Source: Azolla caroliniana
Lineage: Eukaryota > Plantae > Polypodiophyta
NCBI GenBank assembly: GCA_043228905.1
Contig: JBHGNT010000017.1
Location: 8,184,001 to 8,248,000, forward strand
Direction of reading: 5' to 3'
Length of the DNA: 64,000 bases
Made by a program: the position numbers and the translations under genes. The notes under the pieces are model-generated. The model saw nothing but the letters and a program-made list of their open reading frames with translations. It was not told the DNA's origin and did no database searches. This document shows positions 1 to 64,000 of the stretch, piece after piece (within the stretch, counting starts at the first letter, position 1; every line of letters begins with the position of its first letter).

Positions 1-2613
1 TTCCATGAATACTATGTCTTGACTCTGTAATACCTTCTTGTCGACCAAGTCATACAGTCGGTAGCCAAACTCATAATCACCATATCCAAGGAATATGCAT
101 GGCCAGGACTTCGGATCCAACTTTGCTCTCTTGTCCTTTGCAACATGCACCTAAGCAAGATAGCCGAACACCTTTAGATGCCGGTAAGACACGTCTTTAC
201 CGGTCCATACTTTCCGTGGTGTGTCTCCGCACAAGGGCGTTGATGGTGATCTATTTATCACATACGTTGTTGTCATCAGTGCCTCAGCCCAAAACGTCTT
301 GGATAACTTGGCATGTGCCAGCATACTCCGTTAAGCTCTGGTGTCTTCAGCACAGTGAATTCGAGCCGGATTCCATTCGACCGGCAATACTCCTCGAACT
401 ACCCCCGGTATTCTTCTTCATTATCCGCTCGAACCGCTTTCATCTTTCGGCCGGTTTCCCTTTCCACTTTCGCGTGGAGGTCCTTGAAGACGGACAATAC
501 CTAATCCTTCGTCTTCAACGGTGAGACCCATAGCTTTCGGTTGTGATCGTCTATGAACGTCACGAAGTACTGCAATCCGGCATGTGACTTCGTGTCCACT
601 CGGCATACGTCGGTATGCACAAGTTCCAACGGTGCATTCCATCTTGACAGTGGTCGGGTTTGAAAGGAGGTTTGGTTCTGCTTGCCAGCCAAGCCATCGA
701 TGCATCTCTCAAGTTGTATGTCTTTCACTTCCGGAATGATGTTATCCTCGGCAAGTTTTCACATTCCTTTCTTACTCATATGGCACAACCTCTTGTGCCA
801 TGGCTCACTGGCATTGTTGGATGCTATGTTCACTTCTTCCCGACATATCCGGGCATGCATCAGGTACAATGTGTTGATCTTCTGGGTTCGGGCCATGATC
901 AGGCTTCCTTTGCTAAACTTCATGACTCCGTTCCGGATGCTACCCTTGTAGCCTTCATCATCCAGCCGACTAGCTAATATCAGGTTCAACCGAACCTCCG
1001 GAACATGTTGAACATCTTTCAGTCACAACTTGCACCCGGTTGATGTCATCAACCACACATCTCCTATGCCAATAATTCAGCATGCACTGTCATTTCCCAT
1101 CCGGACAGAAATGTGAGCTCCGGCTCTGTAAGATGAGAAGCACTTCCAGTCGGGGGTCAGATGGAACGACGCACCAGACTCGACCACCCACGTCATTTCA
1201 TTGCTGACAAGATGCAGCTCACTCTCCTCAGTGATGAGCAACACTTCTTCTTCACTTGTCGCGATTGCCGACGTTCCTTTCCGATCCAAACTTCTCTGGT
1301 CCGGACCCTTCTTCGAGTCGGTGTTGTTAGTTCCTTTCTCCTTCCGGAAGTGTCGGCAATTCTTCTAGAAGTTCCCTGGCTTTCCGCAATAAAAGCAAGT
1401 GGGCCTCCCCCTTGACTTCGACCTCGTCCCCGATTTGTCCCAGTTTTGGGGACTCTGATTTCGGCCTCTTCCCCCGGTTATGGTCATCTTCCGTGACCAA
1501 GGCATTCAGATCAGTTCTGGACTATTGGTCCTTCCGGCAAGCTTCTTCATCTAGCAAGCTTGATTATACCCTTGCTAGGGACAATTGTTTTACTTCCGGC
1601 TTGGTGTTGCCCAAAGTGACACTAGCGTCTCCCAACTATCCGGGCGGGAACCGAGCAAGACCAACTCAAATACCTATCAGCCAGAGGTACTTCCAGCGAG
1701 GATGTTTGATTTATGAGCCCCTGGAAAGCATGCATGTGCTCCGCCATGCTGGATCCATCTTGGTATCGAAATCTCACTAACTTCTGGAATACCAAAACCC
1801 GATTTACGACATTCTTGCTCTCTAGCATGGCTCCGATTTTCTCCTAGAGCTCATTTGCCTTATTCTCTTCATTGAAATTATTGTACAGGCTCATGTCGAT
1901 GAAGCATCTTGTGTATGTCGTCATCTTCATATGCATCACCTTCCAGGTCGCGTCATCGATCTTGTCTGGCCTTTTGTCCCCAAACATTACTGGTAGCCAG
2001 AGATTTTTAACCACTAGCATGTCCCTCATCTTCGACTTCCACTCTAGGTAGTTGGAACTGGTGAGCTTGAACATGCTACCAAATTATTCTTCCATTTTTC
2101 TTTCTTTGTTTGAAGTTTACGACTTCGCTCTGATACCAGTTTGTGCGGAATAATGCTCGACCACAACCGAGTATTACTCACTCAAAGGAAGAAAATAGAA
2201 AATAGAAATGATAGACACAAGATGTTAACATGGAAAACCCTAAGAGGGAAAAACCACGGGACCCCACTGACTCCAACTATCTCTATGAGAAGAGGGTACA
2301 ATGCGAGACTCGGAGGCAACAACCTCGAGCTCTATGTCTTCGCCAACCGGTGATTACAACAGAAAAGCTTTTTGTATCTCACGATCTCTCTCCTATTGTC
2401 ACGGTCTCTCTGTCTATACAACAATATCTTTATATACATCATCATAATAAGTGCTTGCCCTAAGTCACATTTATACTTATATGAATTTAGGACTATTTAC
2501 AAATATGGTCATGACAAGCACACTAGGAACATATTTACAGATATGTTCCTAGATCCGGTTCACATCCGATCCGGCTCCTCCGGTTCTCATCCGGAGGGAC
2601 CAAATTACCAACA
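1..2613 (-). mobile_element. Degenerate Ty1/copia LTR retrotransposon, 5' part (LTR, PBS, gag, protease, integrase); runs off the window start
   Basis: Minus-strand fragments MFKLTSSNY..(gag), WVVESGASFH (protease), PLELVHTDVC..FIDDH (integrase), with many stops and frameshifts. PBS TGGTATCAGAGC (tRNA-iMet) at 2138-2127. LTR about 2142-2613, starting TGTTGG on the minus strand. Same family as the elements at 42018 and 62919. Confidence 0.9.
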
Positions 2614-3089
2614 AAATGAACATCATAAAACATAAGTATATCAAGTGCTTTTGTTGATAAGTCTTCAAGATGACCCACCAATCGAAACAACCCAATGGGT
2701 GGATGCTTTTGAAGACATCATGTTTGGTTACCCATATGGGTAGATACTAGAAACAATGTCAAAATACAAACCAAATCAAATAAAATAAAAAAGCATATAT
2801 CATAAGTCATCAACATATATACCTAGTGTATATGGAGACCCCTGTAAATAGAGATTCACAATAAAAAAAAAATTCACTAGATAAGGTCATCCAAAATATT
2901 GTGAAATACACATAGAGAGGATTGGAATCAGTTTGTCTCATTTATTCTGTCATGCTTAATTTATAGCTGATACAAAGATACCTGTTTGGGTTGGTTTGGC
3001 TGCTAACTATAGGCTCATGTGCTTGTTAATCTTCAGGTAGTTACTAAAGGTGGCACAAATCTAGGTAGGTCAATTAGGTGGATATTGGT

Positions 3090-4540
3090 AACGCCGCATT
3101 TGTCCCCTGAGAAAAACAAAGAGTTTATGGCACGGTTAAATGACAAGTGCCACTAGATGGGATGGGGTGGTATAGGGCTTGATGCGAGCAATGTGGGCGG
3201 CGGTGACTCGGCCGTTGGAGTTGTATCGGAGCAAGTAAGTAGTGGATTTCATGATGTGAACTATGGTGAAAGGGCCAATCCATCGGTGCATGAAGGTTTC
3301 ATTGAGGTCGCGCGCTGGACCGGGAAGTAAATAAGTACTTTGTTGCCCTTGGAATAAGTTGGGATAATTCGACCCACATTGTAGTGCCGCTTCTAGCATC
3401 GTTGTGCAATCTGCAAGTTTAGGGAATTGGCTTGCCGAAGTAGTGGGAGCATAGGTTGGAGATAGATCCCCCAAGTGGCACCATCCGTGTGGGCAAGTCT
3501 AGAATGGACATTGATGGACGACTCTGGTGGGTGGCAACGGTCGCACCCGTAGAGTGCCTGAATGGGGCTAATCTTGGTTGACACCTACACTGATGTGTTG
3601 TAGGCATGGGTGACAAAGAACAGTTTCATGTAGTGGATTTGTGATATCTTGCTTGAGGGCCTTGTTGAGTCATCCGGTGAGGCCATTTGTTTGTGGGTGG
3701 TATGGGGACATAAATACCTGTTGGACCCCTCGTTGAGTTGCGATGGCTTTAAGAGTTGGTGGGGCAACAGTGTTGGAAAATCACCTTGTGTAACAATTGG
3801 GTTCGGATAGCATGCAATCTTCAATGCATTAAGCGATGAGGATACCCTCATTGAACATCTTGTGACCTTGGTCCCGGGCACAGTGGGTGATTTCATGATG
3901 CAGATGGGGCCACAAGAAGAAAAGCTTGACGTGCTCAAGCATAGTTGGATCAACACTAATCAGTAGTTGATGTAATTGGACAACAAATTGTTCCATTGGT
4001 TTGTGCACTTGTTGTTGCAACATCTCGAGTTGCTGCAGCACCATCTGTGTTGAATTCTAATGGGCGAAGTTTTTCACGAGGTGATCCCTGAGGATTGCCT
4101 AGTTCTCTTTCAATTCGCTTGCTTGCCGCACGAACCAGGTGGTTGTGACGATCTCCAGGAGAGTGCGAACTTCCAAAGCTTTGTCATGTCGAGCCATTAG
4201 TGGATTGGTGGTAAGTAGAGATCATTTCGAAGTGGTCCAACCAAGCTAATCCATCCTCAGAGAGCGGGTTGGAGAAAGGTTTTGGGTAGACCTTGGAATC
4301 GAGTTGATCATGAGATTAATCAAAGTTGGCGGAAAGGAAGGAGAGCATAGCCTAATTCGTGTGGTTGACTTGAATCATGGCATTGGAGAGGATTTGCAGG
4401 AGTTGCTATTTGGAAGGGTGGTGCGCGCTCGTGAAGTTGCAGGAACTCAGGGTGCATGGGGGTATTGTCTTTTGAGGCCACGTGAAGGGGTTGGGAGGCC
4501 ATGAACAAGGCGGCGGCTAGCGGCTAAGACTAGGCTCATC
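3090..4540 (-). mobile_element. Highly decayed Ty3/gypsy remnant (gag- and integrase-like fragments)
   Basis: Minus-strand fragments such as RWIGPFTIV..TYLL (integrase C-terminus) and SPIQALYG. Borders are not resolvable. Confidence 0.55.
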
Positions 4541-4578
4541 GGCTCCACTAGTATATGAAATGCACATAGAGAGGATCG

Positions 4579-7145
4579 TGTTACTCGGTCGGCAAAGGAG
4601 TAAAGACCAGAATGTGAAAGGGATGGTTATTCGGAATATATTTTAATTAAGTAGAGTAGATTATAATTATGTAGTGAACGGACGGACCGGAATCGGTATG
4701 TCGATCCGGATCCGGACCGGTTCCGAACAGGTGCCGGTTGGCACCGTTTTGTACGCAGCACCGGTGACCTATATAAAGGCCCGGTTACAATGTAAAACTT
4801 TAACGGAGAATTAATATAAGCTTCTTGTTTTATCTTCACGTATTGATTACCGTTCTGTATTAATTGTGATATCTTACGCGTGTATTAAGTGAATGGCTTA
4901 TTGCTAAGTAGCCAATTAAGTCGAATTAATCGTTGTGTCTCAAGTTATCTCGTCATAACACCCCTTTGGTGAAGTGTCTTCCGGAGACACCCTGTGTTAG
5001 GCCATTGTCCGGCCCTAAGGATTAACACAGTTTTTGGCGAGCACGATTCCTGCACAATCGCAGCGAACATCGGCGGGAATGGATGACACGACCAACGAAC
5101 GACCCGGTTACGGAGCGAGCAAGGAGACTTGCTGAACGACTGAGGAAGCGAGAGGCTTTCCAGCAAGGGGTAGAAGAAATCAAAGCGGATTGCTCATTTT
5201 CCAAGGTGATCCGGAGAGTGGCCAAGGAGTCACTTCGGTTACCACAAAACGCCTACCCAGACGAAGGAAGCAGCCTAAGCAACCTCCAGGAAGCGGAATC
5301 CCTTCTCCAGGTATTGGCAGCGGAGGAAGGCGAATCCGAAGCATTTTCGGCATTTGAATCGGGTTCGGATGGGGAATACATCACGCAGACGAACTACCGC
5401 AGCAGTAACGACACCCCAGGCGGACCAGAGGACGAGTCGGATACCTTGCCGACACCGGAACCAGAATTGACAAGGCTGGAAACTCCAATACCAGAAGTTG
5501 ACCACACTTCGGAACCAGAAGTCGAGGACAAGAGACCTCCGACACCGGAAGTCGAGGAGGATAAGCCTCCGACACCGAAAGAGGAGCAGGAAAGATCTCC
5601 GATGATGACAAAAGACCGGGAAAAACCTCTGACACCAAAAGAGGAACGACCACCGACACCACTAGCCCGTGTACCGACACCAGACAACGATATGCTGTTC
5701 CAATATCCCAGATACCGGGATGATCCGGACGCGGAAGCACACGTCTATGCGTTTCAGCAGACCTGGGAGGCAAACCATGTGTCCCAACGCTTGAATGCAA
5801 CCGAAGAGGAACGCTCAAAAAGAGCAGAGTTCGGAATGACCTTGGAGGGACCGGCCGCCAGATGGCACCAAACACAAGATCCCAGCACCATCCGCACGTT
5901 TGAAACATTAAAGAAAAAAAAATTGCATTTCTTTCACAAGGAGATGGACCAGCAGGAAATGGTAGGCTTATTTTACAATATCCGGCAGGAACCAACGGAG
6001 AACATTCAACAGTTTGTCATCCGGTTCCAGCGGATCCACAGTCAGCTCAGCCAAACACCACCGGAGAAAGAAACAAAGGCCATATTCTTAGCAGCCCTCC
6101 GGGAACCCTTACGTATGGTGTGCACCGTTATTGATTTCCGCACCAGCAGCATAGATCAAGTGATCGACCGAGTTCGGGAAATCGAAACCTCAAGTTCATG
6201 GCTAACCATGGGCGCACTTCAGCGTGCACTACCAACAAAAGAGGACCTTCGTTTCCGGCAATCAGTTCAATGTACGACATGCCTGAATGCCGGACATTCG
6301 GCGCTGGAATGCACCATGCGTTCCCAATGCTTGCTCTGCCACTCCAGAAGTCACACAATGGAACGGTGTGAGTATAACTTGTTAAATCGGCAAGCACCAC
6401 CGGTCCGACAAATTGAACCACGGAGCAACCAGGAGGAAGAAGAAGAACGTTGGTGGCGAGAGGAGCGCTACCAACCGGCACAAGATGTCCGGTACAGGGA
6501 TCGAAGAGACGCTTATGACCGATATGATAGACAGGATAGATACCGGGACTATAATGGACGGTACGAGAGATACAACCGGGATCACTCCCCTGGTTACAAC
6601 CACCGAAGGGACAACTATGGCAAGTATGACGACCAACATCGTCAAGGTTACCGAAACAAAAAGAATTTCAAGAAACCTCATTTCAACAAAAAGGGGGGTC
6701 ATCCACGGGAACCGGAAAAGGGCGCTCCAAGCAGCCAACTGGACCAAAACCAAGCACTTACCACAGGACCTCCACCAAGCACACACACCGAATCCAGCAA
6801 CACCCGGAAGCCGTACTGCTATTATTGCCGGCAAGAAGGCCACTATAGTAATCAATGTCCGGTGAAGAGCTACGACAAGCGACCATCGGTAAACATGGTA
6901 GACGCGGAAGTCGCAGACATACAACAAGTTACTACAAGATCAAAAGGAAAAGCCACGGAGTGGGAAACTCAAGAAGCCATCCGGAAGCAGGCAACCGAAT
7001 GGGTGAAGAAGGCAAATCAGCGGAATACGGCAGAGCTCGAACAACAAAAAGAGAATGCCAAAGAGCTCACCGGCCCGAGGCAGCCCGAAAACCCAACATG
7101 GCAGGCGTTACAAGAATGCCAAATAACGCTACGTTAGGCCGGCTA
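4579..7145 (+). mobile_element. Ty3/gypsy-like element, 5' part (LTR about 4579-5029, PBS-like TGGCGAGC at 5035, gag); truncated by the assembly gap
   Basis: TGTTAC...TAACA(CA) block with a TATATAAA box, followed by a TGG-initiated PBS-like motif and a long gag ORF. Confidence 0.75.
5083..7137 (+). CDS. Retrotransposon Gag protein (684 aa) with three CCHC zinc knuckles
   Basis: Retrotrans_gag-like core (LEGPAARW..F..IRQ..E.IQQF..RF) and knuckles CTTCLNAGHSALEC, CLLCHSRSHTMERC, CYYCRQEGHYSNQC. Confidence 0.85.
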   Translation: MTRPTNDPVTERARRLAERLRKREAFQQGVEEIKADCSFSKVIRRVAKESLRLPQNAYPDEGSSLSNLQEAESLLQVLAAEEGESEAFSAFESGSDGEYITQTNYRSSNDTPGGPEDESDTLPTPEPELTRLETPIPEVDHTSEPEVEDKRPPTPEVEEDKPPTPKEEQERSPMMTKDREKPLTPKEERPPTPLARVPTPDNDMLFQYPRYRDDPDAEAHVYAFQQTWEANHVSQRLNATEEERSKRAEFGMTLEGPAARWHQTQDPSTIRTFETLKKKKLHFFHKEMDQQEMVGLFYNIRQEPTENIQQFVIRFQRIHSQLSQTPPEKETKAIFLAALREPLRMVCTVIDFRTSSIDQVIDRVREIETSSSWLTMGALQRALPTKEDLRFRQSVQCTTCLNAGHSALECTMRSQCLLCHSRSHTMERCEYNLLNRQAPPVRQIEPRSNQEEEEERWWREERYQPAQDVRYRDRRDAYDRYDRQDRYRDYNGRYERYNRDHSPGYNHRRDNYGKYDDQHRQGYRNKKNFKKPHFNKKGGHPREPEKGAPSSQLDQNQALTTGPPPSTHTESSNTRKPYCYYCRQEGHYSNQCPVKSYDKRPSVNMVDAEVADIQQVTTRSKGKATEWETQEAIRKQATEWVKKANQRNTAELEQQKENAKELTGPRQPENPTWQALQECQITLR

Positions 7146-7245
7146 NNNNNNNNNNNNNNNNNNNNNNNNNNNNNNNNNNNNNNNNNNNNNNNNNNNNNNN
7201 NNNNNNNNNNNNNNNNNNNNNNNNNNNNNNNNNNNNNNNNNNNNN
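7146..7245. other. Assembly gap (100 N)
   Basis: Run of exactly 100 N. The sequences on the two sides belong to different elements. Confidence 0.99.
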
Positions 7246-8305
7246 AAAACCTGTGACTACCCCTCTTGAACGTAATCTCAAGATCGATGCCAGCTCTGGC
7301 ACGGCCGCGAGCGAGTCGACTCAGTATCGTCAATTGATCGGCAGTCTAATCTACCTAACCATTACGTGACCCAACCTCAGTTATTCGGTCGGCCTACTTA
7401 GCCAATTCAATGCAGAATCCAAGAAACCTTCACCTTGATTGCGCTAAGAGGATACTACGGTATGTCAGCACAACAGTGGACTATGGCATCTTGTTTAAAT
7501 CGAATACGACCATTCGACTTGAAGGATACACAAACGCGGATTGGGCAGGATACAAAGCGGATAGACAATCCACATCTGGATTCGTCTTCTCCCTCGGCAA
7601 CGGAGCGATCTCCTGGAGCAGCAAGAAACAACCGACAGTCGCACTGTCGAGCACGGAAGTCGAATACAGGGGCGCAGCAGTCGCCGCATGCGAAGCTGTA
7701 TGGCTTAAGCGTATACTAAAAGATCTAGGCGTATCCATCAAAGATCCAATATGCCTGTACTGCGACAACATGAGTAGTATCTACCTCGCGTGTAACCCCG
7801 TATTTCACGCGCGGACTAAACACATCGAAGTGCACTACCACTTCATCCGCAAGCGCGTTTAGGCCGGAGAAATTGACCTCCAACACATCAGCACGCACCT
7901 ACAAGTCGCTGATATCTTTACAAAGGCCTTAGGCATCCACAAGCTCAAGCAATTTGCATCAGATCTTGGTCTCACGTCGTCCACATTGCCGAGCTTGAGG
8001 GCGAGTACGCAGACGCAGCACGGATAGGCTACGCAATACGCAACACAGGCGACTAGACAAGTCGAAGTACGAACCGAACGACTTTCCGACAGATGGAAGT
8101 TGTGTTCAAAGGGGTGTGTTGAGAATCGAACTCAACTTCCCATAGATAGGTTTCACACTAGCTCATGGATATTCCATGCTAGTTTTGTAAATAGTAGAAA
8201 GGGCGCTTGCCCTAGCTTAGTTGGTATATAAACCAACTCATTGTAACTTAGTTAATGTTGGATGTATTTTGTTTCGTTAATATAATATACTCTTTTGTCT
8301 ATCTC

Positions 8306-8383
<78 letters not shown>

Positions 8384-8454
8384 TTATTACACATACACAC
8401 ACCTACGTTCACCTTCCGCTGCATTGCAATCACCACAGACTTCATTTCCTAACA
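7246..8454 (+). mobile_element. Ty1/copia 3' end (RT end, RNase H, PPT, 3' LTR 8117-8454)
   Basis: GYTNADWAG..STSG..ISWSSKKQ..ALSSTE.EY..CDN..FHARTKHIEVHYHF. Purine tract, then TGTTGAGAATC...CCTAACA. The LTR start matches those at 30102 and 34246. Confidence 0.9.
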
Positions 8455-10336
8455 AAGGCGAGCTAGAGTGTTATGATGAAGCCATTGCCGATGAGAACAG
8501 AGAGAAATGGTTGAACACGATGCAAGATGAGAGGGACTCCTTGCACGAAAACTACACCTACTACTTGGTAGAACTACCGAAAGGTAAGAGAGCACTCAGG
8601 AATAAATGGGTCTACAAGGTGAAGACTGAAGAAGTCGACAATGCTCCTAGGTATAAAGCCCCCATTGTTGTGAAGGATTTCCAACAAAAAAAGGGCATCG
8701 AATTTGACGAATTATTCGCTCCAGTCGTGAAGATGACATTCATTAGAACTGTTCTGAGCATAACTGCTAGCATGGATCTGGAGATCGAACAGTTGGATGT
8801 CAAGACGACATTCTTGCACAGGGAGTTGGATGAAGAGATCTACATGTAGCAACCCGAAGGCTTTGTGGAGAAAGGGAAAGAGAATCTCGTGTGTTGACTG
8901 AAGAAAAGCTTGTACGGCCTAAAACAAGCTCCACGCCAACGGTACAAGAAGTTCGAGTCATTCATGGTGGAACATGGGTTCCAGAAAACACAAGTTGATC
9001 ACTGTGTGTTCGTCAAAAGGTACGATGAAAGTGACTTCTTGATTCTCTTATTATATGTTGATGACATGTTGATAGTCGTTCAAGATACAAGGAAGATCGG
9101 AAGCTTGAAGAAAGCTTTAGGTAAGTCGTTTGCCATGAAGGATCTTGGTCTGGCTAAAAAGATCTTAGGGATGCACATAGTTCGGGACAGAACTAAGAAA
9201 GTGTTGTGGTTGTCACAAGAGAAATACGTGATGAAGATCCAAGAAAGATTCAACATGACAGAAGCAAAGCCGATCGACTCTACATTACCGACTAACTGCA
9301 AGTTAAATGCAAGGAAATGCCCGAGAAGGGAGGAAGAAAAGGCTGAGATGAGGAAAGTGCCATATGCCTCGGTCATTGGCAGTCTAATGTATGTTATGGT
9401 CTGCACGAGACCAGACATGGCCTTTATTGTGGGAACAATAAGCCGATACATGAGTAATCTAGGAAGATAACACTAGGGAGCGGTGAAGTGGATACTTAGG
9501 TACTTGAAAGGCACCTCGAGGGTATGCCTAAGGTATGGTGTCGAAAAACCCATGCTCGAAGGGTTTACCGACTCGAACATGTCGGGGGAGGTAGATTCAA
9601 GCTGATCCACGTCAATGGATCCGACATGCTGACAAAGAACCTACCGATGGACGGACTCATAGTCTATCAACTGAAGACAGGACTAACTAACTCCCTCCCA
9701 CATGAGTGACGGGGGAGTTTGTTGGGAATATATCCCTCCCGTGGGAGAAGCCGACTGTCTAGAAGTAGCCGACAATCGAAGACAAGGTAGAGCTGATTGT
9801 CTGGAAGTAGCTGACAGTCGAAGACAAGGAAGAGCCAACTGTTCGGGCCGAGGAGAGCCGACAGTCAAAGAGTTAACAAATAGGGAGTCGGCTGATTAAC
9901 TGTTGACTATTATTATTAGAGTTATAATAATAGTATCGATGTGTAGTAGGGGCTACACTTGTAATTAGCCCATATGATGTATTAGTATAAATACGCCTAG
10001 GGCAAATGTATAGAAGTGAGTGTGATCCTCTGTTGTAGTGAAAAGACAGAGAAGAGTGTGAACGGGGTGAGAGACTGTGTGAGCGGTGCCATAGATGTGT
10101 TCTGTAAGAGCCATGCGTGGTTGATACACTTAGATGAAAGAGTGTTGTACTCTAATCCCATCCTTGTACCATTATATATAGAGAAGCTCCATTCTCTATG
10201 GTTTTCTCCCACTTTATGGTTTCCACGTAAAAACAGTGCACATTGTCTTTTGTGTTTCCCAATAGTGTATTTCAGCGCATTCCTTTTATTGTGGATTGAC
10301 GATCCGTTTCTCGACACAATTGTCTTTTGGCACACA
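8455..10336 (+). mobile_element. Degenerate Ty1/copia 3' part (RT, deleted RNase H, PPT, 3' LTR about 9720-10336)
   Basis: QLDVKTTFLH, LYGLKQAP, LLYVDDML motifs. PPT GGGGGAG at 9711. LTR starts TGTTGGG at 9720 and contains 42-bp tandem units. Confidence 0.88.
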
Positions 10337-11475
10337 TGTTACATACGATGCATGACATTTATGTTACTCATTTGAGTCAGCATGTATAGAATATACTTGG
10401 TGCTTGATATAAAAGGTTATAGGTTCAAGCCTCACAAATGTCACTTGATATAACATTTGAATTTGTTTTTATATCATGAAGTAACTGCTTCACGACAACG
10501 CATGTTGAAGACGACAACGATCTGCAACACTTTTGCTATTGCTTGTTGTAAATGACTTGTTTAATCATTCATTGCAACATGAATGTAAATAAAACAAAAG
10601 ATGTAAATTTATAAATAATTATCGAATCATCATGGTTGGCTCACTAATGGCAAAAGTATTTGAATGTATGATAGAACCAAAGGTAAGTGCAGCAAAATTG
10701 GTAAGAGAGCTTATGGACAAACTTACTTTTGAAAACACCGTAGTGCCATCGATTACCTTGTCACCCTTCGAGTATCAATGGAAGAAAGTCGCTTGAAGAG
10801 TAAGGGTTTATATTGTTGCTCCAGTTGGTGTCTCAATGGGTATGCTCATGAATTAACATCTCATAAATATCTTAGTACCATACAATTTTAGCTTCTTTTA
10901 AAAGGCGTCGAATCATAAATATACCATGGAATCCTTTCTTTGGGTACTACCAAGCAGAAGTTTCCAATCGAGAAAAATGCACATATGTTATGTTTATTAA
11001 GTAGAATTGGAATCCACACACTAAAAGAGGTGTGATGGCATCAAACGAGGAGCGGAGAACGTTATCTATATGATCCCGAAATCCGGACAAGGTGTGATGG
11101 CAGTCATCGAACCCGTGGAAATGGATTGTGTGTATGTCTGTGTGCGTGTGTGTGTATTTTATATGTGGGGTCAATGTTAATAATTTCACAAAGCTATTAT
11201 TATTATGGATGGGGGTCATAAGATTTTCACAAGCAAAGAAGAAACCGATAGACCCCTCAAACAAAGATAACAAAAATCGAATCAAATATCAAGACTTGAA
11301 GAACCCACCCACATCAGGAAACTCGAAGCTCCTCTCTCTCTCTCACAGACAGAGGTCCGCAGATCGAAGCGCTGCAGCCCTATGGGCCTTCAAAAAGCTT
11401 TTTTGTTTTCTCACCATTAAATCTGTGGTCCTCCTCCTCCTTCGTCATCATCTCTTCTTCTGCGCTCAAGTCTCC

Positions 11476-14400
11476 ATGGGGTGGAAAGGAAAGCTCGTTA
11501 ATAAAGCTGGGCACTATCTTTCTCAGTCATTGGAATTTCCTCTCAAGCAGCTCCACAAATATGCATCATCCCCCACCACGGTATTTTATTTGCATAATTT
11601 CATATGCGTCTGTTTTTTTCTACATCAATTTGCATTAAGTGATGATGGTGGCTCATAAGGATTGATGAACACGATGGGAAACAAAAGGATTGATGAATGA
11701 TTTGAAACATACGGGTTTATAATGACATGTTAAGATTTAATGAGCGATGTAGCATAAGGATTAGTGATGGTACATAAGTGATTAACGATGAAACATAAAG
11801 AGTAACTGCGATGCATACAGGTCAATAATAAAAAAATAAGGATTAGTTATGGGCATGAAGATCAATGTTAAAACGCAAGCATTATGATGAATTGTGCCAG
11901 CTGCATATGAATAATGTTAACCTCAAATCATTGAACCTTTAAGTAATTTCTGCAAAAGAAGGAATCTGTTTCTACTGGCTATGTCTAGAATAATGTTCGA
12001 AAAAGGAAAATGGTTTCATGGCCATATCTGGAAAATAATGTTTTGGAAAATAAATGTGTCCATTGGCCACATCTGGACTAAACGTTGTATTGAGTGAATA
12101 TGTTTTCATTGGCCATACATCTGGAATTGACTTTGGCAAAATGAGCAATTCATTTCTCCATTTTTATCAAAATAATGATTTTTAGGAAAACAAACACGTT
12201 TACAATTGGATATATATATCTGGAATGATGATTGTATCTGTTTCATTATCGTAAAAATGGAGGTGGGTGATGATGGCGAAGGTCATGAACATCAACATAT
12301 TCCAGATGGTAATTTTGAAGAAAAAGATGGAGAGGATGGATATGGACCCGATACATCATCTCTGACAGCATTTCTTTTGTCATTACTATCCACTTCAGAG
12401 ACGAGCAATGCAAGGAATGATAATCTCGATGCCTCAGAAGGTAATGATAGTGGATCTACCTCATGTTCATCAAGGCAGCCACATAATAATATCAGTGATG
12501 ATGAACAAAATCCGAGCATACAAAGATCTTCACATGATAATTCATTGCGGAATAATTCATTCTTATCTATGTCACAACCAACTTCACCAGCTACACCTAT
12601 TAGACTTCCACCTTTGTCTGACAAATCAGTGCTTCTTTCTGAGGGCTTTCGCGCTTTCATATATTTAGCACTGCCGAATATTGTAAAGGATCGGCATTGG
12701 GTTTTGTTATATAGGTATTTATCTGGCTTTTCTTTCTATATATGATAGGATGGTAAGAATTAGTAGGGTTGTGTTAAGATCAAGAATTTTCTGAAAAGGG
12801 TGGATGATGACAATCAATTTCTGTTGTTCTTGTTTTCACGCACAGATAAAATTTTCATGTTTGCTATTTTTTTGAAGGGCAGCACTGCGAAGCATGGTAT
12901 TTCATTACAAACACTCTATCGGAGAAGCTCTGCTCTTTCTGAACCCTTTTTACTGGTACATTTTACCATGTTTGTATCAATAATTTGATATGATTTCAAT
13001 GTCACCAATGATTCATAATTGTGGAAGTTTTCTTATATGTTAGCTTCTCTCTTGGCTATCAGTTTTGTGGCTGGAACATATTTATCTGTCTATTTTCATG
13101 AAGGGAAATACTATTTGGCTAGATACTTCTTTTTCCAATGTGAAATTGTAATTGGTAAGTAGCTGAGATGTCATATGCTACTTAGAGCAGCATTTTATAA
13201 TTAGAAAGTTAGGGACAAACGCAGAACAGATCAATATGAATTTGCTTATGCAGGAGTATATTTCTATAACAGAAAATGTAAAGTACCACTTACTCACTCG
13301 AAAAATAAAGAAATGAGATGTCTATGAGAAAAGGATTTTCGGGCATTTACTTCTATGTAAAGTATGTGTGAAAAGTCATACAAAATATTTGCCGAGTATA
13401 TTCACGATCAAGAGTCAAGACCTCAATTCATTTCAAGATTTAAGAACATCTATGATGCCAATTACAGGATATTATGGATACATAATAAAATCAGGATGCT
13501 TACTATAGAAGCATTTATCACTCTGCGCTTAGCTGGTTTCACTCTCTAAATAAATGGCACCACATGGATGGTCATTCAACACACACCATAGTACAAAGGA
13601 AAGATGTACCCAAAAAGGGCACTCAAGAAAAACAGAGCTTCGTTTAAAAATGTTTTTGTCGTCAGATCTTTGACTGAATCAAAGGTGTATATATTGATGA
13701 ATGAATAAAGATATGAAAGTGATATCTTATTACGCACTACTATGGATCTTTGATACTCGATTCTTTCTCTTGGAGTTGTAAGGAGGGCCAAGAAGTGACT
13801 GATGCAAGGAAGTCTTTTGATGAATGAAAAATGATCGATGATCTTTAGTTATTGATTGATGGAGCACAGGTTACTGATATGGAATAATAAAATTTTGTAC
13901 AGATGGAAACCATGCAGTTAGTTGGAGTTCGAAGCTGAAGGAAATGAAAAACATGAAAAACAATGAGTCCATCTTGTCTGAATAATCAGTGTTTAAAGTT
14001 CAAATGCCTATAAAGAGAATTTAGTATATATTGAACCAAAACATATATATATATATAGTATAGAATATATCTTCCACAGAATATTTAGGAAGTCATAGAA
14101 AGTTATAACTTATACTTCGTCCACTTTCTGAATAAATTTGAGACTTTGATCATCGCAGGTAACTGGGGATTTTCATGGAGCTACATTTGGTGGGCTTTTG
14201 ACTGCACCTCTGATACCCACATCCAAAAAGAAATACTTGGCAAGTACCTCAATCCATTATTAAGATCTATGCAGTTCCTCATTTGATGTCTATAATTCTA
14301 CTTATCGCAATGTACTGATCATGTAGGGAACTAATGACATGTTTGTTTTCACAAATGTCAATGAAAAAATGCAAATCTTCAGGGCCACCGGTAATGTGTT

Positions 14401-16269
14401 ATCCAAACCAAATATGTCATATGGTTAATTATATCAGCAATTGAATTCTGCAACAACTTAGATCTGAATTTAATTGTTATTTGCTATTTGTACTTGACAT
14501 ATGTGTGTGTATTAAGTTGCATCCATATGTAAATATGATATTACTAATTGTCTGTCATTTCCACTTGACAGGAAGTATATGTGTACACATTGTTTAGATA
14601 CTTATTCCCGTTGGATGACAGTCCAACCTTTTTTTTTGTAAATGCTAGTCTTGAGAGTTTTCTGCCTTCTTGTATTCTTATAAGTTTATAACTGTTGCCA
14701 TTTAAGGAAATGGAATGGAACTCTGATGATATATTATGGAGGACAGTATCTAGCTAGTTCTGAATGATTGAGGCAGAACTATGTGAAATTGTTCTTTTAT
14801 GTTTTATCAGTTACAGAAATGTACCCGCAAATCAGTTAATAATTAACCAAATTCTTGTCACAGAAGATTTCTCTGGTTAACAATACTGGCTGATATACTC
14901 TCAATTTGGCTGTAGGTGCAAACAGGTACTTCCTTTTGTGCATGAATGATGCAATTTCTTTGGGAGGTGGTGGCCATTTTGCACTTCATCTTGATGAGGA
15001 TCTGTAAGTTTGCAAGTTCTATTTTAAATGGTAGACAGTGAAAATTTATCGCAGTGTTATAGAAAGAAAGATATATTAACGTCTTTTAAGAGTAGAGAAG
15101 CCCATTAATATTTTGTAATCGGAAATAGTAGTGAAAATGCATTGCTCTGTTGATTCGATATTATGCTGCATTGCTCTGTAATCTTTTTTGAGATAATGAG
15201 ATCTACAAATAAAACCCCATTTGCTATGTTTTTTTCCCATGAAGTTTGAGTTTTTTACTTGGTTAGTTGGGAGCTGTTTAAAGGCTTTGTATGGTTGGTT
15301 CATCCATCATAGCAAGCCTAGTGAAGCCATGGGCATGAAATTTTAGTTCTTTGATAGGTCGTTTACTTTGTCCATTTTATCTGCATTATAGCTGTGTGGT
15401 ACTTTCATTCGTTCTGCTTAAAAGGGAAACTGGACAGGAACGAGCAGACTGAAATATGGTTGTCCCTTTGTGGCTGCTTGTCTTTATTTTATTAGGGCAG
15501 GCTCCATTTTTACCTATTTATTATATGTGCTATGACATGTTCAACTTGTTGTAGTTGCTAGAAAAATTCCTCATTTTCCCATATTTGCATATACCGTTCC
15601 TCTCTTTATGAGAGAGGTTAGTCTTGATAATTTTACCATCTCCATTGTGGATTATTCTTCCTTGGTTTGCGTCATTCCTTAATGCATGCTCTAAAGCAAG
15701 CACTTGGGATAGTCAGGCTTGAAGTTTCCTACTTATAGATAAATGGGGAAAGTATGCATGTATCTGCATCAGCATCTCTACAAAGTGCTGAAGCATACAA
15801 ACAAGTAATATAGTAATGTGAAACAGAAGAATCAATCACATACAGTGGATGCCCTTCCCTCTTCTGCACTAAGAGCAAAGTGCTGCCACTTGAGATTATG
15901 ATTGGCAGAGGTAAAGCAAAGTTAGTAGATCTGACTCCCAAATTTTCAGATATTTGGCGATCTAAATCTTATGCAAATTTTGCATGGCTGTTAGTGGCAT
16001 CGAAGTCCAATCAATGTATAGCTACATGGCTTGAAATATATGATGTGCCCATTAAGATGTATGAATTCTGAGCTTGATAACCAAGTTCCCAAATACAAAA
16101 GAACTTTAATTGCCATATCGAGTCCAGAAGAATGGTCAACAGCCGTGTTGGAGGAACATTTTAAACTCTAGACACCAACTTTATTTTCACCTTTAATATC
16201 CTTGTAAGAAGTTAGATTCTTGATCCATTCAGATTCAGTGCAGAAGAATAGGGATGGAAGCAGAAGTTG

Positions 16270-16300
<31 letters not shown>

Positions 16301-16614
16301 TGGTCCCATAGGTCATGTATCACTAAGTACAAGGAGCTGATCTTCCCACACCAAGTATCATATATATATATATATATATATATATCACTCAATTCAACTG
16401 AAAATGTTTCACTTTTGATCCCATAGGTCATATATCACTAAGTACAAGTAGCTGATGTTCCCACACCAAGTATCATATATCTATCTATCTATCTATATAT
16501 GACCTATGGAACCAAAATTGAAACATTTTCAGTGGAATTGAGTGGTGATGATTCTTGATTATCAAAAATGTTACTCTAGATCGTTGCGATTGATTAGAGA
16601 CACATTAGAGACAC

Positions 16615-16663
<49 letters not shown>

Positions 16664-16876
16664 ATACAGGTTAAATGGCTCTAGTGGTGCTTGTTACACG
16701 TTTGGCAACGAGTGTTTAGCGACTTCCTCAAATTTCTCAGTTGCAAATGTCGAAGTAAGATTCTTGTAATTTAACTATTTAGACATGAGATTTAATCATT
16801 AAACTTCATATTATCTTTGGTTTTTTATTCTCTTTCACAGTTGTGGGGATTTACCCATGTATCCAAGTATGCATAA
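11476..16876 (+). CDS. TLDc (TLD/OXR1-like) domain protein, about 327 aa, 8 exons: 11476-11580, 12263-12714, 12883-12955, 14159-14239, 14327-14390, 14916-15003, 16670-16754, 16841-16876
   Basis: Spliced translation gives LPNIVKDRHWVLLYSTAKHGISLQTLYRRS..GATFGG..GTNDMFVF..TGANRYF..LGGGGHFALHLDEDLLNGSSGACYTFGN..VELWGF, the plant TLDc consensus. All exon phases are compatible. The exon 2 acceptor is the least certain. Confidence 0.92.
16301..16549. repeat. Intronic foldback (about 50-bp inverted arms) plus a direct duplication and (TA)n tracts
   Basis: 16384-16435 is the near-perfect reverse complement of 16495-16549. 16301-16365 is repeated at 16416-16480. Confidence 0.85.
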
Positions 16877-19181
16877 GCGGGATGGATCATGATACCAACT
16901 TTTACTTTGCTGTTTTATGTATAATACTTCAAACTTCAGTCTGTAAAAAGGGATTTATGATTGAGGTTAATTGTAAATGCATTCTACATATGTGTTTCAG
17001 CAATTTAATATAAAGATGTGTTTTCCCATACATCACCCCCATTTGACTCTATAAGAATTTTAAAAACGAGAATGATTGGTTGTATGCGCAGCCTCAAGTT
17101 TTTTACTTAAGCAGTTTTTTTTTCTTGCGAGTAATTCTTGGTGTGAATCATAGACTGATGTACAATGATTACATCCGTCTTATCATTCTTCTTGCGTTTG
17201 ATAGTTTTGTGTATATATCTTTCTTGGTCTGTCTTGTGAGGTCATTGATGTTTTTAATAGCTGGAAGATTTTGCTGGATTCTATACATAACAGATTTTCA
17301 TTGGTTTCCCTTAATTTCAAACATGTAAAAAGTTCAACATTCAGGAGCTATATATTACGAGTGAACTGGTATAAAAAGTAGTCAGAGTTGGTGGAGCAAG
17401 TAATGTTTCATCCTCAATTTAACACCAACTAGTGCCTATGCATCATGGCCTAGGTGAGTCTTTATGGGATATTTAAGTGTCACCGTGGACTTCGATGTCT
17501 TGATTAAAAATCCAATGATGTGAGTGTTTATTGACAGTAGTACCACACACTTTGTTAACTGAATAATAAGAGTAAACATTTTGAAAGCACATCAAAAAAC
17601 ATTCATAGCGTACTACTACACAACACACTGCTTCTGAACTAGATTGAATTTAAGCTTTGCCTAGAAAAAATATCCTAAAGGCACTTTCAAAATACACGAG
17701 TTGGGAAATCTCTGGAGCATTATACTATCAGCAACAAAATTTGAGCCAAGAAGATAAATCAGCACAACCATTCTGTACACATCATGAAAATCACAATATT
17801 CAAATCACATATGCAGGCATATAATGTGTAATCATCATAAACATGATGACCATTCAATCTTCTAAAACACAGGAAACTCAAAAACTACACGCTGAGTTGC
17901 GTATTGCATTTCTTTCTTGTATATATGCTCCAAATGGTAGGCCAAAATAAAATGAAATATATCAATTTACCTGTGCATTATTGTTATGATTATCGAACAC
18001 ATCAAATTTATCTCAGCTTCCAATATCATTGAATTATGCACAGACAAGACAATTCCCAGCAATATTTATAGGTCTAGCTCAAATTACGCTCAGCATTCTT
18101 AATTGATACACAGATCACAAATCAGTAATCATGACATTAATGCATTGAATTGTAGCATCAGAACAGTATATTGTCCAACCATGCAAAAAGAGCCCAGCCA
18201 TGAAACTAGTAGTATGAGCTCATTCACTGTATAACTGACACTATCAAGAAACCCTGAAAGCAACTTGCATGCCTTGCATTTCTAGAACCACGTTAAACCC
18301 CGAGAACAAAATATTGAATACTAACTGAAACAATGACCCCTTCCAATGCCACCAGACAATATCCTACCACTATCTGGATTGCATCCTAAACATAACTCAC
18401 AAGATTATGACAACACAAAATTGTAGGAACACAATAGAAAACCGTCCGTAGCTGCAAATTAAATTAAAAATTAGTTACATACCAGGTGTCAGGAACCATA
18501 AGATATAACAAAACAGGCGCATCACAATACAAGGTTGTTTGTTATGATTGCATCAGACTGCAAGCAAAACTTTCTAATGGAAGTGGTTTAGGGTTATATT
18601 TACAACCATAAATCTATGAGCACAAAACAGACGCATCACAATACAAGGTTGTTTAATGGAAGTGGTATAGGTATAACAAACAGTATATTTATCTATGAGC
18701 ACAACAAGATTGTGCAAAGACATTTCATTTGAGACACCAGGTGAGTATACCTTCTTCAAATTGCAAAATTGTATTTTAAACTTGAAAACAGTTTTTTTTT
18801 TCTACATCTTTCTAAAGAGAGAGAGAGAGAGGTGAGCATCCTCAAACATAAGAAACATGACAAAATCCCATTCGTGAAAGAACACAAAAAAGGGGATGCA
18901 AGAAAGGAGAGAGAAATAGATCATAAGAAGAAGGGAAGAGAGTTACAGAGAAAAAGGAGCATCAATGAGGAGATTTCCAAATCCACATAAAAGAGGGAGG
19001 GAGGGAGGGAGGGAGGGAAACAAGTATTGTATTGAAGAGGCAAGCAGATATGTGTAGAAGTTGCAGTAAATATCAGAAAAGGAGAAGACGAAGGGATGTA
19101 GGAACCTTGTGCGTGTAGGTAGATAAGCTCTGTAGTGTAGGTATTGAGGTTTTTTCTTCTTCTTCTTCTTCTTCTTCTTCT

Positions 19182-19709
19182 TCAAGAGGAAGTATTCTTG
19201 TCGAAAGGGATGTCTGCGTTGAGGGGAGGGATGGAACCCCAGTCGGCTTCATCCGCGGCGGGCTCCGGGGGTTCATTCAAGCTACCGAAGCCACCTCCGG
19301 CTCCACCAAATCCACCGGCTCGGGAGGGAGGCGGGCGAGCAGAGGCCCTGTCCACGCGAATGGCCCTGCCGTCAAGGTTATGGCCCTGCAGCTTCGACAG
19401 TGCAGTCTCGGCGTCCGACTCGTTGTAGTATGTGACGAAGCCGAAGCCCCTGGATCTCCCAGTCTCCCTGTCCGTGATGATCCGCACGTCGCTCACCTCG
19501 CCGTGCACCGCGAAGGCGTCGCGCAGACCGTCCTCCGTCGTGCGGAAAGACAGACCCCCCACGAAGATCTTCGCCTCGGAGAAGGCGCGCCTCCACGACA
19601 GCATGGGCGAAGGAACAAGGCTCTGTCGCAAAGTAGCCGGGCTAGGGCTAGGGCTAGGGTTCGATCTCAGGATTCCGTGAGACAGGCTGCGAAACAGAGC
19701 CCGCGCCAT
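19182..19709 (-). CDS. Single-RRM RNA-binding protein (GR-RBP/ORRM-like), probable mitochondrial transit peptide, 175 aa, no intron in the CDS
   Basis: RNP2 IFVGGL, RNP1 RGFGFVTY, ITDRETGRS and LDGRAIRV. R/S/L-rich N-terminus ending RRAFS. Short Gly-rich then acidic tail. ATG at 19709. Confidence 0.93.
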   Translation of the reverse strand: MARALFRSLSHGILRSNPSPSPSPATLRQSLVPSPMLSWRRAFSEAKIFVGGLSFRTTEDGLRDAFAVHGEVSDVRIITDRETGRSRGFGFVTYYNESDAETALSKLQGHNLDGRAIRVDRASARPPPSRAGGFGGAGGGFGSLNEPPEPAADEADWGSIPPLNADIPFDKNTSS

Positions 19710-20266
19710 GGCGGAGATGGTGGAGGGGAGGGAGGGGGCACAGGAGAGATGAGAGAGAGAGAGAGAAAGAAAGATGGGAACAGGGGAGGAGGAATGAAGA
19801 AGGGGGGAGAGGAGGAGAACAAACAAGAGAGGGAGGGGATCAGAGAGAGAGGTGCGTGTGTGTGTGTGTGTGTTTCTTTCCTTCTAGAAGGAGAGAGAGA
19901 GAGAGAGAGAGAGAGATTCGTGAGTCAGGGAGGGCCAATAGTGTGTTAATAATTTCTGAGTGAGAGAGAGAGTAGAATGACTGCGTTTGGTTCTTTGAGG
20001 GGCTTTTAGGGTTTTAGAAGAAAATGTAGACAGGGGAAACATTGAAATCTTTTCCGGTTTTATTGAAATTACATGTGTACATTACTAAAAGCACACTCTT
20101 CTCTATAGAGAGAGAGAGAGACGTGAGAGGGTATAATACATATCGGGATATTTGATCGGCAACAACTTGGAGACGGGTAAGAGAGACGAGGAGCCGGTCA
20201 CCTCCTCTCACTCTCTCTTGGACTTCCTACCTAAAAAAACACGCTATTCTATTGTCATCGCTTGCC

Positions 20267-20537
20267 TAGGAATTGGCAACAAATAGGCGCAAGCTTAAAC
20301 CGAACTGTTAAACGGTTTAGCAGTTCAGTTTAGGCTTGACCTTCCTTAACCGGGTTGAGCTCGGTTTGGGATGGTTCAAGCCAAACTTAACCGATTTGGG
20401 CCAAACTAGTTTCCAAGCCGGTTAATGCTTGATTGGCTTGGCTAAATCGGTTTAGGAACCGGTTCGGTTTAGGTTTGGAAACTCCTAAACCGGTTTAGGC
20501 TTAACCGGTTTGGAAACCAAACCGTTGTCAATTCCTA
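20267..20537. mobile_element. Non-autonomous TIR element (hAT-like MITE), 271 bp
   Basis: 14-bp TIRs TAGGAATTGGCAAC / GTTGTCAATTCCTA (1 mismatch) and many internal AACCG/CGGTT motifs. The putative 8-bp TSD is decayed (5/8 match). Confidence 0.75.
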
Positions 20538-21055
20538 CACTCTCCCACATCTCAATCCTCTCTCTCTCTCTCTCTCTCTCATAGGTCATATTTGACCTCC
20601 GAATACAATAATATAATCTATCTATCTCTCTCTATTGTTACGAGCATAGTCGTATGAACCGTAGGTCTCTAACCTTGAGGTTAGTATGAATGGGCTAATT
20701 CATAAGGAATAATCGAGTGTAAGGATTGAGTTGTTCTCAATCTTATGGTAGGAGATAACTTTAGAGTGTTTCATCATTTGACTGCTTCTAATGAAGGAGT
20801 AAAGAGTAAGTGGAGCCTATAAAAGAAGGGTAACTACCTTCGTGAAGGCAATCATTATATTACATGGAGATTTTGAGAGTGTGGCTAAATATTCATCCAG
20901 GATCTCTGTGGATGGGTTCTCAATCGACTGGAGTCCCCCGATGAAAGCTCGATTGCCGCTTACACCGTCGCTTCTAAGGTGCCTTCCACATCGATCGTCT
21001 TCACGGCCTTGTCTAGTTCTTTATGTGGTGGCGCATTGGCTACCCGGATGAATCC

Positions 21056-21305
21056 TATTACCCGTAGGAGTGTACGGGGTTGTTTAAGGGTGGAACATGA
21101 TAATGTCGTTGATGTGTATGTGTAATGTATATGAGTGTGTGAGGATGAGCATGTGTATGAACACGTGCACATTTATGTGCATGTGTAACAGTCATATTAT
21201 GTAACAGTTACATTTGAGGTACTAAATAAACCCCTTATGGGGTATGTAATGAATATAGATTTTTCCGCTCTCATTTTGCGACATTCTTTGTTTCTTCTCT
21301 CTCAT

Positions 21306-21365
<60 letters not shown>

Positions 21366-21490
21366 CCCCTTGGGAGGGGGTTGGATCCATTCATGGCTTC
21401 ACCCCTCACCCATAAACAAATCCTTTGAACCCGTTCTTCTGGAACCAGTCCTTTGCTTCTGATGTGAGCGCCATGGGTTCTGCATTTGGA
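21056..21490 (+). mobile_element. Diverged solo/partial LTR related to the 47236/61857 LTR family (opposite orientation)
   Basis: TATTACCCGTAGGAG-TGTACGG and AACCCCCTTGGGAGGGGGT..CCATTC match the reverse complement of the 61857-62410 and 59351-59480 LTR sequence. Right border uncertain. Confidence 0.65.
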
Positions 21491-23068
21491 TCACTCCGGA
21501 CAAGAGTTGTTTGTGCTTTGACGGTATTTTGAGTTGCTCTCACTCTATGCTCTCAAAAGTTTTCTGTCTCTAAATGAGATCCCTTCTTGCTTCCGGTATC
21601 CTTGTATGCCCATCTCTCTCTGCATCCTCTGTCCATGCGTCACCACCTATTTTTGGTTCCCACGCTTGCACGTCGTGGATAAATATAGCATGATTAGGAC
21701 GTTTGATGTTCATTAAATAGCCAGTTGACATGTCTTTCAACTCTCTTCTCCATCATTGACATTTGAAATCTTGTATTTTAATTTATTTTTTTCCTCTCAT
21801 ACATTCAGTGTACAACGTAATCACTTGCTGCCTCCTGCTACCGTAGATTCCTCCGACTCCGACTGGTTCTGCTGGCTTTCCGGCCCGGTGTTGCCTGGTT
21901 CCTTGCCAATAGCATCGCCTCTCCGGATGGTCGGAGCATCCGGTTGGCCTCCGGTGTCTCCTGTCTCGGTCTCTTGGTTTTCACCGTACTGCTCCGGAAT
22001 GGCCGACTCAGCCATATGTCTCAAGCCGGACTTGATCGGCTAATGGCAATCGACTACATCTTGAATCTCCAGTCGAAGACGGACTTCTGCGAGCATTGTC
22101 GTTACAGGAAACAGACCCAAAGTCCGCACTCTCTCCATTACGAGACGATATGATGCAAGCACAACAACCTATATCCAGTAATGACAATCAATCTAGAGGG
22201 CACAATGAACATAGTCGAATCGCTAGATTCGAACTTATGGCATGGCCGAGCCGACCATATGTCTTAAATCGGACTTGATTGGCTAATGGTGATCGGCTAC
22301 ATCCTGAATCTCCAGTCGAAGATGGACTTCTGTGAGCATTTTCATTAAAGAATATAGACCCGAAGTCCACACTCTCTCCATTACGAGATGATAAGATAGC
22401 CCCTAGAACTGGTCCACACATATATACATGGGCCGATGCCCGGAATGTCACTAGAAGGCTCCTGGTACTTCATCACATTCGTAGATGACTGTACACAGAA
22501 GATCTGGGCCTACTCGATTAGTCAAAAGATGAAGCACTCGAGGTCTTCTCTCGGTGGTTATCCGAAGTGGAGAATCGATCAGAGTAAAGACACTCTGGTT
22601 TGACAATGGAGGTGAATACATCTCCCCAACCTTCAAACAGTACCTGCCCGACAAAGGGATCCGGCATCAAAAGAATGTGCCCTATACCCCCATACATAAT
22701 AGCGTGGCGGAAAGGATCAACCGAATGATTCAAGAGAGAGTGTCCGCAATGCTCCAACAATCCAGATTGAAGCTAGATTTATGGGCTGAAGCATTGCATA
22801 TGGCAGTGTACTTGATAATTTTGTCGCCGTCGAGAATAATACGACTTGAAGTGCCACATGCACTATGGTTAGGCAAACAACCGACCTACAACAGGCTTCG
22901 TATATTCAGATGCAAAGCCTATGCATTCATCCCCAGGGATAAAAGGACCACGTTGGCACCCCATGCACTTAAATGTATATTTCTCGGTTATGGAACCAAT
23001 GGGGACTTTGGATATCGGTTATGGGACCTAGAGAACCGTAAATTGATCTGGAGTAGTGATGTTGTCTT

Positions 23069-26000
23069 TGTCGAATACAAGTGTATAATGGACATATTCA
23101 CACTATCCCTTTGTATAGATCAAGTTTGGGCCATTTGTGTAATTAGCATAAATGGTAGTTGCCCTAAGTCGGTCACTATATATATTGACCTTGTAACCTT
23201 TTGTAAGGTTGGTTGTATTGTTGTTTTTCTATTGAATAGAAAGACTCTTTTGTGCCTCTCTCTCTCTCTCTCTCTGTGCACGATCTTAGAGACTGTCATA
23301 CGCAGGTACTCAACACGAATCGAATGCTATCAGATCTTCCGCATTGACGGCCTTTGTCTTCAACATCTGGTATCAGAGCCTGCACAGTATTCGGTCCCTC
23401 AACCCGCTGTCGGCCGTCGTCTCAGCCTGCACAACATTCGGTTTCTAGCGTCATTCGAAGAAGAGAGAAGAAGAAGAAAAACGAGGCTTGCATCTCATCG
23501 CGTTAGATCATCTTCGCTTGGAGTAAGCCAGCCGGTTGTACTCTGTTCCTTGTGATCGTAACCGCTCGAGGTGAAATCCCCTTGTGCAACATTGACACGA
23601 TCGTGCTCCACTCGGTTAAACGGCATCCGAAGAGGTCATCAAACGCTGCTCGCAGCTCATTGTTACCACTCGGTGCAGATCGGTCTCAAGACAACAACCC
23701 AAATTCGTGCTTCATCCGGCTGATCGACATTCGGGAGGATCAGTTGGATCTGTCTCTCTCGTCGCTGCAGTCACCCGAAGCAGAATCGGTCCAGACAATC
23801 GGGTTCAATAATCGGTATTTGGCATATATATTCGGAAGCGAACCGGGCTCACTCCGACTCGGCAACATTCGGGAAGACCAGTCGGTTCTGTCCCTCAAGT
23901 TACCGGAGTCAATTCGAGCAAGTTCAACAATACATATATCCGAAGCCGAACCGACTCGGGTTCAAATCCGACTAGAACGATATCGGGTGAGCCAACCGGC
24001 TGCACTCCAACAAGGTTCATAGTCAACTCCGAACCGAGCTTCGTCAACCGAAACCAAATTTGATGGCATCAACATCCGGCTCGTCAGAAATGAGTCTACG
24101 AAAGTTCGATGGATCGAACTTCAACTTCTGGAAGGAGCAAATGCAGGACTATCTCATAGTCAAGGGGCAAATCGATCCCATCGAAAATGAAGAACCTCCA
24201 GAAGGATACAAACCAATTGAGTGGCAGAAGCTGGACAGAATCGTCCGCGCCACGATTCGGATGCACCTATCGGAATCGGTATACTTTACGGTGCAATCGT
24301 GTACGACAGCATTCGAACTGTGGAAAACACTGTCGGACACTTACGAAAAGAAGGTCGCTGCAACAAAGATGTTTCTGATCCGGCGCCTCTACAACTTGCG
24401 GATGAAAGAATCAGATTCGGTTCAAGCACATCTCAATGAGTACGAAAGCATAAGCTCCCAAATCTCATCTCAGGGGACGGCAATCGAGGATGAACTCAGA
24501 GCAATGATACTCATGAGCAGCCTTCCCTCATCATGGGAAACTTTCGTCACAACCGTGTGCAACGCGTCAACCACGGCTGTTAAATACTCCGAAGTCACGA
24601 GCGCAATCCTGACCGAAGCAGCTCGGAGAAAGTCTTTCGCCAAAGACTCAACAGACGGCGCTTATGTAGTACAAGGTTCGACAGACCGATCGAACATACG
24701 AGGAAGAGATTCCTCACGGCAGCCGAACAATCAGCGAAGACGGAGCCAGTCACGGGATAATCGAATCTGCAACTATTGCAAGAAACCCGGACACGTCAAA
24801 GCCGACTGCCGCGCACTCAAGAACAAGAACGACAAGTCTCAGAAATCAGACAAGAAGAGTGGCCGGCATGAGGAGATCAATTACGTCAGCTTCTCAGCTG
24901 ATGTGCTACCAAACGACCCGAATATACTATCAATCGAAAATCCAGTCGGATCAGAAGTTCTGCTCACGACTGAAGAATCGAGCACATGGCTCTTAGATTC
25001 GGGCGCGTCATTTCACGTGACTCCTCATCGATCCCAATTTCGGCAATATACGATCCGTCACTCCGACTCAGTTCGAGTCGGCAACTCGCAACACTGTGAC
25101 ATCATTGGAATCGGCACAGTAGAGCTCAACCTTGCAAGTGGCTCTACACTTGTACTTCACAATGTCCGACATGTACCCGAGCTCTCAAGGCCATTGATCT
25201 CAGTCGGACAACTAGATGAAGACGGCATTCGTGCCGGTTTTTCTTCGGGAGGGTGGACACTCCACAGGGGGAACCTCCTGCTTGCTAGAGGACCCAAGAT
25301 ACACTCACTGTATCCGTTACATGTTACGCTCAGAGAGGGTAACCTGTTTTTGGTGGATATTCCTGTGTCATCACTATGGCACAGAAGATTAGGACACCTC
25401 AGCAAGGCCGGCATTACGCACCTATCTAGAGCCGGATACATCCCTAAACTCTCCTTCTCGGACCATCAATTCTGCGAACATTGCCAGTATGGCAAACAAG
25501 CAGCCGCATCACACCCGACATCAGCACCAAGAGAAACGAGACCTCTCGATTTAGTCCACTCGGACGTCTGTGGCCCGATGCCGCATCAGTCTCTCGGTGG
25601 TGCCTCTTACTTCGTCAGTTTTATTGACGATTCGACTCGAAAGGTGTGGGCTTATCCAATTCGCACCAAAGATCGTGTCTTCTCGATCTTCTCCGATTGG
25701 CTCGCTATGGTAGAAAATCAAACTGACCGAAAACTGAAATGCTTTTGGACCGACAATGGGGGAGAGTTCAAATCAGAAGAATTCGTCAAATTCTGCCGAC
25801 AACGCGGCATCCGACGTGAATTTACGGCACCACACAGTCCGGAGCAAAACGGGATTGCAGAACGCATGAATCGGACAATCCAAGAACGGATAGTTTCCAT
25901 GCTCCAACACTCCGGACTGTCGGATGGCTTCTGGGCAGAGGCTCTACTCACGGCAGTACACATAATCAATATGTCGCCAAGCAGACCTCTAGGACTTCAA

Positions 26001-28587
26001 ATTCCTCAGGAACTATGGATCGGCAGTAAGCCGAATTACGACAAGCTGAGGATCTTCGGATGCGAGGCATACGCCCTTATTCCGAGAGATGATCGCCGAA
26101 AACTTGCACCTCGGTCCAGGAAATGCATTTTCCTTGGATATGGATCAGACGGCAAAATGGGATACCGACTTTGGGACCCCGAACGCAGACAAATCGTTCG
26201 AAGTTCGGACGTTGTGTTCAACGAGTCGGCTATGAATCCATCAGTCGAAAAACCGATCGAAGTCCGAAGGGTAACATTTTCCGATGTGCCGACCCTTCAA
26301 GAAGGCCCCGCTCTTGACACACGGTCAGCTTCACGGGTAGCTGAACCTTACACCACCGACTCGGACAACTCCGACTCGGCACAACAGAATAATTCGCTTT
26401 CGGACCATCCGACCTCGATACCCGATGCGACCAGTGCAATCATACCTCGACGATCCGAGAGACTGTCGCAACCTCCGGAGAGGTATTCTCCTAGAATTTT
26501 CTTCACCGACGCCGGCGAACCGACGTCTTACGAAGAAGCATCGACATCTGTTGATTCAGCCACCTGGCATCTGGCGATGGAGTCGGAAATGCACTCCATT
26601 CGGGCAAACAAGACCTGGGATCTGGTCGAACCACCTAAGAATCGACGTGCTCTTCCTTGCAAGTGGGTTTATCGACTAAAAGAGACGTCTGATTCGACCA
26701 CCCCAAAGTACAAGGCCAGATTAGTTGCGAAGGGCTTCCGACAAGAATATGGCGTCGACTTCGACGAGATTTTTTCACCAGTGGTGAAAATGACAACCCT
26801 TCGTTTTCTGCTCGGCGTAGTGGCAGCCGACAACTTGGAGCTGATTCAGCTAGATGTCAAAACAGCCTTCCTCCATGGTGATCTTGAAGAGGAAATTTAT
26901 ATGGAACAGCCAAAAGGCTTCGTGGCAACTGGCTAAGAACATCTAGTCTGCCGACTCAGGAAGAGTCTATACGGCCTCAAACAGGCACCGCGACAATGGT
27001 ACAAGAAGTTCGACGACTTCATCCAATCGATCGGCTTCTCAAAAAGCGATGAGGACCATTGTCTTTTTACCAACACAGCTCAAGATGGATCACCCATCTT
27101 CCTCATCATTTACGTGGACGACATGCTAATTTCTGGACGCCACGCGGGCGAACTTGCCGATCTCATTCGGCAACTGCGGTTGAAGTTTGCCATGAAGGAC
27201 CTCGGTCCGGCACGACACATACTTGGCATGAAGATTAGTCGGCATCGTGATAAACGACATCTTTTTTTGTCTCAGACCGACTATATCGGACGTGTCTTGG
27301 AACGCTTCAACATGCAATCAGCCAAATCTGCTTCAACCCCGCTCCCCATGAATCTTCGGCTCTCTCAGCGAGACTGCCCGACATCCGGTCCGGAGGGGGA
27401 AGATATGAAGTCGGTACCGTATGCACCGGCAGTCGGCTCCCTTATGTACCTGATGGTCACGACACGGCCTGATATTTCTCATGCCGTAGGAGTTGTTAGC
27501 AGATTTATGCACAATCCTGGCCGATCGCATTGGAACGCAGTCAAGCATGTGTTCAAATATCTGGCTGGCACAAAAGATCACGACATTCTTTTCGGTCCGA
27601 ACTCAACCTCAGGCGTAGTCGGTTACACCGACTCGGACTTTGCCGGCTGTATAGACAGTCGGAAATCAACAACCGGATACTGCTTCAAATTCGGCAATGG
27701 AGCAATTTCGTGGAAGTCGAAACTTCAGGAGTGCACAACGACCTCAACGACCGAAGCAGAATATGTAGCTGCGTCCGACGCTGCAAAAGAAGCTTTGTGG
27801 CTCGGCCGACTGGCGCACACGTTTCGACAAGTCGACCATGACTCGGCCCCAGTTGTCTATAGCGACAGTCAAGGTGCTGTTGCCTTGTCGAAAAATCCGG
27901 TTCACCACAACGCCTCCAAACATATCGACGTTCGATATCACTTCGTTCGGGACTGCGTCATTTCAGGGAAAATCGGTCTAAAGAAAATATCCACAACCGA
28001 CAATGTCGCAGATGGAATGACCAAGTGTCTTTCGGCAGACCGCTTTCGGTCCCTTCGGCATCAGATGGGCGTAACGACAAACCAGTCCGGTTAGAGCCGG
28101 ACACAGCGCAGGATGGTTTCAGACAACCGACATCAGTTCCCTAATGATCGGCTTCAACTCTTCCGACCCGACCAGTCCGGTCTTCTGCCTTCGGACCCTG
28201 CCGACTCGAACAAAACTGATATGTCCGAGAACCTAGGTTTATACCTGTAATCTTAGATAACCCATGTATACGCCCATTACGGGGGAGTGTCGAATACAAG
28301 TGTATAATGGACGTATTCACACTATCCCTTTGTATAGATCAAGTTTGGGCCATTTGTGTAATTAGCATAAATGGTAGTTGCCCTAAGTCGGTCACTATAT
28401 ATATTGACCTTGTAACCTTTTTGTAAGGTTGGTTGTATTGTTGTTTTTCTATTGAATAGAAAGACTCTTTTGTGCCTCTCTCTCTCTCTCTCTCTCTGTG
28501 CACGATCTTAGAGACTGTCATACGCAGGTACTCAACACGAATCGAATGCTATCAGATCTTCCGCAATGACGGCCTTTGTCTTCAACA
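23069..28587 (+). mobile_element. Full-length, recent Ty1/copia retrotransposon
   Basis: LTRs 23069-23365 and 28288-28587 (TG..CA; 2 substitutions and 2 small indels seen). Perfect TSD GTCTT. PBS TGGTATCAGAGCC 23368-23380. PPT GGGGGAG 28281. Confidence 0.98.
24063..28094 (+). pseudogene. Copia gag-pol polyprotein with a single in-frame stop (TAA 26934-26936)
   Basis: CNYCKKPGHVKADC, WLLDSGASFH, LVHSDVCGP/DNGGE/AERMNR, YVDDML, GYTDSDFAG, all in one frame. Confidence 0.95.
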
Positions 28588-30101
28588 GTCTTCAATGAAG
28601 ACTCAATTCTCTCTGAATGAAACCAACTGAAAAAGGTCGGCAAAAAGGTCTCCGTCGACATTGACAGAGATGTCGTAGAAGGACCGACCCACCGGGCTGA
28701 ATAAGAATGAGGTCCACTAGTCGAAATTGTTTCGATTAGAAGATTGACAAGAATTGAAAAGGACAAAGTTGAATTGACCAACTTGCCAAAATAGGCTAAG
28801 GTACCGAAAGACTGAACGAACTGAGCAAGGCACCAACCCCTCAGTCAATCGATTTCGAAGACGGGGATGAAATCCTATTTAAGGGGCAAGTCATCCAAAA
28901 TGACTCCTGAAGATGGTTCAAGAAATACCAATCAACCGACAGAGATGATAGAAGAATCCGAGCCAAACCACTCGGCACCTAGGAGATCCAGACGAGTCCA
29001 AAGGCTGACAAAGTTTTATCAACCGGGCATCGACTACGTTAACTACACGGATGCAGGTGTACCCAACTCCTATGAGGATGTTGTGGTTGCACCGGATGTC
29101 AAGACATGGCTACAAGACATGAGATCCGAGATGGACTCGATCAAGGAAAATAAGACATGGGAGTTGGTCAAATTACCAGCCGGGAAGGAAGCCGTTACTA
29201 TGAAAATGGGTCTACTGATATAGGTATGTATCCGGTTCGGAATGACCCAAATATAAAGTTCGGCTCGTTGCCAAAGGTTTCAAACAGGAACATGGGGTCG
29301 ACTATGATGAAATCTTTTCACTTGTAGTCAAGATGACTACCCTTCAACTCCTACTCGAGTTGTGGCAACAAAAGACCTACACCTCAAGCAACTAAACGTA
29401 AAGACGACATTCCTACATGGAGACTTGGAAGAAGACATCTATTTGTCTCAACCCGCAGGTTTCATGACGACGGGGGATGAAGGTCACCTCGTATGCCGAC
29501 TAAAGAAAAGCCTTTATGGCTTAAAACAAGCGATGCATGAGGATGTGGTACCAGAAGTTCGACTCCTACGTTAGGCAGTTTGGTTACAGTTGGTCCGACT
29601 CCGACCCGTGTATGTATATTCAGAAATTGGGCGATGAGTCCTGGATATACCTGATCCTATATGTCGACGACATGCTCATTGCCGGAAGCAAATCAAGAAG
29701 AGATAGGAGAACTAAAGTGGAGCCTTCATGACAAGTTTGTGATGAAGGAACTCAGACAAGCCCGACGCATACTGGGCATGAGGATAGAGCGAAGTCGGAC
29801 AGCAAAGACCCTCCTCCGGCTCTCTCAGTCCGACTACATCCAAAAGGTACTAAGGTGCTTCAATATGGAGAATGCGAAGCCAGCACCAAAACCGCTCCTG
29901 ACATCGCACTGAATATCGGACATAAACTCTCCATCCACAAAAGATGAGAGAAAGCTCATGAGTAGAATACCCTATGCATCAGCCGCAGGAACTATCATGT
30001 ACACAATGGTGGTGACCCGGCCCGACCTTACATATGTCATAGTGATCATCAATTGCTACATGTCAAAACTTGGACGAAAGCACAAGGAGGTTGTAAAGAA
30101 C

Positions 30102-30394
30102 TGTTGATAATCACACTCAACTTCTCGTGAGTGGGAACACACTCTAGGATACTCAAGTGTGTGAACACCCCACCTCCTTGTATAGTAACTAGTGTGTCAT
30201 AGAAGTTAATGTCCTATGACACATATTCTTTAAGTAGTTAAGATACGACCTCTTTCCCAAGAGGCGGTACTCTAGTGAGAGAACTTAGAGAGAAGGTGAC
30301 TACATGAGCACCCTCTCTCTCTCTCTCTCTTTGTAACGTTGTTGGTCATTCTTGCTTTTTGTGTAATACAATTTTCTAATTCTCTGTAATCGTG

Positions 30395-30436
<42 letters not shown>

Positions 30437-33400
30437 ACAGACACACACACACAATTCTTCCGTTGCACAGAATCCATTCGATTCTTTACATGGTATTAGA
30501 GCATGGTTGCTTGATTGAAGCTCATCGCCTCTGCGCGTTCAGCAAGAACCGACTGATCGTTGTAGCAACAATCTACACAATTCGCATCAAGAAGAAGAAG
30601 AAGAAGCTCGACATGAACACACATATGGGAAGCGCTCTTCCTACCGAAAAGCTCGACAGAAACAACTTTGCATCTTGGGAGTATAAGATGCACCAATACC
30701 TTGTCGGCCAAGGCTATTGGAGTTATGTCGAAGGGCCAAACGAAAATCAACTCAACCCAACACATGCCGACTACCCAGCTTGGGAGCAAGCGGCGAGTCA
30801 TGTGTTGTAATGTCTTGCATCATGCGTCCATGATCACATGCGTCCATGATCACATGCTCGGCTACATCCGAGAGGCCAAAATGCCGGAGGTGTGGGGGAA
30901 CCTCAAGAAGATTTTCGCGGCCAACACGACCGCAAGAAAGCTTCAACTCCGTCAAGAGTTGAATGGTATACAATAGAGGGACATGTCAATCGGCAACTAC
31001 ACTTTGAAGATCAAGGAGTTGTGTGATGCCCTTGGGTCGATCAATGTTAGCATTGATGATGATGAAATGGTGCAGATTTGCCTCGGTTCGGTTCGGAGCC
31101 ATTCGGTCAACTATGCCTTGCGAGGGAGAATCCTCCCTCCTTCGATCTCCAGTCGATGTTGCTGGTTGAGGAGAATCATGTTCGAACAAGAAGCAATGCG
31201 CAAGATGGACAAATGCTCTATTCGAACTTCGATGGAGGAAGAGGACAAGGTCAGGGAAGAAGAGGTTGATTCGGTCAAGGCCGAGACAACCAAGAGCAAC
31301 CCCGAGAACATAACTTCTATTACCGACAAGTGTTGAACGTGTGAGGCGGAGCGTCCGGAAGAAGGGGGAGTGATCAAGCCGGACCCAACCGACAAAACAA
31401 TCCCGCTCAATGTGGATACTGTAGTAAATTCGGCCACTATGAGGCAGAGTGTCGGAAAAAGAAGAGTGAGTCGGCCTCCACAAACCGACGACTCACAAAC
31501 TACGCCTCCAACTCCGACTACGACAATTGTGGTGGAATGTTTGTGATGAGGCACAAAGCAAACTCAATGATAGCCTCCAACCCAACCAACTCAACATACC
31601 TGGATCTACCCTATGCGGCGGAAGAGAGAAGTGTTCAAACACTTTCAAAGGTTCAAAAATGAAGTCGAAAAGGCAACCGGTCAGCATGTCAGATGCCTTC
31701 AATCGGACGGAGGCAAAGAGTACTTCTCTAACGCCTTTACAGCATACCTTCGACAAGAAGGAATTCGGTGAGAGTTTACCTGCTGACACACACCTTAGCA
31801 GAATGCAGTAGCCAAACGCAAGAATCGGCACATACTCGGGGTGGCAAGGGCAATGATGAACGAGAAACATCTGCCAAAATCATATTGGGTTGAAGCGGCG
31901 AATACGACCCTTTATCTTATGAATTGTTGCACAACATCAGAAGTGCACAAAGTTACCCCCTGCGAAAAGATCTATGGGAGGAAACTGGACCTATCTCATG
32001 TCAGGATATTTGGTTCAATTGCATATGTAATATTCCCAACGAGAAGCGGCAGAAGGTCAATCCCAAGTCAGAGAAATGTATACTCGTAGGGTACTCACTT
32101 GAGCAAAAAGGGTACAAGTGCTTCAACCCTTCCACCAAGAAGGTAAGAGTGAGTAGTGATGTAGTATTCGACGAGTCAACATCTAGGTATACAGTCGAAT
32201 CAACTCCATCCTCCACAGTCGAAACTGAGTTCGACACAGATGCAGAGGAAAATGATCGATTGAGGCCCACATCAGAGGAAAGTCCAATCTCAACTAGTTT
32301 GAGTGGACCACAAGAGCCTCCAAGCGACCAAAGTATGTCGTGGCCGAGTCCGAGTCCGAAACAGGACAAAGGAAAGGCCAAAATTCATGAGTACAAAGAC
32401 TTAATTGGAAATGAATTGACTCACTTATCCGAAAGTGAGTTTGGTAGATTGGATGTGCCCATCATGAGGACACCAAGAGAACCACGTTGATCCACCCGAG
32501 AAAAGAACGTAGTCAGCCAATTCGGCTACAACGACTACATGGCATATCATTATGCATTCATGATGGTGTCGATAGTCCGAGAACCGGAAAACTATTCCGA
32601 AGCCACGACAGACCCTAGATGGGTCAAAGCGATGAATGAGGAGATGCAAGCACTCTCCAAGAACGAGACATGGGATCTCCTCCCTTCTTCACACCACTAA
32701 AAGGCAATTGGATGTCGGTGGATCTTCAAAGTGAAGCACAACGCCGACGACACTGTCAAACAGTACAAAGCCCGGCTTGTGGCGAAGGGCTACGCACAGA
32801 TGCACGGTGTCAACTGCAAAGAGACCTTTGCCCTGGTGGCAAAGATGATTACAATTCGAACCATGATCGCGCTTGCAACAACAAAAGGGTGGCATCTCCA
32901 CCAAATGGACGTAAAGATCGCCTTTCTACAAGGCGAGTTAGACGAAGAGTTCTACATGGTTCAACCACCCGAATTCGTGTCGACTACGCAACAATTGTCT
33001 GCTGACTCAAAAATCCTCTTTATGGCCTCAAGTAGGCACCTAAAGCTTGGCACTCGAACATAACCCAATATCTTCATCAAATCGGTTTCAACATGTCCAA
33101 GTTCGACAACTCTCTGTTCATCCGGAGCGACTCCAGAGGACAGGTATTTATTATTTATGTGGATGACTTGGTCTTAGGAGGAGAGCATTTAGCGGATATT
33201 GAGCACATCAAGAAGCTCCTCTCCAAACGATTCGAAATGACCGATATGAAGGAAGTTAGGAACTCTATTACTTTCTAGGAATAGAAGTAATTCAGATAGC
33301 ATCATGCTTTCTCAAAAGCACTATATCCTCAATCTTCTTTACAAGTTTGGGATGACACAGTGTAAGCCTGTCACCACTCCTCCCGATCGAAATCTAAAGC

Positions 33401-34651
33401 TAGATGTTGACTCAAGCACTAGAGAGTGTGAGCCAACGCATTATTGTCAACTAGTTGGAAGCCTCATCTACCTCACAATTACTAGACGTGACCTGAGTTA
33501 CCCGGTGGGCCTCCTTAGCTAGTTCATGCAAACTCCATGAGATATCCATCTTGACTATGCTAGGCAAGTCCTAAGGTATGTGAATGGAACCATGGAGTTC
33601 GGCATCCTTTACAAATTGGCCACACAGATACGACTCCAAAGATATACTAATGTTGATTGGGCCGACTACAGAGCCGACCGACGATCGACATCCAATTTTT
33701 TTTTCTCTCTCGGGGGTGACGCCATAACGTGGAGTAGTAAGAAACAACCGACAATCGCACTATCGAGCACTGAAGCCGAATACAGGGGCGCGGCCTTAGC
33801 CGCATGTGAAGCCGTTTGGCTCAAGAGAATCCTAAAGGATCCGAGTGTTCCCATCAAGGATTCAATTCTCCTCTATTGTGACAACATGAGCAGTATCCAC
33901 CTCGCTCAAATCCCAGTCTTCCATGCTCGGACTAAGCACATCGAAGTGCACTATCACTTCATCCGAGAGTGTGTTCTGGCCGGGGATGTCGACCTACAAC
34001 ATATCAACACAAACCTACAGATAACTGACATCTTCACCAAGGCCCTAGGAGTCGACAAGCTACGACAGTTCACGACGAACCTGGGTCTTTCGACCATTGA
34101 CCAACCAAGCTTGAGGGGGAGTAAGGAGCAGGGGTGTATTGGGCAGGAGTGAACCGGTCATCCGAAGCCGGAGTCGACTCAAAGCCGACCTGAAGACCAG
34201 TCTGAATGAACCATCCAATGATCGGAAGTTGTGTTTGAAGGGGCATGTTGAGAATCAAACTCAACTTCTCGTGAGTGGGAACACACTCTAGGATACTCAA
34301 GTGTGTGAACACCCCACCTCCTTGTATAGTAAGGAGTGTTTCATAGAAGTTAATGTCCTATTACACATATTCTTGAAGTAGTTAAGACACGACCTACTAG
34401 TGAGAGAACTTAGAGAGAAGGCAACTACATAAGCACTCTCTCTCTTTGTAACGTTATTGGTCATTCTTGCTTTTTGTGTAATACAATTTTCTGATTCTCT
34501 GTAATCGTGAGATCTCTCTCTCTTTGTAACGTTGTTGGTCATTCTTGATATCTATGTAATACAGTTTTCTGGTTCTCTGTAATTGTGAGCTCTCTCTCTA
34601 CACACACACACACAATTCTTCCATTACATAGAATCCATCCGATTCTCCACT
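30102..34651 (+). mobile_element. Degenerate Ty1/copia with both LTRs (30102-30490, 34246-34651) and internal deletions
   Basis: Related but clearly diverged LTRs. PBS TGGTATTAGAGC 30491. Fragments of gag, integrase, RT and RNase H. No matching TSD. Confidence 0.9.
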
Positions 34652-34741
34652 TCAAGAGATTTGAACACCCTATGTACTCTCTATTGTTCGACTTTCAACG
34701 GCAACATGCACCTGAGCGGAATCGGTGCACCGGAGCGTAGG

Positions 34742-37700
34742 AACCGTCCACAAGCGGAATTGGTGCACCGGAGCGTAGGAACCGGCTCTTCATGCACGTA
34801 CGGCTTATGTTGTACATAGAAGATCCTAGGTAGGTAGATTCGGTAGGTAGGAAGTTAATGGGAAACGGCTCCTTCCTTGCCTATAAAAGGAGGGAGACGA
34901 GGAAGGGGGAACGGATCGCGGAATCAGAGAGGACGAAGTGCTGTCGGGTTGTCGGTCGAAGGCTTCTCTCTTTTCAATACTCCGTAGCTTCTTTCTGTGC
35001 AGGATTTCAGGAGGCTCGCGCTGCTCTGAGGAATGCCCGAGTGCTTCCGGCAGCACCTCCAACCTACTTCTTTCCTTTTGAGCGTTTACGAACAGGCATC
35101 GGCATCTGTTCGCCGGCCTGTTTGGTTGTAACTGACTTCGTGCTTCTTGTTGTTTGTCTCTGTTAATATATACATACATACTTTTGTGCCTCTCTGTGTT
35201 GGTTTCCTCGCTCGCGTCTTCGTGTCGAAGGGCCGTGTCCTTGTGGATCTACGCTCGCACGTAGTGGGTCCCTTCCCTTCTCCTTTCTCTCTTGCTCTTC
35301 GGTACAAGACCCCCGAGGTCCCGCCTCATTCCACGCATCCGCGAGGAATACCTCGACATCTTGGTGAACCCGACGTGAAAGAGGCGGCAGAAGAGCAGAA
35401 GATGAAGGGGTCGGATCTTGCGGAGGCCATGGCTTCGGCCATGGATCGGATATTGAGCGCGCGCGAGGGCACCGGCGCCCTCGACAGAGCCATTGAGGTG
35501 GTCGTCGGTACGATCGGCCGATTCAGCGGAAAGGATGCTACGAAGTATTTGGCGTCCTACGGGGCAGAAATGTTGATGCGGGACATTCCGGAAGAGAGGC
35601 GTCTTGCCGGGTTCCCTCGAGTGGCGATGCCGAGCATCCATGCGGAGGTGCTCGAGGTACGGGCAGAGAGCTGTACCTGGGAGGAATTCGAAGGCCGACT
35701 CCTAGAAAAATACGGGCTGGACGACGCGCTCCGGCTTTCGAAACGGGACTTCATGGAATGGGTGGAGTCCCCCGGCAAGGGAAGAAACGTGTCGGCACTC
35801 CTCCGGGAGTTTGAGGAACGCTTTGCGCGCCTTTCGGCGCTTGACCGAACCGTTTTGGATACGAGCCGGGTCCTACTGTTCGTCAAGTTGGTGGACGAGC
35901 GGGATCGGGATCAAGTCGGCTCCTTGCTAGAAACCGAAGACGGGCTGACGACCGACTGGGCTGCGGTTAAGAGAGTCTGTGGCCGTTTCGACAAACGGCG
36001 AGAATGGGCTGACAACGGGGCGACCGAAGCGGGCTCTGTCACAGCAAGGAGGCTTGAACCGACACCACAAGGGCGAAGGGCAGAGACCCGGGAGTGGCTC
36101 GAAACCGGTTCGGCTTCGACCAGCATGGTCAATGACTCGTCCGGAGGAGCAGTGCTGGAGGAGTTGACGCGGGCGATAAAGGATCTCTAGATCGCCCAGA
36201 CTCGAAGGGAAGGCGGCGAACCGGCTCATGACCGACGACCGGCAGTAGGGAACAGGTGCATGTGGTGCGACGAGGTCGGCCACATTCGGAAGGACTGCGG
36301 CGATTTCGCAGAGGCGTTGAGGAACCGGGTGGTGTACCTGTGGGAAGGCCGGGTGCATGCCGGCGATACCAGAAGGGCCCTAAACCGAAACGACGGGCGA
36401 GGAGGTATGAAGAGACTGATGGAAGAGGTAGTGGCCCGACACGTGGAGGCCATCCACTACTCGGCGTCGGCCGGTATTCGGGTCGGGGACAGCGAGGCCC
36501 GAAAGGAGAGCAAAGACGGATTCTGATCGGCAATGCTGGAAGGCCTCGCCGGCGCACGACTGAGGGAAGATGAAGCGGACCGCGCTGAGAGACGGGTCTG
36601 GGAAATAACCGGGTGGAGCGACCTGGTCGAGGAGAAGACGGGCTTCGTAGAAGCCGCCTGCCAGAACTACGAGGCTCTGGTGGAAGACAAACGAGTGGGG
36701 AAAGCCGGAGCGGCCGGGCCCTCACAACGATACGAGACCCGATTCGGGCAACGACGGAACGATGTCGGTGGGTCCAGCGCGCAAGATAACCCCAGGAAGG
36801 GCGGATACCGACTGGGGACGGAAATAGAAAAGACCACGAACCTACGAAAGGTCCTAGAAGAGCGGATCCTCGACAGCAAAGTGGAGCTGTCATTGCGGGA
36901 GGTGCTAGGGATTGCTAAGAAGGAGTTCCACGACTCCATTGTGGACTTGGTGAAGCGGAAGAGGCTGTCGACGGAGACAGAACCGGAGAGACCGGTGGAG
37001 GTGCGGGTGACGCACATCGACGACTTGGCGCTGGAAGATGAGTGGGCGGAGAGCCACTATTCGAGGCCACACTGGGCCCGAGCGACCACGGAGACCCCGG
37101 TAAAGATCGGAGATGTTCAGGAACCGGTGGTGGCATTGGTGGACCACGGTTCGGAAATAAACCTGATGTCCATGGACTTCTATAAGAAGGGAAAGTGGCA
37201 GATCAACACCAAGCACGGGTGGAAGATACGGGCGGCGACGCGCGCCACCGAGGAACTGCATGGGGCCTGCCCGAACGTGCGAGTCAAGATCGGCGACGTC
37301 GAGATTGACCAGCACTTCTTCGTACAGGAGACGTCCTCGCACCCGGTTATATTAGGGGAACCATACATCACGGCGGCGCGGATGGAGACCAAGGTGCTGG
37401 ACAACGGTTCGGCCTACGCGAGGGTCAAAAGCCAGGACGGGCGCCATTCGGTCCAATTTCTGACGGTGCGACCGAACCACGAGCGAAACCGCGAATCCCT
37501 CGGTGGCGAGAACCGGGAGGATTTTTAGAGAGGGCTGCCAAGGCGTGGGGCCGAGACAGTCCGGACACTCGGGAAAGACCCCACAGCTGTACGATAGGTA
37601 AAAAATTTTGCTTCTCCAACAACGGAGGGTGTATGACAGTCGGCATCATTGGCCAAGAAAAGGCAAGGGCGGAAGTGCGACTTTGAGCGTGCGGAGTTCT

Positions 37701-40700
37701 CGGCCCGGACGAGGAAATCAGCGGAGCCGTGGAGGCGGTCTCCTTCCACGACACCTTGGGAATGCTGAAGAAGGTAGCCGGAGAAGACCTTAACGAAGAC
37801 CGGACGATACCAGTATGTTCCGAAGAGATGTACGAAGTCATCGCGAACTTCAGTCAGGGGCTCGGGTCGGATCGGACGGCCCGAGTTAGCACGAAGTACA
37901 AGACTGTGGACCGGAAGGTAAGGCCAGTCGCGGCACCCTTACCGGAGGGCAGCGAATCCCGAATCAGAGGAGTTGCGTCGGACCCCAGTTTACGAGATCC
38001 GGTCTGCATAGGACACACCTTCACCGACGGGACGCTCCGGGAGCTCAAAATCGGTGGGGGCGGGTTCCTACTGCCGGCGGAAGAAGACCGGTTTCGGAGA
38101 ATGCTCGGAAGGCACGGGAAAGCCTTCACATTCTCACCGGGAGAGATCGGGTGCGTAGACCCGACAATCGTGGAGCCGATGGTGATATTCACGGTACCGC
38201 ATGTGCCGTGGAATCTCAAGCCGATTCCAGTACCGAGAGCTCACATCCCGAAGTTGATGGAGCTATTGAGGCAGAAAGTCGACATGGGCATTCTCGAACC
38301 GTCAAGTGCCCCATACTCGAACCGATGGTTTACTGTACCAAAGAAAAACGGAACATTGCGCTTCATTCAAGACCTGCAGCCGGTCAACAGAGTTCCCATT
38401 CGGAACGCAGGAATCGGACCGACCATAGACGAGTTTGTGGAGGCCTTCGCCGGAAGGTCGATTTATTCGGTCGGTGATCTGTACTCGGGGTACGACCAGT
38501 TCTAGCTAGCCGTGGAGAGCAGAGACATTACGACGATGCGAACTCCCCTCGGCCTAGTGCGAATGTGTACCCTGCCACAAGGAGGGACCAACTCGGTGGC
38601 CCACATGGTAAATGCAATGAACAAGGTACTGAGGGATTGCATCCCAGACGTCACCATGCCATTTCTAGACGACATCCCGATAAAGGGGTGCCCGGTGGAA
38701 GAGAAGGACGAGACACTCGGGCCGGACGGATGCCGGCGATTCGTGGCAACACACATCGACGACTGTGAGAGGGTGCTACGAAGGCTAGAGGGTGCGAGGC
38801 TCACCTTCTCCGGGGAGAAATCGGCCTTCGGGCAATCAGAAATCCTGGTGGTCGAACACCTATGTGGACCATATGGCCGGAAGCCGTCTCCGGCAAAGGT
38901 AGAAGCCATCTCTGCGATGAAGACCGACTGTAGCTCGGTTACGGAAGTTCGGAGGTTCCTGGGGGCATGCGCATTCTACCACATATGGATCCCGCATTAC
39001 GCCCACGTTGCGGAACCGCTATACGGGTTGCTGAAGAAGGGACGAAAATTCGAGTGGCGGGACGAGCACACGGAGTCGGTCCGGAAGCTGAAGGAAGCTC
39101 TTGCGGCAGCACCGGCGCTCCGGAAGGCTGTCTACGAGAAGGGTACCCCGGTATACATAACGGTGGATACGAGTCCGACCGGGATCGGATGGGTCGTCAA
39201 CCAAGAAGACGAGGACGACATTCGGGTCCCGATCCGATTCGGCGCAAAGGTCCTCAGTGAGCGATAGCGAGGGTACTCCCAGGTTAAACGCGAACTTTGG
39301 GGTATCGTTTCGGCAGTAAAGGCCGACAAAGACTACCTGATCGGGACAGAAGTGATTATCGAGACGGATTGCCTGCCAATTCTCGGCATGGTCTCCGGAT
39401 GTGCGACACTGGACCTGACGATGCTCAGGTGGATAGCGTACATCAAGTCCCTGAACCCGGAAATACAACACATTTCCGGAAAAGACAACGCCATGGCCGA
39501 CATGCTTTCGAGGGCGAGGTTTGATGACGAGGGCGGCATGGTTTCGGAGGACGAAGAAGTCGGCGTGGACTTCTTCGAGGCGGCGTACGTGACGACCGAT
39601 GGGGCGAGCACTCCGGCACTTAACGGCTTCAACGAGAGCAAGTACGACGGCGAGTGGCTACGGATCGGTGGGTTTTTGAGGACAATGACGCCGGATGCGT
39701 CATGGATGAGGGACGAGGCCAACCGGATCCGGAAGAAAGCATACCGATTCTTTCTCCGGGACGGATACTTATGGAAGCACCCGAAGAAGAGGAGCGGCGT
39801 CCCGCTCCGGGTGGTGGCGACGAAGGAAGAACATGAGGAGCTGCTGACAGCCTACCATGACAACCCTTGGGTTGGACACCGTGGAACATGGGCCACGTTC
39901 GAGAAGATGAAAGGGAAGTACTGGTGGCCGGGACTGTACCGGGACGTGCATCGGTTCGTGACAACTTGCGAGAGCTGTCAGATGCACTCCATCGTCCAAC
40001 ATCGGGACGAGCTTCACCCTACGTACCCTCCAACCATCCACTTCAAATGGATGGTAGATCTGGTGACGATGCCGATGGGAGTAGGACAGATGCGGTATCT
40101 GGTCCTGGCTCGGGAAGATCTGACGAACCAGGTGGAAGGCCGAGCCCTTCAGAACAAAACGACCGCGGCCGTATGTCGGTTCCTGATCGAGGACGTGATA
40201 TGTCGGTACGGGTGCGTCGGGAAGATCGTGGCTGATCGCGGGGAGTTGGACGCCGAAGAGACTGAGGAGCTGTTCGACCGGCTAGGAGTCAAGCTCTCGC
40301 TTACCACTGCGTACAATCCGGAGGCGAACGGGAAGGTGGAGTGCGGACACGGACCGATCGTCAAGGCGTTAGTTCGGGCATGCGAAGGTCAAGTCGGGAA
40401 CTGGCCGCGACTGTTGCCTTACGCGTTGTGGGCGGACCGAACTACGCACAGTTCGGTAACCGGATTCATGCCGGCAGAGCTCATGTTTGGGCAGAAGCCG
40501 ATCATGCCGATGGAACGTACGATCTCCTCATGGGCAACCGTGGACTGGAAAGATGAGATGAGCCGGGAGGAACTGTTGGCGGCGCGCATACGACAGCTCG
40601 AGCGAAGACCGGAGGACGTGGAGCAGGCTGCGGGAAAGCTTCGGGTGGCAAGGACGAGAAACAAAGCCCAGTTCGACCGGACGCACCGGCTCCGACCAAA

Positions 40701-41694
40701 GAAGATCGAGGAAGGCGACTGGGTGCTAGTCTACGACAACAGCCTCGACAACCAGCACCGAGCGACATGGAAGTTCGCAAGAAGGTGGTTCGAGCCTTAC
40801 GTGGTCCAAAGTGCCAACGACAACGGGACGTACCATATGGCGGAACTCGACGGCACGAGAATGCCGATACCGGTAGCTGGGAAGCGGATCAAAGCGTTCA
40901 AGAAGCGTCACGGCGACGAGCCGGATCCGGTTAACCTGGACCGCGACGACGAACGATCCGAAACCGAGGAAGAACCGACGGGCGGGGAATGAAGGCTGGA
41001 CCGGTTTTCTCCGTCCCAACTCAATTTGGCGCATGCCAGTGGATGCTCGGTTAGGTGGGGGCGGATGTCGTGAAGAAAACCGTCCACAAGCGGAATTGGT
41101 GCACCGGAGCGTAGGAACCGGCTCTTCATGCACGTACGGCTTATGTTGTACATAGAAGATCCTAGGTAGGTAGATTCGGTAGGTAGGAAGTTAATGGGAA
41201 ACGGCTCCTTCCTTGCCTATAAAAGGAGGGAGACGAGGAGGGGGGAACGGATCACGGAATCAGAGAGGACAAAGTGTTGTCGGGTTGTCGGTCGAATGCT
41301 TCTCTCTCTTCAATACTCCGTAGCTTCTTTCTGTTCAGGGTTTCGGGAGGCTCGCGCTGCTCTGAGGAATGCCCGAGTGCTTCCGGCAGCACCTCCAACC
41401 TACTGCTTTCCTTTTGAGCGTTTACGAACAGGCATTGGCATCTGTTCGCCGGCCTGTTCAGTTGTAACCGACTTCGTGCTTCTTGTTGTTTGTCTCTGTT
41501 AATATATACATACATACTTTCGTGCCTCTCTGTGTTGGTTTCCCCGCTCGCGTCTTCGTGTCGAAGGGCCGTGTCCCTGTGGATCTACGCTCGCACGTAG
41601 TGGGTCCCTTCCCTTCTCCTTTCTCTCTTGCTCTTCGGTACAAGACCCCCGAGGTCCCGCCTCATTCCACGCATCCGCGAGGAATACCTCGACA
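34742..41694 (+). mobile_element. Ty3/gypsy retrotransposon, tRNA-Trp-primed lineage (5' LTR 34742-35358, 5'-clipped; 3' LTR 41066-41694)
   Basis: LTR pair. PBS TGGTGAACCCGACGTGAA at 35362. Order gag-PR-RT-RH-INT. Purine-rich tract before 41066. Confidence 0.95.
35402..40992 (+). pseudogene. gag-protease (35402-37528) and -1-frame RT-RNase H-integrase (to 40992), with five nonsense mutations
   Basis: CMWCDEVGHIRKDC, LVDHGSEIN, LPQGGTNS, FLDD, VDTSPTG, H..H..CESC, WMVDLV, ADRGE, NGKVE. Confidence 0.92.
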
Positions 41695-41797
41695 ACGTCT
41701 CCTATGCCGACAATTCGGCACGCGCCGTCATTCCCCATCCGAACACAACCGTGATCTCCGGCTCTATAGGATGAGAAGCACTTCCGATCGGGGGTCA
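41695..41797 (-). mobile_element. Short copia protease fragment (target of the 34742 element)
   Basis: Encodes TPDRKCFSSYRAGDHGCVRMGNDGACRIVGIGDV, nearly identical to 43630-43732. Confidence 0.85.
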
Positions 41798-42017
41798 ATG
41801 TCATGAACACATGACCATTATGGCGTCACCCGAACTTGAACCTCGAACCTTGTAATCCATAATTGAAAACCTGAACCATTAAGATAGCTTATTGTCATCT
41901 GAGAGGATAATATATAAAAGCTACTTTTTGTATTACATTGATTATTGTAAAAACTCTAGAACATTCTAGGTCTAGAACAATCTAGAACATTATAGAAATC
42001 TCTAAGTTATTCTATAG

Positions 42018-45000
42018 TGTTGGGAGACAGGTCCCTCAGGATGGGAAGGGAGAAGAACAGTGCCGATGAACAAACTCGGCCGAGGCCGAAACCGGATGAC
42101 GAGTACCTGACTACGGAGAGCCGGATGGTGCAGACCCGGTGAAGACTGGATGAGGAGTACCCGGCTACGGAGAGCCGGATGGTGCAAACCCGGTGAGAAC
42201 CGGATGAGGAGTACCCGGCTACGGAGAGCCGGATGGTGCAAACCCGGTGAGAAATGCTATATTTGTAAATATGTTTCTGAGAGTCCATCATGGCTATATT
42301 TGTAAATAGCTGAAAAGACATATTAGTATAAATATGACTTAGGGCAAACTTTTAGTTGGTGTTGTCATTTTCTTGTTGGTGTAAGAAGAGAGAGAGCGTG
42401 TAACTGTGTACAGAGAGAGAGAGAGAGAACGAGGTCGTTGCCTCCGTGAACTCACTGTTGTACATTCTAACATAGTGATAGTTTGCAGCCTGTGGGCTGC
42501 CGTGGTTTTTCCCTTAGTTTGGGTTTTCCACGTAAACATCTTGTGTACTTTTCTCTCCTTTGTGTTGTGTCTTCACCTTTCCCGTTTTCTGCGTATGATT
42601 CTAAGCTCGGTTGTGGCTGAGTGTTGCGCATAACGAGCGTTTAGTTCTCGTCAAGTGGTATCATAGCAAAACGACACAGAAAATGGACGATTCGTTGGGA
42701 GGCATGTTCAAGCTCACCGGCTCCAACTATTTAGTGTGGAAGTCGAAGATGAGGGACATGCTCGTGGTTAAAGACCTCTGGCTGCCAGTTCAGTTCGAGG
42801 ACAAGAGACCGGACAAAATAGACGCCGCGATATGGGAGGTAATGCACATGAAGACAACGGCGTACATACGGTGCTTCATCGACATGAGCCTATACAACAA
42901 CTTCAATGAAGAGAGCAAGGCTCATGAGCTCTGGGAGAAGATCAGCATAATGTTTCAAAACAAAAATGTTGTTAATCAGGTTTCGGTATTTCGGAAGCTA
43001 GTAAGACTCCGGTACCAAGACGGCTCCAGCATGGCAGAGCACATGAATGCCTTCCACGGGCTGATACACCAGGCAACGTCATTGGAAGTACCTTTCGCCG
43101 ACGAGGTACTAGCACTACTCCTGCTCGGTTCCCTCCCGAATAGCTGGGAGACGTTGGTTGTCACTTTGGGCAACGCCGGGCCGGAAGGAAAGCGGTTATC
43201 CCTAGCAAGAGTAAAGTCGAGCTTGCTAGATGAGAAAGCGCGTCGGAAAGATAAAGATACGAGCTCCGACTCCAAAGCGCTCCTTACCGAATCGGAACGC
43301 GGAAGACAAAGAAACCGTAGTCCCCAGAACCGGGAAAAGTCGGGGACACGGTCAAAGTCAAGGGGGAGACCTACTTGCTTCTATTGCGGAAAGCCGGGAC
43401 ACTTCCAGAAGAACTGTCGACATTTCTGAAAGGACAAGGAAACCGACGGTACCGATTCGAAGCGGATACCAGACCGGAACGGTAAAGACCGGAGGGGAAC
43501 GGACCGGAAGGGGACGACGGCAATCGCGGCAAGTGAAGAAGAGTTGATGCTCATCACCGAGGAGAGTGAGATAAACCTTGCCGGCGACGAGATGACCTGG
43601 GTGGTAGACTCCGAAGCGTCGTTCCACCTTACCCCGGACCGGAAATGCTTCTCATCCTACTCAACCGGTGATCACGGCTGTGTCCGGATGGGGAATGAAG
43701 GTACATGCCGAATTGTCGGCATAGGAGACGTGTGGTTGTCAACACCAACCGGATGCAAGTTGTTGCTGAAGGATGTTCGACACGTTCCGGAGGTTCGACT
43801 AAACCTGATATTAGCCGGTTGGCTAGATGATGAAGGCCTCACGGGTAGCATCCAGAACGGTGTCATGAAGTTCAGCAAAGGGAGCCTGATTGTGGCTCGG
43901 GCCCGGAAGGTAAACACGTTGTACCTCATGAATGCCTGGTTATGTCCGGAGGAAGTGAACGTGGCATCCAACACTGCCGGTGAGTTGTGGCACAAAAGGT
44001 TGTGTCACATGAGTGAGAAGGGGATGAAGAGGCTTGCAGACGACAACCTCATTCCAGTGAAGAACGTGCACTTGGAGAAGTGCACTGATTGTCTAGCCGG
44101 TAAGCAAAACCGGACCTCCTTCCGATCAAGGCCACCGATGAGACGTAATGCGCCACTGGAGTTGGTGCATACTGATGTGTGTCAAGTGGACACGAAGTCA
44201 CATGCAGGATCACAGTACTTCGTGATGTTCATAGATGACCACAGCCGGAAGCTGTGGGCCACACCGTTGAAGACGAAGGATCAAGTGTTATCCATCTTCA
44301 AAGAGCTCCACGCGAGAGTGGAAAGAGAAACCGGCCGGAAGCTAAAGGTGGTTCGAGCAGATAACGGAGGAGAATACTGGGGGCAGTTCGAGGAGTACTG
44401 CCGCTCGAAGGGAATCCGGCTTGAATTTACCGTGCCGAAGATGCCGGAACTAAACGGACTGGCCGAGAGGATGAACCGGACCATAATGGAGAGGGTCCGG
44501 AGTATGCTAGCGCATGCAAAACTACCCAAGAAGTTTTGGGCTGAGGCATTGTCGACGACGACATATGTGATAAATAGATCACCCTCAGTACCCTTGGATG
44601 GAGACACGCCACAGAGAGTATGGACCGGTAAGGAAGTATCCTACTAGCATCTGAAGGTGTTCAGGTGTCTCGCGTACGTGCATGTAGCTAAGGACCGGAG
44701 AGGAAAGTTATATCCAAAGACCCGGCCATGCATTTTCCTCGGTTACGGTGACGATGAGTTCGGCTACCGAGTGTGGGACCTGGTCGACAAGAAGGTATTC
44801 CGGAGTCGAGATATTATCTTCATGGAGGACAAGACGCTTGCTGACTGGGAGTCGGAGAAGAAGATAATGAACTCCGAGTCGACCGGTAAGGATAGACTCT
44901 ACAATGAACAGACCCAACCGGCAAGAGACCGGTTAGCACTCGAGGAGCCAGCCGGTTACGGTGAGGATATCGAACCGGCAGAAGAAGAAGTAGAGGAAGC

Positions 45001-46243
45001 CGAAACTGGAACCAGCCATGACCCCGAATGGGATTTGGATGAAGAGCAAATAGAGGAGCCGGTTACCGAAGCCCAGAGACGGAGATACCCTCTCAGAGAG
45101 AGAAGGGCCCCCCGGAGATTTCCGGATGTAGAGCATGTGCTGTTAACCGATGAGGGGGAGCCAGAAAGCTTTGAAGAAGGAAAGGATGACACCCACAACC
45201 GAAAATGGTTAAGTGCCATGCAGGACGAGATGGATTCCCCGCATGAGAACCATACGTACGAATTGGTGGAGTTGTCGAAAGGAAAGCGGGCACTTCGAAA
45301 TAAGTGGGTCTACAAGTTGAAACCGGGAGATGCTGGCAACCCCCCGAGATACAAAGCCAGGATCGTGGTGAAGGGGTTCCAACAGAAGAAGGGCGTGGAC
45401 TTCGATGAGATATTTGCCCCGGTAGTAAAGATGACCTCCATCCGGAGGGTGCTGAGTATAGTGATAAGCATGGACCTCGAGGTAGAGCAGCTCGACGTGA
45501 AGACAACATTCCTTCACGACGACCTTGAACAGGAGATCTACATGCAACAACCAGAAGGATTCGTGGAGAAAGGGAAGGAGCACCTGGTATGCCGGTTGAA
45601 GAAGAGCCTGTACGGACTGAAGCAGGCTCCCTGACAATGGTACCGGAAGTTCGACTCCTTCATGGCCGATCAAGGGTACCACAAGACGCAGGCCGATCAC
45701 TGTGTGTTTGTGAAGAAGTTTGAAGGAGGCGACTTCCTGATACTCCTTCTGTACATGGATGACATGTTGATCGTCGGACGGGACCAAGTCAAAATACAGA
45801 TGCTGAAGAAGGCCCTCAACCGGACCTTCTCAATGAAGGACTTGGGTCCGGCAAGACAGATGCTGGGGATGCATATTATTCGGAACCGGTCAATGAAGCA
45901 ATTGTGGTTGTCATAGGAGAAGTACGTGACAAAGGTGCTTCAGCGGTTCAACATGTCAGATGCGAAACTGGTCGGATTGACACTTCCGGCAAACTACAGG
46001 CTATCCGGTAAGCAAAGCCCGAAGACGAAAGCAGAGAAGCACGAGGTCGTTGCCTCCGTGAACTCACTGTTGTACATTCTAACATAGTGATAGTTTGCAG
46101 TTTGTGGGTTGCCGTGGTTTTTCCCTTAGTTTGGGTTTTCTACGTAAACATCCTGTGTACTTTTCTCTCCTTTGTGTTGTGTCTTCACCTTTCCCGTTTT
46201 CTGTGTATGAGTGTTGCGCATAACGAGCGTTTAGTTCTCGTCA
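42018..46243 (+). mobile_element. Ty1/copia inserted in the chromovirus LTR; 5' LTR 42018-42653, 3' region deleted, residual 3' LTR 46041-46243
   Basis: Perfect TSD TATAG (42013-42017 / 46244-46248). PBS TGGTATCATAGC 42656. gag-PR-INT-RT with several stops. Three ~54-bp tandem units in the LTR (42092-42255). Confidence 0.95.
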
Positions 46244-47463
46244 TATAGGAACCTATAAATAATGGGATACATGTATTTTCAAATCAATTTGAATCAACAC
46301 CAGTCTTTAGCTCTCATTACATATCTTCTATCCATTCTCTTTCTTTCTCTATCTTAATACACCCATTCTTCTCTTAGCATTTCATTCCTTTCTTCTCATG
46401 TTCTCTTATATCCTTCTTCCATCACTCTATCTTTTATTCTTGGTTCTGACAGTTTGATTCGAATTCTCTCTCTCTCTCTCTCTCTCTCATCCTCCTCTAT
46501 AACCATCACGAAACCATGGCCGCCATTAACTCAGAAGAATATCTCACCCTTGTTCCAGAAATGGAGAACCTTAAATCCAAGTTCGCATCTCTTGAAGTAG
46601 AGAATCAACGTCTACTTGGGGGTTACTATAGAGAAGCAACAACAACAAGAGGAGTTCACGCGATGGGTTCAACAGTTAGAGTCGACAATCGTAGTGTTAC
46701 AACAACAAAGGGTCGAAAGTCCAAAATTAGCCTCCCAGCTAAATTTGATGGTTCGAGGGCGCATTTCCGAGGTTTCTTGAATCAAGAATGGTTGCTGATT
46801 CAAATGTATCCCACACATTATTTGATAGATGCATCACGATAGTCGGGTTAGTGGGCACCTTATGGACTGCCATAGCGTTGTCGTGGTTTGCTCCATTGCT
46901 AGCGACAAATTCTCCTCTACTGAATAATTTTGAGGAATTTATCAAAGAATTTAAGGCTTGTTTCGGAGATACTAGTGGGGTGAGAACAACTATCAACAAG
47001 ATTCGTACACTACGTCAAGGTGATCAGCCAGCTTCGACATATGCAACCAATTTTCATCTCATCGCAAGCGATATTCCTTGGGATGAACAAGCCCTAATGG
47101 AGCAATTATGTTCAGGCCTTCGTAGTGATGTCAAAGACTTACTTCTTACCTTCTCCGAGGATCCAAGGTCACTTACAGAAGCTATTAGTTGAGCAATACA
47201 GTGTGATAATCGCCTTTTTCAGCGTCGATGTAAGCTGTTGTACGTTTTAGGGTTAGGGTTAATGGTAATGATGATTATCGATGACGAAGATAGAAATGGC
47301 GGAATAGTGAAGATGGTGGAGAGTATGATGGTGAGAGAGATTGAGATGAAGATGTTGAGAATCATTGAGAAGCATTGCGGGGTGGGGGGTGGTGCCTAGA
47401 ATGGCTCCACCCCCTCCCAAGGGGGTTCATCGTTAAGGGGAGAGAGAGGAAAAGAGATGACAA

Positions 47464-47494
<31 letters not shown>

Positions 47495-48090
47495 TTATTC
47501 CTCTTTCATTCATTCCCCATAAGGGGTTAAATAGTACAAGAGGGGGTAGATACATACGGGTGTAACTCCCCTCGAGCATTCATACTGGACACTCACTCAC
47601 ACCTCCTCGTATCCATCCACATGCACACACGTTGTCGTGAAGATCCGTCACTACGCGCGGATCGTGAGGCGGAACCGCCGGGGTTCTGGACCGGAAGGAT
47701 TCAAAGTCGGTACAAGCTTTTCGTAAGCTTTAGCGAGAAAGTACTTAAGATAGATTGGGAAAGAGAGAAGTTGAGATCACCCAATTGAGAGAGATTGATT
47801 GAAGTTTAACTTTAGATTTAAGAAACAAGTTACACGATCAATTTGATAACGAATCTCTTCCTCTTAATTTTCATAAAAAAAACCGTGTTTTTTCTCCTCC
47901 CCCTTCCCTCTTTTATAGATGCTCTCATGCATATGATGCATGTGAGGGTACAAGACATGCATAAATTGCATGTTTGCCATTTGGCGCTTACGTATTACAT
48001 GTGGTGCATGATAACCATGTCACTCATTTTAGTTCTCATGTATGAGAATTTACATGTAAAAGTACTATGATAGAAATATAATTTCAACTA

Positions 48091-48161
48091 AATAGCATGG
48101 CTTAATGGTAAGCCAATTGACTCTTAACTTGGAAGTGCAAGGTTCGAATCCTTACTTGCCC
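48091..48161 (+). promoter_or_regulatory. tRNA-like A-box/B-box cassette inside the LTR (second copy about 58674-58744)
   Basis: TGGCTTAATGG (48098) and GGTTCGAATCC (48141) at tRNA spacing. D-arm GGCTT/AAGCC and T-arm AAGG/CCTT pair. The acceptor stem does not pair. Confidence 0.7.
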
Positions 48162-49434
48162 TCCTTGTATATGTAAATATGTATATATATTTATATATTT
48201 ATTTATCTAGCCGGATGCCGTCGGTTACCGGTGCGTCGTCGGATGCCATCGCCGGATACCAGTGCATCGGATGCCGTCGGTTACCGTTGTCGTCGCCGGA
48301 TGTTGTCGGTTACCGGTGCGTCGCCGGATGCCGTCGGTTACCGGTGCCTCGCCGGATGCCGCCGGATTACCGTCGGATGCCGCCGGATCACCGGCTCCAT
48401 CGCCGGTCCGGTTTTGGTTGGCCAAAACCCTTTACGTACCTTGAACTCTCTATGCTCCACACATAGACACAAAGATAATATCTTTTGCTCCACCTTATAT
48501 ATGATGAGAGCTGTATTTGTCGTGCCTATGTGGGATATCTCACAATTTTCTCCTTTCCTTTTACAAACTTTATACCCTCATATCTTGACATTTAGTTGTT
48601 CGTTTCTCGTGTAATAAAGTGCATTCGAAACCTCCATCATTTTGTACTTAGATATTAAATCGATTTAAAATGTTATCTTCACAATTATTGTATTATGTGA
48701 TTCATACTCGATTTCGTACGTTTTATGGGATTTTCACACTATTGCCGAAAATCTTCACGACATCCACCCCCACCAAACCGCACGTCCTCCGGTACGTGCC
48801 AAGAAGAGAAGAAGTGAGATTTCGGCTACGATGATCAATTAGATTCCTCCATGGCTTCATTTTCATCCGGCCTATAATGTTCATCGTCGAGGTAATCGAG
48901 GTCAGGATCCTTGTCTTGTCTTTTCTTGAAAATCTTTACTCTTTTTCCCGCAATGGGTACGGCCAACCTTGATCCGTCTAGTTCCGCAAGGTGGTATGTG
49001 GCATTATCGTTGGCACTTGTTACCACATACGGCCCGAACCATCTTCTTGCGAACTTCCTTGTTGTACTGTGTTGATTGTCAAGGGTGTTGTCGTAAACCA
49101 AAACCCAATCCCCTTCTTTAATCTTCTTGGGACGAAGTCGATGCGTGTTGTCGAACCGAACTTTGTTCTTTACTCGGGATGCCTTCATCATCGTTCGCGC
49201 TTTTTCTAAATCTTCATGTCTTCTTTCAAGTTGCCTTATCCACGCTGCTAATGACTCTTCTCGGCTCATCTCGTTCTCCCATGGTATCGCTACCCATGAG
49301 GCGATCGTCCTTTCGATGGGCATAATCCGCTTTTGTCCATACATAAGCTCCGTCGGCATATACCCTGTCACCGAGCTATGTGTCGTTCTATCGGCCCACA
49401 AGGCATAGGGTAATAGTCGTGGCCAATTCCCGAC

Positions 49435-51648
49435 TCAACCGTTGCATGCCCGTACGATGGCTTTAACGATAGGTCCATGCCCTCGCTCGATCTTCCCATT
49501 CGCTTCCGGATTGTAGGCAGTCGTGAGGGAGAGCTTCACGCCTAGTCTTTCGAAGAGTTCCGTCGCTTCGTGCGCGTCCAACTCCCCTCGGTCGGCCACT
49601 ATCTTCCCTACACATCCATATCGGCAAACAACATCTTCAAGTAAAAATTTACAAACGGCTGAAGTCGTCTTATTTGTCAAGGCTCGTCCTTCCACTTGAT
49701 TTGTCAAGTCTTCCCTTGCCAACGCTAAGTACTTCATTTGTCCCACTCCCATTGGCATCGAGACCAGATCCACCATCCATTTGAAGTGAATGGTGAGTGG
49801 GTATGTCGGCTTTAACTCATCACGATGACGTATATTTGAATATATTTGGCAAGTTTCACATGTGGACACGAAATGGAGTACATCTTTGTACATGCTTGGC
49901 CACCAGTACTTCTCCTTCAATTTTTCGAACGTTGCCCATGTTCCTCTATGACCTGCCCAAGCACTCTCGTGGAATTCGGTCATCAGCGTCTCTTGCTCTT
50001 CTTTCTTTACCACCACTCGACGTGGTATTCCTGTCCGTCTTTTTGGATGTCGCCAAAGGAATCCTCCCTTCAAGAAGTATCGGTAAGCTTTCTTTCGGAT
50101 TCGTAGGGCCTCCTCCTTTGTCAACGAAGCATTTGTCGTCAATGTTCTTAGGAATCTACCGATGAGTAACCATTCTCCTTCGTACTTGTTCTCGTTGAAG
50201 GCGTGGAGGGTTTGCGTGTCCTGGTCTTCCGGCGACATTCGAGCCATCTTGAAGAAGTCGAGCGCGACATCTTCATCTTCCGAAACCATGTTACTTCCAT
50301 TTGAAAATCTTGCCCTCGACAGCATGTCAGCCATGGCGTTCTTCTTCCCTGCAATGTGACGGATCTCTGGGTTTAAAGACTTGATGTAGGCGATCCACCT
50401 TAGCATAGCAAGATCTGCGGTCGCACATCCCGAGACCATTCCGAGAATTGGGAGACAATCTGTCTCTATTATCACTTCTGACCCAATCAGGTAATCTTTG
50501 TCCGTCTTCACTGCTGACACAATACCCCAAAGTTCCCGCTTGACTTGGGCATATCTTTGTTGCCGTTCGTTGAGAACCTTTGCTCCGAACCGGATGGCAT
50601 ATCGCGCATTATCTTCACCTTCTTGGTTGATGACCCACCCGATTCCGGTTGGACTCGTATCTACGGTCACGTAAATTGGTTTCCCTTTGGCATAATCGGC
50701 CTTCCTTAGTGCCGGAGCTTCAAGAAGAAGTTTCTTTAATCTTCGCATCACCTTTGTGTGCTCGTCTCGCCATTCGAACTTTATTCTTTTCTTTAGTAGT
50801 CCATATAACGGTTCGGCGACATGAGCGTAGTGAGGAATCCATATATGATAAAATGCGCATGCTCCAAGGAACCTTCGAACCTCCGTTTGGTTTTCGCATT
50901 CTTCTTTCATGTCTTGGATTGCGTTCACTTTGGATGGCGAGGGCTTCCGGCCGTATGCTCCACACAAGTGACCTACCACCAAGATCTCTGGTTGCCCGAA
51001 TGCGGATTTTTCTCCCGAAAATGTCAAATTCGCATCTTTGAGCCTTTGAAGCACCTTCTCGCAATCTTTCATATGATCCGCAACGAACTTTCTACAACCT
51101 TCCTTATCTTTCGATTCATCTTTCTCCTCATCCGAACATCCTTTTATCGGAATATCATCCAAGAATGGCATCGTGATGTCCAGAATGCAATCCTTCAAGA
51201 CTATATTCATGGCATTCACCATATGAGCCACCGAGTTCGTTGCGCCTTGGGGTAAGGTACACATCCGCACAAGCCCGATCGGAGTCCTCATGGTTGTAAT
51301 GTCCCGACTGTCGATCGCCAATTGGAATTGGTCATATACGGAGTAGAGATCGCCAATGGAGTAGATGGACCGGCCCGCAAACGCTTCGGCAAATTCGTCC
51401 ACGCTCGGACCGATTCCAGCATTTCGAATTGTCACCTTGTTGACGGGTTGAAGATCTTGGATGAATCGCAATGATCCATTCTTCTTCGGCACCGTGAACC
51501 ACCTATTGGAATAAGGAGCATTCGACGGTTCTAGAATTCCCATACTCACCTTCTCCTTTAAGAGCTCGATCAGCTTTGGAAGGTCAGCTCTCGGAACCGG
51601 TATCGGTTTCAAATTCCAAGGCACATGAGGCACCGTGAAGATCACCAT
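49435..51648 (-). CDS. RT-RNase H-integrase fragment (737 aa) of the 47633 element
   Basis: LRFIQDLQ, LPQGATNS, FLDD, VDTS, GHRG, CETC, WMVDL, ADRGE. Frameshifted at both ends. Confidence 0.9.
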   Translation of the reverse strand: MVIFTVPHVPWNLKPIPVPRADLPKLIELLKEKVSMGILEPSNAPYSNRWFTVPKKNGSLRFIQDLQPVNKVTIRNAGIGPSVDEFAEAFAGRSIYSIGDLYSVYDQFQLAIDSRDITTMRTPIGLVRMCTLPQGATNSVAHMVNAMNIVLKDCILDITMPFLDDIPIKGCSDEEKDESKDKEGCRKFVADHMKDCEKVLQRLKDANLTFSGEKSAFGQPEILVVGHLCGAYGRKPSPSKVNAIQDMKEECENQTEVRRFLGACAFYHIWIPHYAHVAEPLYGLLKKRIKFEWRDEHTKVMRRLKKLLLEAPALRKADYAKGKPIYVTVDTSPTGIGWVINQEGEDNARYAIRFGAKVLNERQQRYAQVKRELWGIVSAVKTDKDYLIGSEVIIETDCLPILGMVSGCATADLAMLRWIAYIKSLNPEIRHIAGKKNAMADMLSRARFSNGSNMVSEDEDVALDFFKMARMSPEDQDTQTLHAFNENKYEGEWLLIGRFLRTLTTNASLTKEEALRIRKKAYRYFLKGGFLWRHPKRRTGIPRRVVVKKEEQETLMTEFHESAWAGHRGTWATFEKLKEKYWWPSMYKDVLHFVSTCETCQIYSNIRHRDELKPTYPLTIHFKWMVDLVSMPMGVGQMKYLALAREDLTNQVEGRALTNKTTSAVCKFLLEDVVCRYGCVGKIVADRGELDAHEATELFERLGVKLSLTTAYNPEANGKIERGHGPIVKAIVRACNG

Positions 51649-54100
51649 CGGCTCTATAACCTTTGGGTCGGCGTATCCGATTTCTCATGGGAAGAATGCA
51701 AAAGCCTTCCCATGTCTCTCAAGCATATCGCGAAACATTCGCTCCTCTTCAGGGAGAAGGAAATCCTCCTTTCCAACTCGTAGCTTCCCCTTCGTCTCTT
51801 TGGTGAAGTCATGACCTATCTTCTTTGGATCTCTTAAGCTTGGATCGTTAGCGACTTCCTTCATCTTTTGCCAGCTATCTTCCGGTAGCGGAACCGCAAC
51901 TGGCTTGATCTTCTTATCCACCGTTTTATATTTCGTGTTGATGTCAGCTTACTTGATCGAGATGCCACGACGGTATTCATCGATGATAGCGTACATGTTG
52001 ACGGAGTTAACCGAAATCACGCGTTGGTTGTGAAGATAGCTCAAGTCCACGACGTCCTCGATTTCGCCGATGGTGTCGTTAAATGAGGCTTCTTCCATAA
52101 TATGAGTCACGAACTCTCCCTCTTCTATTATATTCTCTTCTTTCAACATCTTCTCGAATTCTTGTATCCGGCGCTTGTGCTTCTTGTCGGGTAGTACTAG
52201 TTTACATGCGCCAGTGGTGTCGTTAAATGAGGCTTCTTCCATAATATGAGTCACGAACTCTCCCTCTTCTATTATATTCTCTTCTTTCAACATCTTCTCG
52301 AATTCTTGTATCCGGCGCTTGTGCTTCTTGTCGGGTAGTACTAGTTTACATGCGCCACTAGGTGTGACACATGTTGCTTCTCCTTGCAATCCACGCACTC
52401 TTCTTTCTTGTGGGGTCTTGTGATTGCTCGGACTATTTGTGCCCCATGCTTCAATAGTCCGCTCTAAAATCCGAGGATTCGCCTCCGAGACTATCTCGAT
52501 TCCTTTCATGATTGGCTCGCACCGTTAGGAATTGGACCAATCTTTGGTTGTCAAGACTCTTTATTCGTGCAAAGGCTGCTCCATTATCGAACACTTTGGT
52601 CTCCATCCGAGATGATGTGATATAAGGTTGCCCTAGGATGACAGGATGCGACGCCAATTCTTGTACGAAGAAGTGTTGATCCATCTCCACATCCCCGATC
52701 GTGACTTTGACATTTGGACAAGCTCCGTACAAATACTCCGTAGACTTTGTTGCCGCGCGAATCTTCCATCCGTGGTTTGTATTGATTGGCCATCTTCCTT
52801 TTTTGTAGAAGTCGGTTGACATGAGGTTGATCTCCGAGCCGTGGTCGATCAAGGCTACCACAGTCTCTTTCTTCTCCCCGATCTTCACCGGCGTCTCCGT
52901 TGTCGCTCGTGCCCAATGAGGTCGAGTGTAGTGGCTGTCCACCATATCTTCATCGATTTCATCTCTTGCCATCATTATGGCATTCGTTTTTGCTTTTTGC
53001 GGCTTCTCTTCTTCCTCGTCTGATTGTTGTCTCTTTCTCTTTACAAGGTCCACGATCGTGTCATGGAACTCCTTCTTCGTAATGCCAAGCAATTCCCTCA
53101 AGGACAAAGTTACGTGGCTATCAAGAACTCGTTCTTCGAGAATCTTCTTTAGGTCCGTCGTCTACTCTATGTCCGACCTTAGCTTATAGGTAGGTATAGT
53201 CCTTGTCCTCCGAGCGGGGTCTTCGACACCAACCTTCACGGGCCGCACCGTTTCTTCAACTCGTATGCTCGGCTCCCCTTTTCAGCTTGATTCTCGTTCC
53301 TCCGTTTGTAAAGGTCGACTCGTCTCCGCATCGTCCTTCTTTTTCGCGTTCCTTGTTTCATGTCTTTTAGATGGGCCTTGCTCTTCTATTCTCTTTCTCT
53401 TTTCTTCGACGAACACCTTGTGGTTGTCGCACATCACCTCTGCGAGTATGGTGTTGTCGTCCACCGGATCCGACAACCCGGTTATGCTTTGCACGCTTCG
53501 GTCCGCAAGCTCTACCTCGTTCGATGTGATTTTTCCCTTCTTCTCATATTCGAGAACGGAAGTCCAAAACTTTGCTCCAGCTCTAGCAGCTTCAGTCTTG
53601 TCTTTCCCGACTCTTATTCCGGCCGACGCAGCATAGTGCATCGCATCCACATGAGTCGCATCGGCATCCTCCATAGATCTCTTCATTCCTCCTCTTCCGA
53701 AATTCACCCGTAGGGGTCTTCTAGTCTCGCTTGAGCAGATCATGTTGTCCTCTATGTATACGATATTTTGTCGAATCGCCTCTCGAAGACTCGCACAATC
53801 CCTTCTCATGTGGTCCATGCTATCGCACCACACGCATCTAAAGGGTTCTTTTCCTTTAGGGCCCCGACGATTCATGTTGGCTAGCGTGACCTTCTCGAAC
53901 TTCTTCGCTAGCTCTTCAATGATGTCGTCATCAATCTTCTTTTCTTCCACGTTACTTTGTCTTGGCGGCTCAACTACTTTCGGCGGTCTTGCTTTCTCCA
54001 TTGTCGTAGTGTATTTTGTACACTACGTGAAAAACGTATATAGTATTAGATTCAATAAAAAATGAAGAAATAGAAGAAAATAGCAAAATAAATGGAACAT

Positions 54101-54170
54101 GCATAGGGCAAGATTCGAACCTTGCACCTCCATGTTAATAATGTAATGTCTTACCATTACACTAGCATTT
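54101..54170 (-). promoter_or_regulatory. tRNA-like A-box/B-box cassette inside the LTR (second copy 56855-56924)
   Basis: Minus strand reads TAGTGTAATGGTAAG...GTGCAAGGTTCGAATCTTGC. T-arm GCAAG/CTTGC. Confidence 0.65.
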
Positions 54171-54769
54171 CATTAGTGTTAAAGCATAGATGTCCCACAT
54201 AGAAAGGTAAATTCACGCTAGGATAAACATTAGAAAAACGCATAACAAAAGAAAAAGCTACACATACACATCTAGCGTGCATGATAAAAAACGCACAAGT
54301 TAGAAAAAAGCATGATCACTTTAGATAAAGCATATAGTCTATCTATAGGAAAAGCATGGGGTCTATAGTTAGAGAAAAAGCATGGATTACTAAGACTTCC
54401 TCATCACTACATAAGGATGGGGAGCACAATGTAATTGTGTGTGAAAAATATTTGGAAACTAGATATGTTTCTAAAAAACACCAATTAATAAACTATACTC
54501 GTGGGATTCACGAGAATTCTATATCATTCTCTTTCAACCGAAGTTTATATTCTTATATTCATATTGATTAATCTAATACAATACACTCGTGGGATTCACG
54601 AGTTTGCTATAACTCTTTCTTACAACATATTTATATTCTTATTAGCCTTAAAACTCTCTTCTTCCTAGTCCAAAACCCCAGTGGTTCCCACCCGACTCAC
54701 GCAAACGATCCGGAGCCGAAAGGCACGACACAGTTGGTGAACCCGACGTGAAGACCGGGTGGCAAGGAG

Positions 54770-56797
54770 ATGGAGAATCAACAAGAGGCGATGAACATGA
54801 TGATGATGATGTTCGAGAGAATGCTACAAGAACAACGCGAGATGTCGGAGATCACGACAGTAGTACAACGACTCGTACAACGAAACGGACAATTCAACGG
54901 AAACGATGTGTCACGCTATCTACGTGACTACAAGGCGGAGATGATACGATGTGGGATACCGGAAGGATTGCAAGTGATATCCTTTAGTCGGGTGGCCTCG
55001 GACGAACTACAAGAGAGAATCCACAAGATACAACAACAAAACTCGACATGGGAGTCCTTTGAAGAAGCTTTACGGGAGGCATATGACTATGAGAGATGGA
55101 CGGGACGAGATCGACGAGAATTCGACGAATGGGTGGCGTCGGAGAAGACTCACCGAAGTGCAACGCAAGCGTTCCTAGAGTTCGAGCATCGTTTTGCTCG
55201 ACTCTCGGAGCGGGAACGAAGATTGGTGGGAGGAGATAAAGTCTTAATGTTCGTAAGATCGATCGATCGGAAAGAAAGGATAGACATTGGGATCGAACTC
55301 GAAGATGATGACGGTGCGAACGGCCTTACCGAGGATTGGGCTAAAGTCGAAAGGGTATGCCGAAGACATGATGAAAGGAAGTTGAGAATCTCGTCAACAA
55401 CGACATGGCCCATGAAGGATGGTCGATTGAGGAAAAACGATGAAGCCAATATGAAGGCCGAAATACAACATGATGGTACCACGGGAGAAAGAGTGGAACA
55501 AGACACCCACTCGTCTTGTGAAAGAACGATGGCGAAGGATAAGGCCGATAATTCAAGTGTAGAAGGAAATTTCGGGATACAAGTGCCCGAGACATCGGGT
55601 CAAAAAGGGGTAAGCATAATAGATGTTTGCATAATTGATGCAGATAAAGAGTGTGAAGCGGATGTGATTAAGGAGGTAGCCACAAAAGACGAAATCGAAT
55701 CAGAGGTGGCTATGGACGAATCAATGGCGGATTGCCATATCGAGACTTCCCCACCACTGATTCCAGAGACTCCGGCGGTTGCGATCGAAAGGCAACGTGA
55801 GACCGAAGAGACGGAAGGTGGCGGAGAGAAAACGAATGCCGAAGCCGACGAATATGATGAAGAGATAGCCGAGAAGAATGCTAAGGGTGAAACTACGAAA
55901 GAAGGTAATACCGAGGATTCATGCCAACAATATCTAGAGACTTCGGCGGTTGTGTCCGAGAACCAACGTGAGACCGGAGAGACGGGAGATGGCGGCGAGG
56001 AAGGTAAAGTCGGAAGTCGGTTCGGATGGAAAATGATCCATCCGAAATTCCAATCTAAAAGAAAGTGCGACAATGCGGAGGTCGGGTCTACGACGGGAGA
56101 AGCGCGTAATACAGAGCACGCTCTACGGCGAATAAAGAAACGCGTGTTATGGCGAATAAAGAAGCACGCGCTACGGCGAGAAAAGAAGCATGCATTACAA
56201 CCACACGAGGACCGAACAACGAGCACATATCGGAGGACCTACGTAGCGAACAACGGAAAGAAGTGCCGAAAGTCGAACCGGACAAGGCAGGTGAAAACGA
56301 AGAAAAGAAAGCAAATCCGGACGAAAAGAAAAGAAAAGAAACCGACCCGAAAGAGCACTGAATCGGTAAAAACCGATCAACCGAGTCCGGATCGACCGAA
56401 TACAAATCGGAAAGGAAGCCGAACTAAACGAAAGACGATCCGACGAGACCGAATCGGAAGTAAGCTAATCCGACTAAACCGAAAATCCGAAAAGAAGTCG
56501 AGATTGATGAAGAAAAGAAAGAGGGCAAGAAAAGATACTACCGTGGATGACAAGGACCAAGCGGGCCATGCAAAAAGCGAACGAAGACTATGGTGGATCG
56601 GATGGCGACAATGGTTCGGGTGGAAAGAATGGGTCTACTCAAAATGGAGAGACAAAGTTGACATAGCGGGACAAACGGAGGATGGACGGAGGAGACTAAC
56701 AAACACCAACAACTTCGGCACATACCGGAGGATGTGCGGGTTTGGAGGGGGTGAGTGTCGTAGTGTATTTTGTACACTACGTGAAAAACGTATATAG
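54770..56797 (+). CDS. Gag-derived 675-aa ORF with an acidic middle and a K/R-rich tail
   Basis: N-terminal ~205 aa align by eye with the gags at 35402 and 58154 (GQFNGNDVSRYL..Y, WESFE, GLTEDW..V..VC). No CCHC knuckle and no pol. Confidence 0.8.
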   Translation: MENQQEAMNMMMMMFERMLQEQREMSEITTVVQRLVQRNGQFNGNDVSRYLRDYKAEMIRCGIPEGLQVISFSRVASDELQERIHKIQQQNSTWESFEEALREAYDYERWTGRDRREFDEWVASEKTHRSATQAFLEFEHRFARLSERERRLVGGDKVLMFVRSIDRKERIDIGIELEDDDGANGLTEDWAKVERVCRRHDERKLRISSTTTWPMKDGRLRKNDEANMKAEIQHDGTTGERVEQDTHSSCERTMAKDKADNSSVEGNFGIQVPETSGQKGVSIIDVCIIDADKECEADVIKEVATKDEIESEVAMDESMADCHIETSPPLIPETPAVAIERQRETEETEGGGEKTNAEADEYDEEIAEKNAKGETTKEGNTEDSCQQYLETSAVVSENQRETGETGDGGEEGKVGSRFGWKMIHPKFQSKRKCDNAEVGSTTGEARNTEHALRRIKKRVLWRIKKHALRREKKHALQPHEDRTTSTYRRTYVANNGKKCRKSNRTRQVKTKKRKQIRTKRKEKKPTRKSTESVKTDQPSPDRPNTNRKGSRTKRKTIRRDRIGSKLIRLNRKSEKKSRLMKKRKRARKDTTVDDKDQAGHAKSERRLWWIGWRQWFGWKEWVYSKWRDKVDIAGQTEDGRRRLTNTNNFGTYRRMCGFGGGECRSVFCTLREKRI

Positions 56798-59700
56798 TAT
56801 TAGATTCAATAAAAAATGAAGAAATAGAAGAAAATAGCAAAATAAATGGAACATGCATAGGGCAAGATTCGAACCTTGCACCTCCATGTTAATAATGTAA
56901 TGTCTTACCATTACACTAGCATTTCATTAGTGTTAAAGCATAGATGTCCCACATAGAAAGGTAAATTCACGCTAGGATAAACATTAGAAAAACGCATAAC
57001 AAAAGAAAAAGCTACACATACACATCTAGCGTGCATGATAAAAAACGCACAAGTTAGAAAAAAGCATGATCACTTTAGATAAAGCATATAGTCTATCTAT
57101 AGGAAAAGCATGGGGTCTATAGTTAGAGAAAAAGCATGGATTGCTAAGACTTCCTCATCACTACATAAGGATGGGGAGCACAATGTAATTGTGTGTGAAA
57201 AATATTTGGAAACTAGATATGTTTCTAAAAAACACCAATTAATAAACTATACTCGTGGGATTCACGAGAATTCTATATCATTCTCTTTCAACCGAAGTTT
57301 ATATTCTTATATTCATATTGATTAATCTAATACAATACACTCGTGGGATTCACGAGTTTGCTATAACTCTTTTTTACAACATATTTATATTCTTATTAGC
57401 CTTAAAACTCTCTTCTTCCTAGTCCAAAACCCCAGTGGTTCCCACCCGACTCACGCAAACGATCCGGAGCCGAAAGGCACGACACCGTGGTAGTCGATCC
57501 CGTCAAGTCGGTGTCATCAACCCATTGGCGACGCTTGTCGAGCCTATTGCATGCCCGCTTCACCGCGATCCAATCTGCTACGAGCCCATTTGCTTGGGTA
57601 TCATCTTCGAGAAGAGTCCCCAACTCCCATCTATCCTTTATGTCCACGGCCTTCAAGAAGTACAAAGTCTTGTCCTCTTCAAGCAACACTTGGTCCGTAT
57701 TGGGGAGACGACTAAACATCTGGTCGAATTCGTCGTACACCCTCGAGACGCTCATCTTCTTATTCTTCTTCTCTATCCACTTCATCAGGGCATGTCGAGT
57801 CATCCTCGTTGAGTCTTCAGTCACGAACTCCGCTAGTATCATTTTCTCGAACTCGGACCATGTTGTCTTACCTTCTTGAAGCTCAATGACGCGTCTTTGG
57901 ATGTTGTTGGCGACAACTCTCTTGAAGCTTGCGATTTGACGTGCCTCAGACACGTCCCTCTGATTCATCTCCCTTCTATATGCATCAAGGAACTTCGTAA
58001 CATTCCTTCCATCGAATTGGCCCTCGAGCTCTACGACACGATCGACAGCCTTCTCCATGCTCGCGTCGTTGTCCCGAGATCTCATCATTTGCTCGACGAT
58101 TAGCATCATCCTTTCGAGCTCTCCTGCTTGGTTGCTTGAGGACGCCATCTCCAAGTATTAATCTCGACTTGATCCTTCCTACCACCTCTTTCACGTCGGG
58201 TTCACCACTTAATTATGTCGTGAAGATCCGTCACTACGCGCGGATCGTGAGGTGGAACCGTCGGGGTTCTGGACCGGAAAGATTCAAAGTCGGTACAAGC
58301 TTTTTGTAAGCTTTAGCGAGAAAGTACTTAAGATAGATTGGGAAAGAGAGAAGTTGAGATCACCCGATTGAGAGAGATTGATTGAAGTTTAACTTTAGAT
58401 TTAAGAAACAAGTTACACGATCAATTTGATAATGAATCTCTTCCTCTTAATTTTCATAAAAAAAACCGTGTTTTTTCTCCTCCCCCTTCCCTCTTTTATA
58501 GATGCTCTCATGCATATGATGCATGTGAGGGTACAAGACATGCATAAATTGCATGTTTGCCATTTGGCGCTTATGTATTACATGTGGTGCATGATAACCA
58601 TGTCACTCATTTTAGTTCTCATGTATGAGAATTTACATGTAAAAGTACAATGATAGAAATATAATTTCAACTAAATAGCATGGCTTAATGGTAAGCCAAT
58701 TGACTCCTAACTTGGAGGTGCAAGGTTTGAATCCTTACTTGCCCTCCTTGTATATGTAAATATGTATATATATTTATATATTTATTTATCTAGTCGTCGG
58801 ACGCCGGTTCGCCGGATACCAGTGCGTCGTCGGATGCCGTCGGTTACCGTTGCCGTCGCCGGATGCCGTCGGTTACCGGTGCGTCGCCGGATACTGGTGC
58901 CGCCACTGGATGCCGTTGGTTACCGGTGCCTCGCCGGATCACCGGCTCCATCGCCGGTCCGGTTTTGGTTGGCCAAAACCCTTTACAAGTAGTTAGCCCA
59001 CCTCCACTCTTAGTTCAAGTTACCTTGAACTCTCTATGCTCCACACATAGACACAAAGATAATATCTTTTGCTCCACCTTATATATGATGAGAGCTGTAT
59101 TTGTCGTGCCTATGTGGGATATCTCACAATTTTCTCCTTTCCTTTTACAAACTTTATACCCTCATATCTTGACATTTAGTTGTCCGTTTCTCGTGTAATA
59201 AAGTGCATTCGAAACCTCCATCATTTTGTACTTAGATATTAAATCTATTTAAAATGTTATCTTCACAATTATTGTACTATGTGATTCATACTCGATTTCA
59301 TACGTTTTATGGGATTTTCACTCTATTGCCGAAAATCTTCACGACAACGTGTGCATATGTTCACATACGTATAGACTCACAACTACATTTATGCCCCCTA
59401 CACATACACAACAACATCATGATAACATTCGACCCTCGCTCATCACACTTGACTCTCCGTACATCTCCTACGGGGTAACACAATATGGCACGCCCGTGGG
59501 AGAGTGTCTTGCACGTCGATCCCGCATGCCTTGATGATGATATTTCTTCGACCGGAACTTCCATCGGTCCTTTCAACGATCGACTCCCTCGATCGGAGTG
59601 CTTGACTCGAACATCTTTGTCGGTCAGCAAATCTTTACGCGACACGAACATTCTCGTTCTGTCGGCTTACGAACTTCGTCATGGGTCCAAAATCATATCG

Positions 59701-62080
59701 TGTATATGTATGTTCTTCCTTTGTTTTGAGTGTGTGTGAGTGAGTAGTCTTGGTGCCCTCTTGTTTTTTTAATATGTACCCTCGAGTTTTGAAAATTTCA
59801 TTTAGTACCCCCAAGTTTCTGAAATTTTAGGCTCTACCCTCAACATTTTAAAATTTCTTCGCATGCCCCTCTCTTCTCTTTTTCCCTCTAATTTTTTTTC
59901 CTTGTTTTCTTCTTTTTCTCTTGCATCTGTCGTTTCCCTCCTTCCTCGGTTTTGTGCCTTCTCTTCTTCCATGACTTCTTCCTCTTCCTTCTCTGTTCCT
60001 TCTTTTGATTCTTTCGAGAGTTGTGTTTCGTCTTCTATTATGTATTCTATTTCTTTGTTTGCATCTTCTATGTTGTTTCCTATCGTAGCCCTATCATAGC
60101 TTTCTCCTCCTCCTTCTCTTCTTCTTTTCTTGTCTCTGTTTTGGTGTTTTGAAGAATGGGGAGGAACGACATCTCCATTGTCGTTGCCGTCTTTGTTGAT
60201 GTTTCGCTTTTTGGCTCTATTCGACTGTTTGTTTGGTAGCCGTTAAGACGTTGTCTGCTATTCGGTAACTCTCAGGTCGCCAGCTCTGTTTGGTCCGGCA
60301 TTGTCTGTTGGTCTCTTTCCGACCCTCAGTTTGGCCTCCGCTTTCCAACCTCTCCGGCCTTTGTCTATCTCGTGGCCGCTGTCAAAGTCTTTGTCGGTTT
60401 CCGTCAGTTTGAGTCCGCTTCTGTGTCTCCGGCTCCCTTGCGGTTCTCCGGCTCCGTTGTCGTCTCCTTCTCCGTTCCGGCGCCGTTCGACCGCTCCGAC
60501 CGCTCTCCGGTCGGCGCTTTTCCGGCCTCTCGTCAGTCTTTGTCGGTGTCGCCGTTCTGGCCATCGATCCGTCTTCGTCCGGCCCGTTCCAGTCGTAGTT
60601 TGGTCCATTCCGACTGGTTTTCCGGCAGTCGGTTCGGCTGTTGTCCAGCTGCTCCCATCTTTATCCATTTCGGTCTTGCTTTTCTCAAGCTTTCCACTGT
60701 TCGACCTCTGTCCGGTAGACTCCATCTTCGGCCAGTGTCTCTCCGGTCTTCTTTCGGCGTCATCATTGTTGCTGCTGTCGGTTGTCGAGCTGCTGTCGTC
60801 GCTACAGCCCCTATCCGGCCATTCTGCATGCTGTCCGACCACTCCGGTCACTTCTTGGCCGTCGTTCCGGTCGCTTTACGGCCGTTGTCTGGCTATTCCG
60901 GCCCCGTCCGGTCGTCACTATCTTTCTGGCCCTTCCGTTGTCTGATTTTGGCCATCCATCCGGTGTCTCTTTTCGTTTTCGACGTCTTTCGGGCTGTATT
61001 CTTCCGGTTCATTCCGTTCTCTTCCCGTTTCTTCTTTCCGGACCATTTCATCGTGTTTATGTATTGTCTCCGGCCCCCATCTGTGGCTTTCTGCATCACG
61101 TCGTCTCGTCCGACTTCTCTGTTTCTGGCTATGTCGTGTGTCCGTTTGGCATGTTCGATCATCCCTTTGTTGTCCAGCCCGTCCGTTGTCCGTCTTTGTC
61201 TAGTGTGTATCTGGCCGGCCAATCTGGCCATCTTCCTCTCCGTTCTGGCTATGGTTCGGTTATGTCTTTTCGGCCGCCTCTGCAACCTTCTGATCATCGT
61301 TGCTATTCTGGCCGTCGTCCGTCCGGTGTTGTTGGTTTCTCTGGTCGTCGATGTCTGGTTTGCGTTTGCATCTCTTCTTTGTCTTCTATGGTCCTTCGGT
61401 GTTAACCAACTCTGGTTCTTGTTCCGATTCTGGTTCCGACTCTCTCCGTGTTGTTTCTTCTTGAACCATTGCCTGTGCATTCTCAGCACATCCTGCCGGT
61501 TTCCGCTCCACACACTGCAACTTTCTCCGCAGTCTCCTGGTGGGCTTCTCTTTTCGATTGTGTTGACACCGGTTCCCTCTGCGTTGTTGTTTGTCCAGCC
61601 GTGCATCTTGCACCACGCTTTTGAGAACACGCACATTGTCGCTAACCGCTTTTGGAAACACGCACATGGACACTAATCGCAACCTCGCACAAACATTGTT
61701 GCCATTCATGCATTCCTCCATAGACTTCCTCCAACATCTTCACCGTCATTTCCGCGTTTTACCATTTCTTGCACTTAGTCGCTATGGCTTGCACATCCGC
61801 GTATCATTCTTCGACTCCGTTTCCAAAGGGGGGTCGCCTTAGTGGTCGCCAAAAGGTGTTGTACATTTTAGGGTTAGGGTTAATGGTAATGATGATTATC
61901 GATGACGAAGATAGAAATGGTGGAATAGTGAAGATGGTGGAGAGTATGATGGTGAGAGAGATTGAGATGAAGATGTTGAGAATCATTGAGAAGCATTGTG
62001 GGGTGGGGGGTGGTGCCTAGAATGGCTCCACCCACCTCCCAAGGGGGTTCAACGTTAAGGGGAGAGAGAGGAAAAGAGAT

Positions 62081-62142
<62 letters not shown>

Positions 62143-62918
62143 TTATTCCTCTTTCATTCATTCCCTATAAGGGGTTAAATAGTATAAGAGGGGGTAGATA
62201 CATACGGGTGTAAGCCCCCTCGAGCATTCATACTGGACACTCACTCACACCTCCTCGTATCCATCCACATGCACACACGTGTGCATGTGTTCACATACGT
62301 ATAGACTCACGACTACATTTATGCCCCCTACACATACACAACAACATCATGATAACATTCGACCCTCACTCATCACACTTGACTCTCCGTACATCTCTTA
62401 CGAGGTAACATAAGTGACAACAACAAATAACAAGATCAAGATTCACACCAACTTATGCATCAGTAATGGCGCAATCATCCCCAAGGCAAACATATAGCCT
62501 TGCTCCAACTCCAAGGCAAACATGTAGTCCAGTCCCAATGGATAGTCCTACACCCATGGAGATCAATATGACTCAATGACGAGGACCGTTGTCGGACGAA
62601 GAGAAGCAACGACGCCGAGCAAACCGTCTGTGCTTATATTGCGGAGGTCCAGGACATATAGCCATTCATTGCTCCCGTAGGCCGAGACATCAGGTAAATC
62701 AAATTCACTATGACAATAAAAATGAGTCCAACATTTTAGACGCAGTTAGTGAATTTAATATTATGAATAATCCACCCTTGTCCAATAAGTTTGAAGTCCT
62801 AAACCAATTAGAAGAGGAGTCAAACGAATAAGTCCGGCCAAAATAGGAGCCATTTGGTTGGACAACCCGAGATATGTACAAGCTAGTGTGGGTTCCATTT
62901 CTTCCAAGCATGTTAGTA

Positions 62919-64000
62919 TGTTGGGAAGTCGGTCCCTCCGGTGTGTGTAATGGAGAGTAAACATCCTATGTACTCTCTATTGTTCATGTGTGTACGTGCG
63001 TTCACCCTCTACTTCCCATTACTATGTTTGATTCTCATTGAAGTGATTCAAGACTCGGTTGTGACCGAGCAATATTCCGCACTATTTCCTTCAATCTAGT
63101 ATCAGAGCGAACAACACAGGAAATGGAAGAATCGTTCGGCGGCATGTTCAAGCTCACTGGCTCCAACTACTCAGTGTGGAAGTCGAAGATGAGGGATATG
63201 CTAGTGGTTAAAGATCTTTGGTTCCCGGTTCAGTTCGGAGACAAGAGACTGGATAAGATCGACGCCACAGTGTGGGAGGTGATGCACATGAAGACGACGG
63301 CATACATCCGGTGCTTCATCGACATGAGCCTATACAACAATTTCAATGACGAGAGCAAGGTTCATGAACTCTGGGAGAAGATCGGCATCATGTTCCAGAA
63401 CAAGAATGCTATTAATCGGGTTTCGGTATTCCGGAAGTTAGTGAGGCTTCGGTACCAAGATGGCTCCAATATGGCGGAGCACATGTATGCCTTCCAGGGG
63501 CTAATACATCAAGCTACCTCGTTGGAAGTACCTCTCACGGATGAGGTACTTGCATTGCTCTTGCTCGGTTCCCTCCCGGATAGTTGGGAGACGTTAGTTG
63601 TCACGTTGGGCAACGCCGGGCCGGAAGGAAAGCAGTTGTCCCTAGCAAGGGTAAAATCAAGCTTCCTAGATGAAGAAGCTCACCTAAACGACCGGGAGTT
63701 CGGAACCGATCCAAAGGCCTTGGTTATAGAAGATGACCACAACCAGAGAAGAGGCTGGTATCGGAGTCCCCAAAACTGGGACAAATCAGGGATGAGGTCG
63801 AAGTCAAGGGGGAGGCCTACTTGCTTCTAATGTGGGAAGCCGGGGCACTTCCAGAAAAACTGTCGGCATTTCCGGAAAGAGAAAGGAACCGACAGTGCCG
63901 ATTCGAAGAAGGGTTTGGACCAAAAAGGCTCGAATTGGAAGGGAATGTCGGCAATCACGACAAGTGAAGAAGAACTGATGCTCATTATCGAGGAGGATGC
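62919..64000 (+). mobile_element. Ty1/copia 5' end (internally deleted LTR 62919-63093, mutated PBS, gag from 63123); runs off the window end
   Basis: TGTTGGGAAG..GGTCCCTCCGG LTR start. TAGTATCAGAGC at 63097. gag nearly identical to the one at 42683. Confidence 0.9.

What the first reader, a model, noticed from the sequence alone, without database searches (positions are those of the whole stretch)
48091..48161. Conserved antisense tRNA-like (Pol III A/B-box) cassette built into the LTRs of two retrotransposon families
Seen: the 1130-bp LTR carries TGGCTTAATGGTAAGCC..GACTCTTAACTTGGAAGTGCAAGGTTCGAATCC (48098, 58681). The otherwise dissimilar 729-bp LTR carries TAGTGTAATGGTAAGAC..TTAACATGGAGGTGCAAGGTTCGAATC (54164-, 56918-). 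Spacing is tRNA-like, T arms pair (D arm fully in the long LTR), acceptor stems do not, and the CTCTTAA loop recalls tRNA-Lys(CTT). In both families the cassette lies in presumed U3, upstream of the putative TATA and pointing away from the element's transcription. The first T4 tracts are at 48412 and 54088. Known analogy: Cassandra TRIMs carry 5S Pol III promoter sequence in their LTRs, and B-boxes bound by TFIIIC can act as chromatin barriers. Inference: a captured tRNA/SINE head kept as an insulator, antisense Pol III promoter or small-RNA decoy. I do not know of this being described for plant gypsy LTRs. The third relative (34742) appears to lack it.
Basis: partly seen in the sequence, partly recalled or inferred. 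Interest (0 to 1): 0.85.

Follow-up and report, generated by a model that had tools for sequence, protein, structure and literature searches.

The report
Backward tRNA-type promoter in retrotransposon ends
Many families of a plant jumping gene carry, in their end-repeats and facing away from their own promoter, the two promoter boxes of a tRNA gene at exact tRNA spacing but without the tRNA fold, which likely binds the RNA polymerase III machinery and would help keep the element's promoter open in silenced DNA.

Summary
Real, and wider than reported. Both LTR families carry tRNA-type A and B boxes at tRNA spacing, antisense, in presumed U3; they fit the Phygy clade of Ty3/gypsy. In 80 related contigs plus the window, a textbook box scan gave 24 hits in 52.8 kb of LTR segments, 0 in 220 kb of pol and 1 in 1.58 Mb of shuffles. 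10 of 26 assessable families have the antisense cassette, 2 only a sense one, 14 none. A probably self-priming gypsy LTR in the window has a worn copy. Boxes and spacing persist while the spacer diverges and the cloverleaf is gone. In family A the cassette is family-wide, and 1 of 22 box positions varies against 23 of 69 others. Corrections: the 'Lys' loop is a private mutation, the 58681 copy has a broken B box, and a neighbouring module is as conserved. Best reading: a TFIIIC/TFIIIB site kept beside the element's own promoter (function inferred; no ChIP or RNA data). Closest known: Helenus, short non-autonomous elements (sense where checked). The scan earlier noted a backward tRNA relic in a fungal-like LTR. 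New variant of a known kind.

The parts
47633..48762 (-). 3' LTR of element A (Phygy-type gypsy), 1130 bp
   Evidence: target duplication ACGT at 47629-47632 and 59347-59350
58216..59346 (-). 5' LTR of element A, about 98% identical to the 3' LTR outside the tandem tract
58190..58207 (-). Primer-binding site of A (18 nt; Trp type by recall, not checked against a fetched tRNA)
   Evidence: Phygy uses tRNA-Trp in 81%
49435..51684 (-). pol stretch of A: RT, RNase H, integrase
48098..48108 (+). A box of the cassette in A's 3' LTR (antisense to the element)
48141..48151 (+). B box, 43 nt after the A-box start; no variant at 1% or more in three DNA runs
58681..58734 (+). Cassette in A's 5' LTR; B box carries C-to-T at the invariant C
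47911..47918 (-). TATA-like site of A, 180 nt from the A-box start, back to back with the cassette (function inferred)
47945..48060 (.). Conserved U3 block between TATA and cassette: TGCATG repeats and a short palindrome at 47976-47985
48412..48415 (+). First T4 tract after A's cassette (260 nt past the B box)
54002..54730 (+). 5' LTR of element B (gag only, nested in A), 729 bp
56756..57484 (+). 3' LTR of element B; 2 differences from the 5' LTR
54752..56797 (+). Single 681-aa ORF of B; its gag part is about 52% identical to L022/L024; no pol
54111..54164 (-). Cassette (A box to B box) in B's 5' LTR, antisense; first T4 at 54088
56865..56918 (-). Cassette in B's 3' LTR
54096..54136 (-). Predicted long hairpin over B's B box, not in tRNA register
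41832..41886 (-). Worn antisense cassette in a third LTR family
   Evidence: (profile E only 0.55)
41799..46451 (+). Presumed 5' LTR of a probably self-priming (Tcn1-like) gypsy element, split by a copia insertion at about 42019-46243 (duplication TATAG); broken gag from 46516
34742..41694 (+). Element C, a relative of A whose LTRs lack the cassette

Best explanation
The cassette is a tRNA-shaped A-box/B-box pair built into U3 of many Phygy-type LTRs, back to back with the element's TATA-like site, and it is likely kept as a DNA binding site for TFIIIC and TFIIIB that would hold the element's own promoter open in silenced chromatin. Shown: the boxes at tRNA spacing, their place and direction, their retention while the spacer and the cloverleaf decay, and their presence throughout family A. 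Inferred: an old tRNA or SINE capture. Inferred: spread between families by exchange of U3 modules. Inferred: TFIIIC binds the boxes and places TFIIIB with TBP on the side facing the Pol II promoter, about 150-240 nt away, with or without a short antisense Pol III transcript (about 90 nt in B, about 330 nt in A). Inferred and untested: this acts like a yeast or animal tDNA barrier for an element that inserts at NCGN sites inside other transposons. My odds: about 0.7 that the boxes are under selection in transposing lineages, and about 0.4 for this particular job.
For: Between families with pol under 75% identical (67 of 78 pairs), four-fold sites are 0.30 identical, the A box 0.65, the B box 0.83 and the spacer 0.43. 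Letters that the scan never asked for are also kept among 19 antisense cassettes: A21 in all 19, and AGGT at 44-47 in 18-19 of 19 per column. C56 is kept in 19 of 19 while its neighbour flips freely (G 7, A 12), as a B box allows; plain CpG decay would hit both. In 6 LTRs aligned by their flanks, 5 keep a 24-nt spacer at only 0.52 identity and 1 (L044) has lost 11 nt. Within family A, 1 of 22 box positions varies at 1% or more, and that change is allowed by the consensus, against 23 of 69 other positions (Fisher p 0.005; 0.013 without the three places where the window copy is the minority). No T4 lies inside any of 19 cassettes, against 3.7 expected (57 of 5000 shuffles). The four tRNA stems pair no better than shuffles, which points to DNA recognition. 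A TATA-like site lies 147-242 nt from the nearest A box in 11 of the 16 LTRs examined; 4 had no match and 1 a match 12 nt away. Targets are NCGN, and Phygy is enriched at centromeres of a liverwort (PMC12885004, passage). TFIIIB/TFIIIC barriers are established in yeast (PMC9540200, passages).
Against: No ChIP, RNA or reporter data exist here, so binding and effect are untested. 14 of 26 assessable families have no cassette, including A's nearest pol relative L001 (717 nt seen) and element C's group, so it is dispensable. The upstream block is as conserved as the boxes. Cassette likeness does not follow pol likeness (Mantel rho 0.14, p 0.23, 10 families), so pol divergence overstates the cassette's age. 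A T4 soon after the B box is not enriched (11 of 19 against 8.2; 630 of 5000 shuffles). In one search the B box lies 17-27 nt from the edge of the stretch, beside an AT repeat where contigs are cut; a majority variant at the other edge (48033) was missed, so the zero may be partly technical. The 19 cassettes are related and were mostly found by their boxes. All cassette-bearing contigs come from one accession series (71 of 80 loci); 0 of the 9 others had a hit at tRNA spacing. The passages I read cite tDNA barriers for yeast and animals, not plants.
Confidence: 0.4

Rival explanations
1. Passenger: the cassettes are worn heads of tRNA-derived SINEs that entered U3 one or more times and were carried between families by LTR recombination. 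The boxes look conserved because SINEs arrive with good boxes and because the search looked for them.
For: Patchy presence (12 of 26 families with any cassette), both orientations, up to three per LTR. Signs of module swapping: L024 and L066 have identical pol but LTRs only 60% alike, and L028's two LTR ends share only their termini (misassembly not excluded). One copy has lost part of the spacer (L044) and one has a broken B box (58681). An earlier scan note judged a similar backward relic a passenger (e1-9852194, untested here).
Against: Cassettes at the same place in flank-aligned LTRs diverged in the spacer to 0.52 while boxes and length held. C56 is invariant and position 57 is free. Box positions vary less within family A. 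Depth over the cassette is not above the flanking LTR, so no large free SINE family 80% like it showed. No tail or target duplication was evident around it in the alignments (by eye).
Confidence: 0.25
2. The product matters: Pol III makes a short antisense RNA whose long hairpin over the B box would be processed, or would act as a decoy or tuner of small-RNA silencing.
For: B's cassette folds at z -3.7 and A's 5' copy at z -2.5. In 6 sequences of B's group, 4 of 16 pairs change on both sides (covariation 0.196 against 0.088; 0 of 500 shuffles). Own arms pair better than swapped arms within that group (2 of 120 permutations). No T4 lies inside the cassettes.
Against: The structure was predicted from one of the six rows, and two of the four double changes sit at CpG-type dinucleotides. 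There is no such signal within the other two groups (p 0.25 each). z is below -2 in only 7 of 20 on the cassette strand (3 of 20 on the other strand). Predicted lengths run from about 74 to 329 nt.
Confidence: 0.15
3. Brake rather than shield: an active tRNA-type promoter would dampen the neighbouring Pol II promoter, as recalled for yeast tRNA genes next to Ty3 LTRs, and so keep the element below the host's silencing threshold.
For: The same box and spacing evidence as the best explanation. The yeast position effect is recalled; the terms I searched for it were absent from PMC5911963.
Against: Family A, which carries it, is very abundant in its host (summed depth in the hundreds of thousands; not a copy number). 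Sequence alone cannot give the sign of the effect.
Confidence: 0.12
4. Second primer-binding site: on the genomic RNA the cassette reads as the complement of a tRNA and would anneal to the primer's T and D arms, as Ty3's U3 does.
For: Antisense direction and a U3 position fit the Ty3 bipartite site (PMC5371799, passages). A tRNA-like tract in HIV-1 U3 is recalled; I did not see that paper.
Against: Cassette positions 61-72 match the primer end read from A's own PBS at only 3.7 of 12 on average. Position 52, inferred to be T in the primer from T-stem pairing, is G or A in 19 of 19, as in a B box. Sense cassettes exist, and one cassette sits in an LTR with no tRNA PBS.
Confidence: 0.08

Closest known systems
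Helenus (TRIMp3; Kojima 2024, PMC10886601; read parts 1-4 of 6, searched passages, one supplement passage)
   Same: A tRNA-derived tract in both LTRs, with boxes A and B conserved and no working tRNA. One plant family is known (Selaginella). The paper also remarks that 'not a few' Repbase LTRs resemble part of a tRNA, but it followed up only TRIMs.
   Different: Helenus is 311-1263 bp and non-coding, and its promoter is taken to drive the element. In the three LTRs I could read in the supplement passage, Selaginella's among them, the tract is sense (by eye). Here the elements are 3.5-8 kb and encode gag or gag-pol, and the cassette is mostly antisense and back to back with a TATA-like site. 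The paper argues that a TRIMp3 is unlikely to share long LTR stretches with an autonomous, Pol II-driven partner.
Cassandra and Ajax (5S-derived Pol III promoter in TRIM LTRs; PMC10886601; bioRxiv 10.1101/2023.07.14.548913, passages)
   Same: A Pol III internal promoter captured into LTRs and kept for its boxes.
   Different: 5S type rather than tRNA type. Cassandra's promoter transcribes the element itself; both are non-autonomous.
Phygy clade of non-chromovirus Ty3/gypsy (Neumann et al. 2019, PMC6317226; passages and one supplement row)
   Same: 4-bp NCGN target, Trp-type primer site, size 7.7-10 kb, RT-RH-INT order.
   Different: The passages and the row I saw mention no Pol III cassette in the LTRs.
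tDNA/TFIIIC chromatin barriers of yeast and animals (PMC9540200, PMC5911963; passages)
   Same: A and B boxes bind TFIIIC, which loads TFIIIB; this is the proposed mode of action.
   Different: Those are host loci. Here a mobile element would carry its own barrier. Not shown in this plant.
Ty3 bipartite primer-binding site (PMC5371799; passages)
   Same: tRNA-complementary sequence in U3 of a gypsy RNA.
   Different: Complementarity to the primer is not kept here.

Membership tests
Phygy (elements A, B, C) | 4-bp target duplication with NCGN preference | tested here: met
   A: ACGT on both sides; B: CCAT left and CCGT right; C: ACGT on the right, left end not intact
Phygy (elements A, B, C) | tRNA-Trp primer site | tested here: inconclusive
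   The same PBS is present in A, B, C and most relatives; the Trp label is recalled, as no tRNA gene could be fetched
Phygy (elements A, B, C) | Gypsy domain order, no chromodomain, 7.7-10 kb | tested here: met
   RT, RNase H, integrase and no chromodomain hit; A without B is about 8.2 kb
Phygy (elements A, B, C) | Placement with reference Phygy proteins in an RT tree | not tested
   No named reference at hand; named relatives are from Riccia and Adiantum
Helenus / TRIMp3 | tRNA-derived tract with boxes A and B in the LTRs | tested here: met
Helenus / TRIMp3 | TRIM: short (311-1263 bp) and non-coding | tested here: not met
   A encodes gag-pol; B is 3.5 kb with a 681-aa ORF
Helenus / TRIMp3 | Promoter placed to transcribe the element (sense) | tested here: not met
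   Antisense in A, B and 10 of 26 families; sense-only in 2
Helenus / TRIMp3 | Pol III transcription | not testable with these tools
   Only unstranded contigs were available
tRNA gene | Cloverleaf with four stems | tested here: not met
   ARAGORN found 0 in the window and 0 in 59 of the 80 loci scanned; no Rfam tRNA hit; stems at shuffle level
tRNA-derived SINE | Dispersed free copies with tail and target duplication | tested here: inconclusive
   No excess depth at 80% likeness; nearly all good hits lie in LTRs or LTR-like ends, L073 being a short contig whose context is unclear; no whole genome held
Tcn1-type chromovirus (element at 41799) | No tRNA PBS; self-priming complementarity | tested here: inconclusive
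   No tRNA-type site after the presumed LTR end; 10 of 13 bases complementary to the LTR; gag with Retrotrans_gag and sub-threshold DUF4939
Tcn1-type chromovirus (element at 41799) | RT placement and chromodomain | not tested
   Its pol was not located in the window

The most novel reading that the evidence does not exclude
Coding gypsy retrotransposons of this plant lineage carry a portable, self-installed Pol III barrier. A tRNA-type promoter faces away from the Pol II promoter, sometimes with a second one facing away on the other side. It is traded as a U3 module between distant Phygy families and even a self-priming lineage, and it lets the elements stay expressible after inserting into methylated CpG sites in heterochromatin. 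It would be the first plant case of a tDNA-type insulator and a ready source for Helenus-like elements.
Probability: 0.3. Interest if true: 0.85.

Novelty: new variant of a known kind. Interest (0 to 1): 0.6.

Why it matters
How LTR elements stay active after landing in silenced DNA is an open question, and the passages I read show tDNA barriers for yeast and animals only. Here a 54-nt site with a one-base switch (C56) occurs in related families with and without it, so the question can be tested directly in a plant. It also bears on how Helenus and Cassandra arose: coding families already hold Pol III promoters in their LTRs, some in sense, so a deletion could give such an element. If it is only a passenger, it still documents U3 module exchange across distant families.

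Tried and rejected
No whole genome is held, so there are no copy-level trees or solo-LTR counts. ARAGORN and Rfam found no tRNA. Viral collection: no relative of pol (56 pattern matches, none confirmed) and no match to the cassette pattern. No primer tRNA gene was found in viral or prokaryote collections, so the source isotype is open. Expression: no RNA holder listed. Two runs guessed to be RNA (X19, X17) hold contigs over the cassette at depth 6-8, unstranded; I do not count this as evidence. tRNA-Lys origin rejected. Cloverleaf covariation rejected: D 37 of 76 paired against 38.9 shuffled, anticodon 45 of 95 against 44.5, T 42 of 76 against 43.9, acceptor 49 of 133 against 49.5. A conserved 5' hairpin was not supported (2865 of 20000 permutations). 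A conserved terminator was not supported. Vertical descent of the cassette with pol was not supported. L014's cassette turned out to lie in a foreign LTR-like end inserted in its pol, so it is not counted for that family, though it is among the 19 cassettes. Rows left out: 29 of 80 loci (31 less the window's A and C rows make the 51) lacked enough LTR or pol for the tree. Of 32 families, 7 were not assessable by the script; one of these, L032, was dropped by a one-base slicing slip, and I added it back by hand, giving 10 of 26 (script: 9 of 25). L052 and L054 have uncertain LTR bounds and are counted among the 14 without. Positions 48030-48060 and 48152-48168 were left out of the Fisher count as edge-prone; they showed no variants. 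The scan's notes had no look-alike by sequence and none for moss/Phygy words.

Full report
Setting. The window is a nest of plant LTR retrotransposons; no whole genome is held. Element A lies on the minus strand (47633-59346). It has RT, RNase H and integrase, LTRs about 98% alike outside a tandem tract, and the target duplication ACGT. Element B (54002-57484, plus strand, 729-bp LTRs, one 681-aa gag ORF) is nested in A. Element C (about 34742-41694) is a relative with shorter LTRs. The target motif, primer site and size match Phygy as tabulated by Neumann et al. (NCGN 100%, tRNA-Trp 81%, 7.7-10 kb). Named protein relatives are from Riccia and Adiantum.

Observation. Three details fail. The 58681 copy differs from the quote at three places, including the invariant C of the B box. 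The 'Lys' loop is the minority letter in the family. The arms pair only partly, and neither ARAGORN nor Rfam calls a tRNA.

Breadth. A pol alignment fetched the best 80 of 327 confirmed metagenome loci. I delimited their LTRs by purine tract and primer site. A textbook two-box pattern, not trained on these data, hit 24 times in 52.8 kb of LTR segments, 0 times in 220 kb of pol and once in 1.58 Mb of shuffles. Spacing was always 43 or 44. A profile search found the same set plus worn copies, and nothing in reversed sequence. Grouped at 92% pol identity, 10 of 26 assessable families have an antisense cassette, 2 only a sense one and 14 none (with L032 added by hand). They are scattered over the pol tree. 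Some LTRs hold two antisense copies and a sense copy further along (L025, L037, L040). A worn antisense copy also lies at 41886 in a different LTR. That LTR has no tRNA primer site, shows 10 of 13 bases of self-complementarity, and precedes a gag with no similarity to the Phygy-type gags; it is probably Tcn1-like. Caveat: 71 of the 80 loci share one accession series, and none of the other 9 had a hit, so this may be a feature of one host lineage.

What is conserved. Among 19 antisense cassettes the four tRNA stems pair no better than shuffles, but boxes and spacing hold, as do letters never searched for (A21 and AGGT at 44-47). C56 never changes while position 57 is G in 7 and A in 12. Between distant families, four-fold pol sites are saturated (0.30) while the A box is 0.65, the B box 0.83 and the spacer 0.43 (flanks there are ungapped and so understated). 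To reduce search bias I aligned LTRs by their flanks. In A's group of 6, the spacer is 0.52 identical yet 24 nt long in 5; the boxes are 0.81 and 0.82; the sixth has lost 11 nt. The block 81-120 nt upstream (TGCATG repeats and a palindrome) is 0.85, so the cassette is not the only peak. Within family A, depth over the cassette (199-316 thousand in X1) is in the range of the LTR upstream (364-495 thousand), so it is neither rare nor in excess. Variants at 1% or more fall on 1 of 22 box positions and 23 of 69 others (p 0.005; boxes against spacer alone p 0.016-0.049), with an edge caveat for the B box. No cassette contains a T4 (0 of 19, 3.7 expected), but a T4 just downstream is not enriched.

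History. Cassette likeness does not track pol. L024 and L066 have identical pol but 60% alike LTRs, and L028's two LTR ends share only their termini. U3 modules were therefore probably exchanged between families, although collapsed assemblies can mimic this. Pol divergence cannot date the cassette; the contrast between box and spacer inside one module does not depend on it.

A fold not in tRNA register. B's cassette folds into two hairpins (z -3.7). The long one over the B box shows double-sided changes at 4 of 16 pairs in B's group, and own arms pair better than swapped arms there. The structure came from one of the rows, two of the changes are CpG-type, and the other groups show no signal. 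It remains a lead for an RNA-level role.

Mechanism. The pattern is what DNA recognition by TFIIIC would leave. TFIIIC reads both boxes and loads TFIIIB upstream (PMC5911963, passages), which here is the side facing a TATA-like site 147-242 nt away in 11 of 16 LTRs examined. These elements insert at NCGN inside other transposons, and Phygy is enriched at centromeres of a liverwort. I therefore take a self-carried barrier or promoter-opening site as the most likely job (0.4). Rivals are a passenger SINE head (0.25), a working antisense RNA (0.15), a brake on the promoter (0.12) and a Ty3-like second primer site (0.08; complementarity to the primer end is not kept). Binding, transcription and effect are all untested.

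Known systems and novelty. Helenus is the closest: the same kind of tract, but in short non-coding elements, and sense in the LTRs I could read. This is not a Helenus, since two defining features fail. That paper notes tRNA-like pieces in other Repbase LTRs without following them, so the bare occurrence is not new. Five searches aimed at a box-bearing cassette in coding plant LTRs showed no description, judged from listings and abstract starts. The library lacks most subscription journals and Repbase entries, and supplements of bioRxiv preprints were not consulted. Papers seen: PMC10886601 (parts 1-4 of 6, passages, one supplement passage); PMC6317226 (passages, supplement rows); PMC5371799, PMC5911963, PMC9540200, PMC13570524, PMC12885004 and bioRxiv 2023.07.14.548913 (passages only). 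The HIV-1 U3 tract, the yeast position effect, the Trp label and the box consensus are recalled. The scan's own notes hold a backward relic in a fungal-like LTR judged a passenger, and several Helenus-like elements.

Verdict. A real, lineage-wide feature with fair evidence of selection on the promoter boxes and no direct evidence of function. New variant of a known kind; interest 0.6.

Noticed in passing
window 47945-48010; L003, L016, L022, L025, L028, L040, L044 LTRs: A cluster of TGCATG repeats and a palindrome between cassette and TATA is shared by distant families, at up to 0.85 identity. From recall these resemble RY (B3-factor) and E2F sites.
   Followed up: partly
window 41799-42018 and 46249-46451: A presumed LTR of a probably self-priming gypsy element is split by a copia insertion about 130 nt upstream of its A box. 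It holds one exact heat-shock-element-like unit at 41959. A homologous end lies in L015 11985-12194.
   Followed up: partly
L025 7001, L037 3674, L040 786, weakly L003 1205: A second, sense cassette lies further along the LTR, past the TATA-like site in L025, L037 and L003, so the Pol II promoter would be flanked by two cassettes pointing away from it.
   Followed up: partly
L004 5680, L005 6548, L008 755, L069 2886: Sense cassettes upstream of the TATA-like site in coding families; candidates for precursors of Helenus-like elements.
   Followed up: no
L024 and L066; L028 6368-7028 and 12870-13512: Identical pol with 60% alike LTRs, and one contig whose two LTR ends differ in the middle: LTR module exchange or assembly chimeras.
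   Followed up: partly
window 54752-56797: B's 681-aa ORF has a gag N-terminus and a long repetitive C-terminal part with no Pfam match; B is young (2 LTR differences) and has no pol.
   Followed up: no
window 58190-58207: The primer-site letters occur in many plant small-RNA papers in the search listing, where ppt-miR894 is named; by recall that is a 3' tRNA fragment that could target these elements.
   Followed up: no
window 48210-48410 and 58790-58950: A GC-rich tandem tract in A's U3, just downstream of the cassette, differs in unit number between the two LTRs and among copies.
   Followed up: no
window 16382-16549: A long near-perfect hairpin (89-nt arms at about 90%), MITE-like, next to an AT microsatellite; Rfam hit below threshold.
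   Followed up: no
window 10395-10435: A weak 3' half of a cassette (profile E 0.01) outside the annotated LTRs.
   Followed up: no
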